The notes beneath the pieces were generated by a model, which saw only the letters and a program-made list of their open reading frames with translations, searched no databases and had not been told where the DNA came from. DNA of 64,000 nt, taken from the NCBI GenBank assembly GCA_000004695.1, contig CM000153.2, positions 4,768,001 to 4,832,000 on the forward strand, written 5' to 3'. The position numbers and the translations under genes were made by a program. This document shows, one piece after another, positions 1 to 64,000 of the stretch (positions within the stretch are counted from its first letter, which is position 1; each line of letters opens with the position of its first letter). The stretch comes from Dictyostelium discoideum. Lineage: Eukaryota.

Positions 1-924
1 ATAAAATATTAATAATAATATTATAAATAAATATTAATTTTTTGTTATTTTTTTTTTTTTTATTACTATTAAAATAATGAATGAAACAATAAAATCTATA
101 TATACAATTTCGATGACTAAAATTTAATTATGTAAAAAAAAATAATTAAAAGGGTGGTTTTTTTTTTTTTTTAATTATTTTTTTTTTTTTTATTTTTTTT
201 TTTTTATTTTAATTTTTATTTTTTTATTTTTCCCAATATCTTTGCAAAATAGGTTCGTTTTCTGGAAGAATATTTTTATTATTTTTATTATTTTTTATTT
301 TTTTTTTTTTTAATTAGTTTTTAATTTAAATTTGAAAAAAAAAAATAAAATAAAAAGTTTAAATAAGATAAATTTTGAAAAAAAAAAAAAAAAAATTAAT
401 TTGAAAATAATTTTTTTAATTTGTGGTGTTATATTGAGACTTTTTTAGTTTTAAAACATGTCAAAAAAAAAAAAAAAACCATAAATTTCCAGAAATGTGG
501 GTTGGGAAATTTAATTTTCTTTTTATTTTGGATCATTATATAAATATAATAAAAGTAATTTAATGTTGTCATTATTAAAAAAAATTTTGTTTTTTTTTTC
601 TAATTTTATTTAATTTATTTTTTATTTTTTATTTTTTTTTTTAAAAAAAAAATTTATAAATTGAATTCTATATATACATTTATAAATAACTAATTTTATA
701 AATTTTTAGAAAAAATAAGGGTGGTCGGATATAAAAATTTCGGCATTTATGTGGTGAAAAGTAATTTTGTGCGCTGGTTTTATTTTTTTATTTCCCTTAA
801 AAAAAAAAATGATAGAAAAAAAAAAAAAAAATAAAAAAAAAAAAATAGAAAAAAAAATATACATACAACCAATTTATTTTTAAAATTATTTTTATTTTTT
901 TTTTTTTTTTATTTTTTTTTATTT

Positions 925-2804
925 TTATTTATAACCAGTTTGAGAATATTTAAATAAGTTATTTTTAAAATCGTCAACTGGAGTTGGTTGTAAATATCTT
1001 GGTTGTGATTGTTGTGGTTGTAATGGTGGTGATTGATTATTAGGGGAAGATGAAGATGACGATGACGGAGTTGGAGTTACAGTTTGTGATTTCTTTTTAC
1101 CAGAAAGACTAAACCTTCTAGATTTCTTTCTTTCATGTGAAGGTGGTTGTTGTGGTGAAGATGATAATGGTGTTGATAAAGGTTCAGAGGGTGGTAAATT
1201 AATTGGATCAGTATCTCTAACTCTATCCAGTATTGGACTTTTATGTTTAATTTTTAATTTCTCTAATTCTGTTTGTTGACTTAATATATGATTTTTATTA
1301 TCTCCTCCTCCTCCTCCTCCTCCTACTTCTAAATTATTTTTATTTTTATTATTATTATCGCTATTATTGTCGCTATTATTATTATTTTTTAATTGTTTTT
1401 CATAATCACCAATAGGTATTAACGAATTTGGGGTTGATGATATATTTGTCGAAATTGTAGTTAATGATATATTATTTTCGTCATTCTTTTCATAGTCATT
1501 ATTATTATTATTACTACTACTATTATTATTATTACCATCATTTGTAATCATACCTCTTCCTTCATTATTATTTCTATTTAAGAATTTAAATTTCCATAAT
1601 TTAATTGAACTTGAATAATATCCTAATGAGTCTAAAATTGGGAATAATGCAAATTCCTAATATAAAATAAAATAAAATATTAATATTATATTATTATTAT
1701 TATTATATTATTGTTGTTTGATTAAAAAAAAAAAAAAAAAAGATGCCATACCAAAACACCAATTAATAAAACTACTATATCAACGAAAAAGAAAGCATTA
1801 AATAATGCTTGACTTATTTTACCAATATTTAATGTGAAAATTAAAACTACTTTAATTGCTACTTCTAATGGTAAAAATGCTATAAAACTGAATTGTAATA
1901 ATCTAATTCTATTTATTAGTGACCTATTAATAATTGTTTTTGAGAATTTTCTTGATATAAAAACTATAATAAATAATTATTATTTTATTGGAAGGATGAC
2001 AAATAAAATATATTAGTAAACTTCATTTTGATACATGTATTTTGTGTTTTGTTTTGTTTTGTTTTTTTTTTTTTTTTTTCTTCCAACACTTACTAAAAAA
2101 TAATAAAAATAAAACATAAAATATAGCAAATGCAGCAGTGCTAACAATTGGTACTAAACATTTTGATTCTTCATTATCGAATACAGTATATGCTATATTA
2201 ACCTTATCATTTAATGCATCTAAAATTAATAATACAATATGAACAATAATCAATGGTAACGAACATATAAATGCACATAAATAAACATAATCATTTGGGT
2301 CTTCAAAATTTAATCTATTTGTAAAAATTCTAAAAATTCCACTCTGATTATTATTATTATTACGACCTTTATCTCTACTACAAAATTTTAAAAAGTATTT
2401 ATAAAAAAAAAAAAAAAATTAGTTTATATTTTAATAAATTATTATTTATTATTTATTATTGAATTTACATACTTTGTTTTTGATTTAAGTGTAAATAATA
2501 CAGATAAAAAGAATAAGGGTTCAGCTAAACCTACAGTAAAGAATAAATGTAAACCACAAATTGCAGCAGAATGTGATTTTATACCAAATAAACCATCTGT
2601 ATTCCAAAGGTATTCATTACCCAACATTAAAAATACAACCCATATAAATGCTGAACTTGCTAGTAATGCTCTTGATTTCCAATACATATTAAACTCTAAT
2701 TTTCTATTCTTTATAATCACTACTATCACACCAATTAAAAATAATAATACAATCAATACAATGACAAATTCAATAATACCTAATATCTTTTGCCATGATT
2801 CCAT
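925..2804 (-). CDS. Seven-transmembrane protein (~519 aa) with a long Asn/Ser/Pro-rich C-terminal tail; family not identified. complement(join(925..1656,1752..1963,2094..2377,2473..2804))
   Basis: ATG at 2804 (MESWQKILG...). Four exons joined by GTATGT/GTAAGT/GTATGG donors and T-rich AG acceptors, all phase-consistent. Seven predicted hydrophobic helices. The last exon equals track ORF 925..1551 extended upstream to 1656. Confidence 0.6.
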
Positions 2805-3304
2805 TTTTTTTTTTTTTTTTTTTTTTTATATCTTTATTTGAATTATATTATTACAGCGAAATTATTATTATTGTTTTTTTATTTTATTTTATTTTATTAT
2901 TTTATTTTATTATACATAGATATTTTTTTTTTTTTTTTTATCTTTTGTTTTGATCTTTTTTTTTTTTTATTAATTTTTTTTTTTTTTTTACAGATATAAA
3001 AAAAAAAAAAAAATTGGATGTGATTGATTATAGGAGTCAGAAAAAAAAAAAATTAATAATATGATTAAAAAATTTATTTATATTTTTACAACCAAATTAC
3101 CGTTAAAAAAAAAAAAAATTTTATTTTATTTTTTTTTTTTAATTTTTTTTTTTTTTTTTTCATTTTTATTTTTATTTTTATTTATTTTTATTTTTATTTT
3201 TATTTTTATTTTTTTTTAAAAATTTTTTAAAAGGGTGTTGTGTGTGATCACACAAAAATAAACATTTGATATCTCACAAAAATCTTACCAAAGATTTTTT
3301 TTTT

Positions 3305-3336
<32 letters not shown>

Positions 3337-3342
3337 TTTTTC

Positions 3343-3436
3343 TTTCCCTCACACCCACTAATCCAAAGATGTGGGAAACACTAAAATTTTTTTTTTTTTT
3401 TTTCCCTCATACCCACTAATCCAAAGATGTGGAATC
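3343..3436. repeat. Two copies of a ~34-bp C-rich direct repeat (TTTCCCTCA(C/T)ACCCACTAATCCAAAGATGTGG), 58 bp apart, in the 7TM-gene 5' / exchanger-gene 3' intergenic region
   Basis: 3343-3376 and 3401-3434. Each copy contains the 'CACCCAC…GTGGG' inverted arms and an ACACCCA (CA-rich element-like) core. A perfect 14-bp palindrome TGTGTGATCACACA lies nearby at ~3238-3251. Confidence 0.6.
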
Positions 3437-3484
3437 ACTAATTGTTATTTTAATATTTTTATTTTTTTTTTTATTTTTTTTATT

Positions 3485-3731
3485 TTAAGCAATTGGGTCA
3501 ATAACAGGTATATCACCTTCATCAATGTTTATATTATATTTATATTGTATTATTCCAGCTAATAAGAAAATAGCGAATAACATTAAACCATGTTGTTGTT
3601 TTATCTTGTTCACAAAATAACCAATACCAGATGCTGCAGCTGCACAAATTGTCAATAATATCAAGCATAATGAATATGTAGGTGATTCCCATTCAAATCC
3701 TTTAACAACTCCAAAGAAACAGAAAATCTAT

Positions 3732-3775
<44 letters not shown>

Positions 3776-4590
3776 AATACATTAGTTTAATTATAATTAA
3801 ATAAATAGAAATAGAAATAAAAATAAAAACTTACACCCATTAATAAAGTTGTTTTGGTTATTGTACCACCAATTAAATTTGAAAAAGCTATATTAATACT
3901 TTGAGAATGACCTTTTCTTGATAATGAAATTGATTCTAAGATTTCAGGCATTTCTGAAGCAATTGGAGCTAAAAAGAATGCTAATAAGATTGGATTAATT
4001 TCCCAAGATGATGCTAATGATACAATTGAGTCAATGAATGGTTTACTAAAGTAACAAATTAAAAGACCACCTAAAAATAAATAAAATACACCTTTATATA
4101 ATGGTTCGTCATGTTCATCTTCTTCATCGGTGTCTTCGTCGTCGGATTCTGTTGATGATGCTGTTGTTGATGCTGTCGTTTGTTCATTTGCACCATTCTT
4201 TCTTTCACCCATTTCAATATCACGATCTTCTTTTTTCTCGTCTTCTGGTAATTTATGAAATAATGAATATCCAATGAATATTAAATAATAGATTATTCCG
4301 AAAATACCAAAGAAAACATTATATCCAACCAATGATAAGAATAATGGTATCAATAATGATAATAGTAAAATTAAACATTGCTTTTTAACTGGTGGTTGTA
4401 ATTGAAATGATCCACCTTTTCTATTTCTTGTACCTAAAACTATACAACATCCCAACGCTACTGTACAAACTACAATACTACTACCACTAACTGCTCCAAC
4501 TGCAAATCTTGTATTATCACTTGTTAATGCTGTTATAAAGAAAATTGCTTCTGGTGCTAAAATATAATAGCAAAATATTAATTATATTAG

Positions 4591-4627
<37 letters not shown>

Positions 4628-4787
4628 TGTGTGAATTGCACTTACCTGTATTTAACCAAGCTATAATTAGACCACCAATAATTGAGGCATCATATTTCTT
4701 ACCAAGGATTTCACCACCTTCACCAACACACCAAGATGCAAAACAAAGAAATGCAAACGATAAAAATGCTGTGATAACTGGTGTCAT
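3485..4787 (-). CDS. CaCA-superfamily cation/Ca2+ exchanger-like membrane protein (~368 aa). complement(join(3485..3727,3835..4556,4646..4787))
   Basis: Two alpha-repeat-like motifs: 'AWLNTAPEAIFFI' spanning the exon1/exon2 junction and 'LAPIASEMPEILESIS' in exon 2, resembling the G(S/T)SxPE motif of NCX/YrbG. Multi-TM hydrophobicity and an acidic cytoplasmic loop (DDEDTDEEDEHDE). The true ATG is at 4787; the track start at 4823 is a TTG. The first intron contains (TA)11. Confidence 0.65.
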
Positions 4788-5021
4788 ATTAAATTTAATA
4801 AAAAAAAGGGTGTGAAAGTCCAACCTTTTTATTTTATAAAAACAAGAATTTTATTTTATTTTTTTTTTTTAATTTTTGAAAAAAAAAAAAAAAATTAAAA
4901 AATTATTTTGTTTTTTTAAAAATAATTTTCCAATAAAAGAAATAATAATAATGTTACAAATAAATTTAGATATTACAAAATTATATTTATATTTATACTA
5001 TAAACATTCGTTTTTTCAATT

Positions 5022-5059
<38 letters not shown>

Positions 5060-5187
5060 TCATTTGAAAATTAAATTGATTTTTTTATTTTTTTTTTTTT
5101 TTTTATTTTTATTTTTATTTTTATTTTTATTTTTATTTTTATTTTTATTTTTTTATTTTTATTTTTAATTTTAATTTTAACAAACCA

Positions 5188-5236
<49 letters not shown>

Positions 5237-5312
5237 CTAAACAGAAATAATAAAAATAAAATATTAATTAATTGGTTTTTTTTTTTTATTTTTTTTTATT
5301 TTTTTTTTTTTA

Positions 5313-6503
5313 TTAATAATTTGGATCAACTTTTTTTGATAATTTCATTAACATATAAGTGAAAATGAAAACTATTAAAACAAAAACAATGATAAGACAA
5401 TAGTTTAAAGTATCTTTTGTTGATTTTGATGTATAATCTTTTAAATTTAAATTTTGTCTTTGAATTTTTGAAGAACTTGTATCAACCAATTGACCAAGTT
5501 CATTTAATTTTTTATCTTCTTCCGATAGTTTTGTTGACATTGTATTTGAATGATTCTTTAAACTCTCTGAGTAATCTAATAGTTCAGATGTTAATAGCTC
5601 TTGTTGTAATCTTTGTTCCTCTGTTTTCTTTTCAAATGAATCATCATCCAATAACTCATTATTAAATAAATTATCATTCTCTGCTGCTTTATTACCTAAT
5701 AAACTCTTTAATTCTGAATTTCTATTTTGAAATTGATTTCTAAATCTTAATGCTGGTGATAAATTATTATTATTACTGCTACTAAAATTACTCCTATTTG
5801 GTGTTTTAATTATATTATTATTATTATTATTATTATTATTGCTATTATTATTATTGCTATTATCTACATTTTGTGGTATTAATTGGTCAATTTTCTTTTT
5901 TTCTTCTTTATTTCTTGTTTTCATTACAGTTTGAATTTCATCCATTTTCTTTGAATGTGAAATACTACTAGCTTGTAGACGTACGATACTGGGTTTATTT
6001 GAAATTGGTGAATTTAATTTCTCTTTATTTACAAGTCCAACTATTACATCTATCTTTCTAGAATATTCACTTAATGCTTCTTTTGATATAATATAATTTG
6101 ATGATGATGATGAGGGAGTAGATGTAGAAGATGATGGTGTTGTTGATGAAGATGAGGGAGAAGATAATTGAGCTATTTGGGGTGAACTTAATTGATTTGC
6201 AGTATTTGTATATAATTGAAATAATGGTGACGATAATGATTGTTGTTGCTGTTGTTGTTGCTGATGTTGATGTTGCTGTTTATTTTGTTCATACATTTTC
6301 TCATTTAATTGTTTTAATAGTGATAACATAGTTGGTATATATCTTTCAACTGTGAATGTATTATCAATGAGTACTGGTCTAATCTCACCTTCACCATTAA
6401 TAACATCAACTTTATCGTCATCCGCTATAATCTTTTCACATGATGATATTAATCTCTTTAAATTAATTTCTATCTTTTTAATATCACTTATATTTGTTGT
6501 CAT
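5313..6503 (-). CDS. Tail-anchored coiled-coil protein (396 aa) with a poly-Q/poly-N/Ser-rich middle and one C-terminal TM helix; possibly a SNARE-like (Use1/Sec20-type) protein.
   Basis: Single uninterrupted ORF from ATG 6503. The only hydrophobic helix (LIIVFVLIVFIFTYMLM) sits 10 residues from the C-terminus. It is preceded by heptad-like charged/Leu-rich sequence (…EEDKKLNELGQLVDTSSSKIQRQNLNLKD). Confidence 0.5.
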   Translation of the reverse strand: MTTNISDIKKIEINLKRLISSCEKIIADDDKVDVINGEGEIRPVLIDNTFTVERYIPTMLSLLKQLNEKMYEQNKQQHQHQQQQQQQQSLSSPLFQLYTNTANQLSSPQIAQLSSPSSSSTTPSSSTSTPSSSSSNYIISKEALSEYSRKIDVIVGLVNKEKLNSPISNKPSIVRLQASSISHSKKMDEIQTVMKTRNKEEKKKIDQLIPQNVDNSNNNNSNNNNNNNNNIIKTPNRSNFSSSNNNNLSPALRFRNQFQNRNSELKSLLGNKAAENDNLFNNELLDDDSFEKKTEEQRLQQELLTSELLDYSESLKNHSNTMSTKLSEEDKKLNELGQLVDTSSSKIQRQNLNLKDYTSKSTKDTLNYCLIIVFVLIVFIFTYMLMKLSKKVDPNY

Positions 6504-6577
6504 TGTAATTTATACATATATAAATATAATTATTTTTCTGTGTGTTTTTATTATTTTCATTTAAATGTTTGGAATTG

Positions 6578-6611
<34 letters not shown>

Positions 6612-6706
6612 ATTTTCTGTTTTTTTTTTTTTTTAATTAAAAAATAAAAATTAAAACCACAGACACGTGTGTTTATTGTGAGTCAAAAAATAAAAACAAA
6701 AATAAA

Positions 6707-7636
6707 ATGGATATTTATAGTTTTAAGAATATTCAAATTGTGACCACCTCAAAAGAATTGGTGGACATTGTTTCACTAAAGATTCAAAATAATTTTCAAA
6801 CAGATAAGCAAAATTCAATTAGTCATATTCGTTCCACATATATGAAAAAAGTTAAATGCGCATCACAGTTCTATAATGAAAAATTAAATCAAATTGTTAT
6901 TGATTTTCCATTTTTAGAAGTATGTACTTATAAAATAAAATATATTTAAAAATACATGTAAAATAAAATTAATTTTTTTAATTTTTTTAATTTTTTTTTT
7001 TATATAAATAAAGAATATTCATCCATTTTATAAAGATATTTTAAATAAAGAATGTGATTTAAATAAATATAAAATAGAATTGGATCAAATTAGTATTGTT
7101 ATAAATTCAATTATTAAAATAAAAAATAAATATTTAAAATTATTGAAATATAGTAATTCATTAAACCAATTTAAACAATTGGAAATAATTTCAATAAATA
7201 GAATTAATAAATTAATTTTAAATTATGAATCATCTTTAAAATATTTAGAACAATTTAGAAAACATTTATTAAATTTACCATCAATTAATGCAAATACACC
7301 AACGCTATTAATAATTGGGTATCCATTAGTTGGTAAATCAACATTAACGAATATTCTAACAATTGCAAATGTTAATGTTGAAACATTAACTTCAAATTTA
7401 TTATTCGTTGGTAATACAAATTTTCAAAATAATAATAATAATAATAGTATTTTACAAGTTATAGATACTCAAAGTATATTTGATCATCCATTAGTAGATG
7501 AAATTGAAATCAAGTCTATTAATGCATTAACTCATTTAAATTGTTGTATTTTATTTTTAATTGATATTTCTGAACAATGTGGTTATTCAATTAAAAAACA
7601 AGTAAAGTATAAAACATTTAAAAATGAAAAACTATT

Positions 7637-7699
<63 letters not shown>

Positions 7700-7979
7700 T
7701 AATTTTTTTTTTTTTTTTTTTTTTTTAATACATTAGGTTGATTTATTTTTAAATGTTCAATTATTATTTTCTGACAAACCATCATTGATTTTATTAAATA
7801 AAATTGATATAAAAAATCCCAACCATTTACCTGAAAATGATTGGAAATTATTAAAAAATTTGGAAAAACCAATAAATAGTAGTTTTGGTGGTATACAATT
7901 AATACCAATGTCAAATTTAATAAGTGATAGTATTTTAAAAGTTAAAGAGAAAGCATATAACACTTTAAATGGGATTTAA
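6707..7979 (+). CDS. NOG1-like nucleolar GTP-binding protein paralogue, truncated (~347 aa: NOG1 N-terminal domain plus G domain, no NOGCT C-terminal region). join(6707..6919,7014..7601,7737..7979)
   Basis: Colinear with NOG1: N-terminus 'YSFKNIQIVTTSKELVDIV…HIRSTYMKKVK'; 'IHPFYKDIL'; P-loop 'IIGYPLVGKST'; 'EQCGYSIKKQ|VDLFLNVQLLF…LILLNKIDIK' (NKxD). Donors are GTATGT (6920) and GTAAAG (7602); acceptors are aaag (7013) and cattag (7736). The second intron contains (ATA)n plus a T-run. Confidence 0.7.
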
Positions 7980-8483
7980 AATAAAAAAAAAAAAAAAAAA
8001 AAAACCTTTTTGGCAATAACCAAATTAAAAGAAAAAATAAAAAAATAAAAATAAAAAATTTGTTTATTATAATAAACATTGTTTCCTGTAATATATGTTC
8101 AAAATCATACGGTTGATTTTTTTTTTCTGAAAATGATGTTGGTTTTCTTTTTTTTTTTTTTTTTTTTTTTTTATAAAATGTAAAATGAAAGTGAACAACA
8201 AAAAAAAATACACTATTTTTAGGTTCCAAATATTCAAAATAATAGGCTAAATTTGCAATATTGTAAAACATAATCTCGATAGAAATACACAAAAGAAAAA
8301 AGGTTTATTTTTTTTTTTAAAAATTTTATTATCTTTTTTTTTCATTTAAATTTATTAAATTTAATTTAATTTTTTTTTTAATTAAATTATTGAAAAAAAA
8401 AAAAGTAAAGTAAACTTCAAAAAAAAAAAAAAAAGTAAATGGTTTAAATGAATGCTATTATTAGAACAAAAACCAAAATTATA

Positions 8484-8515
<32 letters not shown>

Positions 8516-8780
8516 CTTCACCTATTGAGGCTAATTTTGTAAAATTTAGATGTCAAAATCATTCCCAAATAGAAAAGGTCCATTATTTTAAAAAGAATGG
8601 TTTGTCCATGGACACTTTAATTAAATTTTAATAAAACATTTTTTTTAAAAACTTTTTTTTTTTTAATTGTGTCATACAACGTCATAGTAAAATATAAACT
8701 AATCTATTTTTAAAATTTTTTTTTTTTTTTTAAACCCAAAAATAAAAAAAAAAGTTAAAACACTTAGTAAGTTCTAAAAC

Positions 8781-8820
<40 letters not shown>

Positions 8821-9469
8821 TATAAAAGAGATAAAAAATATCTGTTTACTTTTTTTTTTCTAAACACTTTTTTATTTGAAAATAAGAAAAAAAAAAAAAA
8901 AAAAAATTAAAAAAAAAAAAAAAAAAAATAAAGACTATAAGTAATTTATTTTTTTGTGCATTGTTTATTATAATAAAATTTGACTGTTACATATCTTTTT
9001 TTTTTCACAGACTCTATTTTAAGCCTTTTTTTTTTTCAAAAAATATCTCCCAAATTGTGCCATTGCCCCTACTAAATTTTTTGAAAAAGTGTAAAAAAAA
9101 TAATGAGATTTCAATTCAGATTGAAATGTCGTTTATTATAATAAAATTACCAACCAATCAAATGATATAAAACTGATATTTTTTTTTTTTTTTTTTTTTT
9201 TCTGGGCTCGAAAGTTAATTTAAAATGACTCCACATAACTCGCACAATGAAAACTTTTAATCGGCCTATTTCTACTGAGATCAAAATAATTTAAATGAAA
9301 ATAATCCCCTAACTGTTTTCTTTTTTTTTTTTTATTTTTTTTTATTTAATTTTTTTTTTTTATTTTAATTTAAAAAAATTTTTTTTATTTTTTCGGTTAT
9401 AGATTTCCTTTTTTAAAGGGCGTGATACATATCTTTTTTATTTTTTTTTTTTTTTTCTAAAATTCTGAC

Positions 9470-9520
<51 letters not shown>

Positions 9521-10121
9521 AATATTTAATATTTTTTTTCTTTTTTCTTTTTTTTTTTTTCTTTTAGTTTAGTTTATGTGATTATTTCTGCAAAGTTACC
9601 AACCATTTTTAACACTTTTTTGTAAAATTTTGTAATTTTTTTTTTCAAATAAGTTTTTTTTTTTTTTTTTGTCATTTTATTTTCTTTTAAACTATTTTTT
9701 TTTTTTTATATTTTATAATAATAATTATTCTAAATATATAAAAATAAAATATTTTTATATATACAATAATTTTTTTTTTTATTTTAAAATATATATAAAT
9801 AGTTTAATAATTGTAAAATTATATTCACCAATTTTTTTTTTTAAAACATATATATAAATTTGGTTATAATTTTACATATTTTTTATTTTGGAGATTTTTT
9901 TAGATTTTTATTTTTCCACTGTATTATTATAAAACTTGACACTTTTTTCACAAATTTTTTTTTTTCACTGCGCAATCACACCATCCAAAAAAAATATCTT
10001 TTTCTTTTTTTTTCCAAAAATCACCCCATAATCATTTATTTATAAAAAAAAAAAAAATAGAAAACAAAAATAAAAAATAAAAAATATAAAAATAAAAAAT
10101 AAAAATATAAAAAATAAAAAC

Positions 10122-10153
<32 letters not shown>

Positions 10154-10202
10154 AAATAAATAAATAAATAAAATTCTTTATTTTTTTTTTTTTTTTTAAA
10201 AA

Positions 10203-11350
10203 ATGATAAAATTAATTTTATCATTAATATTTTTAATAATATGTTGTAATATAAATCCAAGTGAAAGTTTTAAATTAATCACATTAACAACTGGACCAAC
10301 AAGTGATTTAGGTTTTAATAATATGGTTAATCAAGGTAGAATAGGTGTTTCAAAAGCAATGAATATCGAAGATTCAAGAATATTTATTGTATCAGGTAGA
10401 AATGAAACTTATGCTTTGCTTTTACCATTGATTCAAAATGATGATATTGATTTAGTAATTTGTTCAAGTCAAGATCATGGCGATGCATGTAAAGAGATTG
10501 CAGCAATGTATATTGATAGTCCAACCATTAAAACCCAATTCTTAGTAAGAGGTAGTGGTGCAGCTACAAAGAATTTAATTCAAATCACTTACAACTATGC
10601 CTCAGTCAATTATATTAGTGGTATGTTTGCAGGTTTACAAACTGTAAAGAATAAGATTGGGTTCCTTTCACCTGGTTCCGCAGCCAACAATAATGACTCA
10701 TTTGTTTATGCATTTTGGATCGGTGCTAAGCAAGTGAATCCAGATGTTAAATTTTATTATTACAATATTGGTAGCTACCTCGACCAAGATAAAACCATAG
10801 CAGCAACTCAAGATCTTATCAATATCTATGGTTGTGATGTTATAGCCGATACATTGGACGATTTCTCTGCTGGTAATGTCGCAATCCAAAATAACCAATA
10901 TGCAATGGGTACCAATGGGTTCCCACAAAGAGATGTGTATGGTGAGAATGTAATTTTCAGTTATGCCTACAATTGGACAAAATATTTCTTACCTATCGCA
11001 GGTTCCGTTGCCAATGGTACTGTTCCAGGTAAATGGTATGCTGATTTCAATAAAGAAGATAATTATAATTTCTATGATCTTAGCTTTGGTTTCAAAGTTT
11101 CACAAAATACCAAAGATCTTCTCATCCAAAAAAGTCGTGTACTTGCTACAACCCCAAGAGCCGGTCATCCATATTATTGTAATGAATATATAGAACAATA
11201 CACTAAAAAATATAATTTACCAACACAAGCAGCTAATTCAAGTTGTATAAGTACTGCTGGTTTCTTTTATATTAATCAACCAGTTGGTGATATGATTTAT
11301 TTAGGTAGTTATAATATTAGATTATCAAAAGTAAGTAAAAAATTAAATTG

Positions 11351-11386
<36 letters not shown>

Positions 11387-12576
11387 CAGTTTTTTCCAAA
11401 AAAAAAAAAAAAATAAAAATTCTAATACATATTTTTTTTTTTTTATAAAAAAAGATTGAATTTTCAAGTTCAGTTCAAAAAGGTTTTTCAATTGTTTCAG
11501 GTTGTTTAATTGCATTTGTAATATTAATGATGGTTGGTATTGTATATTATAAAGATACACCATCAATTCGTTCAGCAAGTCCAATTTTCTTAAACTTTAG
11601 TTTAATTGGTGGTATTATAATTTATATTGGTATTATTATTTGGGTTGGACCAATTAGTACACATCAATGTAATGCAAGATTTTGGTTAGTTACACTCGGT
11701 TTCTCAACATTGATTGGTAGTTTGGTAGTTAAAAACTTTAGAATTTGGTTGATTTTTGATAATCCAGAATTGAAAGCAATTAAAATTACAAATTATCAAT
11801 TGTTCCCATGGGTTGGTTTATGTTTGGTGATTAATATAGTTTTAATGGCAATTCTAACATCGGTTGGTGATTTGAAGGCTATTGAAGCTCAAGGAATTGA
11901 TTCGTTGGGTAAATATGAGTATATGACAGTATGTAAAATGAATAGTGCTGGTGCATCAACATTGTATTCGATTTTGGCATATTTTGCAGCACTTTTATTG
12001 GTTGGTGTTTTTGTGTCATGGAAAATCCGTATTGTAGATATCGAGGAGTTTAACGAATCAAAAGCAATTGCTAATACACTCTATGCCGTTAGTTTCTGTT
12101 TATTCGTTATTGTGCCATTGATGATTTCACCACAAGAGAAACAATCCGAGACTATTATCCTCTGCGTTGCTGGTCTTTTCATTACGACCGCTGCTCTATT
12201 AATTGTTTTCATTCCAAAATTCTGGAGAGTTTTCATTTATGGTAAAGAAGGTACAAATGAAATGTTTAAACAAAAGAAATCATCATCAGTTGCAACTGCT
12301 CGTGCTGAAAGTTTAAGTAAAAATAGTTCAAATGGTGGTGCTCATAGTGGTGGTGGTGCTGTTAAAACTAATCGTAGAGGTAATATTGTATCTGGTGATT
12401 TCACTGATGATTCAGAATCATCACTATCTGAACCAAATAAACCAACTAAAAATAATGATGGTAATGTAAATGTTACAGCTGGTGCTGTTTTAGCTGAATT
12501 CACTGATGATACAATCTCTGAATTTGATGAAAATGAAGTTAATGAAGAACCTGTAAAAACAGAATCTCAAGAATAA
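10203..12576 (+). CDS. GABA-B-like class-C GPCR of the Dictyostelium Grl type: signal peptide, Bmp/periplasmic-binding-like ectodomain and a 7TM domain. join(10203..11330,11455..12576)
   Basis: Exon 1 encodes a signal peptide (MIKLILSLIFLIICC) and a ~370-aa ectodomain. Exon 2 encodes 7 TM helices with family-C-like features plus a Ser/Gly/acidic C-tail. GTAAGT donor at 11331; AG acceptor at 11453-54; phase 0. Confidence 0.7.
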
Positions 12577-12613
12577 AAAAAAAAAATAATAATAAATTAA
12601 AATAATAAGTTAA

Positions 12614-12658
<45 letters not shown>

Positions 12659-25558: not shown

Positions 25559-26032
25559 ATGAAATATTTAAAGGGTTTAATTTTAGCTTTAGTAGCTTTA
25601 TCAAGTGTTAATTCATTAAATATAAAAGATGATGCTGAATGTATGCTTTGTAATGTTATAGTTGATGAAGCTGAGGCATATGTTGCACAAAATTTTAACT
25701 CCACTGAAATTTCTTCAATCCTCAGTGAAAATTGTCAATTACTCCCAAGCTTCCAAGACGTATGTATTGGTATTGTTGATGAATATACACCAACCATTAT
25801 TAAATATATAATTGCTAAAGAATCACCAACAACCATTTGTGAACAAATTAATTGTTGTGATTCATCATCATCATCATCATCATCTCAAGACTCTTCATCA
25901 TCAAATAATGACTCTTGGTCAGAATTTGGTTCATCATCTCAAGATTCTTCATCATTCGAAAATAATTCATCATCTGATAATTCTCAATCTAATACTGGTG
26001 CTTCAACAGGTACATCTGGTCATAGTTTGTAA
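25559..26032 (+). CDS. Saposin-like (Apl-type) secreted protein with one saposin-B domain and a Ser-rich tail (157 aa).
   Basis: Signal peptide. 'CMLCNVIVDEAEAY…NCQLLPSFQDVCIGIVDEYTPTIIKYI…TICEQINCC' 6-Cys saposin fold. Poly-S tail. Confidence 0.7.
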   Translation: MKYLKGLILALVALSSVNSLNIKDDAECMLCNVIVDEAEAYVAQNFNSTEISSILSENCQLLPSFQDVCIGIVDEYTPTIIKYIIAKESPTTICEQINCCDSSSSSSSSQDSSSSNNDSWSEFGSSSQDSSSFENNSSSDNSQSNTGASTGTSGHSL

Positions 26033-26404
26033 ATTAAACATTAAACTCCTTTTTAATAAATTAACCTTTTTATTATTATAAATTGTTTTTTTTTTATTGA
26101 TTTTTTTTTTGTTGATTTTTTTTTTTTTTAATTTTTAACACTTAAAAAAAAAGGTTTTGGGAAACTTTAAAAAAAAATATCTAAATTTCCCAAAAACTAT
26201 TTTTACCATTTTTTTATTTTTTTTATTTTTATTTTTTTATTTTTTTATTTTTATTTTTATTTTTTTCAAAACGATTTTTTTTTTTTCAACATTATTCAAA
26301 ACAGAAAATTCAATTTAATTTGTTTGCAATTATTTATTTATATTAAAATTTTATTTATAATTTTTTTATTTTTGTATTAGATAAAAAATAAAATAAAAAA
26401 AAAA

Positions 26405-26959
26405 ATGATGACTAAAGTTTATTATTATTGTTTTATTATATTTTTATTATTTATTTCAATGATAACATTATCAAATGGTGCAAAAGATATGGAATCAAAT
26501 GAACCAAGCAATTTAAACTTTTATGAATTAACAGAATCATTAAAAGAATCACCAGCATGTACAATTTGTGAATACTTTGTTAATGAAGTTGAAGTATTAT
26601 TATCAAGTAATACTAGTCTTTCAAAGATAAATCAAACTTTAGAACAAGATTGTGGTTTATTTCCATCATTTGTAGAGACATGTTTAGAGGTTGTTATAAA
26701 GTATACAACATTGATGATCAAATATATTGAACAAAAAGAAACAGCAATTTACATTTGTGATAATCAATTTAATTTATGTGATAGTGGTAGTCAATCAGAT
26801 TCAACAGATTATGATTCCTCAAATTCATTTACAGGTTCTTATAATTCAGGTTCATCAATTTCATTTTCTTCAGATTCTTCAAACCCATCATCTGGTTCAG
26901 GTTCTATAACAGGTTCAATGACAGGTTCTGGTTCAGGTTCAGCTGGTCCATTTTATTAA
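26405..26959 (+). CDS. Saposin-like (Apl-type) secreted protein with one saposin-B domain and a Ser/Gly-rich tail (184 aa).
   Basis: Signal/TM MMTKVYYYCFIIFLLFISMITLS. 'CTICEYFVNEVEVLL…DCGLFPSFVETCLEVVIKY…YICDNQFNLC'. Confidence 0.65.
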   Translation: MMTKVYYYCFIIFLLFISMITLSNGAKDMESNEPSNLNFYELTESLKESPACTICEYFVNEVEVLLSSNTSLSKINQTLEQDCGLFPSFVETCLEVVIKYTTLMIKYIEQKETAIYICDNQFNLCDSGSQSDSTDYDSSNSFTGSYNSGSSISFSSDSSNPSSGSGSITGSMTGSGSGSAGPFY

Positions 26960-27163
26960 AGTTTTTTTAAAAAAAAAAAAAAATAATAATAACAATAATA
27001 ATAATTTATATTTAAATTAAATATAAATTATATAATATCTAATATTGTGTATATAAATAAATTATTTATTAATATAAAAATTTAAAAAATATAATCAAGT
27101 GAAAAGTAGTAACAAAACGATTGAGTTGACCTTACAACAATTATTTCACCAAAAATATATAAT

Positions 27164-27196
<33 letters not shown>

Positions 27197-27211
27197 ATAT
27201 ATATTATTATT

Positions 27212-27258
<47 letters not shown>

Positions 27259-27282
27259 TTTGATTTATAATATATACATATT

Positions 27283-27662
27283 TTACAAATTAATATAAGG
27301 ACATGGATTAATATTAAAATCTCTAGAATAAATATATTCAATTATGGAATAGATTATTCTTAGGGAGGTATTGGTTTGATTTATTTCTTGAGAACACTCG
27401 ATGACATCACCATTTCTTTTTAATTTTAAATAACATTTATCATTGATAACTAGATGATTTTGAGGTTTCCTTTTAAATCCATCTTTGAATTTATTGAATA
27501 ATTCAAATCTTTTAAGTTCATCTTGAGTAGGAGATAAAATAACCATTGAGTTGTGAGAATAATAATCATGTTTACGGATACCAAAGTCATATATACCAGC
27601 ACAATCCTCAACAAAATATTTTTGTTTAGATGATATTGGTAATTTATAACCTTTACCACCTC

Positions 27663-27694
<32 letters not shown>

Positions 27695-30261
27695 GATGAA
27701 CTATTAGTTTCTTTATTAATACTCCAATTAGAATTAATATCATATATTATTTTTGCACCAGTTAAAAATACAGGATATTTGTTTAAGGAACGTTTATTTG
27801 AATAAATAAAATCTTTACATGAATAATTCCATTGAATTTCTTTTGCCTTAAATTGATCAATAGTTAAGGGATCAATTCCACTACCAACATAAAGACCATA
27901 ATCATCATTTTCCCTATGATACATTAAATTTGATAATTCCGTAATAATTATAGATGGTACTTTTTGATTTAAAAATTTAATAATTTCTTCATTTAATGAT
28001 AATTCATTATTATTATTATTTATATTATTATTAATGTCATTATAATAATAATTTGATGACAATGTTTGTGGTATTTGAATATTTGGTTGTGGTGAACCAT
28101 CATTGGTATTATTATTATTATTATCATCATCATTTATCATTGATAAATAATTTTCAATTTCTAAATTTTCAATAAATTGTTTTTGATAATTTTGATTATG
28201 TTCAATATGAACTAAATTAATAAAAAGATCAATTCTATGAATATTTAATTTAATTTGATTAATGAAGTTTTCCATGCTTCTTGTATTTACTTGAAAATTG
28301 ATTTTAATTATTGATAATCTTTCTAAACTTGATTCATAATCAGTTTTTTTAAATTTTTCAATAAACTTTTTCTTTGCAATTAATGGAAAACGTGTTGTAA
28401 TTGTTACATTGAAACCAAATTTTAAAAATGATTGAGCCACATCGAAACCCACACCAACTCTACCACCTAAAATAACGATATTCATTTGATTGAGTAATAA
28501 TCTAAAGTTTGGATAAAACATTGGAAAAATGGAACCTTTTTTTTTTTTACACTCGTGGCAATTATCCAATGAACATTCATTGGATGATCGATCAATCTTG
28601 AAAACTTGTTTTGGCATTTCAAGCATTTCAGTAGTATTACATAGATTACATTTCCTCAAAAGTTTCATACCTAGTTGTCTAAATTTTACAATTGGAAATT
28701 TGAATGATAAATCATGAAATTCATTGAGATTAGAGTGATTTTGACCTTTAGCCCTCATTAGAGAATACACATCATTAGTTATTAAATAATCAGAGTCTTT
28801 TGATATATCCAATAACCATCGATTAAATTGAGTTAATAACATTAAAGTTCCAGATTCAAAAACAACACTGGGTCCATAATCTCCAAATAGATGTTCATAA
28901 TCTAAAAATGATTCGATTGGTGTGTTTGTTGATAGTTTAAAGAATTTTTCAACAAATGGTAAATCTGGACCAATGTTTCCCGCTTTTATTATCATTTGAA
29001 GAGAGTTTTCAAATGGTTGAATCCCAGATTGATTATCCTTTGGACAATAATTATTAATAATATTATCAAAACCACGAATTGTATACTTATTGATTCTTGA
29101 TATATCTAAACCCGGTGCGATATAGTTAATTCTATTATTGAATGATCTAACTGTTCTTGGTAGCATATAAACATTATCACCATCATAAACACTTGAACAA
29201 CAATCGAAGTCGAAATAAAAGATTATATCTTGAATTGATCTATAAAGAGTTAACATAATTTGAATTTGTCTATATGGATATTTTGATACTAATGAAATTG
29301 CATTTGTGGTTCTTATAAATGTATAATCATCCTTATTAAAATTAACATCTTTTTTTAAATTATTTAAAACTTGATTCGCAACTTGTCTTAACTTTTCTTC
29401 ACCATTTATTAAATTATCAGTAATTATCCATAAATCAATATCTGATTCAAAATATGGTGATTTTATACCATGATATCTTTGAAATAATAATTCTCTAAAT
29501 TTTGAACCTCTTTCAACCAATTCCATTAAATAATCAACTAAAATAATTGGCATTCTTGATTTATATAAAACTCTTTTAATTTGTACTAATTTTAAATATT
29601 CTCTTTTAATTTCAAAAGGTAAACTATCTAAACATGCCGTTATTGAACCACCTGCTACTACAACTTTTGTTTTATCATCACTACCACTACCACTACCACT
29701 GCCCCAACCAAAATCTTTATCAAATATTCCATTTGTAAAAACTGAAAAACATTTTTTAAATAATTCTAATGATGGTACGATTGAATAATCACCATTTTTT
29801 AATTTTCTATGAAATGGTTTTGGATTATCATCAAAAGCGATAGTGTCTCTTGCTAATTCTGATAATGATAAATTACCTTGATTACTTTTAAAGATTTCTT
29901 TATTACAATATAATTTTGGTTTTGTAAAAAAATGATTTTCATAAACTTCTTGATCATAAACTTTAATTAATTTTTGATAATTATTATTATTGTTGTTATT
30001 ATTATCATTATTAAATATCATTGTTGATGTATCGGTTGTATTATTATTTCCAATATTAAAGATTGAATCTTTAATATATCCAAATTGAACTTCTTTATAT
30101 TCTTCCAATGAAACCAATTGATTAACCATACCTATAGAATTTTCTAATAAACCAATAAGGTTACACATAAGGTGTATATATTTAACTTTTTTAAACATTT
30201 TTTTAATACAATTATCAATTAACATAATTAATTGATCATTATTATTGTTATTATTATTTTG

Positions 30262-30360
<99 letters not shown>

Positions 30361-30785
30361 ATATAGTTTTAATTTTAATAATGTTTCAATATAGATATAT
30401 TCTGTTTGAAATGGTTTTTTAAGTTTTTCTTGAACATGAGATCTAAGGAAAAGTTCAATTTCACTTAAATGTGATAATAAACACATTGATAATAATTTAA
30501 CCCTTTTTTTAACTTTATCTTTGAAAAAATAATGATATAGTGGGGTATGTCCGACATCTGAATCTATATTTAATATGAATTCTTGAATTTCCTTATCATT
30601 TTCATTCTTTATTTCAATTGAAACCGATGGATTCAATGATGAGAGTAGATTATCCATTTCTTTCATTTTGTTAATTACATACTTTGATACTTTATATAAC
30701 ATATTAACTTTTGATTGTGAAATTTCCATTAAAATTTCATTAAATCTTTGTTTTTTATAATTTATTTTAAATTCATTATATTTTC

Positions 30786-30851
<66 letters not shown>

Positions 30852-31133
30852 CATGACAAAAGGAAGATAAAAATAGTCTTACTTTTGGACCTAATGAATT
30901 AGGAGAAATTAGTAACATTAAATCTAAATTTTTTGGATGAGCTTTTGCACAAGAAAAAATAGGGGAGGAGTATTTATCTGATAAAACTGTATATTTTGAA
31001 ATGGTTATCCCTGAGTAATCATAACCAAAATAAAAATTTTCAATTTGAATGATTGAATGAATAGGAGGTTCTTCAGATTGAAATTGGACAAAATATTGAT
31101 AGACTGAATCTGTAATGCAAGATGTATTTCTTA

Positions 31134-31217
<84 letters not shown>

Positions 31218-31314
31218 ATTATTATTATTTGATTTTTTTTTTTGTATAATGTAAATATTATAATGTAATAAGTTAGTTTTGAAATGAGTATATATATTTA
31301 ATTTTGGAGAGAGG

Positions 31315-31346
<32 letters not shown>

Positions 31347-31675
31347 TACAAATTATTAAAAAGCGGATGTTCCATACTTCCTAAAAATTGAAAAACTAGA
31401 TTTAAATGTTTTATATTTTTTGAAAAAGAGCTTGTTAATGATGGTTTATTATTAAAAAATATTGAAAATTTATTGACTATTGAATTATCTTTATTTAAAA
31501 ATAATGAAATTAATCTATCTATTTCAAAATTATTTTTATTTCTTGTTTGAATATAGGATTCAATTGCTTTTGTTTCATTTTCATTTGAGATTTTAATGAA
31601 TTCTTCTTCAATTTCATATAAATTTTCAATATTTATTTCTTTTTCATCCAATTCTAGTTCTTCATTTTCTTTCAT
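27283..31675 (-). CDS. Large (~1390 aa) poly-N-rich protein of unknown function, with a Cys-rich cluster and an internal short-chain-dehydrogenase-like Rossmann segment. complement(join(27283..31129,31350..31675))
   Basis: Exon 1 runs from ATG 31675 (MKENEELELDEK…) to …HPLFNNL with a GTAAGT donor (plus 31344-49). The intron contains (ATT)n. Exon 2 begins at acceptor aattaag (31130-31) and the frame stays open from there (NTSCITDSVYQYF…), with no ATG before the track's M at 30918. SDR-like 'ILGGRVGVGFDVAQSFLKFGFNVTITTR…NIHRIDLFINLVHIEHN'. Cys cluster 'KCNLCNTTEMLEMPKQVFKIDRSSNECSLDNCHECKKKKG'. Confidence 0.55.
30241..30358 (-). repeat. (AAT)n coding repeat (plus strand ATT/TTA) giving a poly-N ~40 inside the large 27283..31675 gene; a second tract at 30786..30850
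   Basis: Direct reading. Confidence 0.85.
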
Positions 31676-31741
31676 TTCTATTTGATTTAAATGGATTTTG
31701 AAAAAAAAGGTGTCTAATGGATTTTGAAAAAAAAGGTGGAG

Positions 31742-31777
<36 letters not shown>

Positions 31778-31785
31778 AAAAAGTG

Positions 31786-31817
<32 letters not shown>

Positions 31818-32130
31818 AAATCAATAATTGTTTTTATTTATGGAAAAAAAAAAAAATCTTGTAATTCGATATTTAAATTTTATATTCTGTCCACCATTTT
31901 ATCTATTTTTTTAATAAAAAACAATAAAGTAAATATAAAACTAATAATACATCCATACATATTAGAACAACCACCACTATAAATTTGGAAAATAAAAAAA
32001 TAAAAAATAATATCTTCTTTCAATTTTAATATTTTTATATTTTTAATATTCCAATATTTTACTTTTATTATTTACAATTTTTCAATTATTATTATTTTTC
32101 ATTGACTTTTTATTTTACTTTTTTTTATTT

Positions 32131-32509
32131 TTATTTTTTATCTTTCCAAAAGGCAATACAACAAGTAATATAAGAAGATACTGTAATAAAGGGTAATAAT
32201 GCAACTAATGGTCTTCTATCTCCATAATGTAGTCTATAAAGCGAAAAGGTTAATGCAATTGGAGTCGCAATAAAACTATATAGACATCCATACTGAAATC
32301 TGTTTTTGAATCTACCACTAAAAATTAAATTTTGTAAGAAACAAAAATAATATAATAACAATAAAAATAATTATAAAAATTATAATAATTTACCTATCAT
32401 TCATCATTAAAGTTGCAAGTAATACACCTGTTCCCCATATTGGTGTTGCCACTAATGCAAGACCATATACTACCTTTAAAGAGGTATATAATGCTTCTTT
32501 ATTTAACAT
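32131..32509 (-). CDS. Small (~100 aa) membrane protein, HIG1-domain-like (hypoxia-induced gene 1 / Rcf1-like) with an extra N-terminal TM helix; tandem copy A. complement(join(32131..32317,32394..32509))
   Basis: Exon 1 MLNKEALYTSLKVVYGLALVATPIWGTGVLLATLMMND|gtaaat. Exon 2 (S)GRFKNRFQYGCLYSFIATPIALTFSLYRLHYGDRRPLVALLPFITV… resembles the HIG1 helix-loop 'PIGCLATAAALTYGLYSFHRGNSQRS'. The family call is tentative. Confidence 0.5.
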
Positions 32510-32600
32510 TTAATTGGTTAATAAAATTTAATGATGTGGTGGTGGTTTTAAAAAAAAATAAAAAAAAAAATTATTGCGAAGGTAGTTTAAAAAAAAAAAA

Positions 32601-32636
<36 letters not shown>

Positions 32637-32813
32637 TGTAAAATTGTGGATCTGATTTCAAATCAAGATTCACTTTTTTTTTTTTAAAAAATTAAAACCA
32701 AAAAATAAAAAAAAATAATAAAATTAAATATGTCACATTTTTGTATACTTAAAATTTTATTATTTTTTACAACTTTATTTATAAATTTTTTTATTTTTTT
32801 ATTTTTTTTATTT

Positions 32814-33228
32814 TTATTTGTTTTTTTTATCACTAAAAAAAGCATTACAACAAATTACATATGTTGAAATTGGTATTAAAGGTAAATAAATAAAAAATGG
32901 TAATTTATGACCTTTGTGTATACCAACAACACTTGAAGCTAAACAAAAAGGAGTGGCCACTAAACTTTCTAAACATCCATTTTGAAATCTATCTTTATAT
33001 GAATCACTATAAAATAAGTAATAAAAATAATAATAATCATAATAATAATAATATTAGTGATTGTGGAGAGAATAAACAAATAATTAATTGAAAATTATAA
33101 TACCTGTCATTCATCATAAAAGTTGCAAGTAATGCACCTGAACCCCATACTGGTGTTGCCACCAACGCAAGACCATAAACTACCTTAACTGAAGTATAAA
33201 CTGTGTTTTTTAAAGAAATTTTTGACAT
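32814..33228 (-). CDS. Small (~105 aa) HIG1-like membrane protein, tandem paralogue B of 32131..32509. complement(join(32814..33006,33104..33228))
   Basis: Exon 1 MSKISLKNTVYTSVKVVYGLALVATPVWGSGALLATFMMND|gtatta. Exon 2 SDSYKDRFQNGCLESLVATPFCLASSVVGIHKGHKLPFFIYLPLIPISTYVICCNAFFSDKKNK*. Same intron position and phase as copy A. Confidence 0.5.
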
Positions 33229-33560
33229 TCTATTTTTAATTAAAAAAAAAAAAAAAAAAAAAAGTCAAAAGTAATCATTTCTCAAATTTGCATTTAGCGA
33301 AAAAAAAAAAAAAAGAAAAAAAAAAGATATTTTTTGTTTTTGATTATCTCAATTCAAACAATAAATATAAATTTTTTCAAAGAATGGTAACAATCTCAGA
33401 TTTGATTGATTTTTTTTTTTTTTTTTTTTTTTTTTTGATTTTTTTTTTTTTTTTATTAGAATATGCAAATTTGCTTTTTTATTAAAATTAGAACATCAAC
33501 TTTTTAATCATTAATCTCAAAAATTAAAAAATATTTTGTCACTATAACAAATCTAGATGT

Positions 33561-33591
<31 letters not shown>

Positions 33592-33885
33592 AAAATATAA
33601 AAAATAATAATTATACTACTACATTAATAATTAGATTTGATTTTTATTATTAAAATCAAATATCCATTAATGTAATAAATAAAAAATATATAAATTCTTT
33701 TAAAAAAATAAAAAAAAATTTATTACCTAATTTAATTTCAATTTCCCTTTTTTAATATATTTTTTTTATTTTTTATTTTTTAATTTTTTTTTTTATTTTT
33801 TTTTATATTTTTTTTTTAATTTTTTTTTTAAAATTTTTTATTTTACACCATTTTTTTTTTTTTTTTCCCAAAGTCAATAGTAAAA

Positions 33886-35027
33886 ATGGATAATGATAAA
33901 GAAAGAGATAATAAACCAATTGATATAGAAAAAACGTCCACAAATAATAATAATAATAACAATATCAATAATAACAATAATAATAATAATAATAATAATA
34001 ATACAAATAACAATGCACCTGCCAAATCCTCTGGTGGATGGTAAGAATATTTTTACATATATAAAATAAAAGAGAAAAAAAAAAAAATATATAGATAAAG
34101 AAATAAAAAATTAACACAAATAAAACAAAATAAAAAAATAAAATAGGGGGTTTTGGGGATTTAATAATATTATAGAATCAGTTCAAAAGATTAATATTAT
34201 GGAGACTGTAACACAACAAGTTCAACAAATTCAACAAATGAATATTATGGAGACTGTACAACAAATGAATTCAGATTTAGTCGACACAATAAAGACTAAA
34301 TCCGATCAAATGGTTAATCTATATAAAGAAGATTTAAAGGAATTTTCAAGTTCATTAATGACTGATACTTCTCAAATAATTCAATCTCAATATGATAATG
34401 TAAAACAATATATACCCGAAACCATATCAAATGCAGTAGAGGATTTTAGTAGCAATAACAATAATAATAACAATAACAATAGCAATAATAACAATAATGA
34501 TAATAATAGTAATTTATCTTCAACACCACTTAAATCACCAGCAAATATATTATTAAAGAGTATTTCATTCTTTACATCTGATCCAAGTGATATTCAAGAG
34601 TTTGAACAATGGTCAGTAGAGTTTGGTGATGTAGATAATCATAATTTAGAGATAAATACAATACTATCAGGTGATGATGGTGTAAAAACTTTATACTTAA
34701 ACTATGTACCATCAAAGATTTCTCATCAACAATTTTGGCTTAAATATTTTTATAAACAATATAAAACTCAAAAAGAGGAAGAAAAGAGACAATTAATCTT
34801 TCAACGTAAGTTTTTTTTTAAAAAAAAAAAAATAATAAAAACCATTACACCAAAATTATATTTATAATATAATTAACACTTATTCATTCATTCATTGTAG
34901 AAGTCTCACAATCAAAAGAAGAAGAAGAAGTTGGTTGGGATGATTTCGATGATAGTGAAAATTTAGATAACAATAGCAATATAAATAATAGCGATATTAA
35001 CAACGATGTAAATGAACCAATTAATGT

Positions 35028-35067
<40 letters not shown>

Positions 35068-35571
35068 AATAATGAAGAAATAGTGGATGGTGATGAAATA
35101 TCAAATTCTGCAACTATTGCAACATCAATAACTACAACAACAACAACAACAACAGCCTCATCCTTTACAAATACAGAAAATAAATCAGAAGAATTCATTG
35201 ATAGTGATGATGAATTGGATAGAGAAATTGAAAGAAAGTATCAAGAAGAACAAAGATTATTAGAAATAGAGAAACAAGAAAAATTAAGAAAGTCATTAAG
35301 CGCAAATTTTAATGATGTTAAAAAAGAAGAAGAAGAAGAAGAAGAAGAAAAAGAAGAAGAAGAAAAAGAAAATTTACAAGTTAATGAACAATTTGAAGAG
35401 AAACAAATAGAACAACCAATTGAACAATCAATTGAAAAACAAAATGAAGAACAAATAATAGAACAAATAATAGAACAAACAATAGAACAAAAAGAATTAG
35501 TTTTTGATAATGAAAATAATAATAGTAACATTCAAGCCAATGAAGATGATGAAGAGTTAGGTTGGGATTAA
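33886..35571 (+). CDS. BSD-domain protein (BSDC1-like), ~494 aa, with poly-N/poly-Q and an acidic EEEE/(EQIIEQ)n C-terminus. join(33886..34040,34147..34805,34901..35571)
   Basis: BSD signature '…LYLNYVPSKISHQQFWLKYFYKQYK' (cf. human BSDC1 'FWHRYFYK'). N-terminal 'GGW|GFWGF' parallels the BSDC1 'GWWRSW'. GTAAGA donor at 34041; GTAAGT donor at 34806; acceptors aaaatag (34146) and cattgtag (34900). Confidence 0.6.
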
Positions 35572-36108
35572 AAAACAAAAACATAACCAAAAATAAAATT
35601 AAAAATAAAAAAAACATAACCAAAAACAAAAAATTTTTGGAAATTGGGAAATAAAATTTCTTTATTAGTGTTTTTTTGAGCGAAAATATTTTTTAATTTT
35701 TTTATTTTTAATTTTTTTTTTTTTTTTTATTTTTTTTTTTTTTTTTTTTTTAATTTATTTTTTTTTTTATTTTTTTTTTTAAAAATTTTTTTTTTTTCAA
35801 GATAATTGAAAATTTTTTATATTAATTCTCTCACCAAATCACCTTAAAAAAAAAAAAAAAATTTATAATATCATTTTTATTATTTATTCGTATACATTAA
35901 ACAAATATTAATAACTTCGTTTTTTACACATAAAAAAAATTAATAAAAATAAAAAAATATAATTTTAATAAAAAAAAATTACATATAAATATAAATAAAA
36001 ATATTACCCCTAATTTTCACTATTGCACAAAAACTAAACAATAAATAAAATAAATAAATAAAATAAATAAATACATATATATATATATACAAAAAAATCT
36101 TTTAGGAA

Positions 36109-36172
36109 ATGACAGATACTGAAAAAAGTTTTAAAGTTGTCCTTCTTGGTGAAGGTAATTTCATAGATTTAA

Positions 36173-36203
<31 letters not shown>

Positions 36204-36727
36204 TATATATATATTAAATATTTACTAATTTGAATCAAATTCAATAAATAGGTTGTGTTGGTAAAACATCAATAGTTTTTAGATATATAGACAATATATT
36301 TAACGATAAACATTTAATGACTCAACACGCAGGTTTCTTTCAAAAACATATAAATATAGGTGGTAAAAGAATTTGTTTGACAATTTGGGATACAGGTAAT
36401 TTTATAATATATATATAACATATATATATTTACATATTTTTATTTATATTAAATATTCACTATATAAATGTACTAATATTATTTTTATTTTAACAATAAC
36501 AGCAGGACAAGAAAGATTTCATGCACTAGGACCAATTTATTATAGAGGTTCACAAGGTGCACTTGTTGTTTACGATATTACAGATAATGATTCATTTATT
36601 AAAGCAAAAAATTGGATTAAAGAATTAAAAACTATGTTGGGAAATGATATCTCTCTTTGTATTATTGGTAATAAATGTGATCTAGAAAAAACTCGTGTCA
36701 TTCCTTTGGCTGACGCAGAAGCGTAAG

Positions 36728-36760
<33 letters not shown>

Positions 36761-37187
36761 ACAAAACTAAATATTTGAGTGGATTATCAAAAGTATTCTT
36801 TTACTAACTAATTTAAATTTTCTTTTAAAACATTTTAGTTATGCAAAATCAGTAGGTGCAATTCATTATAGTACATCAGCAAAATTAAATAAGGGTATTG
36901 AGGAACTTTTCTTAGATCTCACAAGACGTATGTATATTTTAAAAATACACTCATATTATCATTCCTTTTGTTGTGTTCTTCCACTATTTTCCACATACTT
37001 TTTTTTTTTTTTTTTTTTTTTTCAAAGTCGGCAACCTAAAAATTTGAACTTTTTTTTTTGTTTAAGAAAATTCCAAAATATCTATTTTTTTTTTTTATAT
37101 TTTTTTTTTTTATTTTTATTTTCTTTTAAAACAGATCATCTAACTTAAATCTAAAAAAAAAATTATCTTATTAAAAAAAAAAAAAAA

Positions 37188-37281
<94 letters not shown>

Positions 37282-37424
37282 TAGGAATGATCTTAAATTC
37301 TTCAGGTGTCGTAATTCATTCAAATACCAACACTACAGGTCAAACTACAAATAGATCAGAAAGAATTCCAATTGTACCAGATAGCGATTCAGGTAATAAA
37401 CAACCAGGTTGTTGTTCAAATTAA
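36109..37424 (+). CDS. rab21: Rab21 small GTPase (5 exons), C-terminal prenylation motif CCSN. join(36109..36154,36252..36395,36503..36722,36839..36927,37285..37424)
   Basis: Spliced product MTDTEKSFKVVLLGEGCVGKTSIVFRYIDNIFNDKHLMTQHAGFFQKHINIGGKRICLTIWDTAGQERFHALGPIYYRGSQGALVVYDITDNDSFIKAKNWIKELKTMLGNDISLCIIGNKCDLEKTRVIPLADAEAYAKSVGAIHYSTSAKLNKGIEELFLDLTRRM… matches human RAB21 nearly residue-for-residue through the G domain. Intron 4 carries (AAT)~30. Confidence 0.85.
37187..37280 (+). repeat. (AAT)~31 microsatellite inside rab21 intron 4
   Basis: Direct reading. Confidence 0.9.
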
Positions 37425-37668
37425 TTTAAAAAACAATAATATCAAATAAATATCAATATGAACCCAAATTAATATCACATCGTTGTTGTCATTTTTATTC
37501 TTATCATACCGCAATTTCGTCATCATTCATTTACATTACTATAAACAATTCTTATCTCATCACCATCATCATTATATCAACAATACGTTTCCATCCTCGC
37601 AATAACCAAGTTTTAAAAAAAAAAAAAAACAAGAAAAGAAAAAAAGAAAAAAAAAAAAAGAAGAAAAG

Positions 37669-37699
<31 letters not shown>

Positions 37700-38033
37700 G
37701 AAAAAAAAAAGGAAAAAAAAAGAAAAAACATATAAAATAGATAAAATTAAATTTTAATTTTTTAAACCTTGTAAAATTTTTATATAAACATTAAGAATAT
37801 AATTTTACCTATTTTTTAATTTTATATTATTTTTTTTTTAAATAAAGTTTACTTTTTCTTTTAAAGTGAATAAAAAAAAGAAAAAAAAAAAAAAAGCAAA
37901 AGATTTTTGTTTATAGTTTTTTTTTATTTGTAAAGTTAATAGAATAAAAAGGATTTTTTAAATAAATTGTTAGATTGATATATATATATAATAAAATAAA
38001 ATTTATATATATTGTGATTGTTATTGATTATTT

Positions 38034-38948
38034 TTAAGCTTTAACAATTTTAACAGTTGAAAATGATGGATTTAAAGTTGCAGATACAAAACCAAATGAG
38101 AAAGAATCGCCAGCTTGAAGATTAACAACAAATGGTGGGAAACTTAAATTACCAGTTTTTTGACTTCTTACAATATTCCAAAATTCAGTTGGATTCCAAT
38201 TATCAGAATGAATTTCAATTGATTTAATTGGTGAACTTTCATTATTGGTTAATGTGACTTTATATTGATAATATGTTACACCATTGGCTACCCAATTACT
38301 ATCAGTATCTAATTTATAATTGATTTTTGGTGTTCCAACTGGTGGTGTTGTTGGAGCAACTGTTGGTGTTGGTGTAACTGTTGGAGTAACTGTTGGTGTA
38401 TTACAAGGTTCACCATAATTAAGTTTTGGACATGTATCATATGATTTTAACTAAAAAATTTATTATATTAAATAATTGATTTGAATTAAATTAATGATAA
38501 TAGTTATAATTATAATAATAATAAAAATACATACTGCAACTGTATAATAAAAGTTATTTAAATTGAAGAAACCAACATTACCATTACAAGTAAGTTGAGT
38601 ATTAGTTTGTTTTAATCTAAGATTACCATCACTTAATCTAATACTAAAATCATCAACACGGAATTGATAATCAGCTGCAAATGGTTGAACTAATCCACGA
38701 GAACTACATGTTGTTTCATAGGTTTGTAAATTGTATAATGATTCCCTTAATACAAATTCACCAGATGCAAAAACTAAATTACCTTTATAACCTTCTTGAG
38801 CCAATGATTGATAATGAACACCAGAGATTGAAACTTGAACACATTTTGATGGATCAGCTAATGATGAAAGTAATTGATTACAACTGGTATCACCAAATGC
38901 AACTGATGAAACACCTAATAATGCAACTAATGAATATAATAATTTCAT
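38034..38948 (-). CDS. Secreted two-domain protein, family copy 3 (276 aa); same architecture as 19507..20407. complement(join(38034..38450,38535..38948))
   Basis: Exon 1 is 414 nt, ending FYYTVA|gtatgt. Exon 2 is 417 nt: LKSYDTCPKLNYGEPCNTPTVTPTVTPTPTVAPTTPPVGTPKINYKLDTDSNWVANGVTYYQYKVTLTNNESSPIKSIEIHSDNWNPTEFWNIVRSQKTGNLSFPPFVVNLQAGDSFSFGFVSATLNPSFSTVKIVKA*. Confidence 0.65.
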
Positions 38949-39486
38949 TTTTTATTTTTCTTTTTTTCTTTTTTTTTTTTTGATAAATAAATAAATATAA
39001 AATTTAATAGGATTTAAAATAATAAATAAATAAATATTTAATGTTTTATGTTTAATATTTAATGAAAATTATATTTTTTTTTTTTCCTTTTTATAATTTT
39101 TTTCCTTTTTTTTTTTTTTTCCTTTTTATAATTTTTTTTTCCTTTTTTTATTGTTATAATATTTTTTTATTTTTTTAAAGTTTACATAAATTATAAAAAC
39201 CAGTGTCATTTTATATTGATTTTTTTTCTATAATTGTATATTCGAGAATGTGTTGGTGTGAATGTAATAAATTGTGTGAGTGGGTTGGAGTTTGAAAAAA
39301 AAAAGTTTTTTTGACATGCATAACAACGACAAGCTCGTTTGGATAATACAAAATTTAATTTAACTAAACACATAATTAAAAAAAAAAAATACATTGTTGT
39401 AAAGAAATACAGATTAAAGATTTTATCCTTTTTTATATTATAAAAAAAAATAACAACATCTATGATAATTGATGATATCATTAAAA

Positions 39487-39517
<31 letters not shown>

Positions 39518-39532
39518 TAAGGGGTTTGCTCC

Positions 39533-39568
<36 letters not shown>

Positions 39569-39813
39569 GGCGAGTGATAATAAATTCATATGATTGATTT
39601 AATGTCTTAGTATTTGAGTAATATTTTTATTTACATTATTTTTTATTATATTTTTTTTTTTTTATTCAGATTTACAATTAACAATTCTCTTTTTAATTGT
39701 TTCAACATCTCTTTCAATTTCATTAAATAATCTTTTTTAAAAAAAAAATAAAGGATTAATATGTTTTTTTTTTTTTTTTTTTTTTTTTCTGGAAAATAAT
39801 AATAAAAATAAAC

Positions 39814-42685
<2,872 letters not shown>

Positions 42686-42920
42686 TTGTGGTTGCGATTG
42701 TTTAGTTAATTGATCCACTAATATTATCAATAATTATAATAATAATAATAATAATTAATTTTTTTTTTTTTGAAATTAATGAAAAATATAAAAAAAAAAA
42801 AAAAAAATAAAAAAAAAAAAAACATAGTTATAGATTCTAGTTTTACTAGAAAAGAAAAAATGAAAATAAAAATAAAAATAAAAATAAAAATAAAAATAAA
42901 AAATAAAAATAAAAGTAAAA

Positions 42921-43421
42921 TTAAAATATACTTTTAAAAGTTGCATAAACACCTTGAATAAAGGAAAAGAAATGTTCGGGTGAATCTAAAATGAATTTAG
43001 TGGTACAACTTAGTTTGTATATATATTCTAACATTTCTTCTGTTCTATTTGGAAATTTCTTTAAAATTGATCTCCATTCAGGTTTTTCATTTTTTATAAT
43101 TACTAATTTAAGTAAATATATAAGTATATATTATTGTTATTATTATTAAAATTGGGTGTGTTTGGTTAGTATTATTATAATAGACAACTTTTATAAAAGT
43201 TATAATATACACAACATATCTAGCAATTTAATGTTATATGTTTATTATTAATATTTACTATTATATAAATCTGTTATCTCTTTTATATCCCATTCAGGTC
43301 CTAGTTGTGGATGAATAGTAGAATCTTCACCCAAACTGTTATTATTGTTTATACCATCACCTATTTCAACCTCACCAATGTTTTGTTGATTTCCCCTTTT
43401 TTTGGGTGTTGATTTCCTCAT
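42921..43421 (-). CDS. Small hypothetical protein (~114 aa), 2 exons. complement(join(42921..43102,43259..43421))
   Basis: Exon 1 ATG 43421 MRKSTPKKRGNQQNIGEVEIGDGINNNNSLGEDSTIHPQLGPEWDIKEITDLYN|gtaaat. Exon 2 after acceptor aaattag: IIIKNEKPEWRSILKKFPNRTEEMLEYIYKLSCTTKFILDSPEHFFSFIQGVYATFKSIF*. Typical codon usage; no family recognised. Confidence 0.4.
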
Positions 43422-44412
43422 TGGGTGGTTTTGTATCTGTTTTAGTGATAAAGTTACTATATTCGCGCCTAATTATTTGAAAATTTAAATTTTAACAGTT
43501 TCCAAAATAAAAAAAAAAACAAAAAAAAAAAAAAAAAAATTTTTAAAAAAAAAAATAATAAAAAAATTTTTAAAAAAAAAAAATGATATAAATTTGGGTT
43601 TAAAATTTTTTGGTTTGATTTGGTATTTATTTTAAAAATTAGTTAACCAATCGATCCGTTTTTTTTTTTAAAAAATAAAATTAAAAAAAATAAAAAGCAA
43701 TCTAGATTTCTTTTTATACAAAATTTATTCCCAACTCATTGTTCTTAAAAATAAAAATCAATTACAAAAAATGAATAGTAAATAGTTAAATTACAAAAAT
43801 AATTATTTATTAAAAAAATAAAATATATATATTTATATTGAGAAATATCCATTCTCAACGAAATTTAGCCAATTGCAATTAATTTTATCCGCAACTGCTA
43901 TAATTAATTCAGATTCAGATTCATGTTTAAATATAGAATTTGATAAGACAACGAGTCAAGGTTCAGATTTTATTAAATTATCAATATCAAATAAAAGTTT
44001 ATATGGTAGACTAATTAAAAGAGCATTGGTTGGTTCAGTTCCAATTACAATTTCAAATGAATTATTAGATAAATCATTAGGTGTAATTAGTGATTCTCAC
44101 ACATCTCAATCATTTATTGGTATTAATGTATCAATTTATAATAAAAATGTAATAATTGATCCAGATTTCTCATTACTTATCAATTCAAATCCATCGACAA
44201 CAAATGATAATGAAAATTTAAAACATATATAAAAACACACAAATAAAAAAACAAATAAAAAACACTAAATAGGGTTTTTTATTTTTTGAATTTAATTTTA
44301 AACAATTTTACATTGGTAATATTTATTTATTTTCTTTTTTTATTGATACATTTTGAAATGACGAAGGAAATAATTTCCTTGGTTGAATTAATTAATTAAT
44401 TAATTAATTTAG

Positions 44413-44787
44413 TTAATGGCATAGTGAGTGACAGCTTCCAGTTGCAATTCCAACAGATGAACTATAACCAACTGAACTTGAGTAGCTTGAGTTATAAGAA
44501 AAACCTGAACCTGAACTTTGATAGCTTGAGCTATATGAATAACTTGAGCCTCCACAAGCAGTAATACATGCAACTGAATTAGAACTCAACGACAATGAAG
44601 CACCTCCATTTGATGAAACAACAGATTTACTAATTTTATTTGGTCTTGAAATTGAAGTAATTGCAGCTATTTATTAGAAATTAAAAAAAAAAAAAAAGTT
44701 TAAAAAAAGAAAGGAACTAATTAGTTTTTTATTTTTTTTTTTTTTTTTAGTATTTTATTTTATTTTGAACATACATAAAATTGTCAT
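44413..44787 (-). CDS. HssA/2C/7E-family-like small Ser/Gly/Tyr/Cys-rich protein (88 aa) with a 13-nt first micro-exon. complement(join(44413..44666,44775..44787))
   Basis: Exon 1 ATGACAATTTTAT|gtatgt. Exon 2 after acceptor taaatag gives [88 protein letters not shown]. The N-terminus MT(I/L)(L/F)S…S and C-terminal C-H are characteristic of the Dictyostelium hssA/2C/7E family. Confidence 0.55.
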
Positions 44788-45696
44788 TTTTTTAAGATTT
44801 TTTTTTTTATTTTATTAATCAAATAATTTATTTTTTGAATTTATCTAATATTGAAATTTATATTTTTAATTTCAATTTATACTTTTTTTTTTTATTAAAA
44901 ATAAAAAATAAAAATAAAAATTAAATTTAATTATTTATTATTATTTATTTACATAAACATATATATATTTATATATGATTAATGGTAGAAATAATATTTT
45001 TTAATTTGCCAATACGTGTGGGAAATTAATTTTAAAATACAATTTTTTAACAACATAATAAAAAAAAAACAATAAGCAGTTCACCACTTAAGTTATTTAT
45101 AGCAGTTTTTTAAAAAAAGCTATTTATAGTAGATTCCAAAATAATACATTGCAACAATATCTAGATAAGTTTGGTAGTTTATACTATCACTATCTGTTTT
45201 GTAATAAAAAAAAAAAAAAAAAAATTATGTCATATTTGGGTAAAAAATTAAAAAAAAAAAAAAAAATAATATTTTTTTATTTATTATCTATACTTGTATT
45301 TTTTATTAATAATAACAATGGTATTCACGAGTTTGGTATTTACCACTATCAATGTGGCACCAAAATTTTTTTTATATTTTTTTTTTTATTTATTAATTCC
45401 TTTTTTATTAGTGAACCGAATAATTTTTTTAGGGAGTGCATTTCAATTTATTCCAAGTTTGTTAATTAATTCTCTTTAATCCTCAATATATTAATAATAA
45501 TTTCATCAATATTTAAATATTTCTTTTTTAAATTTATTATTATTGCTATTTTTTATTTTGGTTTTGATTAATTTTATCTTTAACCATTTTTTTTCACATC
45601 CATGTTTATTTAAAAAAAAAAAAATTCTTCACACTTGATTTTTTTTTTCCCAAATAAGATACTTTTTTAAGCAAAAAAAAATTGTTTATTATTTAT

Positions 45697-45739
<43 letters not shown>

Positions 45740-45820
45740 GTAAACATTTTATTTTTATTTTTTATTTTTTATTTTTTATTTTTTAATTATTTGAAATTTG
45801 TTGATTAGTTATTTTATTAA

Positions 45821-46620
45821 TCATATAGTCTTTGAAAACTGGGAAACTTGAGAAAGGTAATTTAAAATTGATTTTGAATTTGAATTGAATTCTTTAACAC
45901 TTGATAGTTTGTCAATGAATTTTGATATCTTTTCACTATCTTGAATTGAACAATCTTTGAAATAATCTTTATTTAATGGATTTTCAACTTCAATTTTAAA
46001 TATTAAATTTCTTTCATGATCTGAATGAAATTCATTTAAAAATTGGTCAAGTAATTCTACATCTGCTGTTTTAATAATATTCGAATTATAAAAACATTGT
46101 GGAATTAATTCTGCCTTTGAAACATGTTCCACTGAAGATTTTAAACCATTGAAAATGAATTTTGTAGATTCTAATGTTAATGAATCAATTGGAAACATTA
46201 AAACTTGAAATAGCTTGTAAAATCTCTACTTTTTGACCTGCTTTAAAACTTTTTAGATTATGTGATAATGTTTTAAAATCAATTTTTAAATCGGGAATTT
46301 TATAAAATTTGGTTGCAATATTAACGAAATCTTTTAAAATTGAAAGAGAATCTTCTTTTTCAGGATATTCTATTAATATTTTAAAAAAATAAAAACTTGA
46401 AATGATAGAATCTTGATATAGTTCCTTCTTTTGATAACTCTTTTCTAAATAACTATAAACTGATTGTGGAGGATATGATCGATTTCGAAATGTTTCAGTA
46501 ATATAATCACCATCAAAATATAAATTATTTTCATTTTTAACGAATCCTCTATTAAGTAATTCAATTTTAATTTTTTCTGGTATCTTTAACCTAGTTGCAA
46601 GTTTAAAAAATTGTTTTGAT
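45821..46620 (-). pseudogene. Truncated, degenerate duplicate of the middle region (~aa 270-520) of the large ORF at 53852..57148; gene fragment.
   Basis: Minus-strand translation '…IPEKIKIELLNRGFVKNENNLYFDGDYITETFRNRSYPPQSVYSYLEKSYQKKELYQDSIISSFYFFKILIEYPEKEDSLSILKDFVNIATKFYKIPDLKIDFKTLSHNLKSFKAGQKVEILQAISSFN' then a deletion/stop, then 'FPIDSLTLESTKFIFNGLKSSVEHVSKAELIPQ…DCSIQDSEKISKFIDKLSSVKEFNSNSKS' — colinear with 54620..55400. It lacks both the N- and C-terminal thirds. Confidence 0.6.
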
Positions 46621-46847
46621 GTATACTACTATTATTATTATTATTATTATTATTAATTCTTTGATTTCATATATGAGATGATTATTTTTTTTTTTTTTTT
46701 TTTTTCATATTAATACGGCTAAATGATAATGAAAAAAAAAAATGATTGGAAAAGGAATTTATTTTTTTAAACAATAATAATTAAATTGCCTGAATTTTTT
46801 ATTTAAATTTTTTATTTTGAGGATATTGTGGATTAGGATTAATAAAT

Positions 46848-49135
46848 TTACAATTTAGATTGAATATAATTATCTTTAGTGAAAGGACCACCAACTTGGT
46901 TACAAATATTTTCATAGAGATCACCATCCTCCATACCTAAAGGTGAATTCATTAAGTATTCTTCATTACCAAAACCTTTAACTAAAAGCATAGCTTGTTG
47001 AGAGAGATCAGAACATAATTGACCGATTAATTTGATGATAGCTTTAGCTTTACCTTTCTTTAAGTAGTTACTATTTCTAAAGAATTCGAAATCCTCTCTA
47101 ATGATGTAAAGACCATAGAGTTGGCAAAGTTTCTTTAGGATGGAAGCCAATTCGAGATCCTTTTCAGATTGAATTTTTTCAATAAACTTTTGAAGGATGA
47201 TAGTTTCAGTGTGAGCTTTAGCCAAATGAATTAAAATCTCTAAAGATTGATTCCATGCTGTGAATGATTCTTTTGATTTTTTATAATTCTTACTAACGGT
47301 TTGAGCAGATTGAATTAAAAGTTTTGAAGATCTAAATTCCATGCAATCCAAAAGGAATTGGAAAGAGAGTAAATGGTTGTCATCACTACGCATGGTGGTG
47401 ATTGGGTTCATGCCGCTGAGGAGGAGACTGGTGTTTTTGCCCAAATATTTCAATGTGCCAGTGAACTTGTTTCCACTGTACTCCTTCTTGAATTGTGTGA
47501 GTAAATCCTTGGCAACCTGTTGGAGCAATAGTGTGTTATCACCCTCGAATGTTCTACCTACATCGATTGCGGCCACCAATTTACCCAAACGTGAATAGCC
47601 GCCATAACCATGACCGCCACATAATCTTCTCAATTCCATTAGAGACACAGTGGTGAATTGTGAAGTGATTGCTTTGAGACCCGATGCCAATACATGGATT
47701 TCCGCCTCATCAGTTCTCTCTTGGAATCTCTTACCCAAATAGATTTTAATAGCATCGAATGCATAGGTAGATGCAATCATTGGCATGATGGTGAGTTGAT
47801 GTGTTGGGTATGAAAGAATTGGTATCTCTGGTCCTGTTGAGGTTGGTCCGAATTGTAATCTTTTACATGCATAACGGGTGGCAATTATCAAACCAGACTT
47901 TAAAGTACGAGTTGACCCAAAACTAATGGTGATTCTACCAGTGATCATTTGAGCTAAAATATTTGCAAAACGTCTTGATGGATTCTTAATTGGTGATGAG
48001 TAAATTCCATTCTCTACAGACCCAAAACGATCTAATAAATTTGATGCTGGAATTCTAACATTATCAAATTGAATCCAACCATTATCAACACCATGCAAAC
48101 CAAACTTTGAGCCTACATCACCAATTTTCACACCTGGAAGTAAATCTACTCCATTGGATTTACGAATTGGTACTAAAAAACAATGAACCTCATGATCTTT
48201 ACCATCATCCATTATCAATCTTGCAAATACCGATGAAATCTGTGCATGGCCAGCATTACCAATCCACCATTTAGTCGAAGTTCTATAAGGTGTTTGAATT
48301 ATAAATTCATCGGTCTTTGGATCATAAGTAGCAGTAGTCTCTAATGATCTAACATTACTACCATGTCCTAATTCTGTCATTGCAAAACATCCTAATAATC
48401 TTCCTGATTGAATATCTGGTAATAGTTTATGATGTCTCTCTGTTCCTAAATTAAATACTGCGGCACCAAATAAAAAATTATTTACAATTAATTTTGTCAT
48501 TAAACCTATATTTAAAATACAAATATAATTATAAAAATAAATATTAGTATAAACTATTCTCCTCCCAATTTAGAATTAGGATATGTTTTTTATTACTTAC
48601 TTGCATCATCAAATTGTGATACTATATCAATAAATGCTAAAATTTTACTTGGATCATCACGAAGATCTGAAATTTGTATTAAGCCTTTTTCAAAAACACC
48701 ACGAGTAATTTCTAAAACTTGTTTTAATACCAACACTCTATTAGCCTCTTTTGTCATATCCAATTCTTTTACTTTAAAAACTTCACTAGTTGACATAATT
48801 CTATTTAATTCATCTCTAATCTATATAGAAATAAAAATTAAAAATGAAAAAAAAAAAAAAAATTATTATTATTATTATTTTAATATTAATATTAAAATTT
48901 TAATTAATAATAATAATAATAATAATAATAATGGAAAATTTGAAATTATGATATTTACATTATGATTTTCAAAACCTTGAATTGACCAATTTTTTAATTT
49001 ATCTGATAATGATAATTTACTTTTTGAATTTTGATCATTTATTTTTTGTTGAACATCATTATTTGATGGTTTAAATTGTAACATTGCTTTATATCCATCT
49101 CCGATTTTATAAGTTTCAATAAATTGGCCTGCCAC
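46848..49135 (-). CDS. Peroxisomal acyl-CoA oxidase (ACOX), 3 exons, C-terminal PTS1 '-SKL'. complement(join(46848..48505,48601..48820,48959..49135))
   Basis: 'AMTELGHGSNVRSLETTATYDPKTDEFIIQTPYRTSTKWWIGNAGHAQISSVFARL…FLVPIR…GVKIGDVGSKFG…DNGWIQFDNVRIP' is colinear with ACOX1. 'GGHGYGGYSRLGKL' present. Ends …YIQSKL*. Donors are GTAAGT (plus 48595-600) and GTAAAT (plus 48953-58). Whether exon 1 (MAGQFIETYK…) belongs to the gene is less certain. Confidence 0.8.
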
Positions 49136-50680
49136 TTTTTTTTTTTTTTTTTTTCCTTTTATGTCTGTATATATATATTTTTTTATTTAAATTAGTATGT
49201 GTGTTGTAAAAAAAAATTAAAAAAATAAAAATAAAAATAGTGATTAAAATTTCTACTTTTACTAATTTTTTTTTTTTTTTTTTTTTTTTTTTTGGTTTAA
49301 ATTGTATATTTTAATAATTTATAATGAGTATTTTTTTTATTTTTTTAATTTATTATTTTTTTATTTTTTTATTTTTTTATTTTTTTATTTTTTTATAAAA
49401 AAAAGTAGTTTGAGTGTTAATAGATTTAAAAGTTAATTAACTTTTTGTTAATGCGGAATGTTTTTTTTTTTTTTTTTTTTTTATTCGAGTTTTCAAAAAT
49501 AAAAAATTGGGGTGAATAAATAATTTTTTTAATTTTCTTTTTTTTAATAAATCATGCAGTTTCAAACCCAATTATGGGAATTTTTATTATTTTTTTTATA
49601 TTTTTTGGAATAATACAATGGATTTTGTTTTAAAGAAAAAAAAAAGTAATTAAAAAAAGGTTATTAAAAAAATGTAGAAAATTATTTTTACATACTTTAT
49701 AAATTGTTTTAATAATTTTTTTTTATTTTTTTTATTATTATTATTTACACAATACACAACAACACACAAAAAACAAAAACTAACAAAAATTAAAAAAAAT
49801 ATAAAAAAATAAAAAAAAAATAAAAAAAAAAAAATTATGTAAAGCGAAGGAAACCTTACACTTTAAAAATAAAAAAAAAAATCAAAAAATGATGGGTGTT
49901 TTATGGAAACATACCATTATTTTTAAAAAAAAAATAATTTCAAACAGATATTTTGATTAAAAAAAATAAAAAAAAAAATAAAAATTTAAAAAAAAAAAAA
50001 AAATCGTTTTTGTGACTCAATTTTTTGCAGATGGGCGAGATTAACAAAAATTTAAATAAAAAAAAAATAAAAATTTAAAAAAAAAAAAGTGATTTGCCTG
50101 GGTTTATGTCTCTTTATTATAAATTTCAACCATATCAAAAAAAAACACTTAAAATAAAATTAAACATTGAATGTTTAAAGATATTTTTCATTGGTGTCAT
50201 GTAACCCCATTTTTAAAAAGAATGAATAAAAAAGTTTTTTTTTTTTTAATTCGTTCCTTTTTTTTAATTTATATTATTATTTTTTTTTTTTTTTTTTTTT
50301 CTTTTCTAGACATAACGGTTAAAAAAATAAAAAAAAAAAAAAAAGATTTTATCATTTTGTAAAAATAAAATATAATAATAAAATTAAAACTGGTTAAATT
50401 GGTGGGATTCAAAAAAAAAAAGAAGTTCAGATTTATGGCAAAAAAAAAATAAATAAAATATTAATTTTATATTTTTTATATTTTTTATTCTGGCAAATAA
50501 TTATTATTTTCCAGGTGTGGTTAAAATATTCAAAGAATTTTTTTTTTTGAAAATATCATTTTTCAATTAATTGTTTTCAAAAAATGAGAATAAAGATTTG
50601 TTTTTTTTTTTTTTATTTTTTTTTTTCAATTTTTTTATAAATTTTTTTTTTTTTTTTTTAATTAACAAACATAAAATAAC

Positions 50681-50870
50681 ATGATTAATATATTAAAGGA
50701 CATTCTTTATAAATCATATAGCTATTTAGCATTTCCTTTTTTTTATTTGGGTTGGGCAATAAAAAACTCTTATCAACCTAATAAAACTATAAAAGAAGAA
50801 GAATCAAAACCACCCAAATATCCAAAAGAATGGAGTGATTTATTTATCCATTCTTATAATAATGAACATG

Positions 50871-50903
<33 letters not shown>

Positions 50904-50961
50904 ATTTTTTTTTTTTTTTTTAAAATTCTAAGATATTAAATGTTTAATTAATTTAATTAAA

Positions 50962-51000
<39 letters not shown>

Positions 51001-52247
51001 GGAAAAAGTTTTAGAAATAATTCAAAAGGAACCAAATAGTATAAATTCAGTAGATTCATTAAATTGGACACCTTTACATGTTGCTGTTTCAAATAAATCA
51101 ATTGAAGTTGTTACTTTATTATTAGAAAGAAATATTGAAATTTCAATTAAAAGTTTGTATTGTACAATTATAATTAATTCTTTTTTTTTTATATTTTTTT
51201 TTTAATTTTTTTTTTAATTATTAACTTTTTTTTTTTTTTTTTTATAATTTTTAAATAATAAAGGATATACAGCATTTCATATTGCAGCATGTAATGGTGA
51301 TTTAAATATAATTGAAAAGATGATTACAATGAATAGAGTGCCAAATGGTAATATATTATCAAATGATATGGAGACAAGTTTATTTTTATCAATTACAAAT
51401 AATCATTTTGAAATTTCAGAAAAGATAATGGACTATTATCAAAGTAGTATGAATAGTAATGAATTTAAAAAGATGATTGATCAATTTAATGTCCATGGTG
51501 TATCACCATTGATAATGTCAGTATTAAGAAAGAATTTAAAGATGATAAAGAAATTGATTGAAGAGGGTGATGCAGATATCAATAGTTTTAAAAAGGATAA
51601 TTCAACATCACTACATTGTGCAGCAATAATCGATTTCACCGAAGCAATTGAGTATCTATTAGATATTGGTGGTATTGAACTAATGAATTCAATTAATAGA
51701 TATGGTAATTCACCAATTCATGAAGCTGCAATTAAAGGTAACTTTAAATCAATTCAAACTTTTATAAATCAATTAAAAAAGATAATAATTAAAAATAATT
51801 GTAGTGATGGTGATAGTGATAAAGATAAATTAAATTTATTATTATTGGAAATTATTGATAAAAAAGATAAAGATGGTTCAACACCGTTACATTTATGTTG
51901 TAATTGTGTAAATTCTGATAATATTGAAAATAATTTAAAATCATGTAAAGTTTTAATTGAAGAAGGTGGTGTTCAAGTAAATGGTATCGATAGTGGTAAT
52001 GCAACAGCTTTGCATATATTAGCATGTGTTGGTGAAGATAAATCATTACCATTGGTTAAATATTTCCTTAGTATTGGTTCTGATCCAACAATTGAAAATA
52101 AATATGGGTGGACACCAATTCATCAAGCTTATAATAATAAAAATATTCAAATTTATCAATTACTTTTAGATCATTTAAAATTAACAAATTCAACATATAA
52201 ATTAGATATTGAAAAGAAAAGAGTATTTCAATCATCATCAACATCAA

Positions 52248-52304
<57 letters not shown>

Positions 52305-53260
52305 TATTATTAAATAAAGAAGAATTAAAATTAAAAGGAATTGAAAGATTAAAAAATGTAATTAATGGAATTAAAAAAGGTGAATTTAAAAATGTAATTG
52401 TATTAAGTGGTGCAGGTATAAGTGCCAATGCAGGTATACCACCATATAGAACTAAAGATGGATTGTTGGCAAAGAATAAACAATTTTCATTCTCAATGGA
52501 GATATTAGAGAAACATCCAGATGTATTTTATCAAGCGATAAGAGATCACTTTTATCCCATTATTAAAGCATCAAATGATAATGATCGTGATGATGGTATT
52601 AGTGCAGGTATTAAATCAACGAAATCCCATTATTTCATTAATGATTTAAATGAAAAGTATGGATGTTTATTAAGAAATTATACTCAAAATGTTGACCCTT
52701 TACAAGAGAGAACAGGCACTCCTACCGATAAGATCATTCATGCTCATGGTTCATTCGATCAATGGTATTGTACAGTTTGTCAAAAACAATACACTGATAA
52801 GAGTGATAGAATTTGGAGAGAAATTGGTAGAGGTGGTTTACCATTTTGTACGGAACCTGAATGCAGACATGTCATCAGACCAAATGTTGTGTTCTTTGGT
52901 GAACCACTCTCTCAAGACTTTAGAGTAAATACAATCACAGATTTTAGAAAAGCTGATCTATTAATTGTAATGGGTACAAGTTTAATAGTTTATCCATTCG
53001 CTTCACTTGTTAATGATGTTGCTTCTGATGTTCCAAGATTACTATTCAATTTCGAATCAACTGGTCCATTTGTAAATACAATGGATTTAGAAAGAAAGGA
53101 AAAATTAAAACAACAACAAGAAAATGAAAGTGGTGAATCATCAAATGATAATGATAATAATGAATTAATAGTTGAAGCAAGAGGTAATAGAGATATAGTA
53201 ATTTTAGGTGATTGTGATAAAGGTGTTGATTATTTCAATACTCTATTTAATTCATTTTAA
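50681..53260 (+). CDS. Sir2-family NAD-dependent deacetylase with an N-terminal hydrophobic segment and ankyrin repeats (ankyrin–sirtuin fusion). join(50681..50869,51002..51152,51264..53260)
   Basis: Sirtuin core: 'VIVLSGAGISANAGIPPYRT' (GAGIS…GIP(D)FR), 'TQNVDPLQERTG' (QNIDxL), 'HGSF', Zn tetrad 'CTVCQ…FCTEPEC', 'RPNVVFFGE'. Upstream ankyrin repeats (LNWTPLHVAVSNKSIEVVTLLLERN; YTAFHIAACNGDLNII; GSTPLHLCCNCVN; ATALHILACVGED; GWTPIHQAYNN). Exon 1 encodes a hydrophobic stretch (YLAFPFFYLGWAI). Donors are GTTTGT. Confidence 0.75.
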
Positions 53261-53340
53261 ATAATAATTAAATAAAAAAAAAAAAAGTAAAAAAAAAAAA
53301 TAAAAGAATAAAAAAAAAAAAAAAAAAAAAAAAATATTAT

Positions 53341-53640
53341 TGTTTAATTTTACTCAACCAAACACTGCATCATTTTACTCAGTCCAACCCCACATTATTT
53401 TATAAAAAAAAAAAACAAAATATCTTCAGTAGTTTTTTTTTTTTCACAGATAATGATATCATTTTTATAAAATTAAAAATATATTATTGTTTAATTTTAC
53501 CCAATCCAACCCCACATCATTTTATAAAAAAAAAAAAGAACAAAATATCTTCGGTAGTTTTTTTTTTCACAAATAATATCATTTTGATAAAATTAAAATA
53601 AAAATATCTTCTTATGTTTTTTTTTTTACAAACAATAACA
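53341..53640. repeat. ~125-bp tandem repeat (~2.5 copies) between the sirtuin 3' end and the large-ORF 5' end
   Basis: Unit 'attattgtttaattttac(t/c)caa(c/t)c(aa)a…ccccacat(t/c)attttataaaaaaaaaa…caaaatatcttc(a/g)gtagtttttttt…cac(ag)a(t)aat(g)atatcattt(t/g)ataaaattaaaa' recurs at 53341, 53466 and partially at 53590. Confidence 0.7.
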
Positions 53641-53851
53641 TTTTCATAAAATCCCAAAAAAATTAAAAATTAAAAATAAAAAAAAACATTTTTTTGACCC
53701 AGATATTTATTTTTGAATTATTAGGATAATAACAAAAGATATTTTTTTGTTTTTTATTTTTTTTTTTTTTTATTTTTTTTTATACTTTAAAAAGCTTGTT
53801 TTTTTTTTTTTTTTTCATTCCAATTTTTTTTTTTACACTAAAGATTATAAA

Positions 53852-56800
53852 ATGAATTTACACACAAATAATAATAATAATAATAATAATTATGTAGATG
53901 AAAATCTATTTTGGAAAGTTTATAAAAATTTGTTTATTAGAAATTTAATATTTTATAAAATCATTTCAACAACAGTCATTTATAAATATGATGATGATGA
54001 TAGTCTTAGTAGTGGTAAATTTATTGTACCTTCTGATAGAGTACAATTTAAAAATATAATTTCTTTATCATGGATTGTTAAAAGAAATTTATGGTCATTA
54101 TTAAAGTATAAATTAATTAGTAATGAAGAATTAATTATAAAGAAAAAAGCAATAGAATTACTATTACAAGAATGTAAACATGATAAAGATTTATTAAAAC
54201 TAATCTATCAAAACAAGTATTATCAAATGAATCAAATCGATTTAATTTTAAATTCAATTAAACATTCAAATTTAATGGCATTAAAATTATTCATTGAAGA
54301 ATATAATTTACCGACAAATAATAATTCAATGGATATGGCATTAGAAATTGCAAGTAAACAATATTATAGAAATGAAGAAGAACAAAAACAATCATTTGAA
54401 GTTTTTCAATTTTTTTGGGAAAAGAAAAAAGATACTCTTCAATGCACTCAATCAGAGTTATTCAATCAAAATAGAAATTATAATGCATATATGTTACAAT
54501 TAATTTTAAATAATCCAAGTTTATATGGTGAATCTTTACAATCAAATAATAATAATAATAATAATAGTAGTAGTAATAATATTGGTTTAATGACATCAAG
54601 AGAATTTTTTAATCTTGCAGTTATGTCAGTAATACCTGAAAAAATTAAAATTGAATTACTTAATAGAGGATTCGTTAAAAATGAAAAAAGTATATATCGT
54701 GATGGTGATTATATTGCTAAAACAATTCAAAAGCAATCACCATATCTTCCAAAATCAATTTATAGTTATTTAGAAAAGAGTTATCAAAAGAATGAATTAT
54801 ATGAAAATCGTACCATTTCAGTTTTTTATTTTTTTAAAATATTAATTGAATATCCTGAAAAAGAAGATTCTCTTTCAATTTTAAAAGATTTCGTTAATGT
54901 AGCATACAAATTTACAGATTTAGAAATTAGATCATATAATACATTATCACTTAATCCAAATAGTTATAAAGCAGGTCAAAAAGTAGAAATTTTACAAGCT
55001 ATTTCAAGTTTTAATTTTACATTGAAAATTAAGATAATTGAGTCACTATTTCCAATTGATTCATTAACATTAGAATCTACACGATTCATTTTCGATAGAT
55101 TAAAATCTTCAATTGATAATGCTGGAACAATGAAACATGTTTCAAAGGCAGAATTAATTCCACAAAGTTTATATCATTTGAATATTATAAAAACAGCAGA
55201 TGTAGAATTACTTGACCAATTTTTAAATCACTTTCATTCAGATGCTGAAAGAAATTTAATATTTAAAATTGATGATGAAAATCCATTAAATAAAGATTAT
55301 TTCAAAGATTGCTCAATTCAAGATAGTGAAAAGATATCAAAATTCATTGACAAACTATCAAGTGTTAAAGAATTCAATTCAAATTCAAAATCATTTTTAA
55401 ATTGTTTAAAATCAAAACTTTTACCAATTTCGAGTGAATTATATATTTCAAGTTTATTAAAATTTAAAGAAACATCACGTAAACAAACCTATGTACACGC
55501 AAAAGTTTTAGATGAAACATTGTGTGATTTCTTTTCAGAAAAGAATAATTTTAAATCAAATTTAACATCATTTATTAAATTCATTAATTTTAGAAGTTTA
55601 TCAATTACATATCTCGTTGAAAAAGTTTTATTTTCCAATGATTTTGAACTTATAGAATTATTATTAAATACAATATGTAATAATAATAATAATTATGGCG
55701 CAGGTATTATAATGGTTCCAGTTTCATTTAAAACATCTAATCCTGACATAATTAAATTAATCATTTCGAAAAGTAATTGGCATAAATTATTTGATTTTAA
55801 AGGTTTAATCGATACAGTTATTAGTGATAGCAATGTTTGTAATATTAGTAATCCAAATACCGATTCTCAAACCATTGAATTAATTGAAACTGTTATTGAT
55901 TTTTTACATTCAAATAAAATTTATCAAAGAAATTCAAAAGAAGGATTTGGATTTGGATTTGGATTTGGAACAACGAATCAACAAGAAAATCACACTGAAA
56001 AAACAATAATTTCCAACGATGCAACAAAGATTGCACTTTTAAAAAAGAAATCCATTAAAATTTTACAACTTTTATTAAAATATAAAAATTTGTTTGATTG
56101 GGATTCACAATTATTTCCAAAACTTCCAAAATTACCAACAATTCAATTGGATGATGAAATACTTCCAAAATCAGATAAACCAATAATGTCAATTTATGAA
56201 CAACAAGAATTAGAAGACCAAGATTTATATCAATCTAGAAGAAGAAAGCCAAAAAATAAACATGGTGGTGGACGTGGTAGAAGAAGAATTGATACCTATA
56301 ATGACACTGCTTATGATGGCACCAATAACAACATTCCCTATATCGGTAGTATTGGTGGTAGTGTTTTTGCAAGTACTGAAGATTCAGTCAATGGTGGTGG
56401 TAGTGGTTTTTATAGTAGTAGTAGTAGTATTGGTAGTATTAGTAGTATTAGTAGTATTAGTAGTATTAGTAGTAGTAATAATAATAATGAATTAGGTAGT
56501 GATCAAAGTCAATTTATTCTAGGTGGTAATTTCACAGGTTTTAGTGGCAATTATCAGAGTAAAAGTAAAGATAAAAAAAAGATTAGAAATCTATACAATA
56601 CCAATTTCCTTGATAAATTTAAAACACATCAAGCTCAATCAATATTTGATACAATGGACCAATTATTCACTAGAAATTATACGTTTTCATTTGCATACAC
56701 GAGTGATAGTGTTTTTCAAGATTCAATATATCATTCAATAAAGAATAGAAGAATTGATGTAATTGAAAAATTAATAACTATTCAAATGTTTACAGATAAT

Positions 56801-57148
56801 CATGCAAAATTAATTTATTCAGATTTTTTAAAAAGAATTATTAGAAATGATGACGGTGTTGATTTAGTAACTTTTAAATACCTTTTTTCTCATAGATTCC
56901 TCAAGATATTCAGTACAGAGTTTTTACAAACAATGTCACAAGAATTATTAATTTGTGCTGTTTCAGAATGTTGTTTTCATCTTTGTCATTGGTTATTGTC
57001 AACAGATAATCCATGTAATGTATATGTTGAATTCTTGCCATTTAAAACGACCTACATTTTAAATGTCGAGAAAAAATTATCATATTGTGCATCACCAGTT
57101 TTCAAAGATTATATGATGAAAAAAATAAAACCTTTTATTAAATACTAA
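53852..57148 (+). CDS. Large (1099 aa) lineage-specific protein of unknown function; the founding full-length member of a locally multi-copy, fragmented family (see pseudogene features). Poly-N, GFGFGFG and (SIS)n low-complexity tracts.
   Basis: Uninterrupted ORF. Probable ATG at 53852 (MNLHTNNNNNNNNYVDE…); the track ORF starts upstream at 53747. No recognisable catalytic or transposase motifs by eye. Three partial copies lie elsewhere in the window. Confidence 0.6.
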   Translation: MNLHTNNNNNNNNYVDENLFWKVYKNLFIRNLIFYKIISTTVIYKYDDDDSLSSGKFIVPSDRVQFKNIISLSWIVKRNLWSLLKYKLISNEELIIKKKAIELLLQECKHDKDLLKLIYQNKYYQMNQIDLILNSIKHSNLMALKLFIEEYNLPTNNNSMDMALEIASKQYYRNEEEQKQSFEVFQFFWEKKKDTLQCTQSELFNQNRNYNAYMLQLILNNPSLYGESLQSNNNNNNNSSSNNIGLMTSREFFNLAVMSVIPEKIKIELLNRGFVKNEKSIYRDGDYIAKTIQKQSPYLPKSIYSYLEKSYQKNELYENRTISVFYFFKILIEYPEKEDSLSILKDFVNVAYKFTDLEIRSYNTLSLNPNSYKAGQKVEILQAISSFNFTLKIKIIESLFPIDSLTLESTRFIFDRLKSSIDNAGTMKHVSKAELIPQSLYHLNIIKTADVELLDQFLNHFHSDAERNLIFKIDDENPLNKDYFKDCSIQDSEKISKFIDKLSSVKEFNSNSKSFLNCLKSKLLPISSELYISSLLKFKETSRKQTYVHAKVLDETLCDFFSEKNNFKSNLTSFIKFINFRSLSITYLVEKVLFSNDFELIELLLNTICNNNNNYGAGIIMVPVSFKTSNPDIIKLIISKSNWHKLFDFKGLIDTVISDSNVCNISNPNTDSQTIELIETVIDFLHSNKIYQRNSKEGFGFGFGFGTTNQQENHTEKTIISNDATKIALLKKKSIKILQLLLKYKNLFDWDSQLFPKLPKLPTIQLDDEILPKSDKPIMSIYEQQELEDQDLYQSRRRKPKNKHGGGRGRRRIDTYNDTAYDGTNNNIPYIGSIGGSVFASTEDSVNGGGSGFYSSSSSIGSISSISSISSISSSNNNNELGSDQSQFILGGNFTGFSGNYQSKSKDKKKIRNLYNTNFLDKFKTHQAQSIFDTMDQLFTRNYTFSFAYTSDSVFQDSIYHSIKNRRIDVIEKLITIQMFTDNHAKLIYSDFLKRIIRNDDGVDLVTFKYLFSHRFLKIFSTEFLQTMSQELLICAVSECCFHLCHWLLSTDNPCNVYVEFLPFKTTYILNVEKKLSYCASPVFKDYMMKKIKPFIKY

Positions 57149-57227
57149 ATAACAAAATAAAAAATAAATCATAAAATAAAAAAAATTAAATAAATTTAAA
57201 ATACACGTAATATTATCCTCACACATT

Positions 57228-57268
<41 letters not shown>

Positions 57269-57284
57269 CAAAAAAATATATTTG

Positions 57285-57326
<42 letters not shown>

Positions 57327-57894
57327 ATTAGAAATTACAACAAAAACAACCATTTGAAATTTTTCAATATTAAGTTAAAAATTTTCTTGAGTATTGAAGT
57401 TAAAATATAATTTTTGTCACTGCCCAAAATATAATACTTTGTACAAAAAAAAAAAAATTTCACCCTTTCAAAACTGTTATATTTTAATAAAGATTGGTTT
57501 GTTTTGAAAATAATATTAAATTTTGGTCAAAAAAAAAAAAACTCATTAAAACGAAAGTTTTTTTTTTTTAAACCAAAAAAAAAAAAAAAAAAAAAATTAC
57601 TTATTGATTAATAATAGTTTATACATTAAAGGTAGGGATTTTTCACTGTAAAACTGGATAAAAAGTTTTTTGATTATCTATATCCAATTTTTTTTTTTTT
57701 TTTTAAAGCTATTGTTACTGCCATTTAAGATATTTGCAATCGTTTTTTTTTTTGCGTCATTGTGACCACTAAATCCATTTTCCATTTAATTCAAAAAAGT
57801 TTGCTAGGTAAATTAAAAATATAATGTTTAAAAAAATTAAATTGCATAGGAAATTTATTTTTAATGGAATTTTTTTATTTATTAAAAATCTATT

Positions 57895-58186
57895 TTAATA
57901 TTTATAATGGCATCTTGGTTCTGGACGACATGGTGGACATGGACGACAAATTGGACGTGGTGGTGGACATGGATGACAACTATTCCAATGGTGGCTACCC
58001 CATCCCGATGTTTCATTTGAACCAAATGAACCACTTGAACTACCAGTTTCAATTGATGAAACACTTGATTTCAAAGAACCAGTGCTTAATGATGATAATG
58101 ATGCTTTTAAAAATTATTTATTAATAAAATAATAAATTTAAATAATTTTTTTTTTTTTAGGAAAAAAACTTACAAAATAGGGTCAT
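57895..58186 (-). CDS. HssA/2C/7E-family-like small protein (73 aa) with a 13-nt first micro-exon and a Cys/Pro-rich C-terminus. complement(join(57895..58103,58174..58186))
   Basis: Exon 1 ATGACCCTATTTT|gtaagt. Exon 2 after acceptor ttttaaaag gives [73 protein letters not shown]. Same gene architecture and N-terminus as 44413..44787. The exon is the local GC-rich island 57900-58100. Confidence 0.5.
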
Positions 58187-58674
58187 TTTAAAATTTTAAT
58201 AGTTTCTTGTTTAAAAATTAGAGTTTGATTTAATATTTTTTTTTTCTAATTTGGTTACAATTTATAGTTTTTTTTTTTAAAAAAAAGAATAGAAAAACAA
58301 ATAATTTTTTAATTTTATTTTTTAAAATCATACTTTTTGTTTTTTCATTTTTATTTTTTTTTATATCAAAAAACACAATCTCCCCCCATTATATTTTTCT
58401 ATTTGACTTGTGAATTATTTATTCATAAATGATTACTTGTTATATTAATTATTATTATAAATGGGCCTTTGGATTTTGAAATATCAAGAATTCTTAAAAT
58501 AAAAAAGTCTTAAAAAAAAAAAAAAAAAATTTATGGCCACACCAAAAAAGATAATTTTTTTTTTTTTTTTAATCTCAATTGTTTTATTTCAATTTTTATT
58601 TTTAAAATATTATTGTAAAGGTTCACCTTCTCCAACACCGTATAAACTTGAATTATATCAAGATCCTATCATTT

Positions 58675-58770
58675 CAGTTTTTTATTTTTAAAATATTAAT
58701 AGAATATCCTGAAAAAGAAGATTCTCTTTCAATTTTAAAAGATTTCGTTAATATTTCATCCGAATTCCCA
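58675..58770 (+). pseudogene. Short (~95 bp) fragment copy of the large ORF 53852..57148 (region encoding FYFFKILIEYPEKEDSLSILKDFVNI).
   Basis: 'tcagttttttatttttaaaatattaatagaatatcctgaaaaagaagattctctttcaattttaaaagatttcgttaatatt' is >90% identical to 54818-54900. It shares the derived 'gttaatatt' state with the 46.3-kb fragment rather than with the full gene. Confidence 0.55.
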
Positions 58771-60017
58771 ATTTTGAAATTAGATTATATAACACTTTTC
58801 ACCGGAGAAAATACCTAAGAAATTTTACTATTTTGTGAGAAATTAAACTACCGCAAAAACTCATATTTTAAGAAACGACAGTATAATTTAATAAAATTTA
58901 AAACAAACTAATATCAATTTCTAATAAATATTTAATCACACTTTATTATTAAATTATCATAAAATAATAAAAAAGAATCTGGCCATAAAAAAAATATTAA
59001 TGTAAATTAAAAATTGATAAAATCTAATATTATTTAATAAAAATTGAATATTAATTTGTCATTAAATTATAAAAAATTTATTGATTTACAACAATTAATA
59101 GGAAATAATACTATTGTAATTTCTCATTTTTTAAAACATAAAACTATAGTTTAATATATGATATTATATATTATTAAAAACTTTAATAAAATAATAAAAA
59201 ATAAATAAAAAATATTAAAATATAAGAATTTTTATTTTTTTAAATAATTTTTTCCTTATTTATTATAAAAATTAATCAAAAAATAATATTATTTAGTGAA
59301 TAATAATAATTTAATAATCATTTATTTATAATTTAAATATTAAAAAAATACTAATAATAAAATTTATTAAATATTAATTAATAATTTTAAAATATGTTAA
59401 AAAAAAAGAAATTTTCTATATTACTAATTTTTTAAATAAAAAGAAATAATTAATATTAAAGCTATTTTGATTTAATTATTATTTGAAACTAACTAAATTT
59501 ATTGGACATTGTTGTGCCAAAAAAGCAAAATTATTTTTGTAAATTTTTTTTATTTTTTTTTTTTTATTTTTTTTTTTTTGTATCTTATTTTTATTAATTC
59601 AATTCCTATATTTTTTAAAAATAATAAAAATATATATAAATATTTTTTTTTTTTTAAAATTTATTATTTTTTATATAAAAAAAGATAAATTTTATTAATT
59701 TTATTATTTTATATCCTATTTTTTTGGGATTACATATATTTTAAATAAATATGTTGAATATTATAAAATTTTCCAATTTATAATTTATTTTATTATTTTT
59801 TAAACATCTTATTCTCCAAAAATTAAAATTGATTACTTAAATCACCAGTGATGATTTTCCATAAGATTCAAGATTTTTTTATATATTATATTTTAATAAA
59901 ATATCCTATTTTCTAATAATTATTATAATTATTTTTAAAAAAAAAATAACCCGAATATCTTTTAGTATTAATTAAATTTTAATAAAAAATGCTATTTATT
60001 TTTTTATAATAAGTTTG

Positions 60018-60109
<92 letters not shown>

Positions 60110-60110
60110 T
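60018..60110. repeat. (ATA)31 microsatellite abutting the 60.1-kb gene fragment
   Basis: Direct reading. Confidence 0.9.
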
Positions 60111-60130
60111 ATAGTTATAATAATAATAAA

Positions 60131-60605
60131 ACATTTACAGTTCCATTTTTATTAAACATCAAATCCTGAATTAATTATATTAATCATTTCAAATAGTGAT
60201 TGGCACCTATTCTTTGATTTTAAAAGTTTAATCGATACTGTTATTAATGATAGTATTGTTTGTAATGTTAATTGTAACACAGATTCTCAAACCATTGAAT
60301 TACTTGAAACTATTATTAATTTTTTACATTCAAAATTAAATGATCAAACGAAAACAAACAATTTTATTCAACTTAGGATTGGAACGATTTTATCATATGA
60401 AGCAACGAATACTGTATTTTTAAAAAAGAAATTAATTAATATTTTACAATTATTATTATTCCCAATTATTATTATTCCCAATTATTATTATTCCCAATTA
60501 TTATTATTCCCAATTATTTCCAGAACTTCCAATTTTACCAGCAATAAATTACCAAGAAAAAATAAAATTGAAACAAGATCCCTTTAAGAAGAAAATTAAA
60601 AAATA
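60131..60605 (+). pseudogene. Fragment copy of the C-terminal third of the large ORF 53852..57148 (region NPDIIKLIISKSNWHKLFDFKGLIDTVISDS…LLKKKSIKILQLLL), with an internal 4x tandem 16-bp repeat.
   Basis: Translation 'NPELIILIISNSDWHLFFDFKSLIDTVINDSIVCNVNCNTDSQTIELLETIINFLHSKLNDQTKTNNFIQLRIGTILSYEATNTVFLKKKLINILQLLL…' is colinear with 55730..56100. It sits immediately after an (ATA)31 microsatellite. It contains 'ttcccaattattatta' x4 (60463..60527). Confidence 0.55.
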
Positions 60606-60904
60606 AAACTATATAAAATAAAAATTATGAATAATAAAACTGATCAACAAAATTCAAATAATTAAAAATTATCTTTTTCAAGTTTAGCAGTTTTCAAACA
60701 ATATATGATTAAGAAATTAAATAATACATTATCATACCAAATAATTGGAAATTAATTAAATGGTAGATTTATATTCCAAAATCTGTAAAAATATATAATA
60801 TATTTATAACCAATCCCAAATTGAAATAGTTTTCAAAAACTATTTAAAAAATAAATAAAATTAACAAGTTATAAAAATAATAATTAATAAATTTTTTTTT
60901 TTAT

Positions 60905-63900
60905 TTAATGTTTGATTAAAGATCTTAAATATTGAGAGTTTTGAGTACCAGTTTCATCAATTAACCAATTGAATAAACTATTTTCATTTTGAGCCAATAT
61001 TGATGGTTTATTAAATTCGACGATTGAACCAGAATCTAAAACCATAATTCTATCACTTTCAACAATGGTGTTTAGTCTATGAGCGATTGTTAAAATGATT
61101 GCATCCTTAAACTTTTCACGAATAATTCTTTGAATTAATTCATCACTTAGAGAATCGACACTTGCTGTTGCTTCGTCGCATACTAAAATTTTAGGTTTCT
61201 TTAATAATGCACGACCAAGACCAATGAGTTGTTTTTGACCTTGTGACCAATTATCATTAACCCTAAGATCTAAACCCTCATCAGCGACCGATACCTTTTT
61301 AACATGTTCATATAACTGAATCTCTTTTAGGACATCCCATAACTCTGAATCTGTATGCTCTGATAAACTATCTAAATTACTTCTGAGAGTACCAGTGAAC
61401 ATTACTGGTTCTTGAGGGATAATAGCCAATTGACTACGTAAATCTTTTAAACCAATCTTTGATATATCAAGGCCATCAATGATAATTCTACCACTTGATA
61501 ACTCTACGATACGAAACAATGCCAACAATAAACTACTCTTACCACTACCTGTTCTACCACAAATTCCAATCTTTTCACCTGCTTTAATTTCAAATGAAAT
61601 ACCTTTCAATACTGCAGGTAAACCTTGACGATAACTCATTACAACATTTTCGAAAATGATGGGTGGAGTATGATTTGAATTTGTAAGTGATGGCCAACCC
61701 ATTGGTGGTCTATTTGATTCAATGATTTGATCGGGTTCCTGTGGTACATTTTCAGTGTAATAGCTAATTCTTTCGATAGAGTTCATTTTAGTTTCTAATT
61801 CTGCCAATTGTTGAGTTGCTTTATTTAAATTGGTTGTAAGACTAAGTGTATAACTAATTGATAAACCTACACTTGCAATTGCAATACTTGAACGATCGAC
61901 CGTAATAAAAATACAACTAAGGAGTGTAATTAAATTACCAAGTACACTTAAACGTAAACCTAACCATTGATTCATTGCTTGTAATGTTAAATAACATTTA
62001 TTATTATCATCCAACAATGCTTGATTCTTTAAAACATTTTCACCCATTTTTCTAAACGCTCTTAAAGTGATCACACCATTCAATGTCTCTGCAAAATGTG
62101 AGAAAATTGGTGATCTAGTAATTGATTCGATTCTTTGAATTTGAATTGAAGTTCTTCTATAAAAGTATTGAATAAAGTAGAATAAAATTATAATTGGTGT
62201 CATTGGTAATAATAACCAAGGTGTTGCTATCGATATGATTACTAAAATCGCTATACAATTGGTTGAAAAATTTAAAAATTGATTTAAAGAATTTGTTAAC
62301 AACATATCCACAATATCGGTATCTCTTGTAAATCTATTTAAAATACGTCCCAATGGTACAGTATCAAAGAACCACATTGGTGCTCTAAGAATTGACCAAA
62401 ATAATCTCTTATGAATTTCTGTTGTTGCTCTAATTGAATATTCAAAGAATACAATTGTACGAACAATAATTAATAAAACTGTAAGTACACCAATTGCAAT
62501 AAATACTCCAAGAAATTCACCTGCATTTTCAATATCACCATCTTCATTTATATTTAAACTACTTAAACTATCAATAATATAACTACTACTACTACTAATA
62601 CTATTACTACTACTACTATTATTATTATTAATACCTGTTGATGTATGTTTTGATGACCAATTACTTAACCACCAATTTGTAAATGTTGAAGTTGAAGTAT
62701 CAATACAATAACCAAGTAGTGCAATTAAAAATAAGAAACCACCACCAGCAGTTACATAATACATATAATGTTTAAAAGATACCGAACCTTCTTCTCTTTC
62801 TTCGATTGTTGTTAATTTACCATCGTAAAGATCATTGTTGTTTTCTTTTGATTTTATCATTTCATCATCAACGATTTCATCACTATCTTTATCACTATCA
62901 CCAGCCATGTGAGCATATTGTTTTAAAAGTTCGCTGAATAAACTACTATTACCATAAGCAGAATTGATTGTTGAAATTATATTTTCAAAGGTATCATATT
63001 GTTCGACTTCACCACCAGTTTTCAATATTAAAGTTTGAGTTGAATATGGACAATAGTTTAACTGATTCGTTGCTAATACTACTATTTTCTCCTTTAGAAT
63101 ACCTTTGATACAATTATAGAAAAGGTGTTTACCAACATGTGCATCGACAGCTGATAAAATATCATCTAAAATATAGATATCTGAATCAGAGTAAACTGCA
63201 CGTGCAATTGCGACACGTTGTTTTTGACCACCAGATAAATTAATACCACGTTCACCAATCTCAATAAGATCACCTTGTGGGAATAATGCAAGATCGGGTA
63301 AAAGTGCACAACAATTCAATACCATTTCATATCTCTCCTTATTATACTCTTTACCAAATAGAATATTATCCTTTAACGATGCATTCATAATCCATGCACT
63401 CTGTGAAACATATGCAATACTACCAACCACTCTTAAAGATCCATTATTCTCTAATTCCATCTCACCTAACAATGCTTGACAAAATGATGATTTACCACTA
63501 CCAACTGGTCCGATTACCATTAATAATGATCCTTTTTCTTTAACTTGACAACTTGTATTTTTTAATGAAAATGATACTTGAACTTCTTTTTTTTCATTAT
63601 TACTATTATTGCCACTAGGTGAACTTTTATCATTACTTGGTGTTGTTCTTGGTGGTGGTGGATTAGTTTGAGGTTTAATTGCCCAAGAAAAAGTAGTATT
63701 ATCCATATAAATCCCAATATCAGTTTGTTGTTGTTTTTGTTGATCACAAACATTAACATTAATTTCATTATTTTTATCATCACCTTGATTAATTTCATCC
63801 ATATTTAAAAAATTAACAACACGTTCAATTGAAACCTTAAATTGAATGTAAATATTATAACCATATGGTAAGAAAGTGAATGGAACACGAATAATATTTA

Positions 63901-64000
63901 AATATGCAACAGCTGCAAATATTTTATCCGCTGGTAATTTACTATTAACTAAATAATAAACTGTAAACATAAATATTGAAATAATTGTTGGAATTGATTG
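60905..64000 (-). CDS. ABC transporter, ABCC (MRP) subfamily; 3' portion only (NBD1, TMD2, NBD2). The 5' end lies beyond the window edge.
   Basis: NBD1 Walker A 'GPVGSGKSS', signature 'LSGGQKQRVAIARA', Walker B 'IYILDD'. NBD2 'GRTGSGKSSLLLALFR', 'NWSQGQKQLIGLGRALL', 'ILVCDEATASVD'. A long TMD2 lies between them. Stop at 60905. Confidence 0.85.
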   Translation of the reverse strand, partial: QSIPTIISIFMFTVYYLVNSKLPADKIFAAVAYLNIIRVPFTFLPYGYNIYIQFKVSIERVVNFLNMDEINQGDDKNNEINVNVCDQQKQQQTDIGIYMDNTTFSWAIKPQTNPPPPRTTPSNDKSSPSGNNSNNEKKEVQVSFSLKNTSCQVKEKGSLLMVIGPVGSGKSSFCQALLGEMELENNGSLRVVGSIAYVSQSAWIMNASLKDNILFGKEYNKERYEMVLNCCALLPDLALFPQGDLIEIGERGINLSGGQKQRVAIARAVYSDSDIYILDDILSAVDAHVGKHLFYNCIKGILKEKIVVLATNQLNYCPYSTQTLILKTGGEVEQYDTFENIISTINSAYGNSSLFSELLKQYAHMAGDSDKDSDEIVDDEMIKSKENNNDLYDGKLTTIEEREEGSVSFKHYMYYVTAGGGFLFLIALLGYCIDTSTSTFTNWWLSNWSSKHTSTGINNNNSSSSNSISSSSSYIIDSLSSLNINEDGDIENAGEFLGVFIAIGVLTVLLIIVRTIVFFEYSIRATTEIHKRLFWSILRAPMWFFDTVPLGRILNRFTRDTDIVDMLLTNSLNQFLNFSTNCIAILVIISIATPWLLLPMTPIIILFYFIQYFYRRTSIQIQRIESITRSPIFSHFAETLNGVITLRAFRKMGENVLKNQALLDDNNKCYLTLQAMNQWLGLRLSVLGNLITLLSCIFITVDRSSIAIASVGLSISYTLSLTTNLNKATQQLAELETKMNSIERISYYTENVPQEPDQIIESNRPPMGWPSLTNSNHTPPIIFENVVMSYRQGLPAVLKGISFEIKAGEKIGICGRTGSGKSSLLLALFRIVELSSGRIIIDGLDISKIGLKDLRSQLAIIPQEPVMFTGTLRSNLDSLSEHTDSELWDVLKEIQLYEHVKKVSVADEGLDLRVNDNWSQGQKQLIGLGRALLKKPKILVCDEATASVDSLSDELIQRIIREKFKDAIILTIAHRLNTIVESDRIMVLDSGSIVEFNKPSILAQNENSLFNWLIDETGTQNSQYLRSLIKH

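What the first reader, a model, noticed from the sequence alone, without database searches (positions are those of the whole stretch)
6707..7979. Truncated NOG1 paralogue with a degenerate G3 motif
The gene is colinear with NOG1 through the N-terminal domain and the GTPase domain (P-loop GYPLVGKST, NKID), but it stops about 80 residues after G4. It therefore lacks the whole NOGCT/C-terminal half (347 aa instead of ~650). The G3/switch-II box reads VIDTQSIFDH instead of DTPGILDH, i.e. it has no DxxG glycine, which predicts impaired GTP hydrolysis or nucleotide sensing. This looks like a diverged, possibly regulatory or pseudo-GTPase duplicate of an essential ribosome-biogenesis factor.
Basis: partly seen in the sequence, partly recalled or inferred. 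Interest (0 to 1): 0.55.

Follow-up and report, generated by a model that had tools for sequence, protein, structure and literature searches.

The report
Truncated, switch-defective NOG1 duplicate in Dictyostelium
This is a young extra copy of the essential ribosome-assembly GTPase NOG1 in the social amoeba Dictyostelium discoideum that keeps only the front half of the protein and has lost residues needed for the GTP switch; it is made as protein in mid-development and is under selection, yet close relatives have lost it, so it is a modest evolutionary curiosity, not a new kind of system.

Summary
Window 6707-7979 (+) holds a three-exon gene for a 347-aa protein identical to D. discoideum AX4 DDB_G0286641 (UniProt Q54LG9). 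It has the NOG1 N-terminal helical domain and the NOG1 G domain, no NOGCT or C-terminal tail, and G3 reads DTQS instead of DTPG.

No NOGCT-coding DNA exists anywhere in the 64-kb window, and the canonical 674-aa nog1 (DDB_G0285465) lies elsewhere on chromosome 4.

New findings:
- The P-loop K+-ligand Asn is Leu, and switch I is two residues shorter.
- The gene is under purifying selection between two D. discoideum lineages (dN/dS 0.20, p=2e-5).
- The protein was detected by mass spectrometry only at the mound stage.
- The syntenic copy is a multiply disabled pseudogene in D. cf. discoideum and a decayed relic in D. citrinum, and it is absent from that site in D. firmibasis and D. purpureum.
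- D. firmibasis has a G-domain-only copy with DTQS at another locus.
- All short copies form one long-branch clade.

Best reading: a lineage-restricted, dispensable partial duplicate that cannot replace NOG1 and probably acts as a switch-defective pseudo-GTPase. A competitor or decoy role at the pre-60S is plausible but untested. Interest is modest.

The parts
6504..6706 (.). Short divergent intergenic/promoter region shared with the Use1 gene (DDB_G0286811, 5313-6503, minus strand)
   Evidence: ORF list. Use1 identified. The 5' flank is conserved up to the ATG in D. citrinum and in L002/L003.
6707..6919 (+). Exon 1, residues 1-71 (start of the NOG1 N-terminal helical domain)
   Evidence: Gene model, identical to the annotated 347-aa protein.
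6920..7013 (+). Intron 1 (GT...AG)
   Evidence: Splice sites are conserved in L002.
7014..7601 (+). Exon 2, residues 72-267: rest of NOG1_N (to residue 162, nt 7286) and the G domain with G1, G2 and G3
7317..7343 (+). G1/P-loop GYPLVGKST. GxxxxGKS/T is intact, but the K+-ligand Asn position (L176, nt 7326-7328) is Leu
   Evidence: Sequence. Asn in 260 of 270 homologues, Ser in 9, Gly in 1, never hydrophobic. Role of Asn(K) = yeast N177 from PMC6968927.
7380..7394 (+). G2/switch I 'ETLTS', replacing canonical 'QPYAFTT' (2-residue deletion, F to L, second T to S)
   Evidence: Alignments and column counts.
7464..7475 (+). G3/switch II DTQS in place of DTPG (P224Q, G225S)
   Evidence: The same DTQS is in L002, the L003 pseudogene and D. 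firmibasis P0003.
7602..7736 (+). Intron 2, containing an (AAT)n microsatellite and a poly-T tract. Its length varies between strains and its position is shared with the D. firmibasis copy
7737..7979 (+). Exon 3, residues 268-347 plus the TAA stop. Includes G4 NKID (7797-7808) and the last helix of the G domain. No coding continues beyond it

Best explanation
DDB_G0286641 is a young, lineage-restricted partial duplicate of the ribosome-biogenesis GTPase gene nog1. It encodes only the N-terminal helical domain and the G domain, the same two-domain layout as archaeal Nog1 homologues. It lacks the whole C-terminal tail that in yeast binds Rlp24, wraps the pre-60S and enters the exit tunnel.

Shown:
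- It is a real, spliced, intact gene, under purifying selection in D. discoideum.
- Its protein was detected at the mound stage of development.
- It belongs to one fast-evolving clade of short NOG1 copies that share DTQS.
- It is dispensable, because sister lineages carry a pseudogene or a relic.

Inferred:
- G1 (GxxxxGKS/T) and G4 (NKxD) are intact, so it probably still binds guanine nucleotide.
- The G3 glycine, the G3 proline and the K+-ligand Asn are lost and switch I is shortened, so it probably cannot perform the GTP-driven switch or hydrolysis. That would make it a pseudo-GTPase.
- Without the Rlp24-binding tail it cannot substitute for NOG1.

Most likely mode of action (about 0.3 on its own): it acts as a non-catalytic competitor or decoy for the NOG1 N-terminal/G-domain docking site or its partners on pre-60S particles. 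It would appear in mid-development, when canonical NOG1 and ribosome biogenesis are being shut down.
For: Identity and architecture. AF2 model with pLDDT 88.9 matches Nog1 chains in yeast and human pre-60S structures at TM 0.72-0.76 and archaeal PH1320 at TM 0.79/0.77. No NOGCT in the window. Canonical nog1 lies elsewhere.

Selection: dN/dS 0.196 against a lineage with dS 0.09 (14.5 nonsynonymous and 16.5 synonymous changes, Fisher p=1.8e-5). All indels are in frame and splice sites are kept.

Protein: detected at the mound stage only, in both duplicates at 1.0-1.5e7, while nog1 falls from 1.7e8 to 3-6e6. None of 19 tryptic peptides is shared with 274 NOG1 homologues.

Single origin and acceleration: 100/100 NJ bootstraps and branches about twice as long as canonical ones. 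Only 57 of 91 conserved columns are kept.

Motif lesions are unique in the family.

Yeast precedents (PMC6968927): Nog1 G223A, the same glycine, is dominant-negative. It is still recruited to the pre-60S but is not released. Nog1(1-426) cannot support viability. Nog1 lacking the Rlp24 region is dominant-negative when overexpressed.
Against: The syntenic copy carries at least five disabling lesions in D. cf. discoideum, is a decayed relic in D. citrinum, and is undetectable at that site in D. firmibasis and D. purpureum. Any function is therefore non-essential and recent.

A third of the family's conserved positions are lost, including the N-terminal TQRKTPT motif. In yeast, Nog1 recruitment depends on Rlp24. 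Both points argue against stable pre-60S binding.

The proteomic identification may rest on a single peptide. No transcript data were found. The dN/dS estimate rests on only about 31 substitutions. Nucleotide binding, hydrolysis, localisation and ribosome association are all untested.
Confidence: 0.6

Rival explanations
1. It is a functionless duplicate on its way to loss. The open reading frame in AX4 and one sister lineage is a survivor, and the apparent constraint and the single-stage MS signal are noise.
For: Pseudogene in D. cf. discoideum with a frameshift, a nonsense codon and a P-loop deletion. Relic in D. citrinum. Absent from the syntenic site in D. firmibasis and D. purpureum. Loss of 34 of 91 conserved positions and of catalytic motifs. 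One peptide was enough for identification in the proteome study.
Against: Under neutrality about 70 nonsynonymous changes would accompany 16.5 synonymous ones, and 14.5 are seen (p=1.8e-5). All three coding indels are in frame and all splice sites are kept. The pseudogene branch shows the expected relaxation (pN/pS 0.55 against 0.19-0.28). DTQS has been retained since before the split from the D. firmibasis copy. The protein was seen in both duplicates at the same stage.
Confidence: 0.25
2. It is a neofunctionalised nucleotide-binding protein that no longer acts on ribosomes, for example a developmental signalling or scaffold protein at the mound stage.
For: The mound-only abundance profile is the opposite of ribosome-biogenesis factors. 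The tail that anchors NOG1 is missing, and conserved N-terminal-domain motifs are lost. The branch is long.
Against: The N-terminal domain remains basic (net +9, pI 9.4, within the canonical range). The predicted fold is unchanged. No new domain or motif was acquired. No partner or localisation data exist.
Confidence: 0.13
3. It is the organism's real NOG1 and was mis-modelled: the C-terminal half is encoded by missed 3' exons, or this is the only NOG1 gene.
For: None was found.
Against: No NOGCT-like coding lies anywhere in the 64-kb window. The next gene 2.2 kb downstream is a Bmp/7tm_3 receptor. An independent annotation gives the same 347 aa. Canonical nog1 DDB_G0285465 (674 aa) is abundant in vegetative cells.
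Confidence: 0.02

Closest known systems
Canonical eukaryotic NOG1 / GTPBP4 (yeast Nog1, human GTPBP4, D. discoideum nog1 DDB_G0285465)
   Same: It has the NOG1_N helical domain and the NOG1-type Obg-like G domain, colinear with human residues 3-337. The predicted fold superposes on Nog1 in pre-60S cryo-EM structures. G1 GxxxxGKS/T and G4 NKxD are intact.
   Different: It has no C-terminal tail or NOGCT: 347 aa against 634-674. G3 is DTQS rather than DTPG. Asn(K) is Leu. Switch I is shortened. Only 57 of 91 conserved positions are kept. It is lineage-restricted and dispensable, not universal and essential. Its abundance peaks at the mound stage, not in growing cells.
Engineered yeast Nog1 mutants: G223A (Nog1-DN), Nog1(1-426), Nog1 delta427-536 (PMC6968927); the human G3 mutant of Lapik et al. 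2007, as cited there
   Same: The same G3 glycine is replaced, and the Rlp24-binding tail is missing. In effect this is a natural combination of two laboratory loss-of-function or dominant-negative lesions.
   Different: It is a natural gene kept by selection alongside a wild-type NOG1. The glycine is Ser, not Ala. It has further lesions at Asn(K), G2 and the N-terminal domain, which may weaken ribosome binding and so blunt any dominant-negative effect. No phenotype is known.
Archaeal two-domain Nog1 homologues (e.g. Pyrococcus horikoshii PH1320, PDB 2e87, 357 aa)
   Same: The architecture and size are the same: N-terminal helical domain plus G domain and no tail. This is the best whole-chain structural match (TMq 0.79, TMt 0.77).
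   Different: By sequence it is clearly a derivative of eukaryotic NOG1 (E=4e-73 to human against 1e-34 to PH1320). The resemblance is secondary truncation, not ancestry. I did not inspect the G motifs of PH1320.
Pseudo-GTPases in general (G domains that keep the fold but have lost switch or catalytic motifs); from general knowledge, not tested here
   Same: The G fold is retained with degenerate G3 and G2 and a probably intact nucleotide pocket.
   Different: Membership depends on biochemical proof of absent hydrolysis or switching, which is not available here.

Membership tests
NOG1 / GTPBP4 family | NOG1 N-terminal helical domain (Pfam PF17835) | tested here: met
   Residues 6-162, E=9.5e-29, 101 bits against a cut-off of 22.9. 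Helical bundle predicted with pLDDT about 87-97.
NOG1 / GTPBP4 family | NOG1-type G-domain signature (Pfam PF06858) | tested here: met
   Residues 234-291, E=7.8e-23, 80.5 bits against a cut-off of 27.
NOG1 / GTPBP4 family | C-terminal NOGCT domain and long tail, including the Rlp24-interaction region (yeast 427-536) | tested here: not met
   The protein ends at the equivalent of human residue about 340. There is no NOGCT Pfam hit and no NOGCT-like coding in the whole window.
NOG1 / GTPBP4 family | Canonical G3 DxxG (DTPG) | tested here: not met
   The motif is DTQS. Gly is present in 263 of 266 and Pro in 263 of 265 homologues.
NOG1 / GTPBP4 family | G1 GxxNxGKS with the K+-ligand Asn (Group I cation-dependent GTPase; yeast N177) | tested here: not met
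   The motif is GYPLVGKST. GKS/T is kept but Asn is replaced by Leu. Asn is present in 260 of 270 homologues and the position is never hydrophobic. The role comes from PMC6968927.
NOG1 / GTPBP4 family | G4 NKxD guanine-specificity motif | tested here: met
   NKID at residues 288-291.
NOG1 / GTPBP4 family | Conserved, essential, essentially single-copy gene across eukaryotes | tested here: not met
   An intact copy was found only in AX4 and one other D. discoideum assembly. The gene is a pseudogene, a relic or absent at the syntenic site in four related species.
NOG1 / GTPBP4 family | Association with nucleolar/nuclear pre-60S particles | not testable with these tools
   Needs localisation or gradient/affinity purification experiments.
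Pseudo-GTPase | G fold retained but no GTP hydrolysis or nucleotide-dependent switching | tested here: inconclusive
   The fold is retained, and G2, G3 and Asn(K) are degenerate. Biochemical activity cannot be tested here.

The most novel reading that the evidence does not exclude
The short protein is a naturally evolved, developmentally timed dominant-negative NOG1. It would be a GTP-switch-dead decoy that occupies the NOG1 docking site or titrates its partners at the mound stage, helping to shut down 60S production during multicellular development. Its rapid birth-and-death among sibling species would reflect conflict or lineage-specific tuning of growth arrest.
Probability: 0.12. Interest if true: 0.65.

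Novelty: new variant of a known kind. Interest (0 to 1): 0.32.

Why it matters
NOG1 is a universal, essential 60S assembly factor, and no retained truncated paralogue turned up in the papers I searched. This copy naturally combines two lesions that are lethal or dominant-negative when engineered in yeast: loss of the G3 glycine and loss of the Rlp24-binding tail. It is nevertheless kept under selection and made as protein at one developmental stage. If it does interfere with or modulate pre-60S maturation, it would be a genetically tractable example of ribosome-biogenesis control by a decoy assembly factor. If not, it is a well-dated case of partial duplication, subfunction loss and repeated pseudogenisation, useful mainly for annotation. 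UniProt currently names it 'Nucleolar GTP-binding protein 1', which overstates what it is.

Tried and rejected
(1) Missing 3' exons. tblastn with 76 NOGCT-containing NOG1s found nothing in the window. The only off-target hits, near 61.4 kb, are P-loop similarity to an ABC transporter.

(2) Obtaining the canonical D. discoideum NOG1 sequence for a parent-daughter phylogeny and intron comparison. The word-indexed searches did not list it, and the exhaustive search hides it inside a 50% cluster. Only its existence, length and position were recovered, from a paper supplement.

(3) Treating the D. firmibasis 208-aa protein as the orthologue. Rejected, because its flanks share nothing with the window and the true syntenic site in D. 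firmibasis is empty.

(4) Loss of positive charge as evidence that rRNA binding is lost. Rejected, because the N-terminal domain has net charge +9 and pI 9.4, within the canonical range.

(5) Expression data. There was no full-text hit for the gene ID, and nothing in four supplements. One proteome paper had it.

(6) RNA genes or tRNAs in the flanks. None were found.

(7) The D. citrinum relic as a low-complexity artefact. Rejected by shuffled and real AT-rich controls.

Full report
**What is there.** The window is about 20% G+C with poly-N and poly-Q coding tracts. Only one GT-AG exon combination starting at the ATG at 6707 stays open: 6707-6919, 7014-7601 and 7737-7979 on the + strand, giving 347 aa. 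[quoted passage not shown] Pfam assigns NOG1_N (residues 6-162, E=9.5e-29) and the NOG1 G-domain signature (234-291, E=7.8e-23), and finds no NOGCT. The protein aligns colinearly with human GTPBP4 residues 3-337 of 634 (E=4e-73), with fungal Nog1 proteins (E about 1e-60), and with the 357-aa archaeal homologue PH1320 (E=1e-34). The only inaccuracy is that the protein ends 56 residues after NKID, not about 80.

- *3' exons.* tblastn with 76 NOG1 proteins that carry NOGCT finds the known exons and nothing NOGCT-like anywhere in the 64 kb. The weak hits near 61.4 kb belong to an ABC transporter. The next gene, 2.2 kb downstream, is a Bmp/7tm_3 receptor.
- *Only NOG1 gene?* No. The supplement of PMC6830349 lists nog1 as DDB_G0285465 (Q54N72, NOG1_DICDI), 674 aa, on chromosome 4 at 3,263,032-3,265,230. 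The 2026 life-cycle proteome quantifies it at high abundance.

**How degenerate is the GTPase?** I aligned the protein with about 270 homologues.
- The G3 glycine is present in 263 of 266 homologues. Only one of the three exceptions has an otherwise intact motif (DTPA).
- The preceding proline is present in 263 of 265.
- The P-loop Asn in GxxNxGKS is present in 260 of 270, with Ser in 9 and Gly in 1. The window protein has Leu there.
- Switch I is two residues shorter and reads LTS where 259-265 of 267 homologues read F-T-T.
- G1 GxxxxGKS/T and G4 NKxD are intact.

Across 91 columns that are at least 90% conserved in 45 full-coverage canonical NOG1s, the protein keeps 57. The canonical median is 89 and the minimum 59. 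The losses include the N-terminal TQRKTPT motif and several Arg residues. The N-terminal domain is still basic (net +9, pI 9.4; canonical range +6 to +20), so charge gives no evidence that RNA binding has been lost.

An AlphaFold2 model is confident (pLDDT 88.9, pTM 0.77). It superposes on Nog1 chains in yeast, Chaetomium and human pre-60S structures (TM 0.72-0.76). The best whole-chain match is the two-domain archaeal PH1320 (TMq 0.79, TMt 0.77).

**Relevance of these lesions (PMC6968927).**
- Yeast Nog1 G223A, which changes the same glycine, is lethal and dominant-negative. It is recruited to pre-60S particles but not released. The paper reports the equivalent human mutant as dominant-negative too.
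- Nog1 is described there as a predicted K+-dependent GTPase whose Asn(K) is N177, the position that is Leu in the window protein.
- Nog1(1-426), which lacks the tail including the Rlp24-binding region 427-536, does not support viability.
- Nog1 delta427-536 is dominant-negative on overexpression.
- Nog1 and Rlp24 depend on each other for recruitment.

The window protein stops well before the equivalent of residue 426. It therefore cannot be a functional substitute for NOG1 (inference from these data).

**Is it a live gene?**
- A second assembly labelled D. discoideum (GCA_054859385.1, locus L002) is colinear with the window at about 91% nucleotide identity. It carries an intact 351-aa orthologue.
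- Nei-Gojobori counts give dS 0.090, dN 0.0175 and dN/dS 0.196, from 16.5 synonymous and 14.5 nonsynonymous changes (Fisher p=1.8e-5). Six neighbouring ORFs give 0.06-0.35.
- The coding indels are all in frame and the splice sites are conserved.
- In PMC12821622, DDB_G0286641 protein was quantified only at the mound stage, in both biological duplicates (1.51e7 and 1.03e7). Canonical nog1 falls from 1.7e8 in vegetative cells to 2.3-2.7e7 at the mound stage and 3-6e6 in fruiting bodies. That fits the paper's statement that ribosome-assembly proteins decline after starvation.
- Caveat: one peptide was enough for identification in that study.
- None of the 19 tryptic peptides of 6-35 aa occurs in any of the 274 NOG1 homologues I hold. 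The D. discoideum canonical sequence itself was not among them.

**Evolutionary history.**
- *Distribution.* An exhaustive profile-free search of 1.84 billion cluster representatives found no relative above 43% identity, apart from a D. firmibasis protein (P0003, 208 aa) and a D. cf. discoideum fragment (P0157).
- *Synteny anchor.* I used the adjacent single-copy Use1 gene to fetch the orthologous site in five genomes.
- *D. cf. discoideum.* The copy is a pseudogene. It has a +1 frameshift at codon 5, Y148 TAT>TAG, a 51-bp deletion that removes the P-loop, a 5-bp deletion and a 2-bp deletion. Its branch has pN/pS 0.55, against 0.19-0.28 on the intact branches.
- *D. citrinum.* A colinear relic remains. 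The 5' flank aligns up to the ATG. About 170 bp of the intron 1/exon 2 junction survives and now contains a stop codon. The exons are otherwise mostly deleted. This match scores 103 bits, against at most 54 in 200 Markov nulls and at most 51 in nine real AT-rich controls.
- *D. firmibasis, D. purpureum and P. violaceum.* The D. firmibasis and D. purpureum syntenic gaps show only background similarity. P. violaceum has no protein-level hit.
- *The D. firmibasis copy.* It lies at an unrelated locus and has no room for an N-terminal domain upstream. It keeps DTQS, the switch-I deletion and the intron 2 position, but retains the P-loop Asn and the G2 Thr.
- *Single clade.* The three short proteins group in 100 of 100 NJ bootstraps of the G domain. 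Their branches are about twice the canonical length. Their identity to canonical NOG1s has a median of 41-45%, against 61% among canonical NOG1s.
- *Conclusion.* The DTQS change and the truncated state arose once, before D. discoideum and D. firmibasis diverged. The family has since evolved by relocation, further truncation and repeated loss.

**Interpretation.**
- *Shown.* This is a real, expressed, constrained but dispensable partial duplicate of nog1. It has the N-terminal and G domains, no tail, and uniquely degenerate G2, G3 and Asn(K).
- *Inferred.* It binds nucleotide but cannot switch or hydrolyse normally, and it cannot replace NOG1.
- *Preferred mechanism (about 0.3).* It acts as a non-catalytic competitor or decoy at the NOG1 docking site or for its partners during mid-development. 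This follows the yeast dominant-negative precedents.
- *Main rival (0.25).* It is a duplicate drifting towards loss. The dN/dS result, the preserved frame and splice sites, and the reproducible stage-specific detection argue against this. The repeated losses in sister lineages argue for it.
- *Third reading (0.13).* It has a ribosome-independent new function.
- *Mis-annotation (0.02).* The idea that this is a mis-modelled full-length NOG1 is refuted.

**Novelty and score.** The gene is annotated but uncharacterised. No paper in the searched library mentions it in its main text. It is a new variant of a known family, not a new kind of system. The coincidence with the experimentally defined dominant-negative glycine and the mound-specific protein signal make it a reasonable small project for a Dictyostelium or ribosome-biogenesis laboratory. 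Its dispensability and narrow distribution limit its wider importance. Interest: 0.32.

**Not done.** I never obtained the canonical D. discoideum NOG1 sequence. The short-copy clade is therefore not rooted against its parent, and intron positions were not compared. I could not search whole genomes for further copies, and I found no transcript-level data.

Noticed in passing
L002 (GCA_054859385.1) against window 1-16300: An assembly labelled Dictyostelium discoideum differs from AX4 by about 9% at synonymous and intergenic sites (dS 0.08-0.10 across seven ORFs), with perfect colinearity. That is a great deal for one species and suggests a cryptic or sibling lineage. 'D. cf. discoideum' (L003) is more distant still.
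   Followed up: partly
L001 8001-8716 (D. firmibasis CM069766.1): A 208-aa, G-domain-only NOG1-like gene with DTQS sits at a non-syntenic locus. It starts about 360 bp from a divergently transcribed ORF whose sequence resembles a Y-family (IMS-type) DNA polymerase (my reading of the sequence; no family search was run). A separate 550-aa MMR_HSR1/FeoB_N-type GTPase lies about 2.5 kb away. Its C-terminus (…IKDKLLIF) aligned weakly, in one MAFFT run, with canonical residues just past the end of the G domain. If real, that would hint that the ancestral short copy extended further than the D. discoideum one.
   Followed up: partly
window 7636-7736: Intron 2 carries a long (AAT)n microsatellite followed by a poly-T run. 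The repeat is about 50 bp shorter in L002 and L003, so intron length is polymorphic while the splice sites are conserved.
   Followed up: partly
window 8241-10192: The 2-kb intergenic stretch between the gene's 3' end and the downstream Bmp/7tm_3 receptor gene aligns colinearly with D. citrinum at 74% identity over about 2.1 kb, and partly with D. firmibasis (window 8945-9946, 70%). No Rfam or tRNA hit lies in it. It is probably the receptor gene's upstream regulatory region.
   Followed up: partly
window 60905-63970 (minus strand): A 1021-aa ORF that runs towards the window end. By its sequence it encodes an ABC-transporter-like protein with two nucleotide-binding domains. It produced weak P-loop hits in the NOG1 tblastn screen and is unrelated to the finding.
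   Followed up: no
(database behaviour): The word-indexed homologue search missed an 87%-identical fragment (P0157), and it did not list the 674-aa canonical D. discoideum NOG1 or any hit longer than about 530 aa. Negative results from that tool on AT-rich, low-complexity queries should not be read as absence.
   Followed up: no

Follow-up and report, generated by a model that had tools for sequence, protein, structure and literature searches.

Two loci with the hssA/2C/7E micro-exon architecture on chromosome 4 of Dictyostelium discoideum

The hssA/2C/7E genes of Dictyostelium discoideum correspond to the Pfam family PF05710 ('Coiled'), to the 'HssA/B-like proteins' of UniProt (e.g., 57, 62, 9, and hssB), and to the 96-gene sigN-like family. 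A previous study showed that the first exon contributes an ORF of just 13 nt in 89 of the 96 sigN-like genes (Vicente et al. 2008). The 13-bp first exon was also described together with a cup-specific clade, in which DDB_G0286675 is among nine hssA-like genes and DDB_G0276687 (beiE) was called 'an hssA/7E/2C related gene' (Kin et al. 2018). Published data place the onset of this nine-gene subfamily at terminal differentiation, exclusively in cup cells, and its members together make up about 30% of the transcripts there. As for function, six single knock-outs of family members gave no phenotype, and a frame-shifted copy of hssA was reported to be still active; antibodies to SigN group 2 proteins do produce a phenotype. 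In the parts of the proteomic literature consulted, the proteins 7E, hssl25, and hssl30 were detected by mass spectrometry. SRCP1 (serine-rich chaperone protein 1), which has 88 aa, suppresses polyglutamine aggregation, and acts as a protein, was assigned to this same large class, whose members are small and under developmental control (Wu et al. 2021). All of this, the family with its 13-nt first exon as well as the extreme cup-cell expression of one of the genes treated below, is already published, and nothing here is newly discovered.

The window analysed here is a stretch of 64,000 nt from chromosome 4 of D. discoideum AX4, in which a sequence-only reading had placed two spliced genes of this type, gene 1 (44413-44787) and gene 2 (57895-58186), both on the minus strand. 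Both two-exon models were reproduced by direct reading and in silico splicing (Table 1), and the two loci are very likely genuine genes that code for members of the Dictyostelium-specific hssA/2C/7E (sigN-like) superfamily. No other hssA-family locus was found in the window by tblastn with family members as queries. The neighbouring spliced models are exact AX4 proteins, namely ACOX (Q54LF1), CBM49 (Q54LF5), and SAPLIP C (Q54LG2). A tRNA scan of the window found none. A scan for bacterial-type promoters and terminators near gene 1 returned fewer hits than shuffled sequences and was set aside, because such a scan is inapplicable to a eukaryote.

Table 1. Features of the two genes and of the large-ORF family around them, in window coordinates
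Feature	Position	Strand	Remarks
Gene 1, candidate polyadenylation signal AATAAA	44339-44344	-	about 70 nt 3' of the stop; putative function
Gene 1, exon 2 coding, 254 nt	44413-44666	-	TAA stop 44413-44415 included; translation, PF05710, homologs, ortholog P0011
Gene 1, intron, 108 nt, phase 1	44667-44774	-	GTATGT...AATAG; direct reading, in silico splicing
Gene 1, exon 1 coding, 13 nt	44775-44787	-	ATGACAATTTTAT; ATG at 44787; M T I L and first base of Ser5
Gene 1, TATA-like box	44873-44881	-	TATAAATTG; 86 nt 5' of ATG; read directly; putative promoter element
Frameshifted large-ORF fragment (aa 248-519)	45854-46622	-	between ACOX and gene 1
Intact large ORF, 1098 aa from first ATG	53852-57148	+	source family of the fragments; ORF list
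Block duplicated at paralog locus DDB_G0285737/DDB_G0293890 (L006)	57161-58541		about 1.4 kb, around gene 2
Gene 2, candidate polyadenylation signal AATAAA	57878-57883	-	12 nt 3' of the stop; putative function
Gene 2, exon 2 coding, 209 nt	57895-58103	-	TAA stop included; exact protein match, GC content, published expression
Gene 2, intron, 70 nt, phase 1	58104-58173	-	GTAAGT...AAAAG; direct reading, in silico splicing
Gene 2, exon 1 coding, 13 nt	58174-58186	-	ATGACCCTATTTT; ATG at 58186; M T L F and first base of Ser5
Gene 2, TATA-like box	58258-58266	-	TATAAATTG; 72 nt 5' of ATG; kept in the L006 paralog; putative promoter element
Short large-ORF fragment (aa 325-371)	58678-58815	+	about 490 bp 5' of gene 2
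Second colinear large-ORF fragment (aa 628-687)	60156-60332	+	comparison with the 53852-57148 product

Both genes have the architecture of the family, 13//254 with an intron of 108 nt in gene 1 and 13//209 with an intron of 70 nt in gene 2, each intron being in phase 1, and the same TATA-like nonamer lies upstream of both. The products have the predicted lengths of 88 aa (MTILSAITS...GSCHSLCH) and 73 aa (MTLFSSLSS...RCHYKY) and begin with MT[IL][LF]S. They share the size and composition of the family (below 120 aa, Ser/Gly/Cys-rich), with 36% Ser and 10% Gly in gene 1, and 25% Ser, 14% Pro, 8% Cys, and 8% Gly in gene 2. The donor was correctly described as GTA(T/A)GT (GTATGT in gene 1, GTAAGT in gene 2). 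Two details of the earlier description need amendment: the exon-1 consensus is right in its 13-nt length, but position 12 in gene 1 is A rather than T, and an intron of about 100 bp applies to gene 1 but not to gene 2. The combined 19-nt start/donor motif, ATGACNNTNTTNTGTANGT, occurs exactly twice in the 64 kb and in none of 100 shuffles, a partly circular test, since these two sites had supplied the pattern. Family hits were obtained only in D. discoideum, D. citrinum, D. firmibasis, and D. dimigraforme, so the family is Dictyostelium-restricted.

In both genes the acceptor is the sole choice that combines an open frame with a preceding AG. An acceptor of gene 1 at 44663 was rejected, being without the AG and giving a product absent from the protein collection; the product of the gene 1 ORF alone is absent from it as well. 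The ORF list holds only partial readings at either place: a TTG/GTG-started ORF at 44413-44595 (-) for gene 1, and, for gene 2, a TTG/GTG-started ORF at 57895-58074 (-), an overlapping one at 57882-58064 (-), and an antisense one at 57864-58124 (+). The GC-rich island that had been ascribed to gene 2 is real, with 45-47% GC at 57900-58050 versus 11-26% in the flanks, and is due to the codons of the Cys/Pro-rich tail of gene 2.

Fragments of the large-ORF family had been noted beside the two genes, and three of them were located (Table 1); neither the 1098-aa large ORF (MNLHT...) nor a 125-aa fragment ORF is annotated as such. Old and automated gene models joined the fragment next to gene 1 to ACOX, and nothing colinear with the interval of its insertion (45861-46800, about 0.94 kb) exists in strain ACTFIR. 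On the other side, the duplicated block around gene 2 is 96% identical to the L006 locus over 57703-58541 and 88% over 57161-57634. This insertion missing from ACTFIR and the duplication of about 1.4 kb at 88-96% bear out the description of a dynamic subregion.

Gene 1 is a canonical member of the hssA/2C/7E family. Its product matches PF05710 with 47.7 bits (E 2.9e-12) over residues 1-82, where the gathering cut-off is 21.4, and this match, the aligned homologs, and the 13-nt first exon uphold the type to which it had been assigned. Its identity is 61% to HssA/B-like protein 57 and 52% to HssA/B-like protein 62, and reaches 81% to hssB over an aligned part that covers 42% of the query. Over residues 1-30 it agrees fully with HssA/B-like protein 62 and shows four differences from HssA/B-like protein 57 and from hssB. 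The N-terminal block of the family, MT/SIL S..TSIS...K.SKS..S...G..LSMGSNSVAC, is present with L replacing M in SLSM. Gene 1 thus resembles the family in its 13-nt first exon, phase-1 intron, size (88 aa), N-terminus, GSNSVAC-type core, Ser/Gly/Tyr-rich middle, and Cys/His end, and differs from it in SLSL for SLSM and in the terminal CHSLCH, which takes the place of C-x-C-[HN].

The product of gene 1 was not found in a collection of 15 billion proteins, although other AX4 hssA proteins are present there, and it is missing from NCBI, UniRef, and eukprot-derived collections. In the ACTFIT assembly (2025-era annotation) no gene was called at this position, where the DNA is 100% identical. The 2008 list contains an entry that fits, sigN164, given as chromosome 4, 13//253, intron of 107, and 88 aa (Vicente et al. 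2008); it agrees with gene 1 (13//254, intron of 108 nt, 88 aa) on the presumption of an off-by-one convention in the table. DDB0187091 is Q54LE4, and therefore DDB0187084 lies within a few genes of Q54LE8, the product of gene 2. From this we infer that gene 1 is very probably the sigN164/DDB0187084 of that list.

Such an absence would also be expected if gene 1 were an unexpressed or decaying copy, i.e., an incipient pseudogene whose ORF is intact only through young duplication and which was dropped by curators or pipelines for that reason. Its off-consensus SLSL and CHSLCH, as well as the true pseudogene fragment that adjoins it, would suit this reading. However, gene 1 is intact in its ORF and ATG, in both splice sites (donor and acceptor), and in its TATA box and AATAAA, and small micro-exon genes are generically overlooked by automated callers. 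Strain ACTFIR carries a syntenic, intact ortholog beside ACOX, which is 93% identical to gene 1 and has the same exon 1 sequence. Between the two there are four synonymous and four non-synonymous changes, which is a weak sign of constraint, along with a single 6-nt indel that keeps the frame; neither a stop nor a frameshift occurs. The flanking DNA of ACTFIR is about 10% diverged, yet the ortholog retains the frame and the CHSLCH end. In the intron the donor and acceptor are kept while the interior has a 10-nt indel and substitutions, and exon 2 is the more conserved of the two. We therefore regard decay as an unlikely explanation, and gene 1 is treated here as an intact member of the family.

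The spliced product of gene 2 matches exactly that of AX4 DDB_G0286675 (Q54LE8, XP_637613.1), whose records label the protein 'hypothetical/uncharacterized'. Gene 2 is this annotated gene, one of nine in the recently amplified subfamily to which beiE also belongs. At 90% clustering its product falls into a cluster of ten near-identical D. discoideum proteins, among them that of beiE (DDB_G0276687), to which it is 99% identical. Variation among the paralogs lies mainly at residue 41 (S in gene 2; Y, N, H, or Q in the paralogs) and in the last few residues. Against the L007 paralog, codon changes in gene 2 are synonymous in seven cases and non-synonymous in three, a sign of coding constraint; two of the seven fall in the micro-exon, which reads ATGACTCTCTTTT in that paralog. 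The splice sites are conserved, whereas the introns (73 and 85 nt in paralogs) and the flanks have diverged in sequence. The reading frame is kept in all ten paralogs, in-frame Pro insertions included.

According to the supplement of Kin et al. (2018), DDB_G0286675 reaches 50,520 TPM in cup cells, against 606 in spore, 263 in stalk, and 4 in vegetative cells, with 698 at hour 24. It is the highest of the nine cup paralogs, which range from 20,700 to 50,500 TPM in cup cells (Kin et al. 2018), though TPM values of paralogs that are 96-99% identical are confounded by multi-mapping reads. Developmentally regulated expression in the prestalk lineage counts among the traits of the hssA family, and the published tables confine expression of gene 2 to hour 24 and cup cells. 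Gene 2 is a member of the cup-cell hssA-like clade, shares with it this published expression pattern, and differs from it in nothing substantial.

The relation of gene 2 to the hssA family as a whole is less close: it had been called an hssA relative, which holds for its architecture and for its placement in the clade of Kin et al., while by sequence the relation is only marginal. PF05710 matches its product with 19.8 bits (E 0.0015) over residues 1-37 only, 1.6 bits below the cut-off of 21.4, and a Pfam search at E<=10 gave no other family. A local HMM scored 7.8 bits; of 20,000 composition-matched shuffles, 184 attained as much (empirical p about 0.009). What gene 2 shares with the family is the exon-intron architecture and a similar stretch of about 37 residues at the start, where the N-terminal block is colinear but degenerate and without Cys. 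The SVAC core is absent. The C-terminal half, which is Gly/Ser/Tyr-rich or hydrophobic in the family, is replaced in gene 2 by an unrelated Cys/Pro/His tail with six invariant Cys, two CxxC motifs, ten Pro, and several His.

These differences raise the question of whether the subfamily of gene 2 descends from hssA at all or is instead chimeric or independent, with only the leader (micro-exon, intron phase, and serine-rich N-terminus) in common and this leader joined to an unrelated Cys/Pro-rich module. The restricted, sub-threshold Pfam match would agree with this, as would a search with the gene 2 profile against 1.84 billion representatives, which returned the D. discoideum cluster of gene 2 and no other relatives for the tail; the one extra hit (P0029), a calpain-like repeat protein, was rejected as a chance match. 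No 73-aa entry on chromosome 4 exists in the 96-gene list (Vicente et al. 2008), and the 'hypothetical/uncharacterized' label of the AX4 records would also suit this reading. An hhalign comparison aligned just 12 residues (6.5% probability), the two small family alignments being too shallow to inform. On the other hand, the 13-nt first exon with a phase-1 intron is rare and specific and is common to the great majority of family genes, and ten out of ten members of the gene 2 group match PF05710 at E<=1 and nothing else (best E 3.5e-4). The motifs MT[IL][LF]S...KS.VSS...GSN are colinear in gene 2 and the family, and the cup clade was taken as hssA/7E/2C-related by Kin et al. A chimeric or independent origin seems rather improbable, and a gene 2 of chimeric origin would be a derivative of the family all the same; we retain gene 2 as a member of the superfamily.

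Structure searches added no relatives, since PDB searches were empty or gave antibody hits at chance level. The AlphaFold2 model of the gene 2 family has no fold (pLDDT 59, pTM 0.17) and essentially no secondary structure. The keratin-associated high-sulfur and small proline-rich proteins of animals are cross-linked Cys/Pro-rich structural proteins. In composition and in short repeats of the CRP/CPP type they resemble the tail of gene 2, and they share with it massive expression in a terminally differentiating cell type; the likeness is compositional only, with no homology detected and with gene 2 lacking a signal peptide. The earlier description of the products as secreted/structural-type proteins is to be read as a proposal only: no hydrophobic signal-peptide core was found in either product by a heuristic Kyte-Doolittle scan, in which the maximum 9-residue mean was 1.79 in gene 1 and 1.14 in gene 2.

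We propose, with low confidence, that prestalk-derived cells may produce both proteins in large amounts and that both may be small, of low complexity, and intrinsically disordered. For gene 2 a structural role is favoured, in which the Cys/Pro tail may form disulfide cross-links or bind metal in the material of the cups, between which the spore mass is held. A redundant SigN-like matrix role or an SRCP1-like role in proteostasis would be favoured for gene 1; SRCP1 is likened to it by size (88 aa), serine-rich composition, and description, not by sequence. We would only tentatively, and with considerable doubt, extend this to a picture in which the nine-gene cup subfamily is a distinct protein type (hssA leader with Cys/Pro/His tail), possibly forming disulfide-cross-linked or metal-binding cup material that would let the cups keep the spore mass on the stalk, and gene 1 is an intact hssA member, conserved between strains, that is gone from the catalogues.

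The peptides would be incidental if the loci worked mainly through their RNAs. Transcripts of the cup genes are extraordinarily abundant, and those parts of the life-cycle proteome table that were consulted do not list the protein of gene 2. Such a role is nevertheless highly improbable in view of the seven-to-three excess of synonymous changes in gene 2 paralogs, the frame kept across ten of them despite Pro insertions, the family proteins seen by mass spectrometry in the sources consulted, the effect of SigN group 2 antibodies, and the action of SRCP1 as a protein. That the two are ORFs by chance, with accidental GT/AG sites, is refuted by the database matches and has next to no probability: both products are short and of low complexity, and AT-rich DNA has GT...AG pairs in plenty, but gene 2 is an exact curated protein with published expression, gene 1 lies far above the Pfam cut-off, the start/donor motif is absent from the shuffles, and the splice sites are conserved in orthologs and paralogs.

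Two coding genes of the hssA/2C/7E superfamily therefore remain the preferred reading of these loci. An ORF track drawn from ATG to stop misses a class of about 100 Dictyostelium genes, which the start/donor motif allows a reader of raw sequence to recover. Since gene 1 is missing from the catalogues, family censuses and expression studies that are built on them may overlook it. For the cup subfamily to which gene 2 belongs, which makes up roughly 30% of the cup transcriptome, function is a question already recognised in the literature.

Two minus-strand genes of hssA/2C/7E type, gene 1 (window 44413-44787) and gene 2 (57895-58186), had been proposed in a sequence-only reading, each with a 13-nt first exon and with products of 88 and 73 aa; both models were reproduced base for base by minus-strand reading and in silico splicing. 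The proposed intron of about 100 bp suits gene 1 and not gene 2 (108 and 70 nt), and the proposed exon-1 consensus fails at position 12 for gene 1. Alternative acceptors either broke the frame or lacked an AG. At both genes the mechanical ORF list holds only TTG/GTG-started partial ORFs and one antisense ORF, so an ATG-to-stop model is blind to them. Both are TATA-preceded two-exon genes: TATAAATTG, a putative TATA-type promoter element, lies 86 nt (gene 1) and 72 nt (gene 2) 5' of the ATG, and AATAAA, the likely polyadenylation signal, follows soon 3' of the stop codon. The start/donor motif common to both, ATGACNNTNTTNTGTANGT, has no other site in the window and appeared in 0 of 100 shuffles, although the test has some circularity; a tblastn search of the window with a query set of 15 family proteins gave these two members and no more. 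The GC island was confirmed (45-47% G+C at 57900-58050 versus 11-26% in its surroundings and ~22% in the window) and corresponds to the Cys/Pro codons of gene 2 exon 2.

Coordinates of the two genes and of neighbouring features in the window
Feature	Position	Strand	Remark
Gene 1 exon 1	44787-44775	-	13 nt, ATGACAATTTTAT
Gene 1 intron	44774-44667	-	108 nt, GTATGT...AG
Gene 1 exon 2	44666-44413	-	spliced product 88 aa
Gene 2 exon 1	58186-58174	-	13 nt, ATGACCCTATTTT
Gene 2 intron	58173-58104	-	70 nt, GTAAGT...AG
Gene 2 exon 2	58103-57895	-	spliced product 73 aa
Large ORF, intact copy	53852-57148	+	one intact copy in family
Large-ORF fragment	45854-46622	-	two frames, frameshifted
Large-ORF fragment	58678-58815	+	
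Large-ORF fragment	60156-60332	+	
MKLLYSLVALLGVSSVAFGD gene, first	19949-20407	-	
MKLLYSLVALLGVSSVAFGD gene, second	22110-22625	-	
MKLLYSLVALLGVSSVAFGD gene, third	38010-38948	-	276 aa, intron 38534-38451
Saposin-B-type cluster	23930-26959	+	three genes
108-aa gene	43771-44232	+	
Acyl-CoA oxidase (ACOX)	46848-49135	-	ATG at 49084
Read-through part of two ACOX models	45854-46848	-	
Long ORF	60905-63970	-	1021 aa

The gene 2 product exactly matches DDB_G0286675 (EAL64093.1, XP_637613.1, Q54LE8), whose database name is only 'hypothetical/uncharacterized'. Its 90%-identity cluster comprises ten D. discoideum proteins, including DDB_G0276687 (beiE), which differ mainly at residue 41 and the last few residues; none of the six Cys varies, nor does either Trp, most His are constant too, and two CxxC motifs are present. 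Residue 41 (codon 57991-57993; GWG-X-HHW) is the one hypervariable position, being S, Y, N, H or Q among the ten paralogs. According to a previous study, beiE is a late cup-cell marker, validated by promoter-lacZ and called 'an hssA/7E/2C related gene' (Kin et al. 2018, PMC6198379). In the supplement of that study, transcription of gene 2 is a feature of cup cells at terminal differentiation (698 at hour 24; TPM by cell type: cup 50,520, spore 606, stalk 263, vegetative 4), with eight paralogs at 20,748-41,446 TPM in cup cells. By our own sum of the published values these nine genes reach ~303,000 TPM together, the per-gene split being uncertain since they are 96-99% identical and reads multi-map.

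Paralog comparison supports the spliced coding model of gene 2. One paralog locus (DDB_G0285737/DDB_G0293890) aligns with the window at 96% identity across 57703-58541 and at 88% across 57161-57634; a second, older one (L007) is alignable with the gene 2 locus in coding sequence only. The L007 micro-exon, ATGACTCTCTTTT, differs from gene 2 exon 1 by two changes, both synonymous; GT and AG are retained in gene 2 and its paralogs (introns of 70, 73 and 85 nt), and seven synonymous and three non-synonymous codon differences separate gene 2 from the L007 paralog. For a function of the loci at the RNA level, hssA offers a precedent (Kin et al. 2018, PMC6198379), but the synonymous excess among the gene 2 paralogs argues against it.

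Family membership of gene 2 is marginal by sequence. It scored 19.8 bits against Pfam PF05710 (cut-off 21.4), over residues 1-37 only; PF05710 was the sole Pfam match for all ten paralogs (best E 3.5e-4), and against a local HMM of 11 hssA proteins gene 2 scored 7.8 bits, which 184 out of 20,000 composition-matched shuffles equalled or exceeded. An hhalign comparison of two shallow alignments, the gene 2 subfamily versus hssA, was uninformative. Common descent is argued mainly by the 13-nt exon, the phase-1 intron and the colinear degenerate N-terminal motif, and gene 2 is treated here as a putative divergent derivative, having the family gene architecture and failing the formal Pfam test. The claimed hssA/2C/7E similarity holds for gene 1 (PF05710, 47.7 bits), and for gene 2 in architecture but not in Pfam score. 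No relatives of the Cys/Pro/His tail of gene 2 were found among 1.84 billion representatives, where the single extra match was due to chance, and none in the PDB; AlphaFold2 gave the product no fold (pLDDT 59, pTM 0.17).

Gene 1, judged by its sequence, is a canonical hssA/2C/7E member. Its N-terminal 30 residues equal those of HssA/B-like protein 62, with four differences each from HssA/B-like 57 and hssB; overall identity is 61% to HssA/B-like 57 and 52% to HssA/B-like 62, and relatives also occur in D. citrinum, D. firmibasis and D. dimigraforme. The best match (93%) is the syntenic ortholog in the strain assembly ACTFIR, flanked, as in the window, by ACOX and a ~1000-aa gene. Micro-exon, donor and acceptor are identical there; the intron has a 10-nt indel, and exon 2 shows four synonymous and four non-synonymous changes, one in-frame 6-nt indel and no stop, a weak but consistent sign of coding constraint.

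The proposal of a dynamic subregion was borne out: the window holds one intact copy (1098 aa from its first ATG) and three fragments of the multi-copy large-ORF family, and ACTFIR has nothing colinear with 45861-46800, where the first fragment lies. The ACTFIR-absent fragment and the duplicated blocks therefore show recent insertion and duplication in the region. The old AX4 ACOX model (UPI00004E332D, 897 aa) and that of the assembly ACTFIT (928 aa) run on into this pseudogene fragment and are thus fused gene models, whereas Q54LF1 (667 aa), the model now used for AX4, is free of the read-through. Q54LF1 starts at the ATG at 49084, but its frame continues 5' of that codon without a stop as far as a GTG at 49135, and models in other strains and species have 683-685 aa, ~17 aa more; the AX4-like sequence may have lost its upstream start codon. 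ACTFIT (GCA_054883475.1), a recent assembly, represents a near-identical strain (99.7% identity over 21 kb); ACTFIR (GCA_054859385.1), also labelled D. discoideum, is 84-96% identical over syntenic DNA, far below that value. Exact AX4 matches were obtained for the reconstructed products DDB_G0286811 (t-SNARE-domain protein), SAPLIP C (Q54LG2), Q54LF5 and Q54LF1, which together with the gene 2 match put the window on AX4 chromosome 4. The three paralogous genes beginning MKLLYSLVALLGVSSVAFGD (mutual DNA identity 83-91%) form a local family, the third being the CBM49 'extracellular matrix protein' Q54LF5; the saposin-B-type cluster encodes proteins of 333 aa (Q54LG3) and 157 aa (SAPLIP C) and one further; and the long ORF running towards the window end carries ABC-transporter motifs and seems to belong to a gene for an ABCC-type transporter.

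The sequence-only reading was essentially right in observation and interpretation. Earlier work already covers the gene family, its micro-exon architecture and gene 2, and the annotation status of gene 1 is the only remaining point of interest. Its exact product was not found in a 15-billion-protein collection, in which no AX4 protein is >61% identical to it; ACTFIT DNA is 100% identical at 44413-44900, yet carries no gene call. A previous study catalogued 96 sigN-like genes, of which 89 have a first-exon ORF of 13 nt, and its table lists sigN164 (DDB0187084) on chromosome 4 as 13//253, intron 107, 88 aa (Vicente et al. 2008, PMC2257962). This entry fits gene 1 (254-nt exon 2, 108-nt intron) if table lengths are end minus start, as the table's exon 2 values imply when compared with the main text. 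In a STRING-derived table DDB0187091 corresponds to Q54LE4, four accessions away from gene 2 (Q54LE8); three accession slots (Q54LF2-LF4, XP_637607-637609) separate CBM49 from ACOX, and the window holds the ~1000-aa gene, the 108-aa gene and gene 1 between them. The DDB0187091 assignment and the three-slot match place DDB0187084 in the gene 1 neighbourhood. Our inference is that the original annotation already included a prediction of gene 1, which is probably sigN164. The 108-aa gene, predicted in the ACTFIT annotation and without a Pfam match, is convergent with gene 1, 180 bp separating the two stop codons; the corresponding position in ACTFIR carries no gene call.

Both products are small and rich in serine, with disorder predicted for each, and a heuristic hydropathy scan found no hydrophobic signal core in either, which counts against a classical secretory route. 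A structural role is favoured for the Cys/Pro tail of gene 2, with its six invariant Cys and two CxxC motifs; it would form a bulk part of the cup material by binding metal or by disulfide cross-linking. Its analogues in animals, high-sulfur and proline-rich proteins, are alike in composition only. Family single knock-outs gave a phenotype in 0 of 6 cases, which counts against any strong single-gene role. For gene 1 the favoured proposals are a redundant part in the matrix or in adhesion, like that of SigN, or protection against aggregation, like that given by SRCP1.

Follow-up and report, generated by a model that had tools for sequence, protein, structure and literature searches.

Is a long open reading frame (ORF) that lies among partial copies of itself, in both orientations, the gene of a mobile element whose dead insertions surround it, or a member of a gene family that is being duplicated and lost in place? 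The question arose from a 64,000-nt stretch (hereafter the window) of the Dictyostelium discoideum genome, which has a G+C content of ~22% and abundant simple repeats. Here the initial annotation had described an ORF with three truncated fragment copies within 15 kb, and had considered both a mobile or repetitive sequence and a rapidly turning-over family. We find that the locus very probably holds a single working gene (copy 1) together with two decaying local paralogues, relic A (inverted copy 2) and relic B+C (tandem copy 3), as products of gene birth-and-death with no transposition. The features are listed in Table 1.

Table 1. Features of the copy 1 locus, in window positions.
Feature	Position	Strand	Description
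Small Gly/Ser/Cys-rich gene	44413-44595	-	
Relic A	45746-46666	-	BLAST matches; putative pseudogene left by the inverted paralogue, copy 2
Deletion junction in relic A	45843-45858	-	Breakpoint sequences compared
Likely conversion tract	45859-46134	-	95% identical to copy 1 55128-55403
Copy 1 ORF	53852-57148	+	Intact, intronless, 1098 aa
Whole copy 3 relic	57319-60755	+	Between copy 1 and ABC transporter gene; matches P0005 region, L005 ~9898-12024
Mini-fragment	57319-57371	+	ORF nt 505-562; immediately downstream of copy 1
D. discoideum-specific 1.25-kb segment	57400-58650	.	Inside copy 3 relic; no L005 counterpart
Small Gly/Ser/Cys/Pro-rich gene	57895-58186	-	Two exons; ATG at 58186, second exon ~58103-57895
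Fragment B	58649-58802	+	ORF nt 942-1099, 87.3%, E 4e-48 (BLASTN)
(ATA)n microsatellite	60018-60129	+	~37 units (TRF)
Fragment C	60094-60755	+	Three pieces, C1-C3 (BLASTN, TBLASTN)
C1	60094-60353	+	ORF nt 1827-2081, 78.4%, E 2e-58
C2	60402-60585	+	ORF nt 2170-2330; BLASTN part 60402-60545 = nt 2170-2291, 68%, E 4e-10
16-bp tandem repeat CAATTATTATTATTCC	60447-60518	+	In fragment C; perfect, 4.5 copies, 100% matches
C3	60650-60755	+	Coding 3' end and 3'UTR; 60664-60721 = ORF nt 3221-3278, 76%

The partial copies are real homologues, recovered by BLASTN with low-complexity filtering and by TBLASTN (E 0 to 1e-10), and the coordinates first given for them were right in substance, if slightly too narrow. 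A genome of such base composition, full of simple repeats, invites the suspicion that the matches arose by chance from low-complexity sequence or from an error of assembly, but this is practically inconceivable here: E-values fall to 0 with DUST and SEG filtering, the fragments keep conserved protein blocks, and orthologous copies occur in another species. A second assembly of D. discoideum also carries copy 1 and the relics in identical form, and the fragments are therefore not artefacts of assembly. The rest of the 64-kb window yielded no further copy, nor did the locus of the one distant paralogue.

Relic A is made up of two directly abutting matches, 45859-46666, which corresponds to ORF nt 689-1552 (82.7% over 873 columns, E=0, BLASTN with low-complexity filtering), and 45746-45842, which corresponds to the 3' end of the ORF and its 3'UTR (57095-57191, 77%). 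It is 5'-truncated, lacking the first 688 nt of the ORF, and TBLASTN reads it in two frames with a frameshift near 46197; the internal damage noted at the outset was found as both a frameshift and a deletion. The ~1.36 kb missing at its junction is present in the corresponding copy of D. cf. discoideum (L003 ~10707-12062), and the breakpoints have a common 4-5-nt microhomology (AATT/AAATT). As judged from the breakpoint sequences, this junction is a plain microhomology deletion and not the end of an element. Against copy 1, relic A gave a dN/dS of 1.06 over 254 codons, a value that comes from few codons and is confounded by conversion, and on this comparison it appears neutral relative to copy 1.

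Fragments B and C had been counted as separate copies; they are instead pieces, in collinear order, of a single decayed tandem copy, from which most of the parent gene is missing. Its first piece, the mini-fragment, matches the ORF over 33 nt at 91% and over 58 nt at 78%, and has a counterpart in the same place in D. cf. discoideum (window 54269-54376 matches L005 9889-10005). A 2-nt deletion shifts the reading frame of fragment B, whose nearest relative is relic A (92.4% over 119 nt, vs 87.3% to copy 1), upholding the grouping of the two that had been proposed; fragment C shows 78% identity to copy 1 but 85-88% to copies 2 and 3 in D. cf. discoideum. Both relic A and fragment C keep homology to the 3' end and ~40-100 nt of the 3'UTR (45776-45881 matches 60755-60650). 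The trinucleotide repeat reported beside fragment C is present, though with 37 copies by TRF rather than 31, and sequence comparison places it exactly at ORF nt 1827-1842, where the parent encodes poly-Asn by (AAT)5, which makes it an expansion in place once constraint was lost. The 16-bp tandem repeat was found within fragment C as described and represents inserted sequence that the parent gene lacks, with the C2 alignment spanning 144 nt vs 122 nt in the ORF.

The copy 3 relic also contains the D. discoideum-specific segment, in which sits a small gene outside the duplicated family. After an MTLF first exon and an intron, this gene has a second exon rich in Gly, Ser and Cys, an architecture that would fit the HssA/2C/7E family. 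The initial annotation had called this gene and the small gene on the far side of relic A 'hssA-like'; both genes exist, but since Pfam gave no match for either, the name is one of resemblance only, and the two are mutually dissimilar at the DNA level.

The relics acquire their meaning from comparison with related species. Window positions 34.6-57.2 kb align to D. cf. discoideum at 87-94%, and gene order there is the same: copy 2 (-), ACOX (-), Sir2 (+), copy 1 (+), copy 3 (+) and an ABC transporter gene (-). The D. cf. discoideum gene P0002 (672 aa) occupies the exact position of relic A, whose C-terminus is identical to it (23/23 aa), and exactly where B+C would be, with the copy 1 orthologue on one side and the ABC gene on the other, stands P0005 (355 aa; locus tag 008245, five after P0002), with flanks 87% and 95% identical to the window and internal pieces collinear. 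Because more complete genes stand at the same positions, we read A as what is left of an inverted paralogue and B+C as what is left of a tandem one. In D. cf. discoideum, copy 2 is 90.8% identical to copy 3, and copies 2 and 3 group together, apart from copy 1. The segments lost differ between the species, and the survivors combined span the gene from N-terminus to C-terminus. D. firmibasis also has the order ACOX-Sir2-copy 1-paralogue-ABC, with the copy 3 slot held by P0006, a paralogue that is old and intact (36% aa identity), for which the history of the slot could be either replacement or conversion. D. citrinum fell outside the copy 1/2/3 group in trees built from short segments (150-185 ungapped columns), several nodes of which had low bootstrap.

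The features of unprocessed pseudogenes were all found in these fragments, namely homology to the parent that includes the 3' flank, disabling lesions, relaxed constraint (in relic A) and a more intact orthologue in place, and we infer from sequence that A, B and C belong to that class. Could they instead be live, as exons of short functional genes or as sources of antisense or small RNA directed against copy 1? Relic A retains an ATG-initiated 125-aa ORF and is inverted relative to copy 1, such that read-through from the ACOX side could yield antisense RNA, and gene predictors have put models, carried by public annotations, over fragment B (P0040, 81 aa) and over the copies in D. cf. discoideum (P0002, P0005, P0017). 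Nevertheless, we consider this very unlikely given that there are frameshifts, a 5' truncation and large deletions specific to one lineage, dN/dS against copy 1 is ~1, a microsatellite and a tandem repeat have grown within former coding sequence, and the species keep different segments, which would be unexpected had short genes been conserved.

The same comparisons bear on the possibility that the ORF belongs to a mobile or repetitive element, whose dead insertions the fragments would be. Dictyostelium transposable elements include DIRS-1, Skipper, DGLT-A, TRE5/TRE3, Tdd-4/5, DDT and thug, and the likeness of our locus to them is superficial, consisting of partial copies in both orientations at short range. 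Such an origin would also accommodate the grouping of fragment B with relic A instead of the full-length gene, and an ORF with no recognizable domain is, from sequence alone, compatible with an unknown transposition function. Yet the copies are syntenic in D. discoideum and D. cf. discoideum, and two of them also in D. firmibasis; Pfam found no transposase, reverse-transcriptase, integrase or tyrosine-recombinase signature in the ORF; and the family numbers one to three per genome at this locus, plus one distant paralogue. When terminal repeats were looked for as proposed, self-BLAST and a repeat finder detected no terminal inverted or direct repeats around the ORF or the fragments, returning gene-internal homologies and A/T-rich simple sequence only, with no sign of TIR or LTR termini or of target-site duplications. 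No tRNA gene was found near the locus. Unlike the known elements, then, this family has no enzymatic domains, terminal repeats or nearby tRNA gene, and no dispersed copies in the sequences searched. With the junction of relic A a microhomology deletion and the predicted fold ankyrin-like, a mobile origin is extremely improbable, and of the two suggestions made at the outset it is the rapidly turning-over family, with its syntenic fuller paralogues and fast-evolving copy 1, that stands.

Copy 1, very probably the one working copy at the locus, belongs to a small family limited to dictyostelids. A family search among 1.84 billion protein representatives returned 39 matches, eight of which, four long proteins (672-947 aa) and four short ones (103-355 aa), extend past the N-terminal module. 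Between species copy 1 has a dN/dS of 0.36 (0.32 in the region matching relic A), vs 0.04-0.23 for neighboring genes, which indicates a gene under constraint yet fast-evolving, with selection that is purifying overall and not diversifying. Its translation contains the poly-N, GFGFGFG and SISSISS tracts and the ENPLNKDYFKDCSIQDSEKISKFIDKL block. As had been judged by eye, the 1098-aa ORF has no Pfam domain (the best hit was a sub-threshold DnaB N-terminal match, E 0.76), and a PDB sequence profile search with the protein found no match.

Structure prediction points to an all-alpha protein with an ankyrin-like N-terminal module at ~aa 70-225, preceded by a conserved LFWKVxKN...IF motif. The full-length AF2 model was of low confidence (pLDDT 54), with the poly-N, GF-repeat and SIS-repeat tracts in its low-confidence parts; that of the N-terminal 230 aa (pLDDT 85, pTM 0.74) showed helix-turn-helix repeats in a stack that superposes on solved ankyrin domains at a sequence identity of only 7-11%. 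Foldseek of the model against the PDB gave nothing significant, and Ank-family HMMs in Pfam matched neither the ORF nor its N-terminal 230 aa, but a distant relative, P0014, passes Ank_4 with 23.6 bits (cutoff 22.7), other relatives remaining below cutoff. For the predicted fold, the closest systems are ankyrin-repeat proteins (Pfam clan Ank; e.g., FEM1B, DARPins, KANK3 and IkB-alpha), from which the protein differs in its own N-terminal LFWKVFKN..IF / GNRIKF..I.SL.WM motif, not known from ankyrins. The model points to a divergent ankyrin-like alpha-solenoid as the product of copy 1, which would most likely serve as a scaffold or adaptor in protein-protein interactions.

Part of relic A has evolved in concert with copy 1, as seen in the 276-nt inverted-repeat arm that the two form, which is as similar as orthologues are. 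Quartet sites in ORF nt 689-1000 were 0 concerted vs 10 orthologous, whereas those in nt 1000-1552 were 9 concerted vs 4 orthologous, a contrast significant at p = 0.0016 (Fisher; 23 informative sites in all). This pattern argues for gene conversion; the tract within the arm is likely a recent event between the inverted copies, and we infer that copies 1 and 2 may still be exchanging sequence over ORF nt ~1000-1552. Whether the relics are retained because they serve as conversion donors that diversify copy 1, in a form of pseudogene-templated diversification, is a related question. The mosaic pattern in which copy 1 and relic A evolve in concert within each species, the higher dN/dS of copy 1 than of its neighbors, and the wealth of pseudogenes in other fast-evolving Dictyostelium families such as tgr (PMC12745789) would all fit. 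We regard such a role as very unlikely, however: conversion may have run in either direction and the stretch affected is only ~550 nt, both D. discoideum assemblies are identical over copy 1 and the relics such that ongoing diversification is not visible, the dN/dS of 0.36 is that of purifying selection overall, and nearby repeats are expected to convert passively, as a by-product.

We therefore return to birth-and-death of a local gene family and reconstruct the following history. Three copies were already in place before D. discoideum and D. cf. discoideum parted, having probably arisen by ordinary segmental duplication, both tandem and inverted, after the split from D. citrinum. Ancestral copy 2 was inverted and 5'-truncated, beyond the ACOX-Sir2 pair, and copy 3 lay in tandem between copy 1 and the ABC gene. 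In D. discoideum, copy 2 has since been reduced to relic A, with its frameshift and 1.36-kb microhomology deletion, and copy 3 to B+C, with several deletions, the (ATA)~37 tract grown from poly-Asn codons, the 16-bp repeat and the lineage-specific 1.25-kb segment with its small gene. The closest parallels are birth-and-death families such as the Dictyostelium tgr genes, which number 38 with 26 pseudogenes in AX4 (PMC12745789). Our family differs in being tiny, with three copies at one locus and one distant paralogue, in encoding a predicted ankyrin-like protein with no recognizable domain rather than a TIG-repeat surface receptor, and in having no known link to allorecognition or another phenotype. 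The two are alike in their local tandem and inverted duplicates, which are truncated, frameshifted, internally deleted and under relaxed constraint, in the loss of different segments by sister species and in the occasional conversion of neighboring copies. The locus thus records not a jumping element but, very probably, the ordinary duplication and loss of a gene.

Filtered BLASTN and TBLASTN searches of the 1,098-aa intronless ORF (copy 1) against the window (low-complexity filters on) recovered the partial copies that the initial annotation had described, with slightly wider boundaries. Their description as scattered held only in part: the copies are present, but fragment B, fragment C and the mini-fragment all lie on one strand, collinear with the ORF. 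Very permissive BLASTN of the ORF against the flanks (word size 7, +1/-1) returned nothing but AT-rich noise, without any additional credible piece of a relic. As had been noticed from the substitutions, B is closer to relic A (92.4% identity) than to the full-length gene (87.3%), and the 3' ends of C and A are 77.8% identical.

Features of the locus in window positions, with the matches of each fragment to the copy 1 ORF
Feature	Position	Strand	Description
Small Gly/Ser/Cys-rich gene	44413-44595	minus	first in local order
Relic A	45746-46666	minus	between small gene and acyl-CoA oxidase
Relic A, 3' block	45746-45842	minus	directly after main block; last ~54 nt of CDS plus ~43 nt of 3'UTR
Relic A, main block	45859-46666	minus	ORF nt 689-1552, 82.7% over 873 columns, E=0
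Acyl-CoA oxidase (ACOX), 3' exon	46848-48500	minus	C-terminal end ...SKL
Ankyrin-Sir2 gene	51320-53260	plus	
1098-aa ORF (copy 1)	53852-57148	plus	
Mini-fragment, 33-58 nt	57319-57371	plus	ORF nt 505-562
Fragment B	58649-58802	plus	ORF nt 942-1099, 87.3%, E 4e-48
Fragment C, first piece	60094-60353	plus	ORF nt 1827-2081, 78.4%, E 2e-58
Fragment C, second piece	60402-60545	plus	ORF nt 2170-2291
Fragment C, third piece	60664-60721	plus	ORF nt 3221-3278
ABC transporter	60905-63970 and beyond	minus	after fragments B and C

The window has a G+C content of ~22%, and across positions 43836-64000 it shares 99.78% identity with a second D. discoideum chromosome assembly (GCA_054883475.1), with 15 homopolymer-length changes or SNPs, all of them outside the ORF and the fragments. 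Of the few SNPs separating the assemblies, three fall at 53655-53671, near an intergenic 122-bp tandem repeat (53372-53598; 1.9 copies, 87% matches) just upstream of the full-length ORF. A literature search on the neighboring Sir2/ankyrin gene gave no match. In GCA_054883475.1 the ACOX gene model (window 45813-49127, equivalent to 1978-5292 of locus L001) is 928 aa long and covers relic A, whereas ACOX orthologues have 684-685 aa; the ACOX ORF of the window stops at 46848, its last three residues (SKL) forming a classic peroxisomal targeting signal, and the fused model is probably an annotation artefact. Elsewhere in the window, three paralogous two-exon genes on the minus strand (19411-20601, 21591-22799 and ~38000-39100) encode a secreted protein containing a Thr/Pro linker, and Pfam CBM49 is present in its D. 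cf. discoideum counterpart; the first two genes are 78% identical and form a tandem pair of 1.2 kb, making this a second locally duplicated family.

Comparison with related species identifies the fragments. Relatives of the ORF protein were found in Dictyostelium only, at 68% identity in D. citrinum (P0001), 70% for a 672-aa D. cf. discoideum protein (P0002), and 28-29% for a distant D. discoideum paralogue at another locus (P0003/P0004). The window is syntenic from 34.6 to 57.2 kb with a D. cf. discoideum contig (87-94% identity), in which a 1,126-aa orthologue of the ORF (89% aa identity) follows Sir2. P0002 lies inverted on the far side of ACOX, at the exact site of relic A, and the last 23 codons of A are the same as those of P0002, unlike those of copy 1. 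A third D. cf. discoideum copy, P0005 (a 355-aa spliced model with a locus tag five after that of P0002), lies between the ORF orthologue and the ABC gene. Here, window 53000-57337 aligns with 5580-9898 of the D. cf. discoideum locus L005 at 87% and window 60664-64000 with 11918-15252 at 95%, and fragment C is collinear with the body of the P0005 region at 83.6%. From these positions, the synteny and the collinear alignment, we conclude that A is the relic of an inverted paralogue, copy 2, and that B and C together are the relic of a tandem paralogue, copy 3. The suggestion of a rapidly turning-over gene family was thus well founded, as the relics are decayed copies whose positions are conserved across species.

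The two species retain different parts of copy 3: ORF nt 25-289, 418-525, ~1540-2290 and ~2955-3300 in D. cf. discoideum, where the B segment is absent, and nt 505-562, 942-1099, 1827-2291 and 3221-3300 in D. discoideum. Pooled, these pieces run from the N terminus to the C terminus, so the ancestral copy 3 was essentially complete and decayed independently in each lineage. Copy 2 begins at ~aa 230-280 in both species, and was therefore probably 5'-truncated from early on. Beside copy 2, D. cf. discoideum also carries an inverted chimeric piece (L003 9323-9989; 115-aa model P0017) joining ORF aa ~565-610 to aa ~246-281, an extra rearranged fragment absent from D. discoideum, where aa 248-281 are instead contiguous with relic A.

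Over the C segment, identity between copies 2 and 3 of D. cf. discoideum is 90.8%, and the relic in D. discoideum matches them at 88% and copy 1 at 79%. Copies 2 and 3 therefore form one group, and this accounts for the resemblance of B to A. The single copy present in the 23 kb examined of D. citrinum falls outside the copy 1/2/3 group, placing the duplications after the D. citrinum split and before that of D. discoideum and D. cf. discoideum, albeit on short alignments with limited support; in neighbor-joining trees on short segments, support was too weak to tell which of the two duplications, copy 2 or copy 3, came first. In D. citrinum, the family member has different upstream neighbors (ArfGAP, transthyretin-like), and of the ABC transporter gene just 245 bp (89%) are found downstream (L002 13202-13446); the locus is rearranged in that lineage. 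D. firmibasis has the gene order of D. discoideum (ACOX-Sir2-copy 1-paralogue-ABC), with an intact second gene (L006 10001-12844) encoding the 947-aa P0006, whose identity to copy 1 is only 36%. P0006 fills the slot where D. discoideum keeps only the B+C relic, and copy 3 looks much younger; in the D. discoideum lineage an old P0006-type paralogue was either replaced by a younger duplicate or overwritten by conversion.

The alternative offered by the initial annotation, that the fragments behave as mobile or repetitive DNA, did not survive these comparisons. Pfam found no enzymatic domain in the ORF, a repeat finder and self-comparison for terminal repeats, including at the fragment ends, returned only simple sequence and known homologies, and a tRNA scan for a TRE-type element context found no tRNA gene nearby. 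No further copies were present in the window, the locus of the distant paralogue or the D. citrinum locus, and copy positions are conserved across species, on which grounds we rejected mobile DNA. Word-indexed protein searches were patchy, missing the orthologue and the self match, apparently from low-complexity words, and the estimate of family size therefore rests mainly on an HMM search run exhaustively over 1.84 billion representatives. This recovered only 39 proteins, and in eight of these (four long, 672-947 aa, and four short, 103-355 aa) the match continues past the N-terminal module; looking up the exact ORF sequence in the cluster table gave no entry.

The relics carry distinct decay lesions. 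Relic A has a reading-frame change near 46197 and lacks ~1.36 kb kept by D. cf. discoideum copy 2, a deletion whose breakpoints share 4-5 nt of microhomology (AATT/AAATT), as would be expected for slippage or microhomology-mediated joining. Fragment B has a 2-nt deletion. The (ATA) array in C is present at 60018-60129, with ~37 units rather than the 31 first counted, at the exact site of the parental (AAT)5 Asn codons (CNNNNNY, aa 609-615), and, to judge from this position, is a coding trinucleotide tract expanded in place. The 16-bp tandem repeat was confirmed as perfect at 60447-60518, with 4.5 copies rather than four. The corresponding D. cf. discoideum interval lacks a 1.25-kb segment (57400-58650) that carries a small two-exon gene; this gene, inside the copy 3 relic on the minus strand (ATG 58186, exon 2 ~58103-57895), encodes a product starting MTLF..., interrupted by the intron, with a Ser/Gly-rich stretch and then 27 further residues. 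Between relic A and copy 1 (254 codons) dN/dS was 1.06, and between copy 1 of D. discoideum and D. cf. discoideum it was 0.32 in the region matching relic A and 0.36 over the whole gene, compared to 0.23 for Sir2, 0.12 for the ABC transporter and 0.04 for ACOX. This contrast shows copy 1 to be constrained yet fast-evolving, and A to be drifting.

Similarity between copies 1 and 2 is a mosaic, at 89-91% over nt 689-1552 and 79-81% over nt 1827-2300, and a 276-nt arm (45859-46134 versus 55128-55403) reaches 95% identity. Informative sites among copy 1 of both species, relic A and D. cf. discoideum copy 2 split 10 by orthology to 0 by species over nt 689-1000 and 4 to 9 over nt 1000-1552 (Fisher's exact test, p = 0.0016). 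This sequence pattern indicates within-species gene conversion between the inverted copies, in a transfer that could run either way. It is conceivable, though we think it very improbable, that relic A, and perhaps B and C, act as a reservoir copied by conversion into the fast-evolving ankyrin-like gene and so diversify a dictyostelid-specific interaction protein, much as antigen or recognition genes are diversified from pseudogene templates; in this view the conserved N-terminal module, common to ~30 dictyostelid proteins without names, would mark out a new adaptor superfamily specific to the lineage.

These ~30 proteins, all hypothetical or uncharacterized, have only the N-terminal ~90-190 residues in common with the ORF, including the conserved motif LFWKVFKNKYL..LIF ... 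GNRIKF..I.SL.WM...W.LLKDKL.SN. The N-terminal 230 residues, modeled with a 32-sequence alignment (pLDDT 85, pTM 0.74), are predicted to begin with two helices and continue as stacked helix pairs. Foldseek found no significant match to this confident model in the PDB, a PDB sequence profile search gave 0 matches, and Pfam found no Ank HMM match in the ORF or its N- and C-terminal parts; among ten relatives it gave nothing usable besides weak Ank matches, one relative marginally passing Ank_4. Given the confident stacked-helix model and the lack of a Foldseek or Ank HMM match, we describe the protein as a putative divergent ankyrin-type interaction scaffold, not as a Pfam Ank member.

The locus reflects ordinary local duplication, pseudogenization and gene conversion, with nothing unexpected in kind. 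Dictyostelium gene families rich in pseudogenes are documented, as in the tgr family of AX4 with 38 genes and 26 pseudogenes (PMC12745789); that study also produced ten long-read Dictyostelium spp. genomes from the discoideum and citrinum clades, and the assemblies compared here probably come from that set. For annotation, 45.7-46.7 kb and 57.3-60.8 kb are pseudogene relics of two paralogues, and not repeats, short genes (e.g., an 81-aa model over B) or part of ACOX. The locus offers a clean, datable case of gene decay in a very AT-rich genome, with microhomology deletion, microsatellite growth after loss of constraint, differential loss between sister species, and continued conversion between a live gene and an inverted relic. 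Its mild extra value lies in these clean mechanisms of decay and in the pointer to an unnamed superfamily of dictyostelid-restricted, ankyrin-like proteins of ~1,000 aa, which share a conserved N-terminal module, belong to no Pfam family and have no known function.

What the first reader, a model, noticed from the sequence alone, without database searches (positions are those of the whole stretch)
50681..53260. Sirtuin catalytic domain fused to ankyrin repeats and an N-terminal hydrophobic segment; variant GIPPYR motif
A three-exon gene encodes a hydrophobic N-terminus, at least five ankyrin repeats, a poly-Ser linker, and a complete Sir2 core (GAGIS, QNVD, HG, Cys4 zinc ribbon, RPNVVFFGE). 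The canonical GIPDFR nicotinamide-pocket motif reads GIPPYR. An ANK–SIR2 architecture suggests substrate targeting via protein–protein interaction, and possibly membrane association, which is unusual among sirtuins.
Basis: partly seen in the sequence, partly recalled or inferred. Interest (0 to 1): 0.5.

Follow-up and report, generated by a model that had tools for sequence, protein, structure and literature searches.

The report
Ankyrin-repeat sirtuin gene of Dictyostelium
This is a real three-exon social-amoeba gene encoding an NAD-dependent protein deacylase (a sirtuin) joined to ten ankyrin repeats and a hydrophobic N-terminus; it is almost certainly the already named but unstudied sir2B gene, and the same layout occurs in many protists.

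Summary
Window 50681-53260 (+) holds a three-exon gene whose only fully canonical GT-AG, orthologue-consistent model gives 778 aa. The parts in order are an aromatic/hydrophobic N-terminal segment, about ten ankyrin repeats (not five), a poly-Ser linker and a complete class I Sir2 domain. That domain has GAGIS, QNVD, a catalytic His, four Zn cysteines and FFGE, and is closest to human SIRT3/SIRT2.

The ANK-SIR2 fusion does not depend on splicing: eight repeats and the Sir2 domain share one ORF in exon 3. Orthologues with the same exon structure and synteny occur throughout Dictyostelia. Both domains are under purifying selection (dN/dS 0.1-0.2).

GIPPYR is a derived, lineage-restricted variant. 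It is P-Y in the D. discoideum group, D. purpureum and P. violaceum, A/T-Y in other dictyostelids, and D-F in deeper relatives.

ANK-SIR2 proteins, often with an N-terminal membrane-anchor-like segment, also occur in other Amoebozoa, choanoflagellates and a green alga. Their Sir2 domains cluster together.

One new detail: the ancestral intron-2 acceptor AG reads AA here, so splicing probably shifts 9 nt (NNKG to R).

The gene is known (Sir2B is named in the literature but unstudied). Interest is low to moderate.

The parts
50681..50869 (+). Exon 1 (63 codons): start codon, N-terminal aromatic/hydrophobic segment, start of the first (capping) ankyrin repeat
   Evidence: ATG at 50681. The donor GAACAT|GTTTGTAT at 50870 matches the orthologue models, and NNEH|EKVLEII is conserved.
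50702..50758 (+). Putative membrane-anchor segment, aa 8-26 (ILYKSYSYLAFPFFYLGWA)
   Evidence: Most favourable 19-mer of the protein on the Wimley-White octanol scale (-8.9 kcal/mol). Kyte-Doolittle gives only 0.75. Predicted helix 14-31 in the orthologue model at modest pLDDT. An equivalent, more hydrophobic segment occurs in 23 of 42 full-length family members against 4 of 63 unfused sirtuins.
50870..51001 (+). Intron 1 (132 nt, GT...AG)
   Evidence: An intron sits at the same codon position in L001-L003.
51002..51152 (+). Exon 2 (151 nt): ankyrin repeats 1-2
   Evidence: Exactly 151 nt in all four genomes. It has no in-frame ATG. The best Pfam Ank stretch is aa 85-112.
51153..51263 (+). Intron 2 (111 nt as modelled). 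The ancestral acceptor dinucleotide at 51253-51254 reads AA here, and the first downstream AG is at 51262-51263.
   Evidence: The donor aaaa|GTTTGTATT is identical in the window and L001-L003. The orthologues end the intron with tAG|ATAATAAAGGATAT, whereas the window reads tAA|ATAATAAAGGATAT.
51264..53260 (+). Exon 3: ankyrin repeats 3-10, Ser-rich linker, Sir2 catalytic domain, stop codon
   Evidence: Single uninterrupted reading frame. The 646-aa ORF from ATG 51320 already contains both ANK and SIR2. In-frame TAA at 51245-51247 upstream.
50834..52198 (+). Ankyrin-repeat solenoid, about aa 52-425, ten repeats (interrupted by the two introns)
   Evidence: Pfam Ank_2 3e-39 with five multi-repeat stretches. 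Ten helix pairs at pLDDT above 90 in the orthologue model. dN/dS 0.15-0.23.
52232..52303 (+). Ser/Thr-rich low-complexity linker (aa 437-460, including 18 consecutive Ser)
   Evidence: Length and composition differ between close species. pLDDT below 50 in the model. dN/dS is higher here.
52337..53257 (+). Sir2 catalytic domain with a preceding helix (aa 472-778), class I, SIRT2/SIRT3-like
   Evidence: Pfam SIR2 4e-36. Sequence matches to SIRT3 at 1e-40 and SIRT2 at 1e-32. Foldseek matches SIRT2/SIRT3 with TM 0.77-0.85 normalised to the target. dN/dS 0.11-0.19.
52433..52450 (+). GIPPYR (aa 504-509), a variant of the GIPDFR NAD-binding loop motif
   Evidence: Read directly as ggt ata cca cca tat aga.
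52745..52747 (+). Catalytic histidine codon (His608 in AHGSF)
   Evidence: Invariant column H608 in the orthologue alignment. Aligned with the AHG of SIRT3.
52769..52864 (+). Zinc-ribbon cysteines C616, C619, C642, C647
   Evidence: C616 is invariant; C619, C642 and C647 are at least 90% conserved. They align with the SIRT3 CxxC...CxxC.

Best explanation
The locus is a functional protein-coding gene of Dictyostelium discoideum or a very close relative. It corresponds to the sirtuin paralogue called sir2B. That name and its 778-aa length come from my own memory of the databases, and the literature only lists Sir2B as one of five Dictyostelium sirtuins.

The product is a class I (SIRT2/SIRT3-like) NAD+-dependent protein lysine deacylase with an intact catalytic core. 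The enzyme carries a ten-repeat ankyrin solenoid, joined through a disordered Ser-rich linker and a long helix.

Inferred: the solenoid acts as a protein-protein interaction platform that selects or recruits substrates, or docks the enzyme to partners. Also inferred: an N-terminal hydrophobic segment tethers the protein to a membrane with the ANK and Sir2 domains facing the cytosol.

Shown here: the gene structure, domain content, conservation, purifying selection and family distribution.

Inferred only: enzymatic activity, the substrate-targeting role of the repeats, the membrane anchoring and which membrane is involved.

The GIPPYR motif is a lineage-specific variant of the NAD-binding loop. 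It most likely modulates NAD+ handling rather than abolishing it.
For: Gene structure and reality:
- The canonical GT-AG model gives 778 aa.
- Orthologues at 93, 86 and 80% identity have the same three exons, a 151-nt exon 2 and the same neighbours, with acyl-CoA oxidase upstream and a protein of about 1100 aa downstream.
- dN/dS is 0.15-0.23 for ANK and 0.11-0.19 for SIR2.

Catalytic competence:
- Every hallmark residue is present and conserved in 13 orthologues: G496, G498, S500, R509, Q588, N589, D591, H608 and C616, with C619, C642 and C647 at 90% or more.
- The best solved relatives are SIRT3 (1e-40), SIRT2 (1e-32) and Sir2Tm (7e-33).
- The predicted fold of the 93%-identical orthologue has mean pLDDT 89.6 and pTM 0.82. 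It superposes on SIRT2/SIRT3 at TM 0.77-0.85.

ANK domain: Pfam 3e-39 and ten repeats in the model.

Anchor:
- Hydrophobic N-terminal 19-mers with Kyte-Doolittle score of at least 1.6 occur in 23 of 42 full-length ANK-SIR2 proteins against 4 of 63 unfused relatives.
- They are usually followed by net positive charge.
- D. purpureum scores 2.57.

Fusion is old and transcribed as one unit: complete TRINITY transcripts from eight other amoebozoan genera and two choanoflagellates encode ANK plus SIR2.

GIPPYR:
- The D position varies within the orthologue group (D, A, T, P) while everything else stays constant.
- The active enzyme SIRT5 has Thr there.
Against: - No transcript, protein or activity data for this organism were available. 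The exact 778-aa sequence is not in the 15-billion-protein collection.
- The window's own N-terminal segment scores only 0.75 on Kyte-Doolittle. It is short (about 14-16 apolar or aromatic residues) and contains Pro, Lys and Ser. It may be an interfacial helix or no anchor at all.
- Two dictyostelid orthologues (P0006, P0007) lack a convincing segment.
- Replacing the same Asp in human SIRT6 (D63H, D63Y) cuts kcat/Km 688-fold (PMC5900711; residue identity confirmed). So a Pro here could weaken NAD+ binding.
- The modelled splice acceptor removes a conserved Gly of the ankyrin beta-hairpin.
Confidence: 0.7

Rival explanations
1. The ankyrin exons (exons 1-2) belong to a separate upstream gene or are not expressed, and the real gene starts at ATG 51320 inside exon 3.
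For: There is no transcript evidence for this genome. The ancestral acceptor of intron 2 is destroyed, reading AA at 51253-51254. A 646-aa ORF starts at 51320.
Against: - Even the 646-aa ORF carries about eight ankyrin repeats plus Sir2, so the fusion would stand.
- Exon 2 has no ATG and is exactly 151 nt in four genomes.
- Residues encoded between 51266 and 51319, upstream of that ATG, are identical to those of the orthologues (YTAFHIAACNGDLNIIEK).
- An in-frame AG 9 nt downstream of the lost acceptor keeps the frame.
- dN/dS of the N-terminal 60 codons is 0.12-0.36.
Confidence: 0.05
2. The protein is a catalytically impaired pseudo-sirtuin or NAD+ sensor. The D-to-P (and F-to-Y) change in the NAD-binding loop has disabled deacylation, and the protein now acts mainly as an ankyrin scaffold.
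For: - The equivalent Asp63 of SIRT6 structures the NAD+-binding loop. D63H and D63Y nearly abolish activity, with Km for NAD+ up 6.8-fold and kcat/Km down 688-fold (PMC5900711).
- D-F is the state in 52 of the 64 sirtuin-motif relatives surveyed; the 12 exceptions include all nine dictyostelid orthologues.
Against: - All other catalytic and zinc residues are invariant or nearly so across dictyostelids that carry P, A or T at this position.
- The Sir2 domain has the lowest dN/dS of the protein, 0.11-0.19. This is not expected after loss of catalysis.
- SIRT5 is active with Thr at this position.
- Tyr in place of Phe also occurs in other family members carrying D-Y.
Confidence: 0.12
3. The Sir2 domain is a defence-type NADase effector (like ThsA, DSR or SIR2-STAND proteins), with the ankyrin repeats acting as a sensor of infection.
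For: SIR2 domains fused to repeat sensors are common in immune systems. Ankyrin-only hits were found in PADLOC.
Against: - No PADLOC SIR2 model matches the Sir2 region.
- The domain has the zinc ribbon and substrate-binding elements of class I deacylases.
- It is closest to SIRT3/SIRT2 in sequence and fold.
- NCBIfam hits are all NAD-dependent deacetylase or deacylase families.
Confidence: 0.03
4. The N-terminal segment is not a membrane anchor but a cleaved targeting signal or simply part of a soluble fold, and the protein is cytosolic like Sir2A and Sir2C.
For: - The Kyte-Doolittle score is 0.75, below the usual 1.6 threshold.
- The predicted helix has modest pLDDT, 57-71.
- Flag-tagged Sir2A and Sir2C are distributed across whole cells (PMC6475656).
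Against: - The segment is enriched across the family without sequence conservation: 23 of 42 fused against 4 of 63 unfused.
- It is followed by positive charge.
- It is strongly hydrophobic in D. purpureum, scoring 2.57.
- It is the most favourable 19-mer of the protein on the Wimley-White octanol scale.
Confidence: 0.25

Closest known systems
Human SIRT3 and SIRT2 (class I sirtuins)
   Same: The Sir2 domain aligns over about 245 residues (E 1e-40 and 1e-32). It shares GAGIS, TQN(I/V)D, AHG(S/T)F, the zinc cysteines, VFFGEPL and GTSL. The predicted fold superposes at TM 0.77-0.85.
   Different: SIRT2 and SIRT3 have no ankyrin repeats and no N-terminal anchor. They carry GIPDFR rather than GIPPYR. 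The second zinc pair here is CxxxxC rather than CxxC. The D. discoideum group also has a 12-residue acidic insertion in the helical subdomain.
Dictyostelium sirtuin paralogues Sir2A, Sir2C, Sir2D and Sir2E
   Same: They belong to the same organism and enzyme family. Sir2A-Sir2E are listed as the five Dictyostelium sirtuins (PMC6475656).
   Different: Sir2A, C and D were cloned and localised, and Sir2D has a developmental role. Sir2B was not studied and is reported there as only about 10% identical to mouse Sirt1. That paper does not describe ankyrin repeats for the other paralogues. I did not compare the paralogue sequences directly.
ANK-SIR2 proteins of other protists (orthologues in Dictyostelia; homologues in Planoprotostelium, Echinamoeba, Ceratiomyxa, Pellita, Salpingoeca urceolata, Acanthoeca, Cymbomonas)
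   Same: They share the domain order of N-terminal hydrophobic segment, ankyrin repeats, then a C-terminal Sir2 domain, in proteins of about 650-900 aa. Their Sir2 domains cluster together in a neighbour-joining tree.
   Different: Most have canonical GIPDFR or GIPDYR, whereas the window protein has the derived P-Y state. Most also have a more hydrophobic N-terminal segment. None is characterised.
Tankyrase (ankyrin repeat clusters plus an NAD+-consuming PARP domain)
   Same: It shares the design logic: an ankyrin array that recruits protein substrates, joined to a C-terminal NAD+-using catalytic domain. Tankyrase ankyrin regions appear among the sequence hits.
   Different: The catalytic domain is unrelated (PARP, not Sir2) and the chemistry differs (ADP-ribosylation, not deacylation). 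Tankyrase has a SAM domain and no membrane anchor. This is an analogy only.
Algal and heterokont class II HDA deacetylases with an N-terminal ankyrin domain
   Same: It is a lysine deacetylase fused to an N-terminal ankyrin domain in protists, interpreted as a protein-interaction platform (PMC5499015).
   Different: That catalytic domain is zinc-dependent HDAC, not an NAD+-dependent sirtuin. The same survey describes plant and algal sirtuins as bare catalytic subunits.

Membership tests
Sir2 family / sirtuins (Pfam PF02146) | Profile match above the curated threshold | tested here: met
   125 bits against a cut-off of 24, E 4e-36, covering the full profile 1-180.
Sir2 family / sirtuins (Pfam PF02146) | Rossmann NAD-binding motif GAGxS, and the Arg of the cofactor loop | tested here: met
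   GAGIS 496-500 and R509. G496, G498, S500 and R509 are invariant in 13 orthologues.
Sir2 family / sirtuins (Pfam PF02146) | Canonical GIPDFR cofactor-loop sequence | tested here: inconclusive
   The motif reads GIPPYR. Gly, Ile, Pro and Arg are kept, with D changed to P and F changed to Y. The D position is naturally Thr in SIRT5, but mutating it in SIRT6 inactivates the enzyme.
Sir2 family / sirtuins (Pfam PF02146) | TQN(I/V)D motif and catalytic His (HG) | tested here: met
   TQNVD 587-591 and AHG 607-609. T587, Q588, N589, D591, H608 and G609 are invariant, and they align with SIRT3.
Sir2 family / sirtuins (Pfam PF02146) | Four-cysteine zinc ribbon | tested here: met
   C616, C619, C642 and C647. 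The spacing is CxxC...CxxxxC.
Sir2 family / sirtuins (Pfam PF02146) | NAD+-dependent deacylase activity | not testable with these tools
   This needs an enzyme assay.
Class I sirtuins (SIRT1/2/3, Hst2 type) | Closest sequence and fold relatives are class I members | tested here: met
   SIRT3 1e-40, SIRT2 1e-32 and SIRT1 1e-28. The top 46 Foldseek hits are all SIRT2 or SIRT3. No formal phylogeny including classes II-IV was made.
Ankyrin-repeat proteins | Tandem 33-residue helix-loop-helix repeats | tested here: met
   Ank_2 scores 133.9 bits against 27.3, and Ank scores 114.8 against 21.1. Ten helix pairs at pLDDT above 90 in the orthologue model.
Membrane-anchored ANK-SIR2 group (defined here, not a curated family) | N-terminal transmembrane-grade hydrophobic segment followed by basic residues | tested here: inconclusive
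   The window protein scores 0.75 on Kyte-Doolittle, below the 1.6 threshold, but -8.9 kcal/mol on the Wimley-White octanol scale. The feature is met in 23 of 42 family members.
Membrane-anchored ANK-SIR2 group (defined here, not a curated family) | Sir2 domain groups with those of other ANK-SIR2 proteins | tested here: met
   One neighbour-joining split contains 48 of 49 fused and 5 of 63 clearly unfused sequences. Separation of at least 0.90 occurred in 90 of 100 bootstraps. This is a rough distance method.
Defence-type SIR2 NADases (ThsA, DSR, SIR2-STAND) | Match of the Sir2 region to a defence SIR2 profile | tested here: not met
   PADLOC returns only ankyrin-region hits and none for residues 350-664 of the exon-3 product.
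Tankyrase / PARP | PARP catalytic domain | tested here: not met
   There is no PF00644 hit. Only ANK and SIR2 were found.

The most novel reading that the evidence does not exclude
The gene represents an ancient, so far undescribed subfamily of class I sirtuins. These proteins are membrane-anchored and carry an ankyrin array. The subfamily was present before Amoebozoa, choanoflagellates and green algae diverged, and was lost in animals, fungi and land plants. In dictyostelids the NAD-binding loop was remodelled (D-F to A/T/P-Y), which might change NAD+ affinity or nicotinamide sensitivity.
Probability: 0.45. Interest if true: 0.45.

Novelty: already known. Interest (0 to 1): 0.3.

Why it matters
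For this window it matters little. It is a correctly recognised, conserved gene of a well-annotated model organism, one of five named sirtuins.

The modest wider value is threefold:
- Sirtuins are usually described as bare catalytic subunits. A survey of sirtuin evolution (PMC9486876) found little evidence for domain fusions. Here an ANK-SIR2 layout with an N-terminal anchor-like segment turns out to be widespread in protists and to form one group.
- Dictyostelium is genetically tractable, so the unstudied Sir2B could show what a tethered, repeat-guided sirtuin does.
- The natural D-to-P change sits at a loop position whose mutation in human SIRT6 is lethal. This offers a natural experiment on NAD-loop tolerance.

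Tried and rejected
- Exact look-up of the 778-aa model found nothing. The homology search's best hit was 93% identical, so no variant model of this genome's protein is in the collection. I therefore did not spend a look-up on the other five GT-AG models or on the 781-aa AA-acceptor model.
I modelled the 93%-identical orthologue P0001 instead, so the model carries the ancestral NNKG loop.
- The afdb50 fold library, which might have named the UniProt entry, was unavailable.
- A text search for the dictyBase identifier I recalled (DDB_G0286671) found no paper. The sir2B identification therefore rests on memory, on the paper listing Sir2A-E, and on matching identifiers for A, C and D.
- The other in-frame GT-AG combinations (donors 50874 and 51162; acceptors 51007 and 51271) were rejected because the orthologue protein and DNA alignments support donors 50870 and 51153 and acceptor 51000.
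- A defence-type SIR2 reading was rejected.
- A mitochondrial presequence was considered and not pursued. The N-terminus is aromatic rather than Arg-rich amphipathic, and no predictor was available.
- A tRNA scan of the window found none.
- Literature searches for ankyrin-sirtuin fusions found only an analogous ankyrin-HDAC case.
Full report
**What is there.** The region is extremely AT-rich, with poly-A/T intergenic DNA and codon-repeat tracts typical of Dictyostelium.
- From ATG 50681 to TAA 53258-53260 there are six in-frame GT-AG spliced models.
- The model that agrees with related proteins has exon 1 at 50681-50869, exon 2 at 51002-51152 and exon 3 at 51264-53260, giving 778 aa.
- Pfam finds ankyrin repeats (Ank_2, 3e-39) and a full-length Sir2 domain (4e-36, aa 496-691).

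**Is the gene model right?** The ANK-SIR2 fusion itself needs no splicing. Exon 3 is one open frame that encodes eight repeats, the Ser-rich linker and the Sir2 domain, and even the mechanical ORF from ATG 51320 (646 aa) has both.

The two upstream exons are supported by comparison:
- The closest proteins are from Dictyostelium cf. discoideum (93%), D. citrinum (86%) and D. firmibasis (80%). All have ANK plus SIR2.
- Their loci share the neighbours, with acyl-CoA oxidase upstream on the other strand and an unannotated protein of about 1100 aa downstream.
- I reconstructed their annotated models. Each has three exons with introns at the same codon positions and an exon 2 of exactly 151 nt, as in the window.
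- Exon 2 has no ATG.
- The stretch 51266-51319, upstream of the first ATG of exon 3, encodes YTAFHIAACNGDLNIIEK identically to the orthologues.
- An in-frame TAA lies at 51245-51247.
- dN/dS against the three relatives is 0.15-0.23 for the ANK region and 0.11-0.19 for the Sir2 domain.

**A wrinkle at intron 2.**
- In the three relatives the intron ends tAG|ATAATAAAGGATAT, giving IK-N-NKG-YTAFH.
- The window reads tAA|ATAATAAAGGATAT. The G of the ancestral acceptor is an A (51253-51254 = AA).
- The first AG downstream (51262-51263) is 9 nt further on and keeps the frame. It gives IK-R-YTAFH, so NNKG is replaced by R, a net loss of three residues.
- This removes the Gly of the hairpin that precedes ankyrin repeat 3. 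In the orthologue model that stretch is a loop.
- Which site is used can only be settled with transcript data.

**The catalytic domain.**
- Sequence search of solved structures puts it closest to human SIRT3 (1e-40), then Thermotoga Sir2 and SIRT2 (about 1e-32), then SIRT1 (1e-28).
- An AlphaFold model of P0001, built from a 36-sequence alignment, has mean pLDDT 89.6 and pTM 0.82.
- Its Sir2 part matches SIRT2/SIRT3 structures at TM 0.77-0.85.
- No solved structure combines the two domains.
- In 13 orthologues the columns G496, G498, I499, S500, G504, I505, P506, R509, T587, Q588, N589, D591, H608, G609 and C616 are invariant. C619, C642, C647 and FFGE are at least 90% conserved.
- PADLOC has no defence-type SIR2 match, and NCBIfam matches are all NAD-dependent deacylases.

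I conclude it is a class I sirtuin with an intact active site. Activity itself is inferred.

**GIPPYR.**
- Among the 64 sirtuin-motif proteins from the first two searches, which include the orthologues themselves, D-F is the state in 52.
- P-Y is found only in the D. discoideum group, D. purpureum and Polysphondylium violaceum.
- Other dictyostelids have A-Y or T-Y.
- Deeper ANK-SIR2 proteins (Echinamoeba, Planoprotostelium) have D-F.

So the variant is real, derived and lineage-restricted, and the Asp position is relaxed in this group while the rest of the site is fixed.

Two points bear on its significance:
- The same Asp in human SIRT6 (D63, confirmed by residue numbering) structures the NAD+-binding loop. 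D63H and D63Y raise Km for NAD+ 6.8-fold and cut kcat/Km 688-fold (PMC5900711).
- SIRT5 naturally has GVPTFR, and D-Y occurs in other family members.

The most likely reading is a tolerated, possibly tuning, substitution. A pseudo-enzyme is unlikely given the selection pattern.

**The ankyrin domain and linker.**
- The model shows ten helix-pair repeats between residues 54 and 422 at pLDDT above 90.
- A disordered Ser-rich linker follows (pLDDT below 50), then a long helix (451-475) leading into the Sir2 fold.
- The linker differs in length and composition even between close species.
- The high pTM hints at a defined ANK-Sir2 arrangement, but I could not inspect inter-domain contacts.

**The N-terminus.**
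- The window protein has an aromatic 19-mer (aa 8-26).
- Relatives have clearer segments: D. purpureum 2.57, and P. violaceum, Cavenderia and Planoprotostelium 1.6-1.8.
- Across the wider family, 23 of 42 full-length ANK-SIR2 proteins reach 1.6 within the first 70 residues, against 4 of 63 unfused relatives.
- The segment is mostly followed by net positive charge.

That pattern, hydrophobicity conserved without sequence conservation and a basic downstream flank, is what a signal-anchor with a cytosolic C-terminal domain looks like (established topology rules; this is inference). Which membrane is involved is unknown.

**Distribution.**
- A filter-free HMMER search of 1.84 billion representatives, followed by motif screening, found at least 47 ANK-SIR2 proteins.
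- Source names place them as follows:
  - Amoebozoa: Clastostelium, Soliformovum, Ceratiomyxa, Pellita, Echinamoeba, Cavostelium, Pyxidicula and Flabellula.
  - Choanoflagellates: Salpingoeca urceolata and Acanthoeca spectabilis.
  - Green algae: Cymbomonas.
  - Euglenids: an Entosiphon transcriptome, where prey contamination is possible.
- Many are complete assembled transcripts, which is direct evidence that the fusion is expressed as one unit in those species.
- In a neighbour-joining tree of 148 Sir2 domains, one split holds 48 of 49 fused proteins and only 5 of 63 clearly unfused ones.
- A split at least that clean (balanced separation of 0.90 or more) appears in 90 of 100 bootstraps.

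This is a rough method on a biased sample, but it points to a single old origin.

**What is known.**
- The literature lists five Dictyostelium sirtuins, Sir2A-E. Sir2A, C and D were cloned and localised, and Sir2B is only mentioned (PMC6475656).
- From memory, UniProt and dictyBase list sir2B as a 778-aa protein with ANK repeats, which matches the model here. I could not verify this with the tools.
- A survey of sirtuin evolution found little evidence for domain fusions and does not mention ankyrin (PMC9486876).
- An analogous ankyrin-HDAC fusion is described in algae (PMC5499015).

**Verdict.**
- The architecture is not rare once protists are included.
- The family-level picture and the shifted splice acceptor are small additions.
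- Interest is low to moderate.

Noticed in passing
window 51245-51265: The ancestral 3' splice site of intron 2 is AG in D. cf. discoideum, D. citrinum and D. firmibasis but reads AA here. The next AG, 9 nt downstream, keeps the frame and would replace NNKG by R in the hairpin before ankyrin repeat 3.
   Followed up: partly
window 52571-52615 (aa 550-564 of the 778-aa model): An acidic insertion (ASNDNDRDDGISAG) in the helical subdomain of the Sir2 domain is present only in the D. discoideum / citrinum / firmibasis group. It has pLDDT below 50 in the orthologue model.
   Followed up: no
window 52232-52303: The (TCA)n-type poly-Ser tract (18 consecutive Ser) differs in length and composition between close species. 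D. firmibasis has poly-Asn there, so it behaves like an evolving coding microsatellite.
   Followed up: no
window 53393-53623: Two direct copies of a unit of about 106 nt (74% identical, spaced 125 nt) lie in the intergenic DNA just downstream of the gene. A further related stretch starts near 53340 by eye.
   Followed up: no
window 53853-57148 (+): The downstream long ORF (1133 aa as listed from a TTG; probable ATG at 53853) is rich in Asn and Ser repeats. It is syntenic with proteins of 1087-1154 aa in the three related genomes that have no Pfam hit on record.
   Followed up: no
window 46848-48500 (-): A 550-aa ORF lies on the minus strand upstream, in the position where the related genomes have an acyl-CoA oxidase gene (PF02770, PF01756). 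It was not examined here.
   Followed up: no
proteins P0205, P0325, P0210 (not in the window): ANK-SIR2 proteins with N-terminal hydrophobic segments also occur in choanoflagellates and a prasinophyte alga. This implies the layout predates Amoebozoa and was lost in animals, fungi and land plants.
   Followed up: partly
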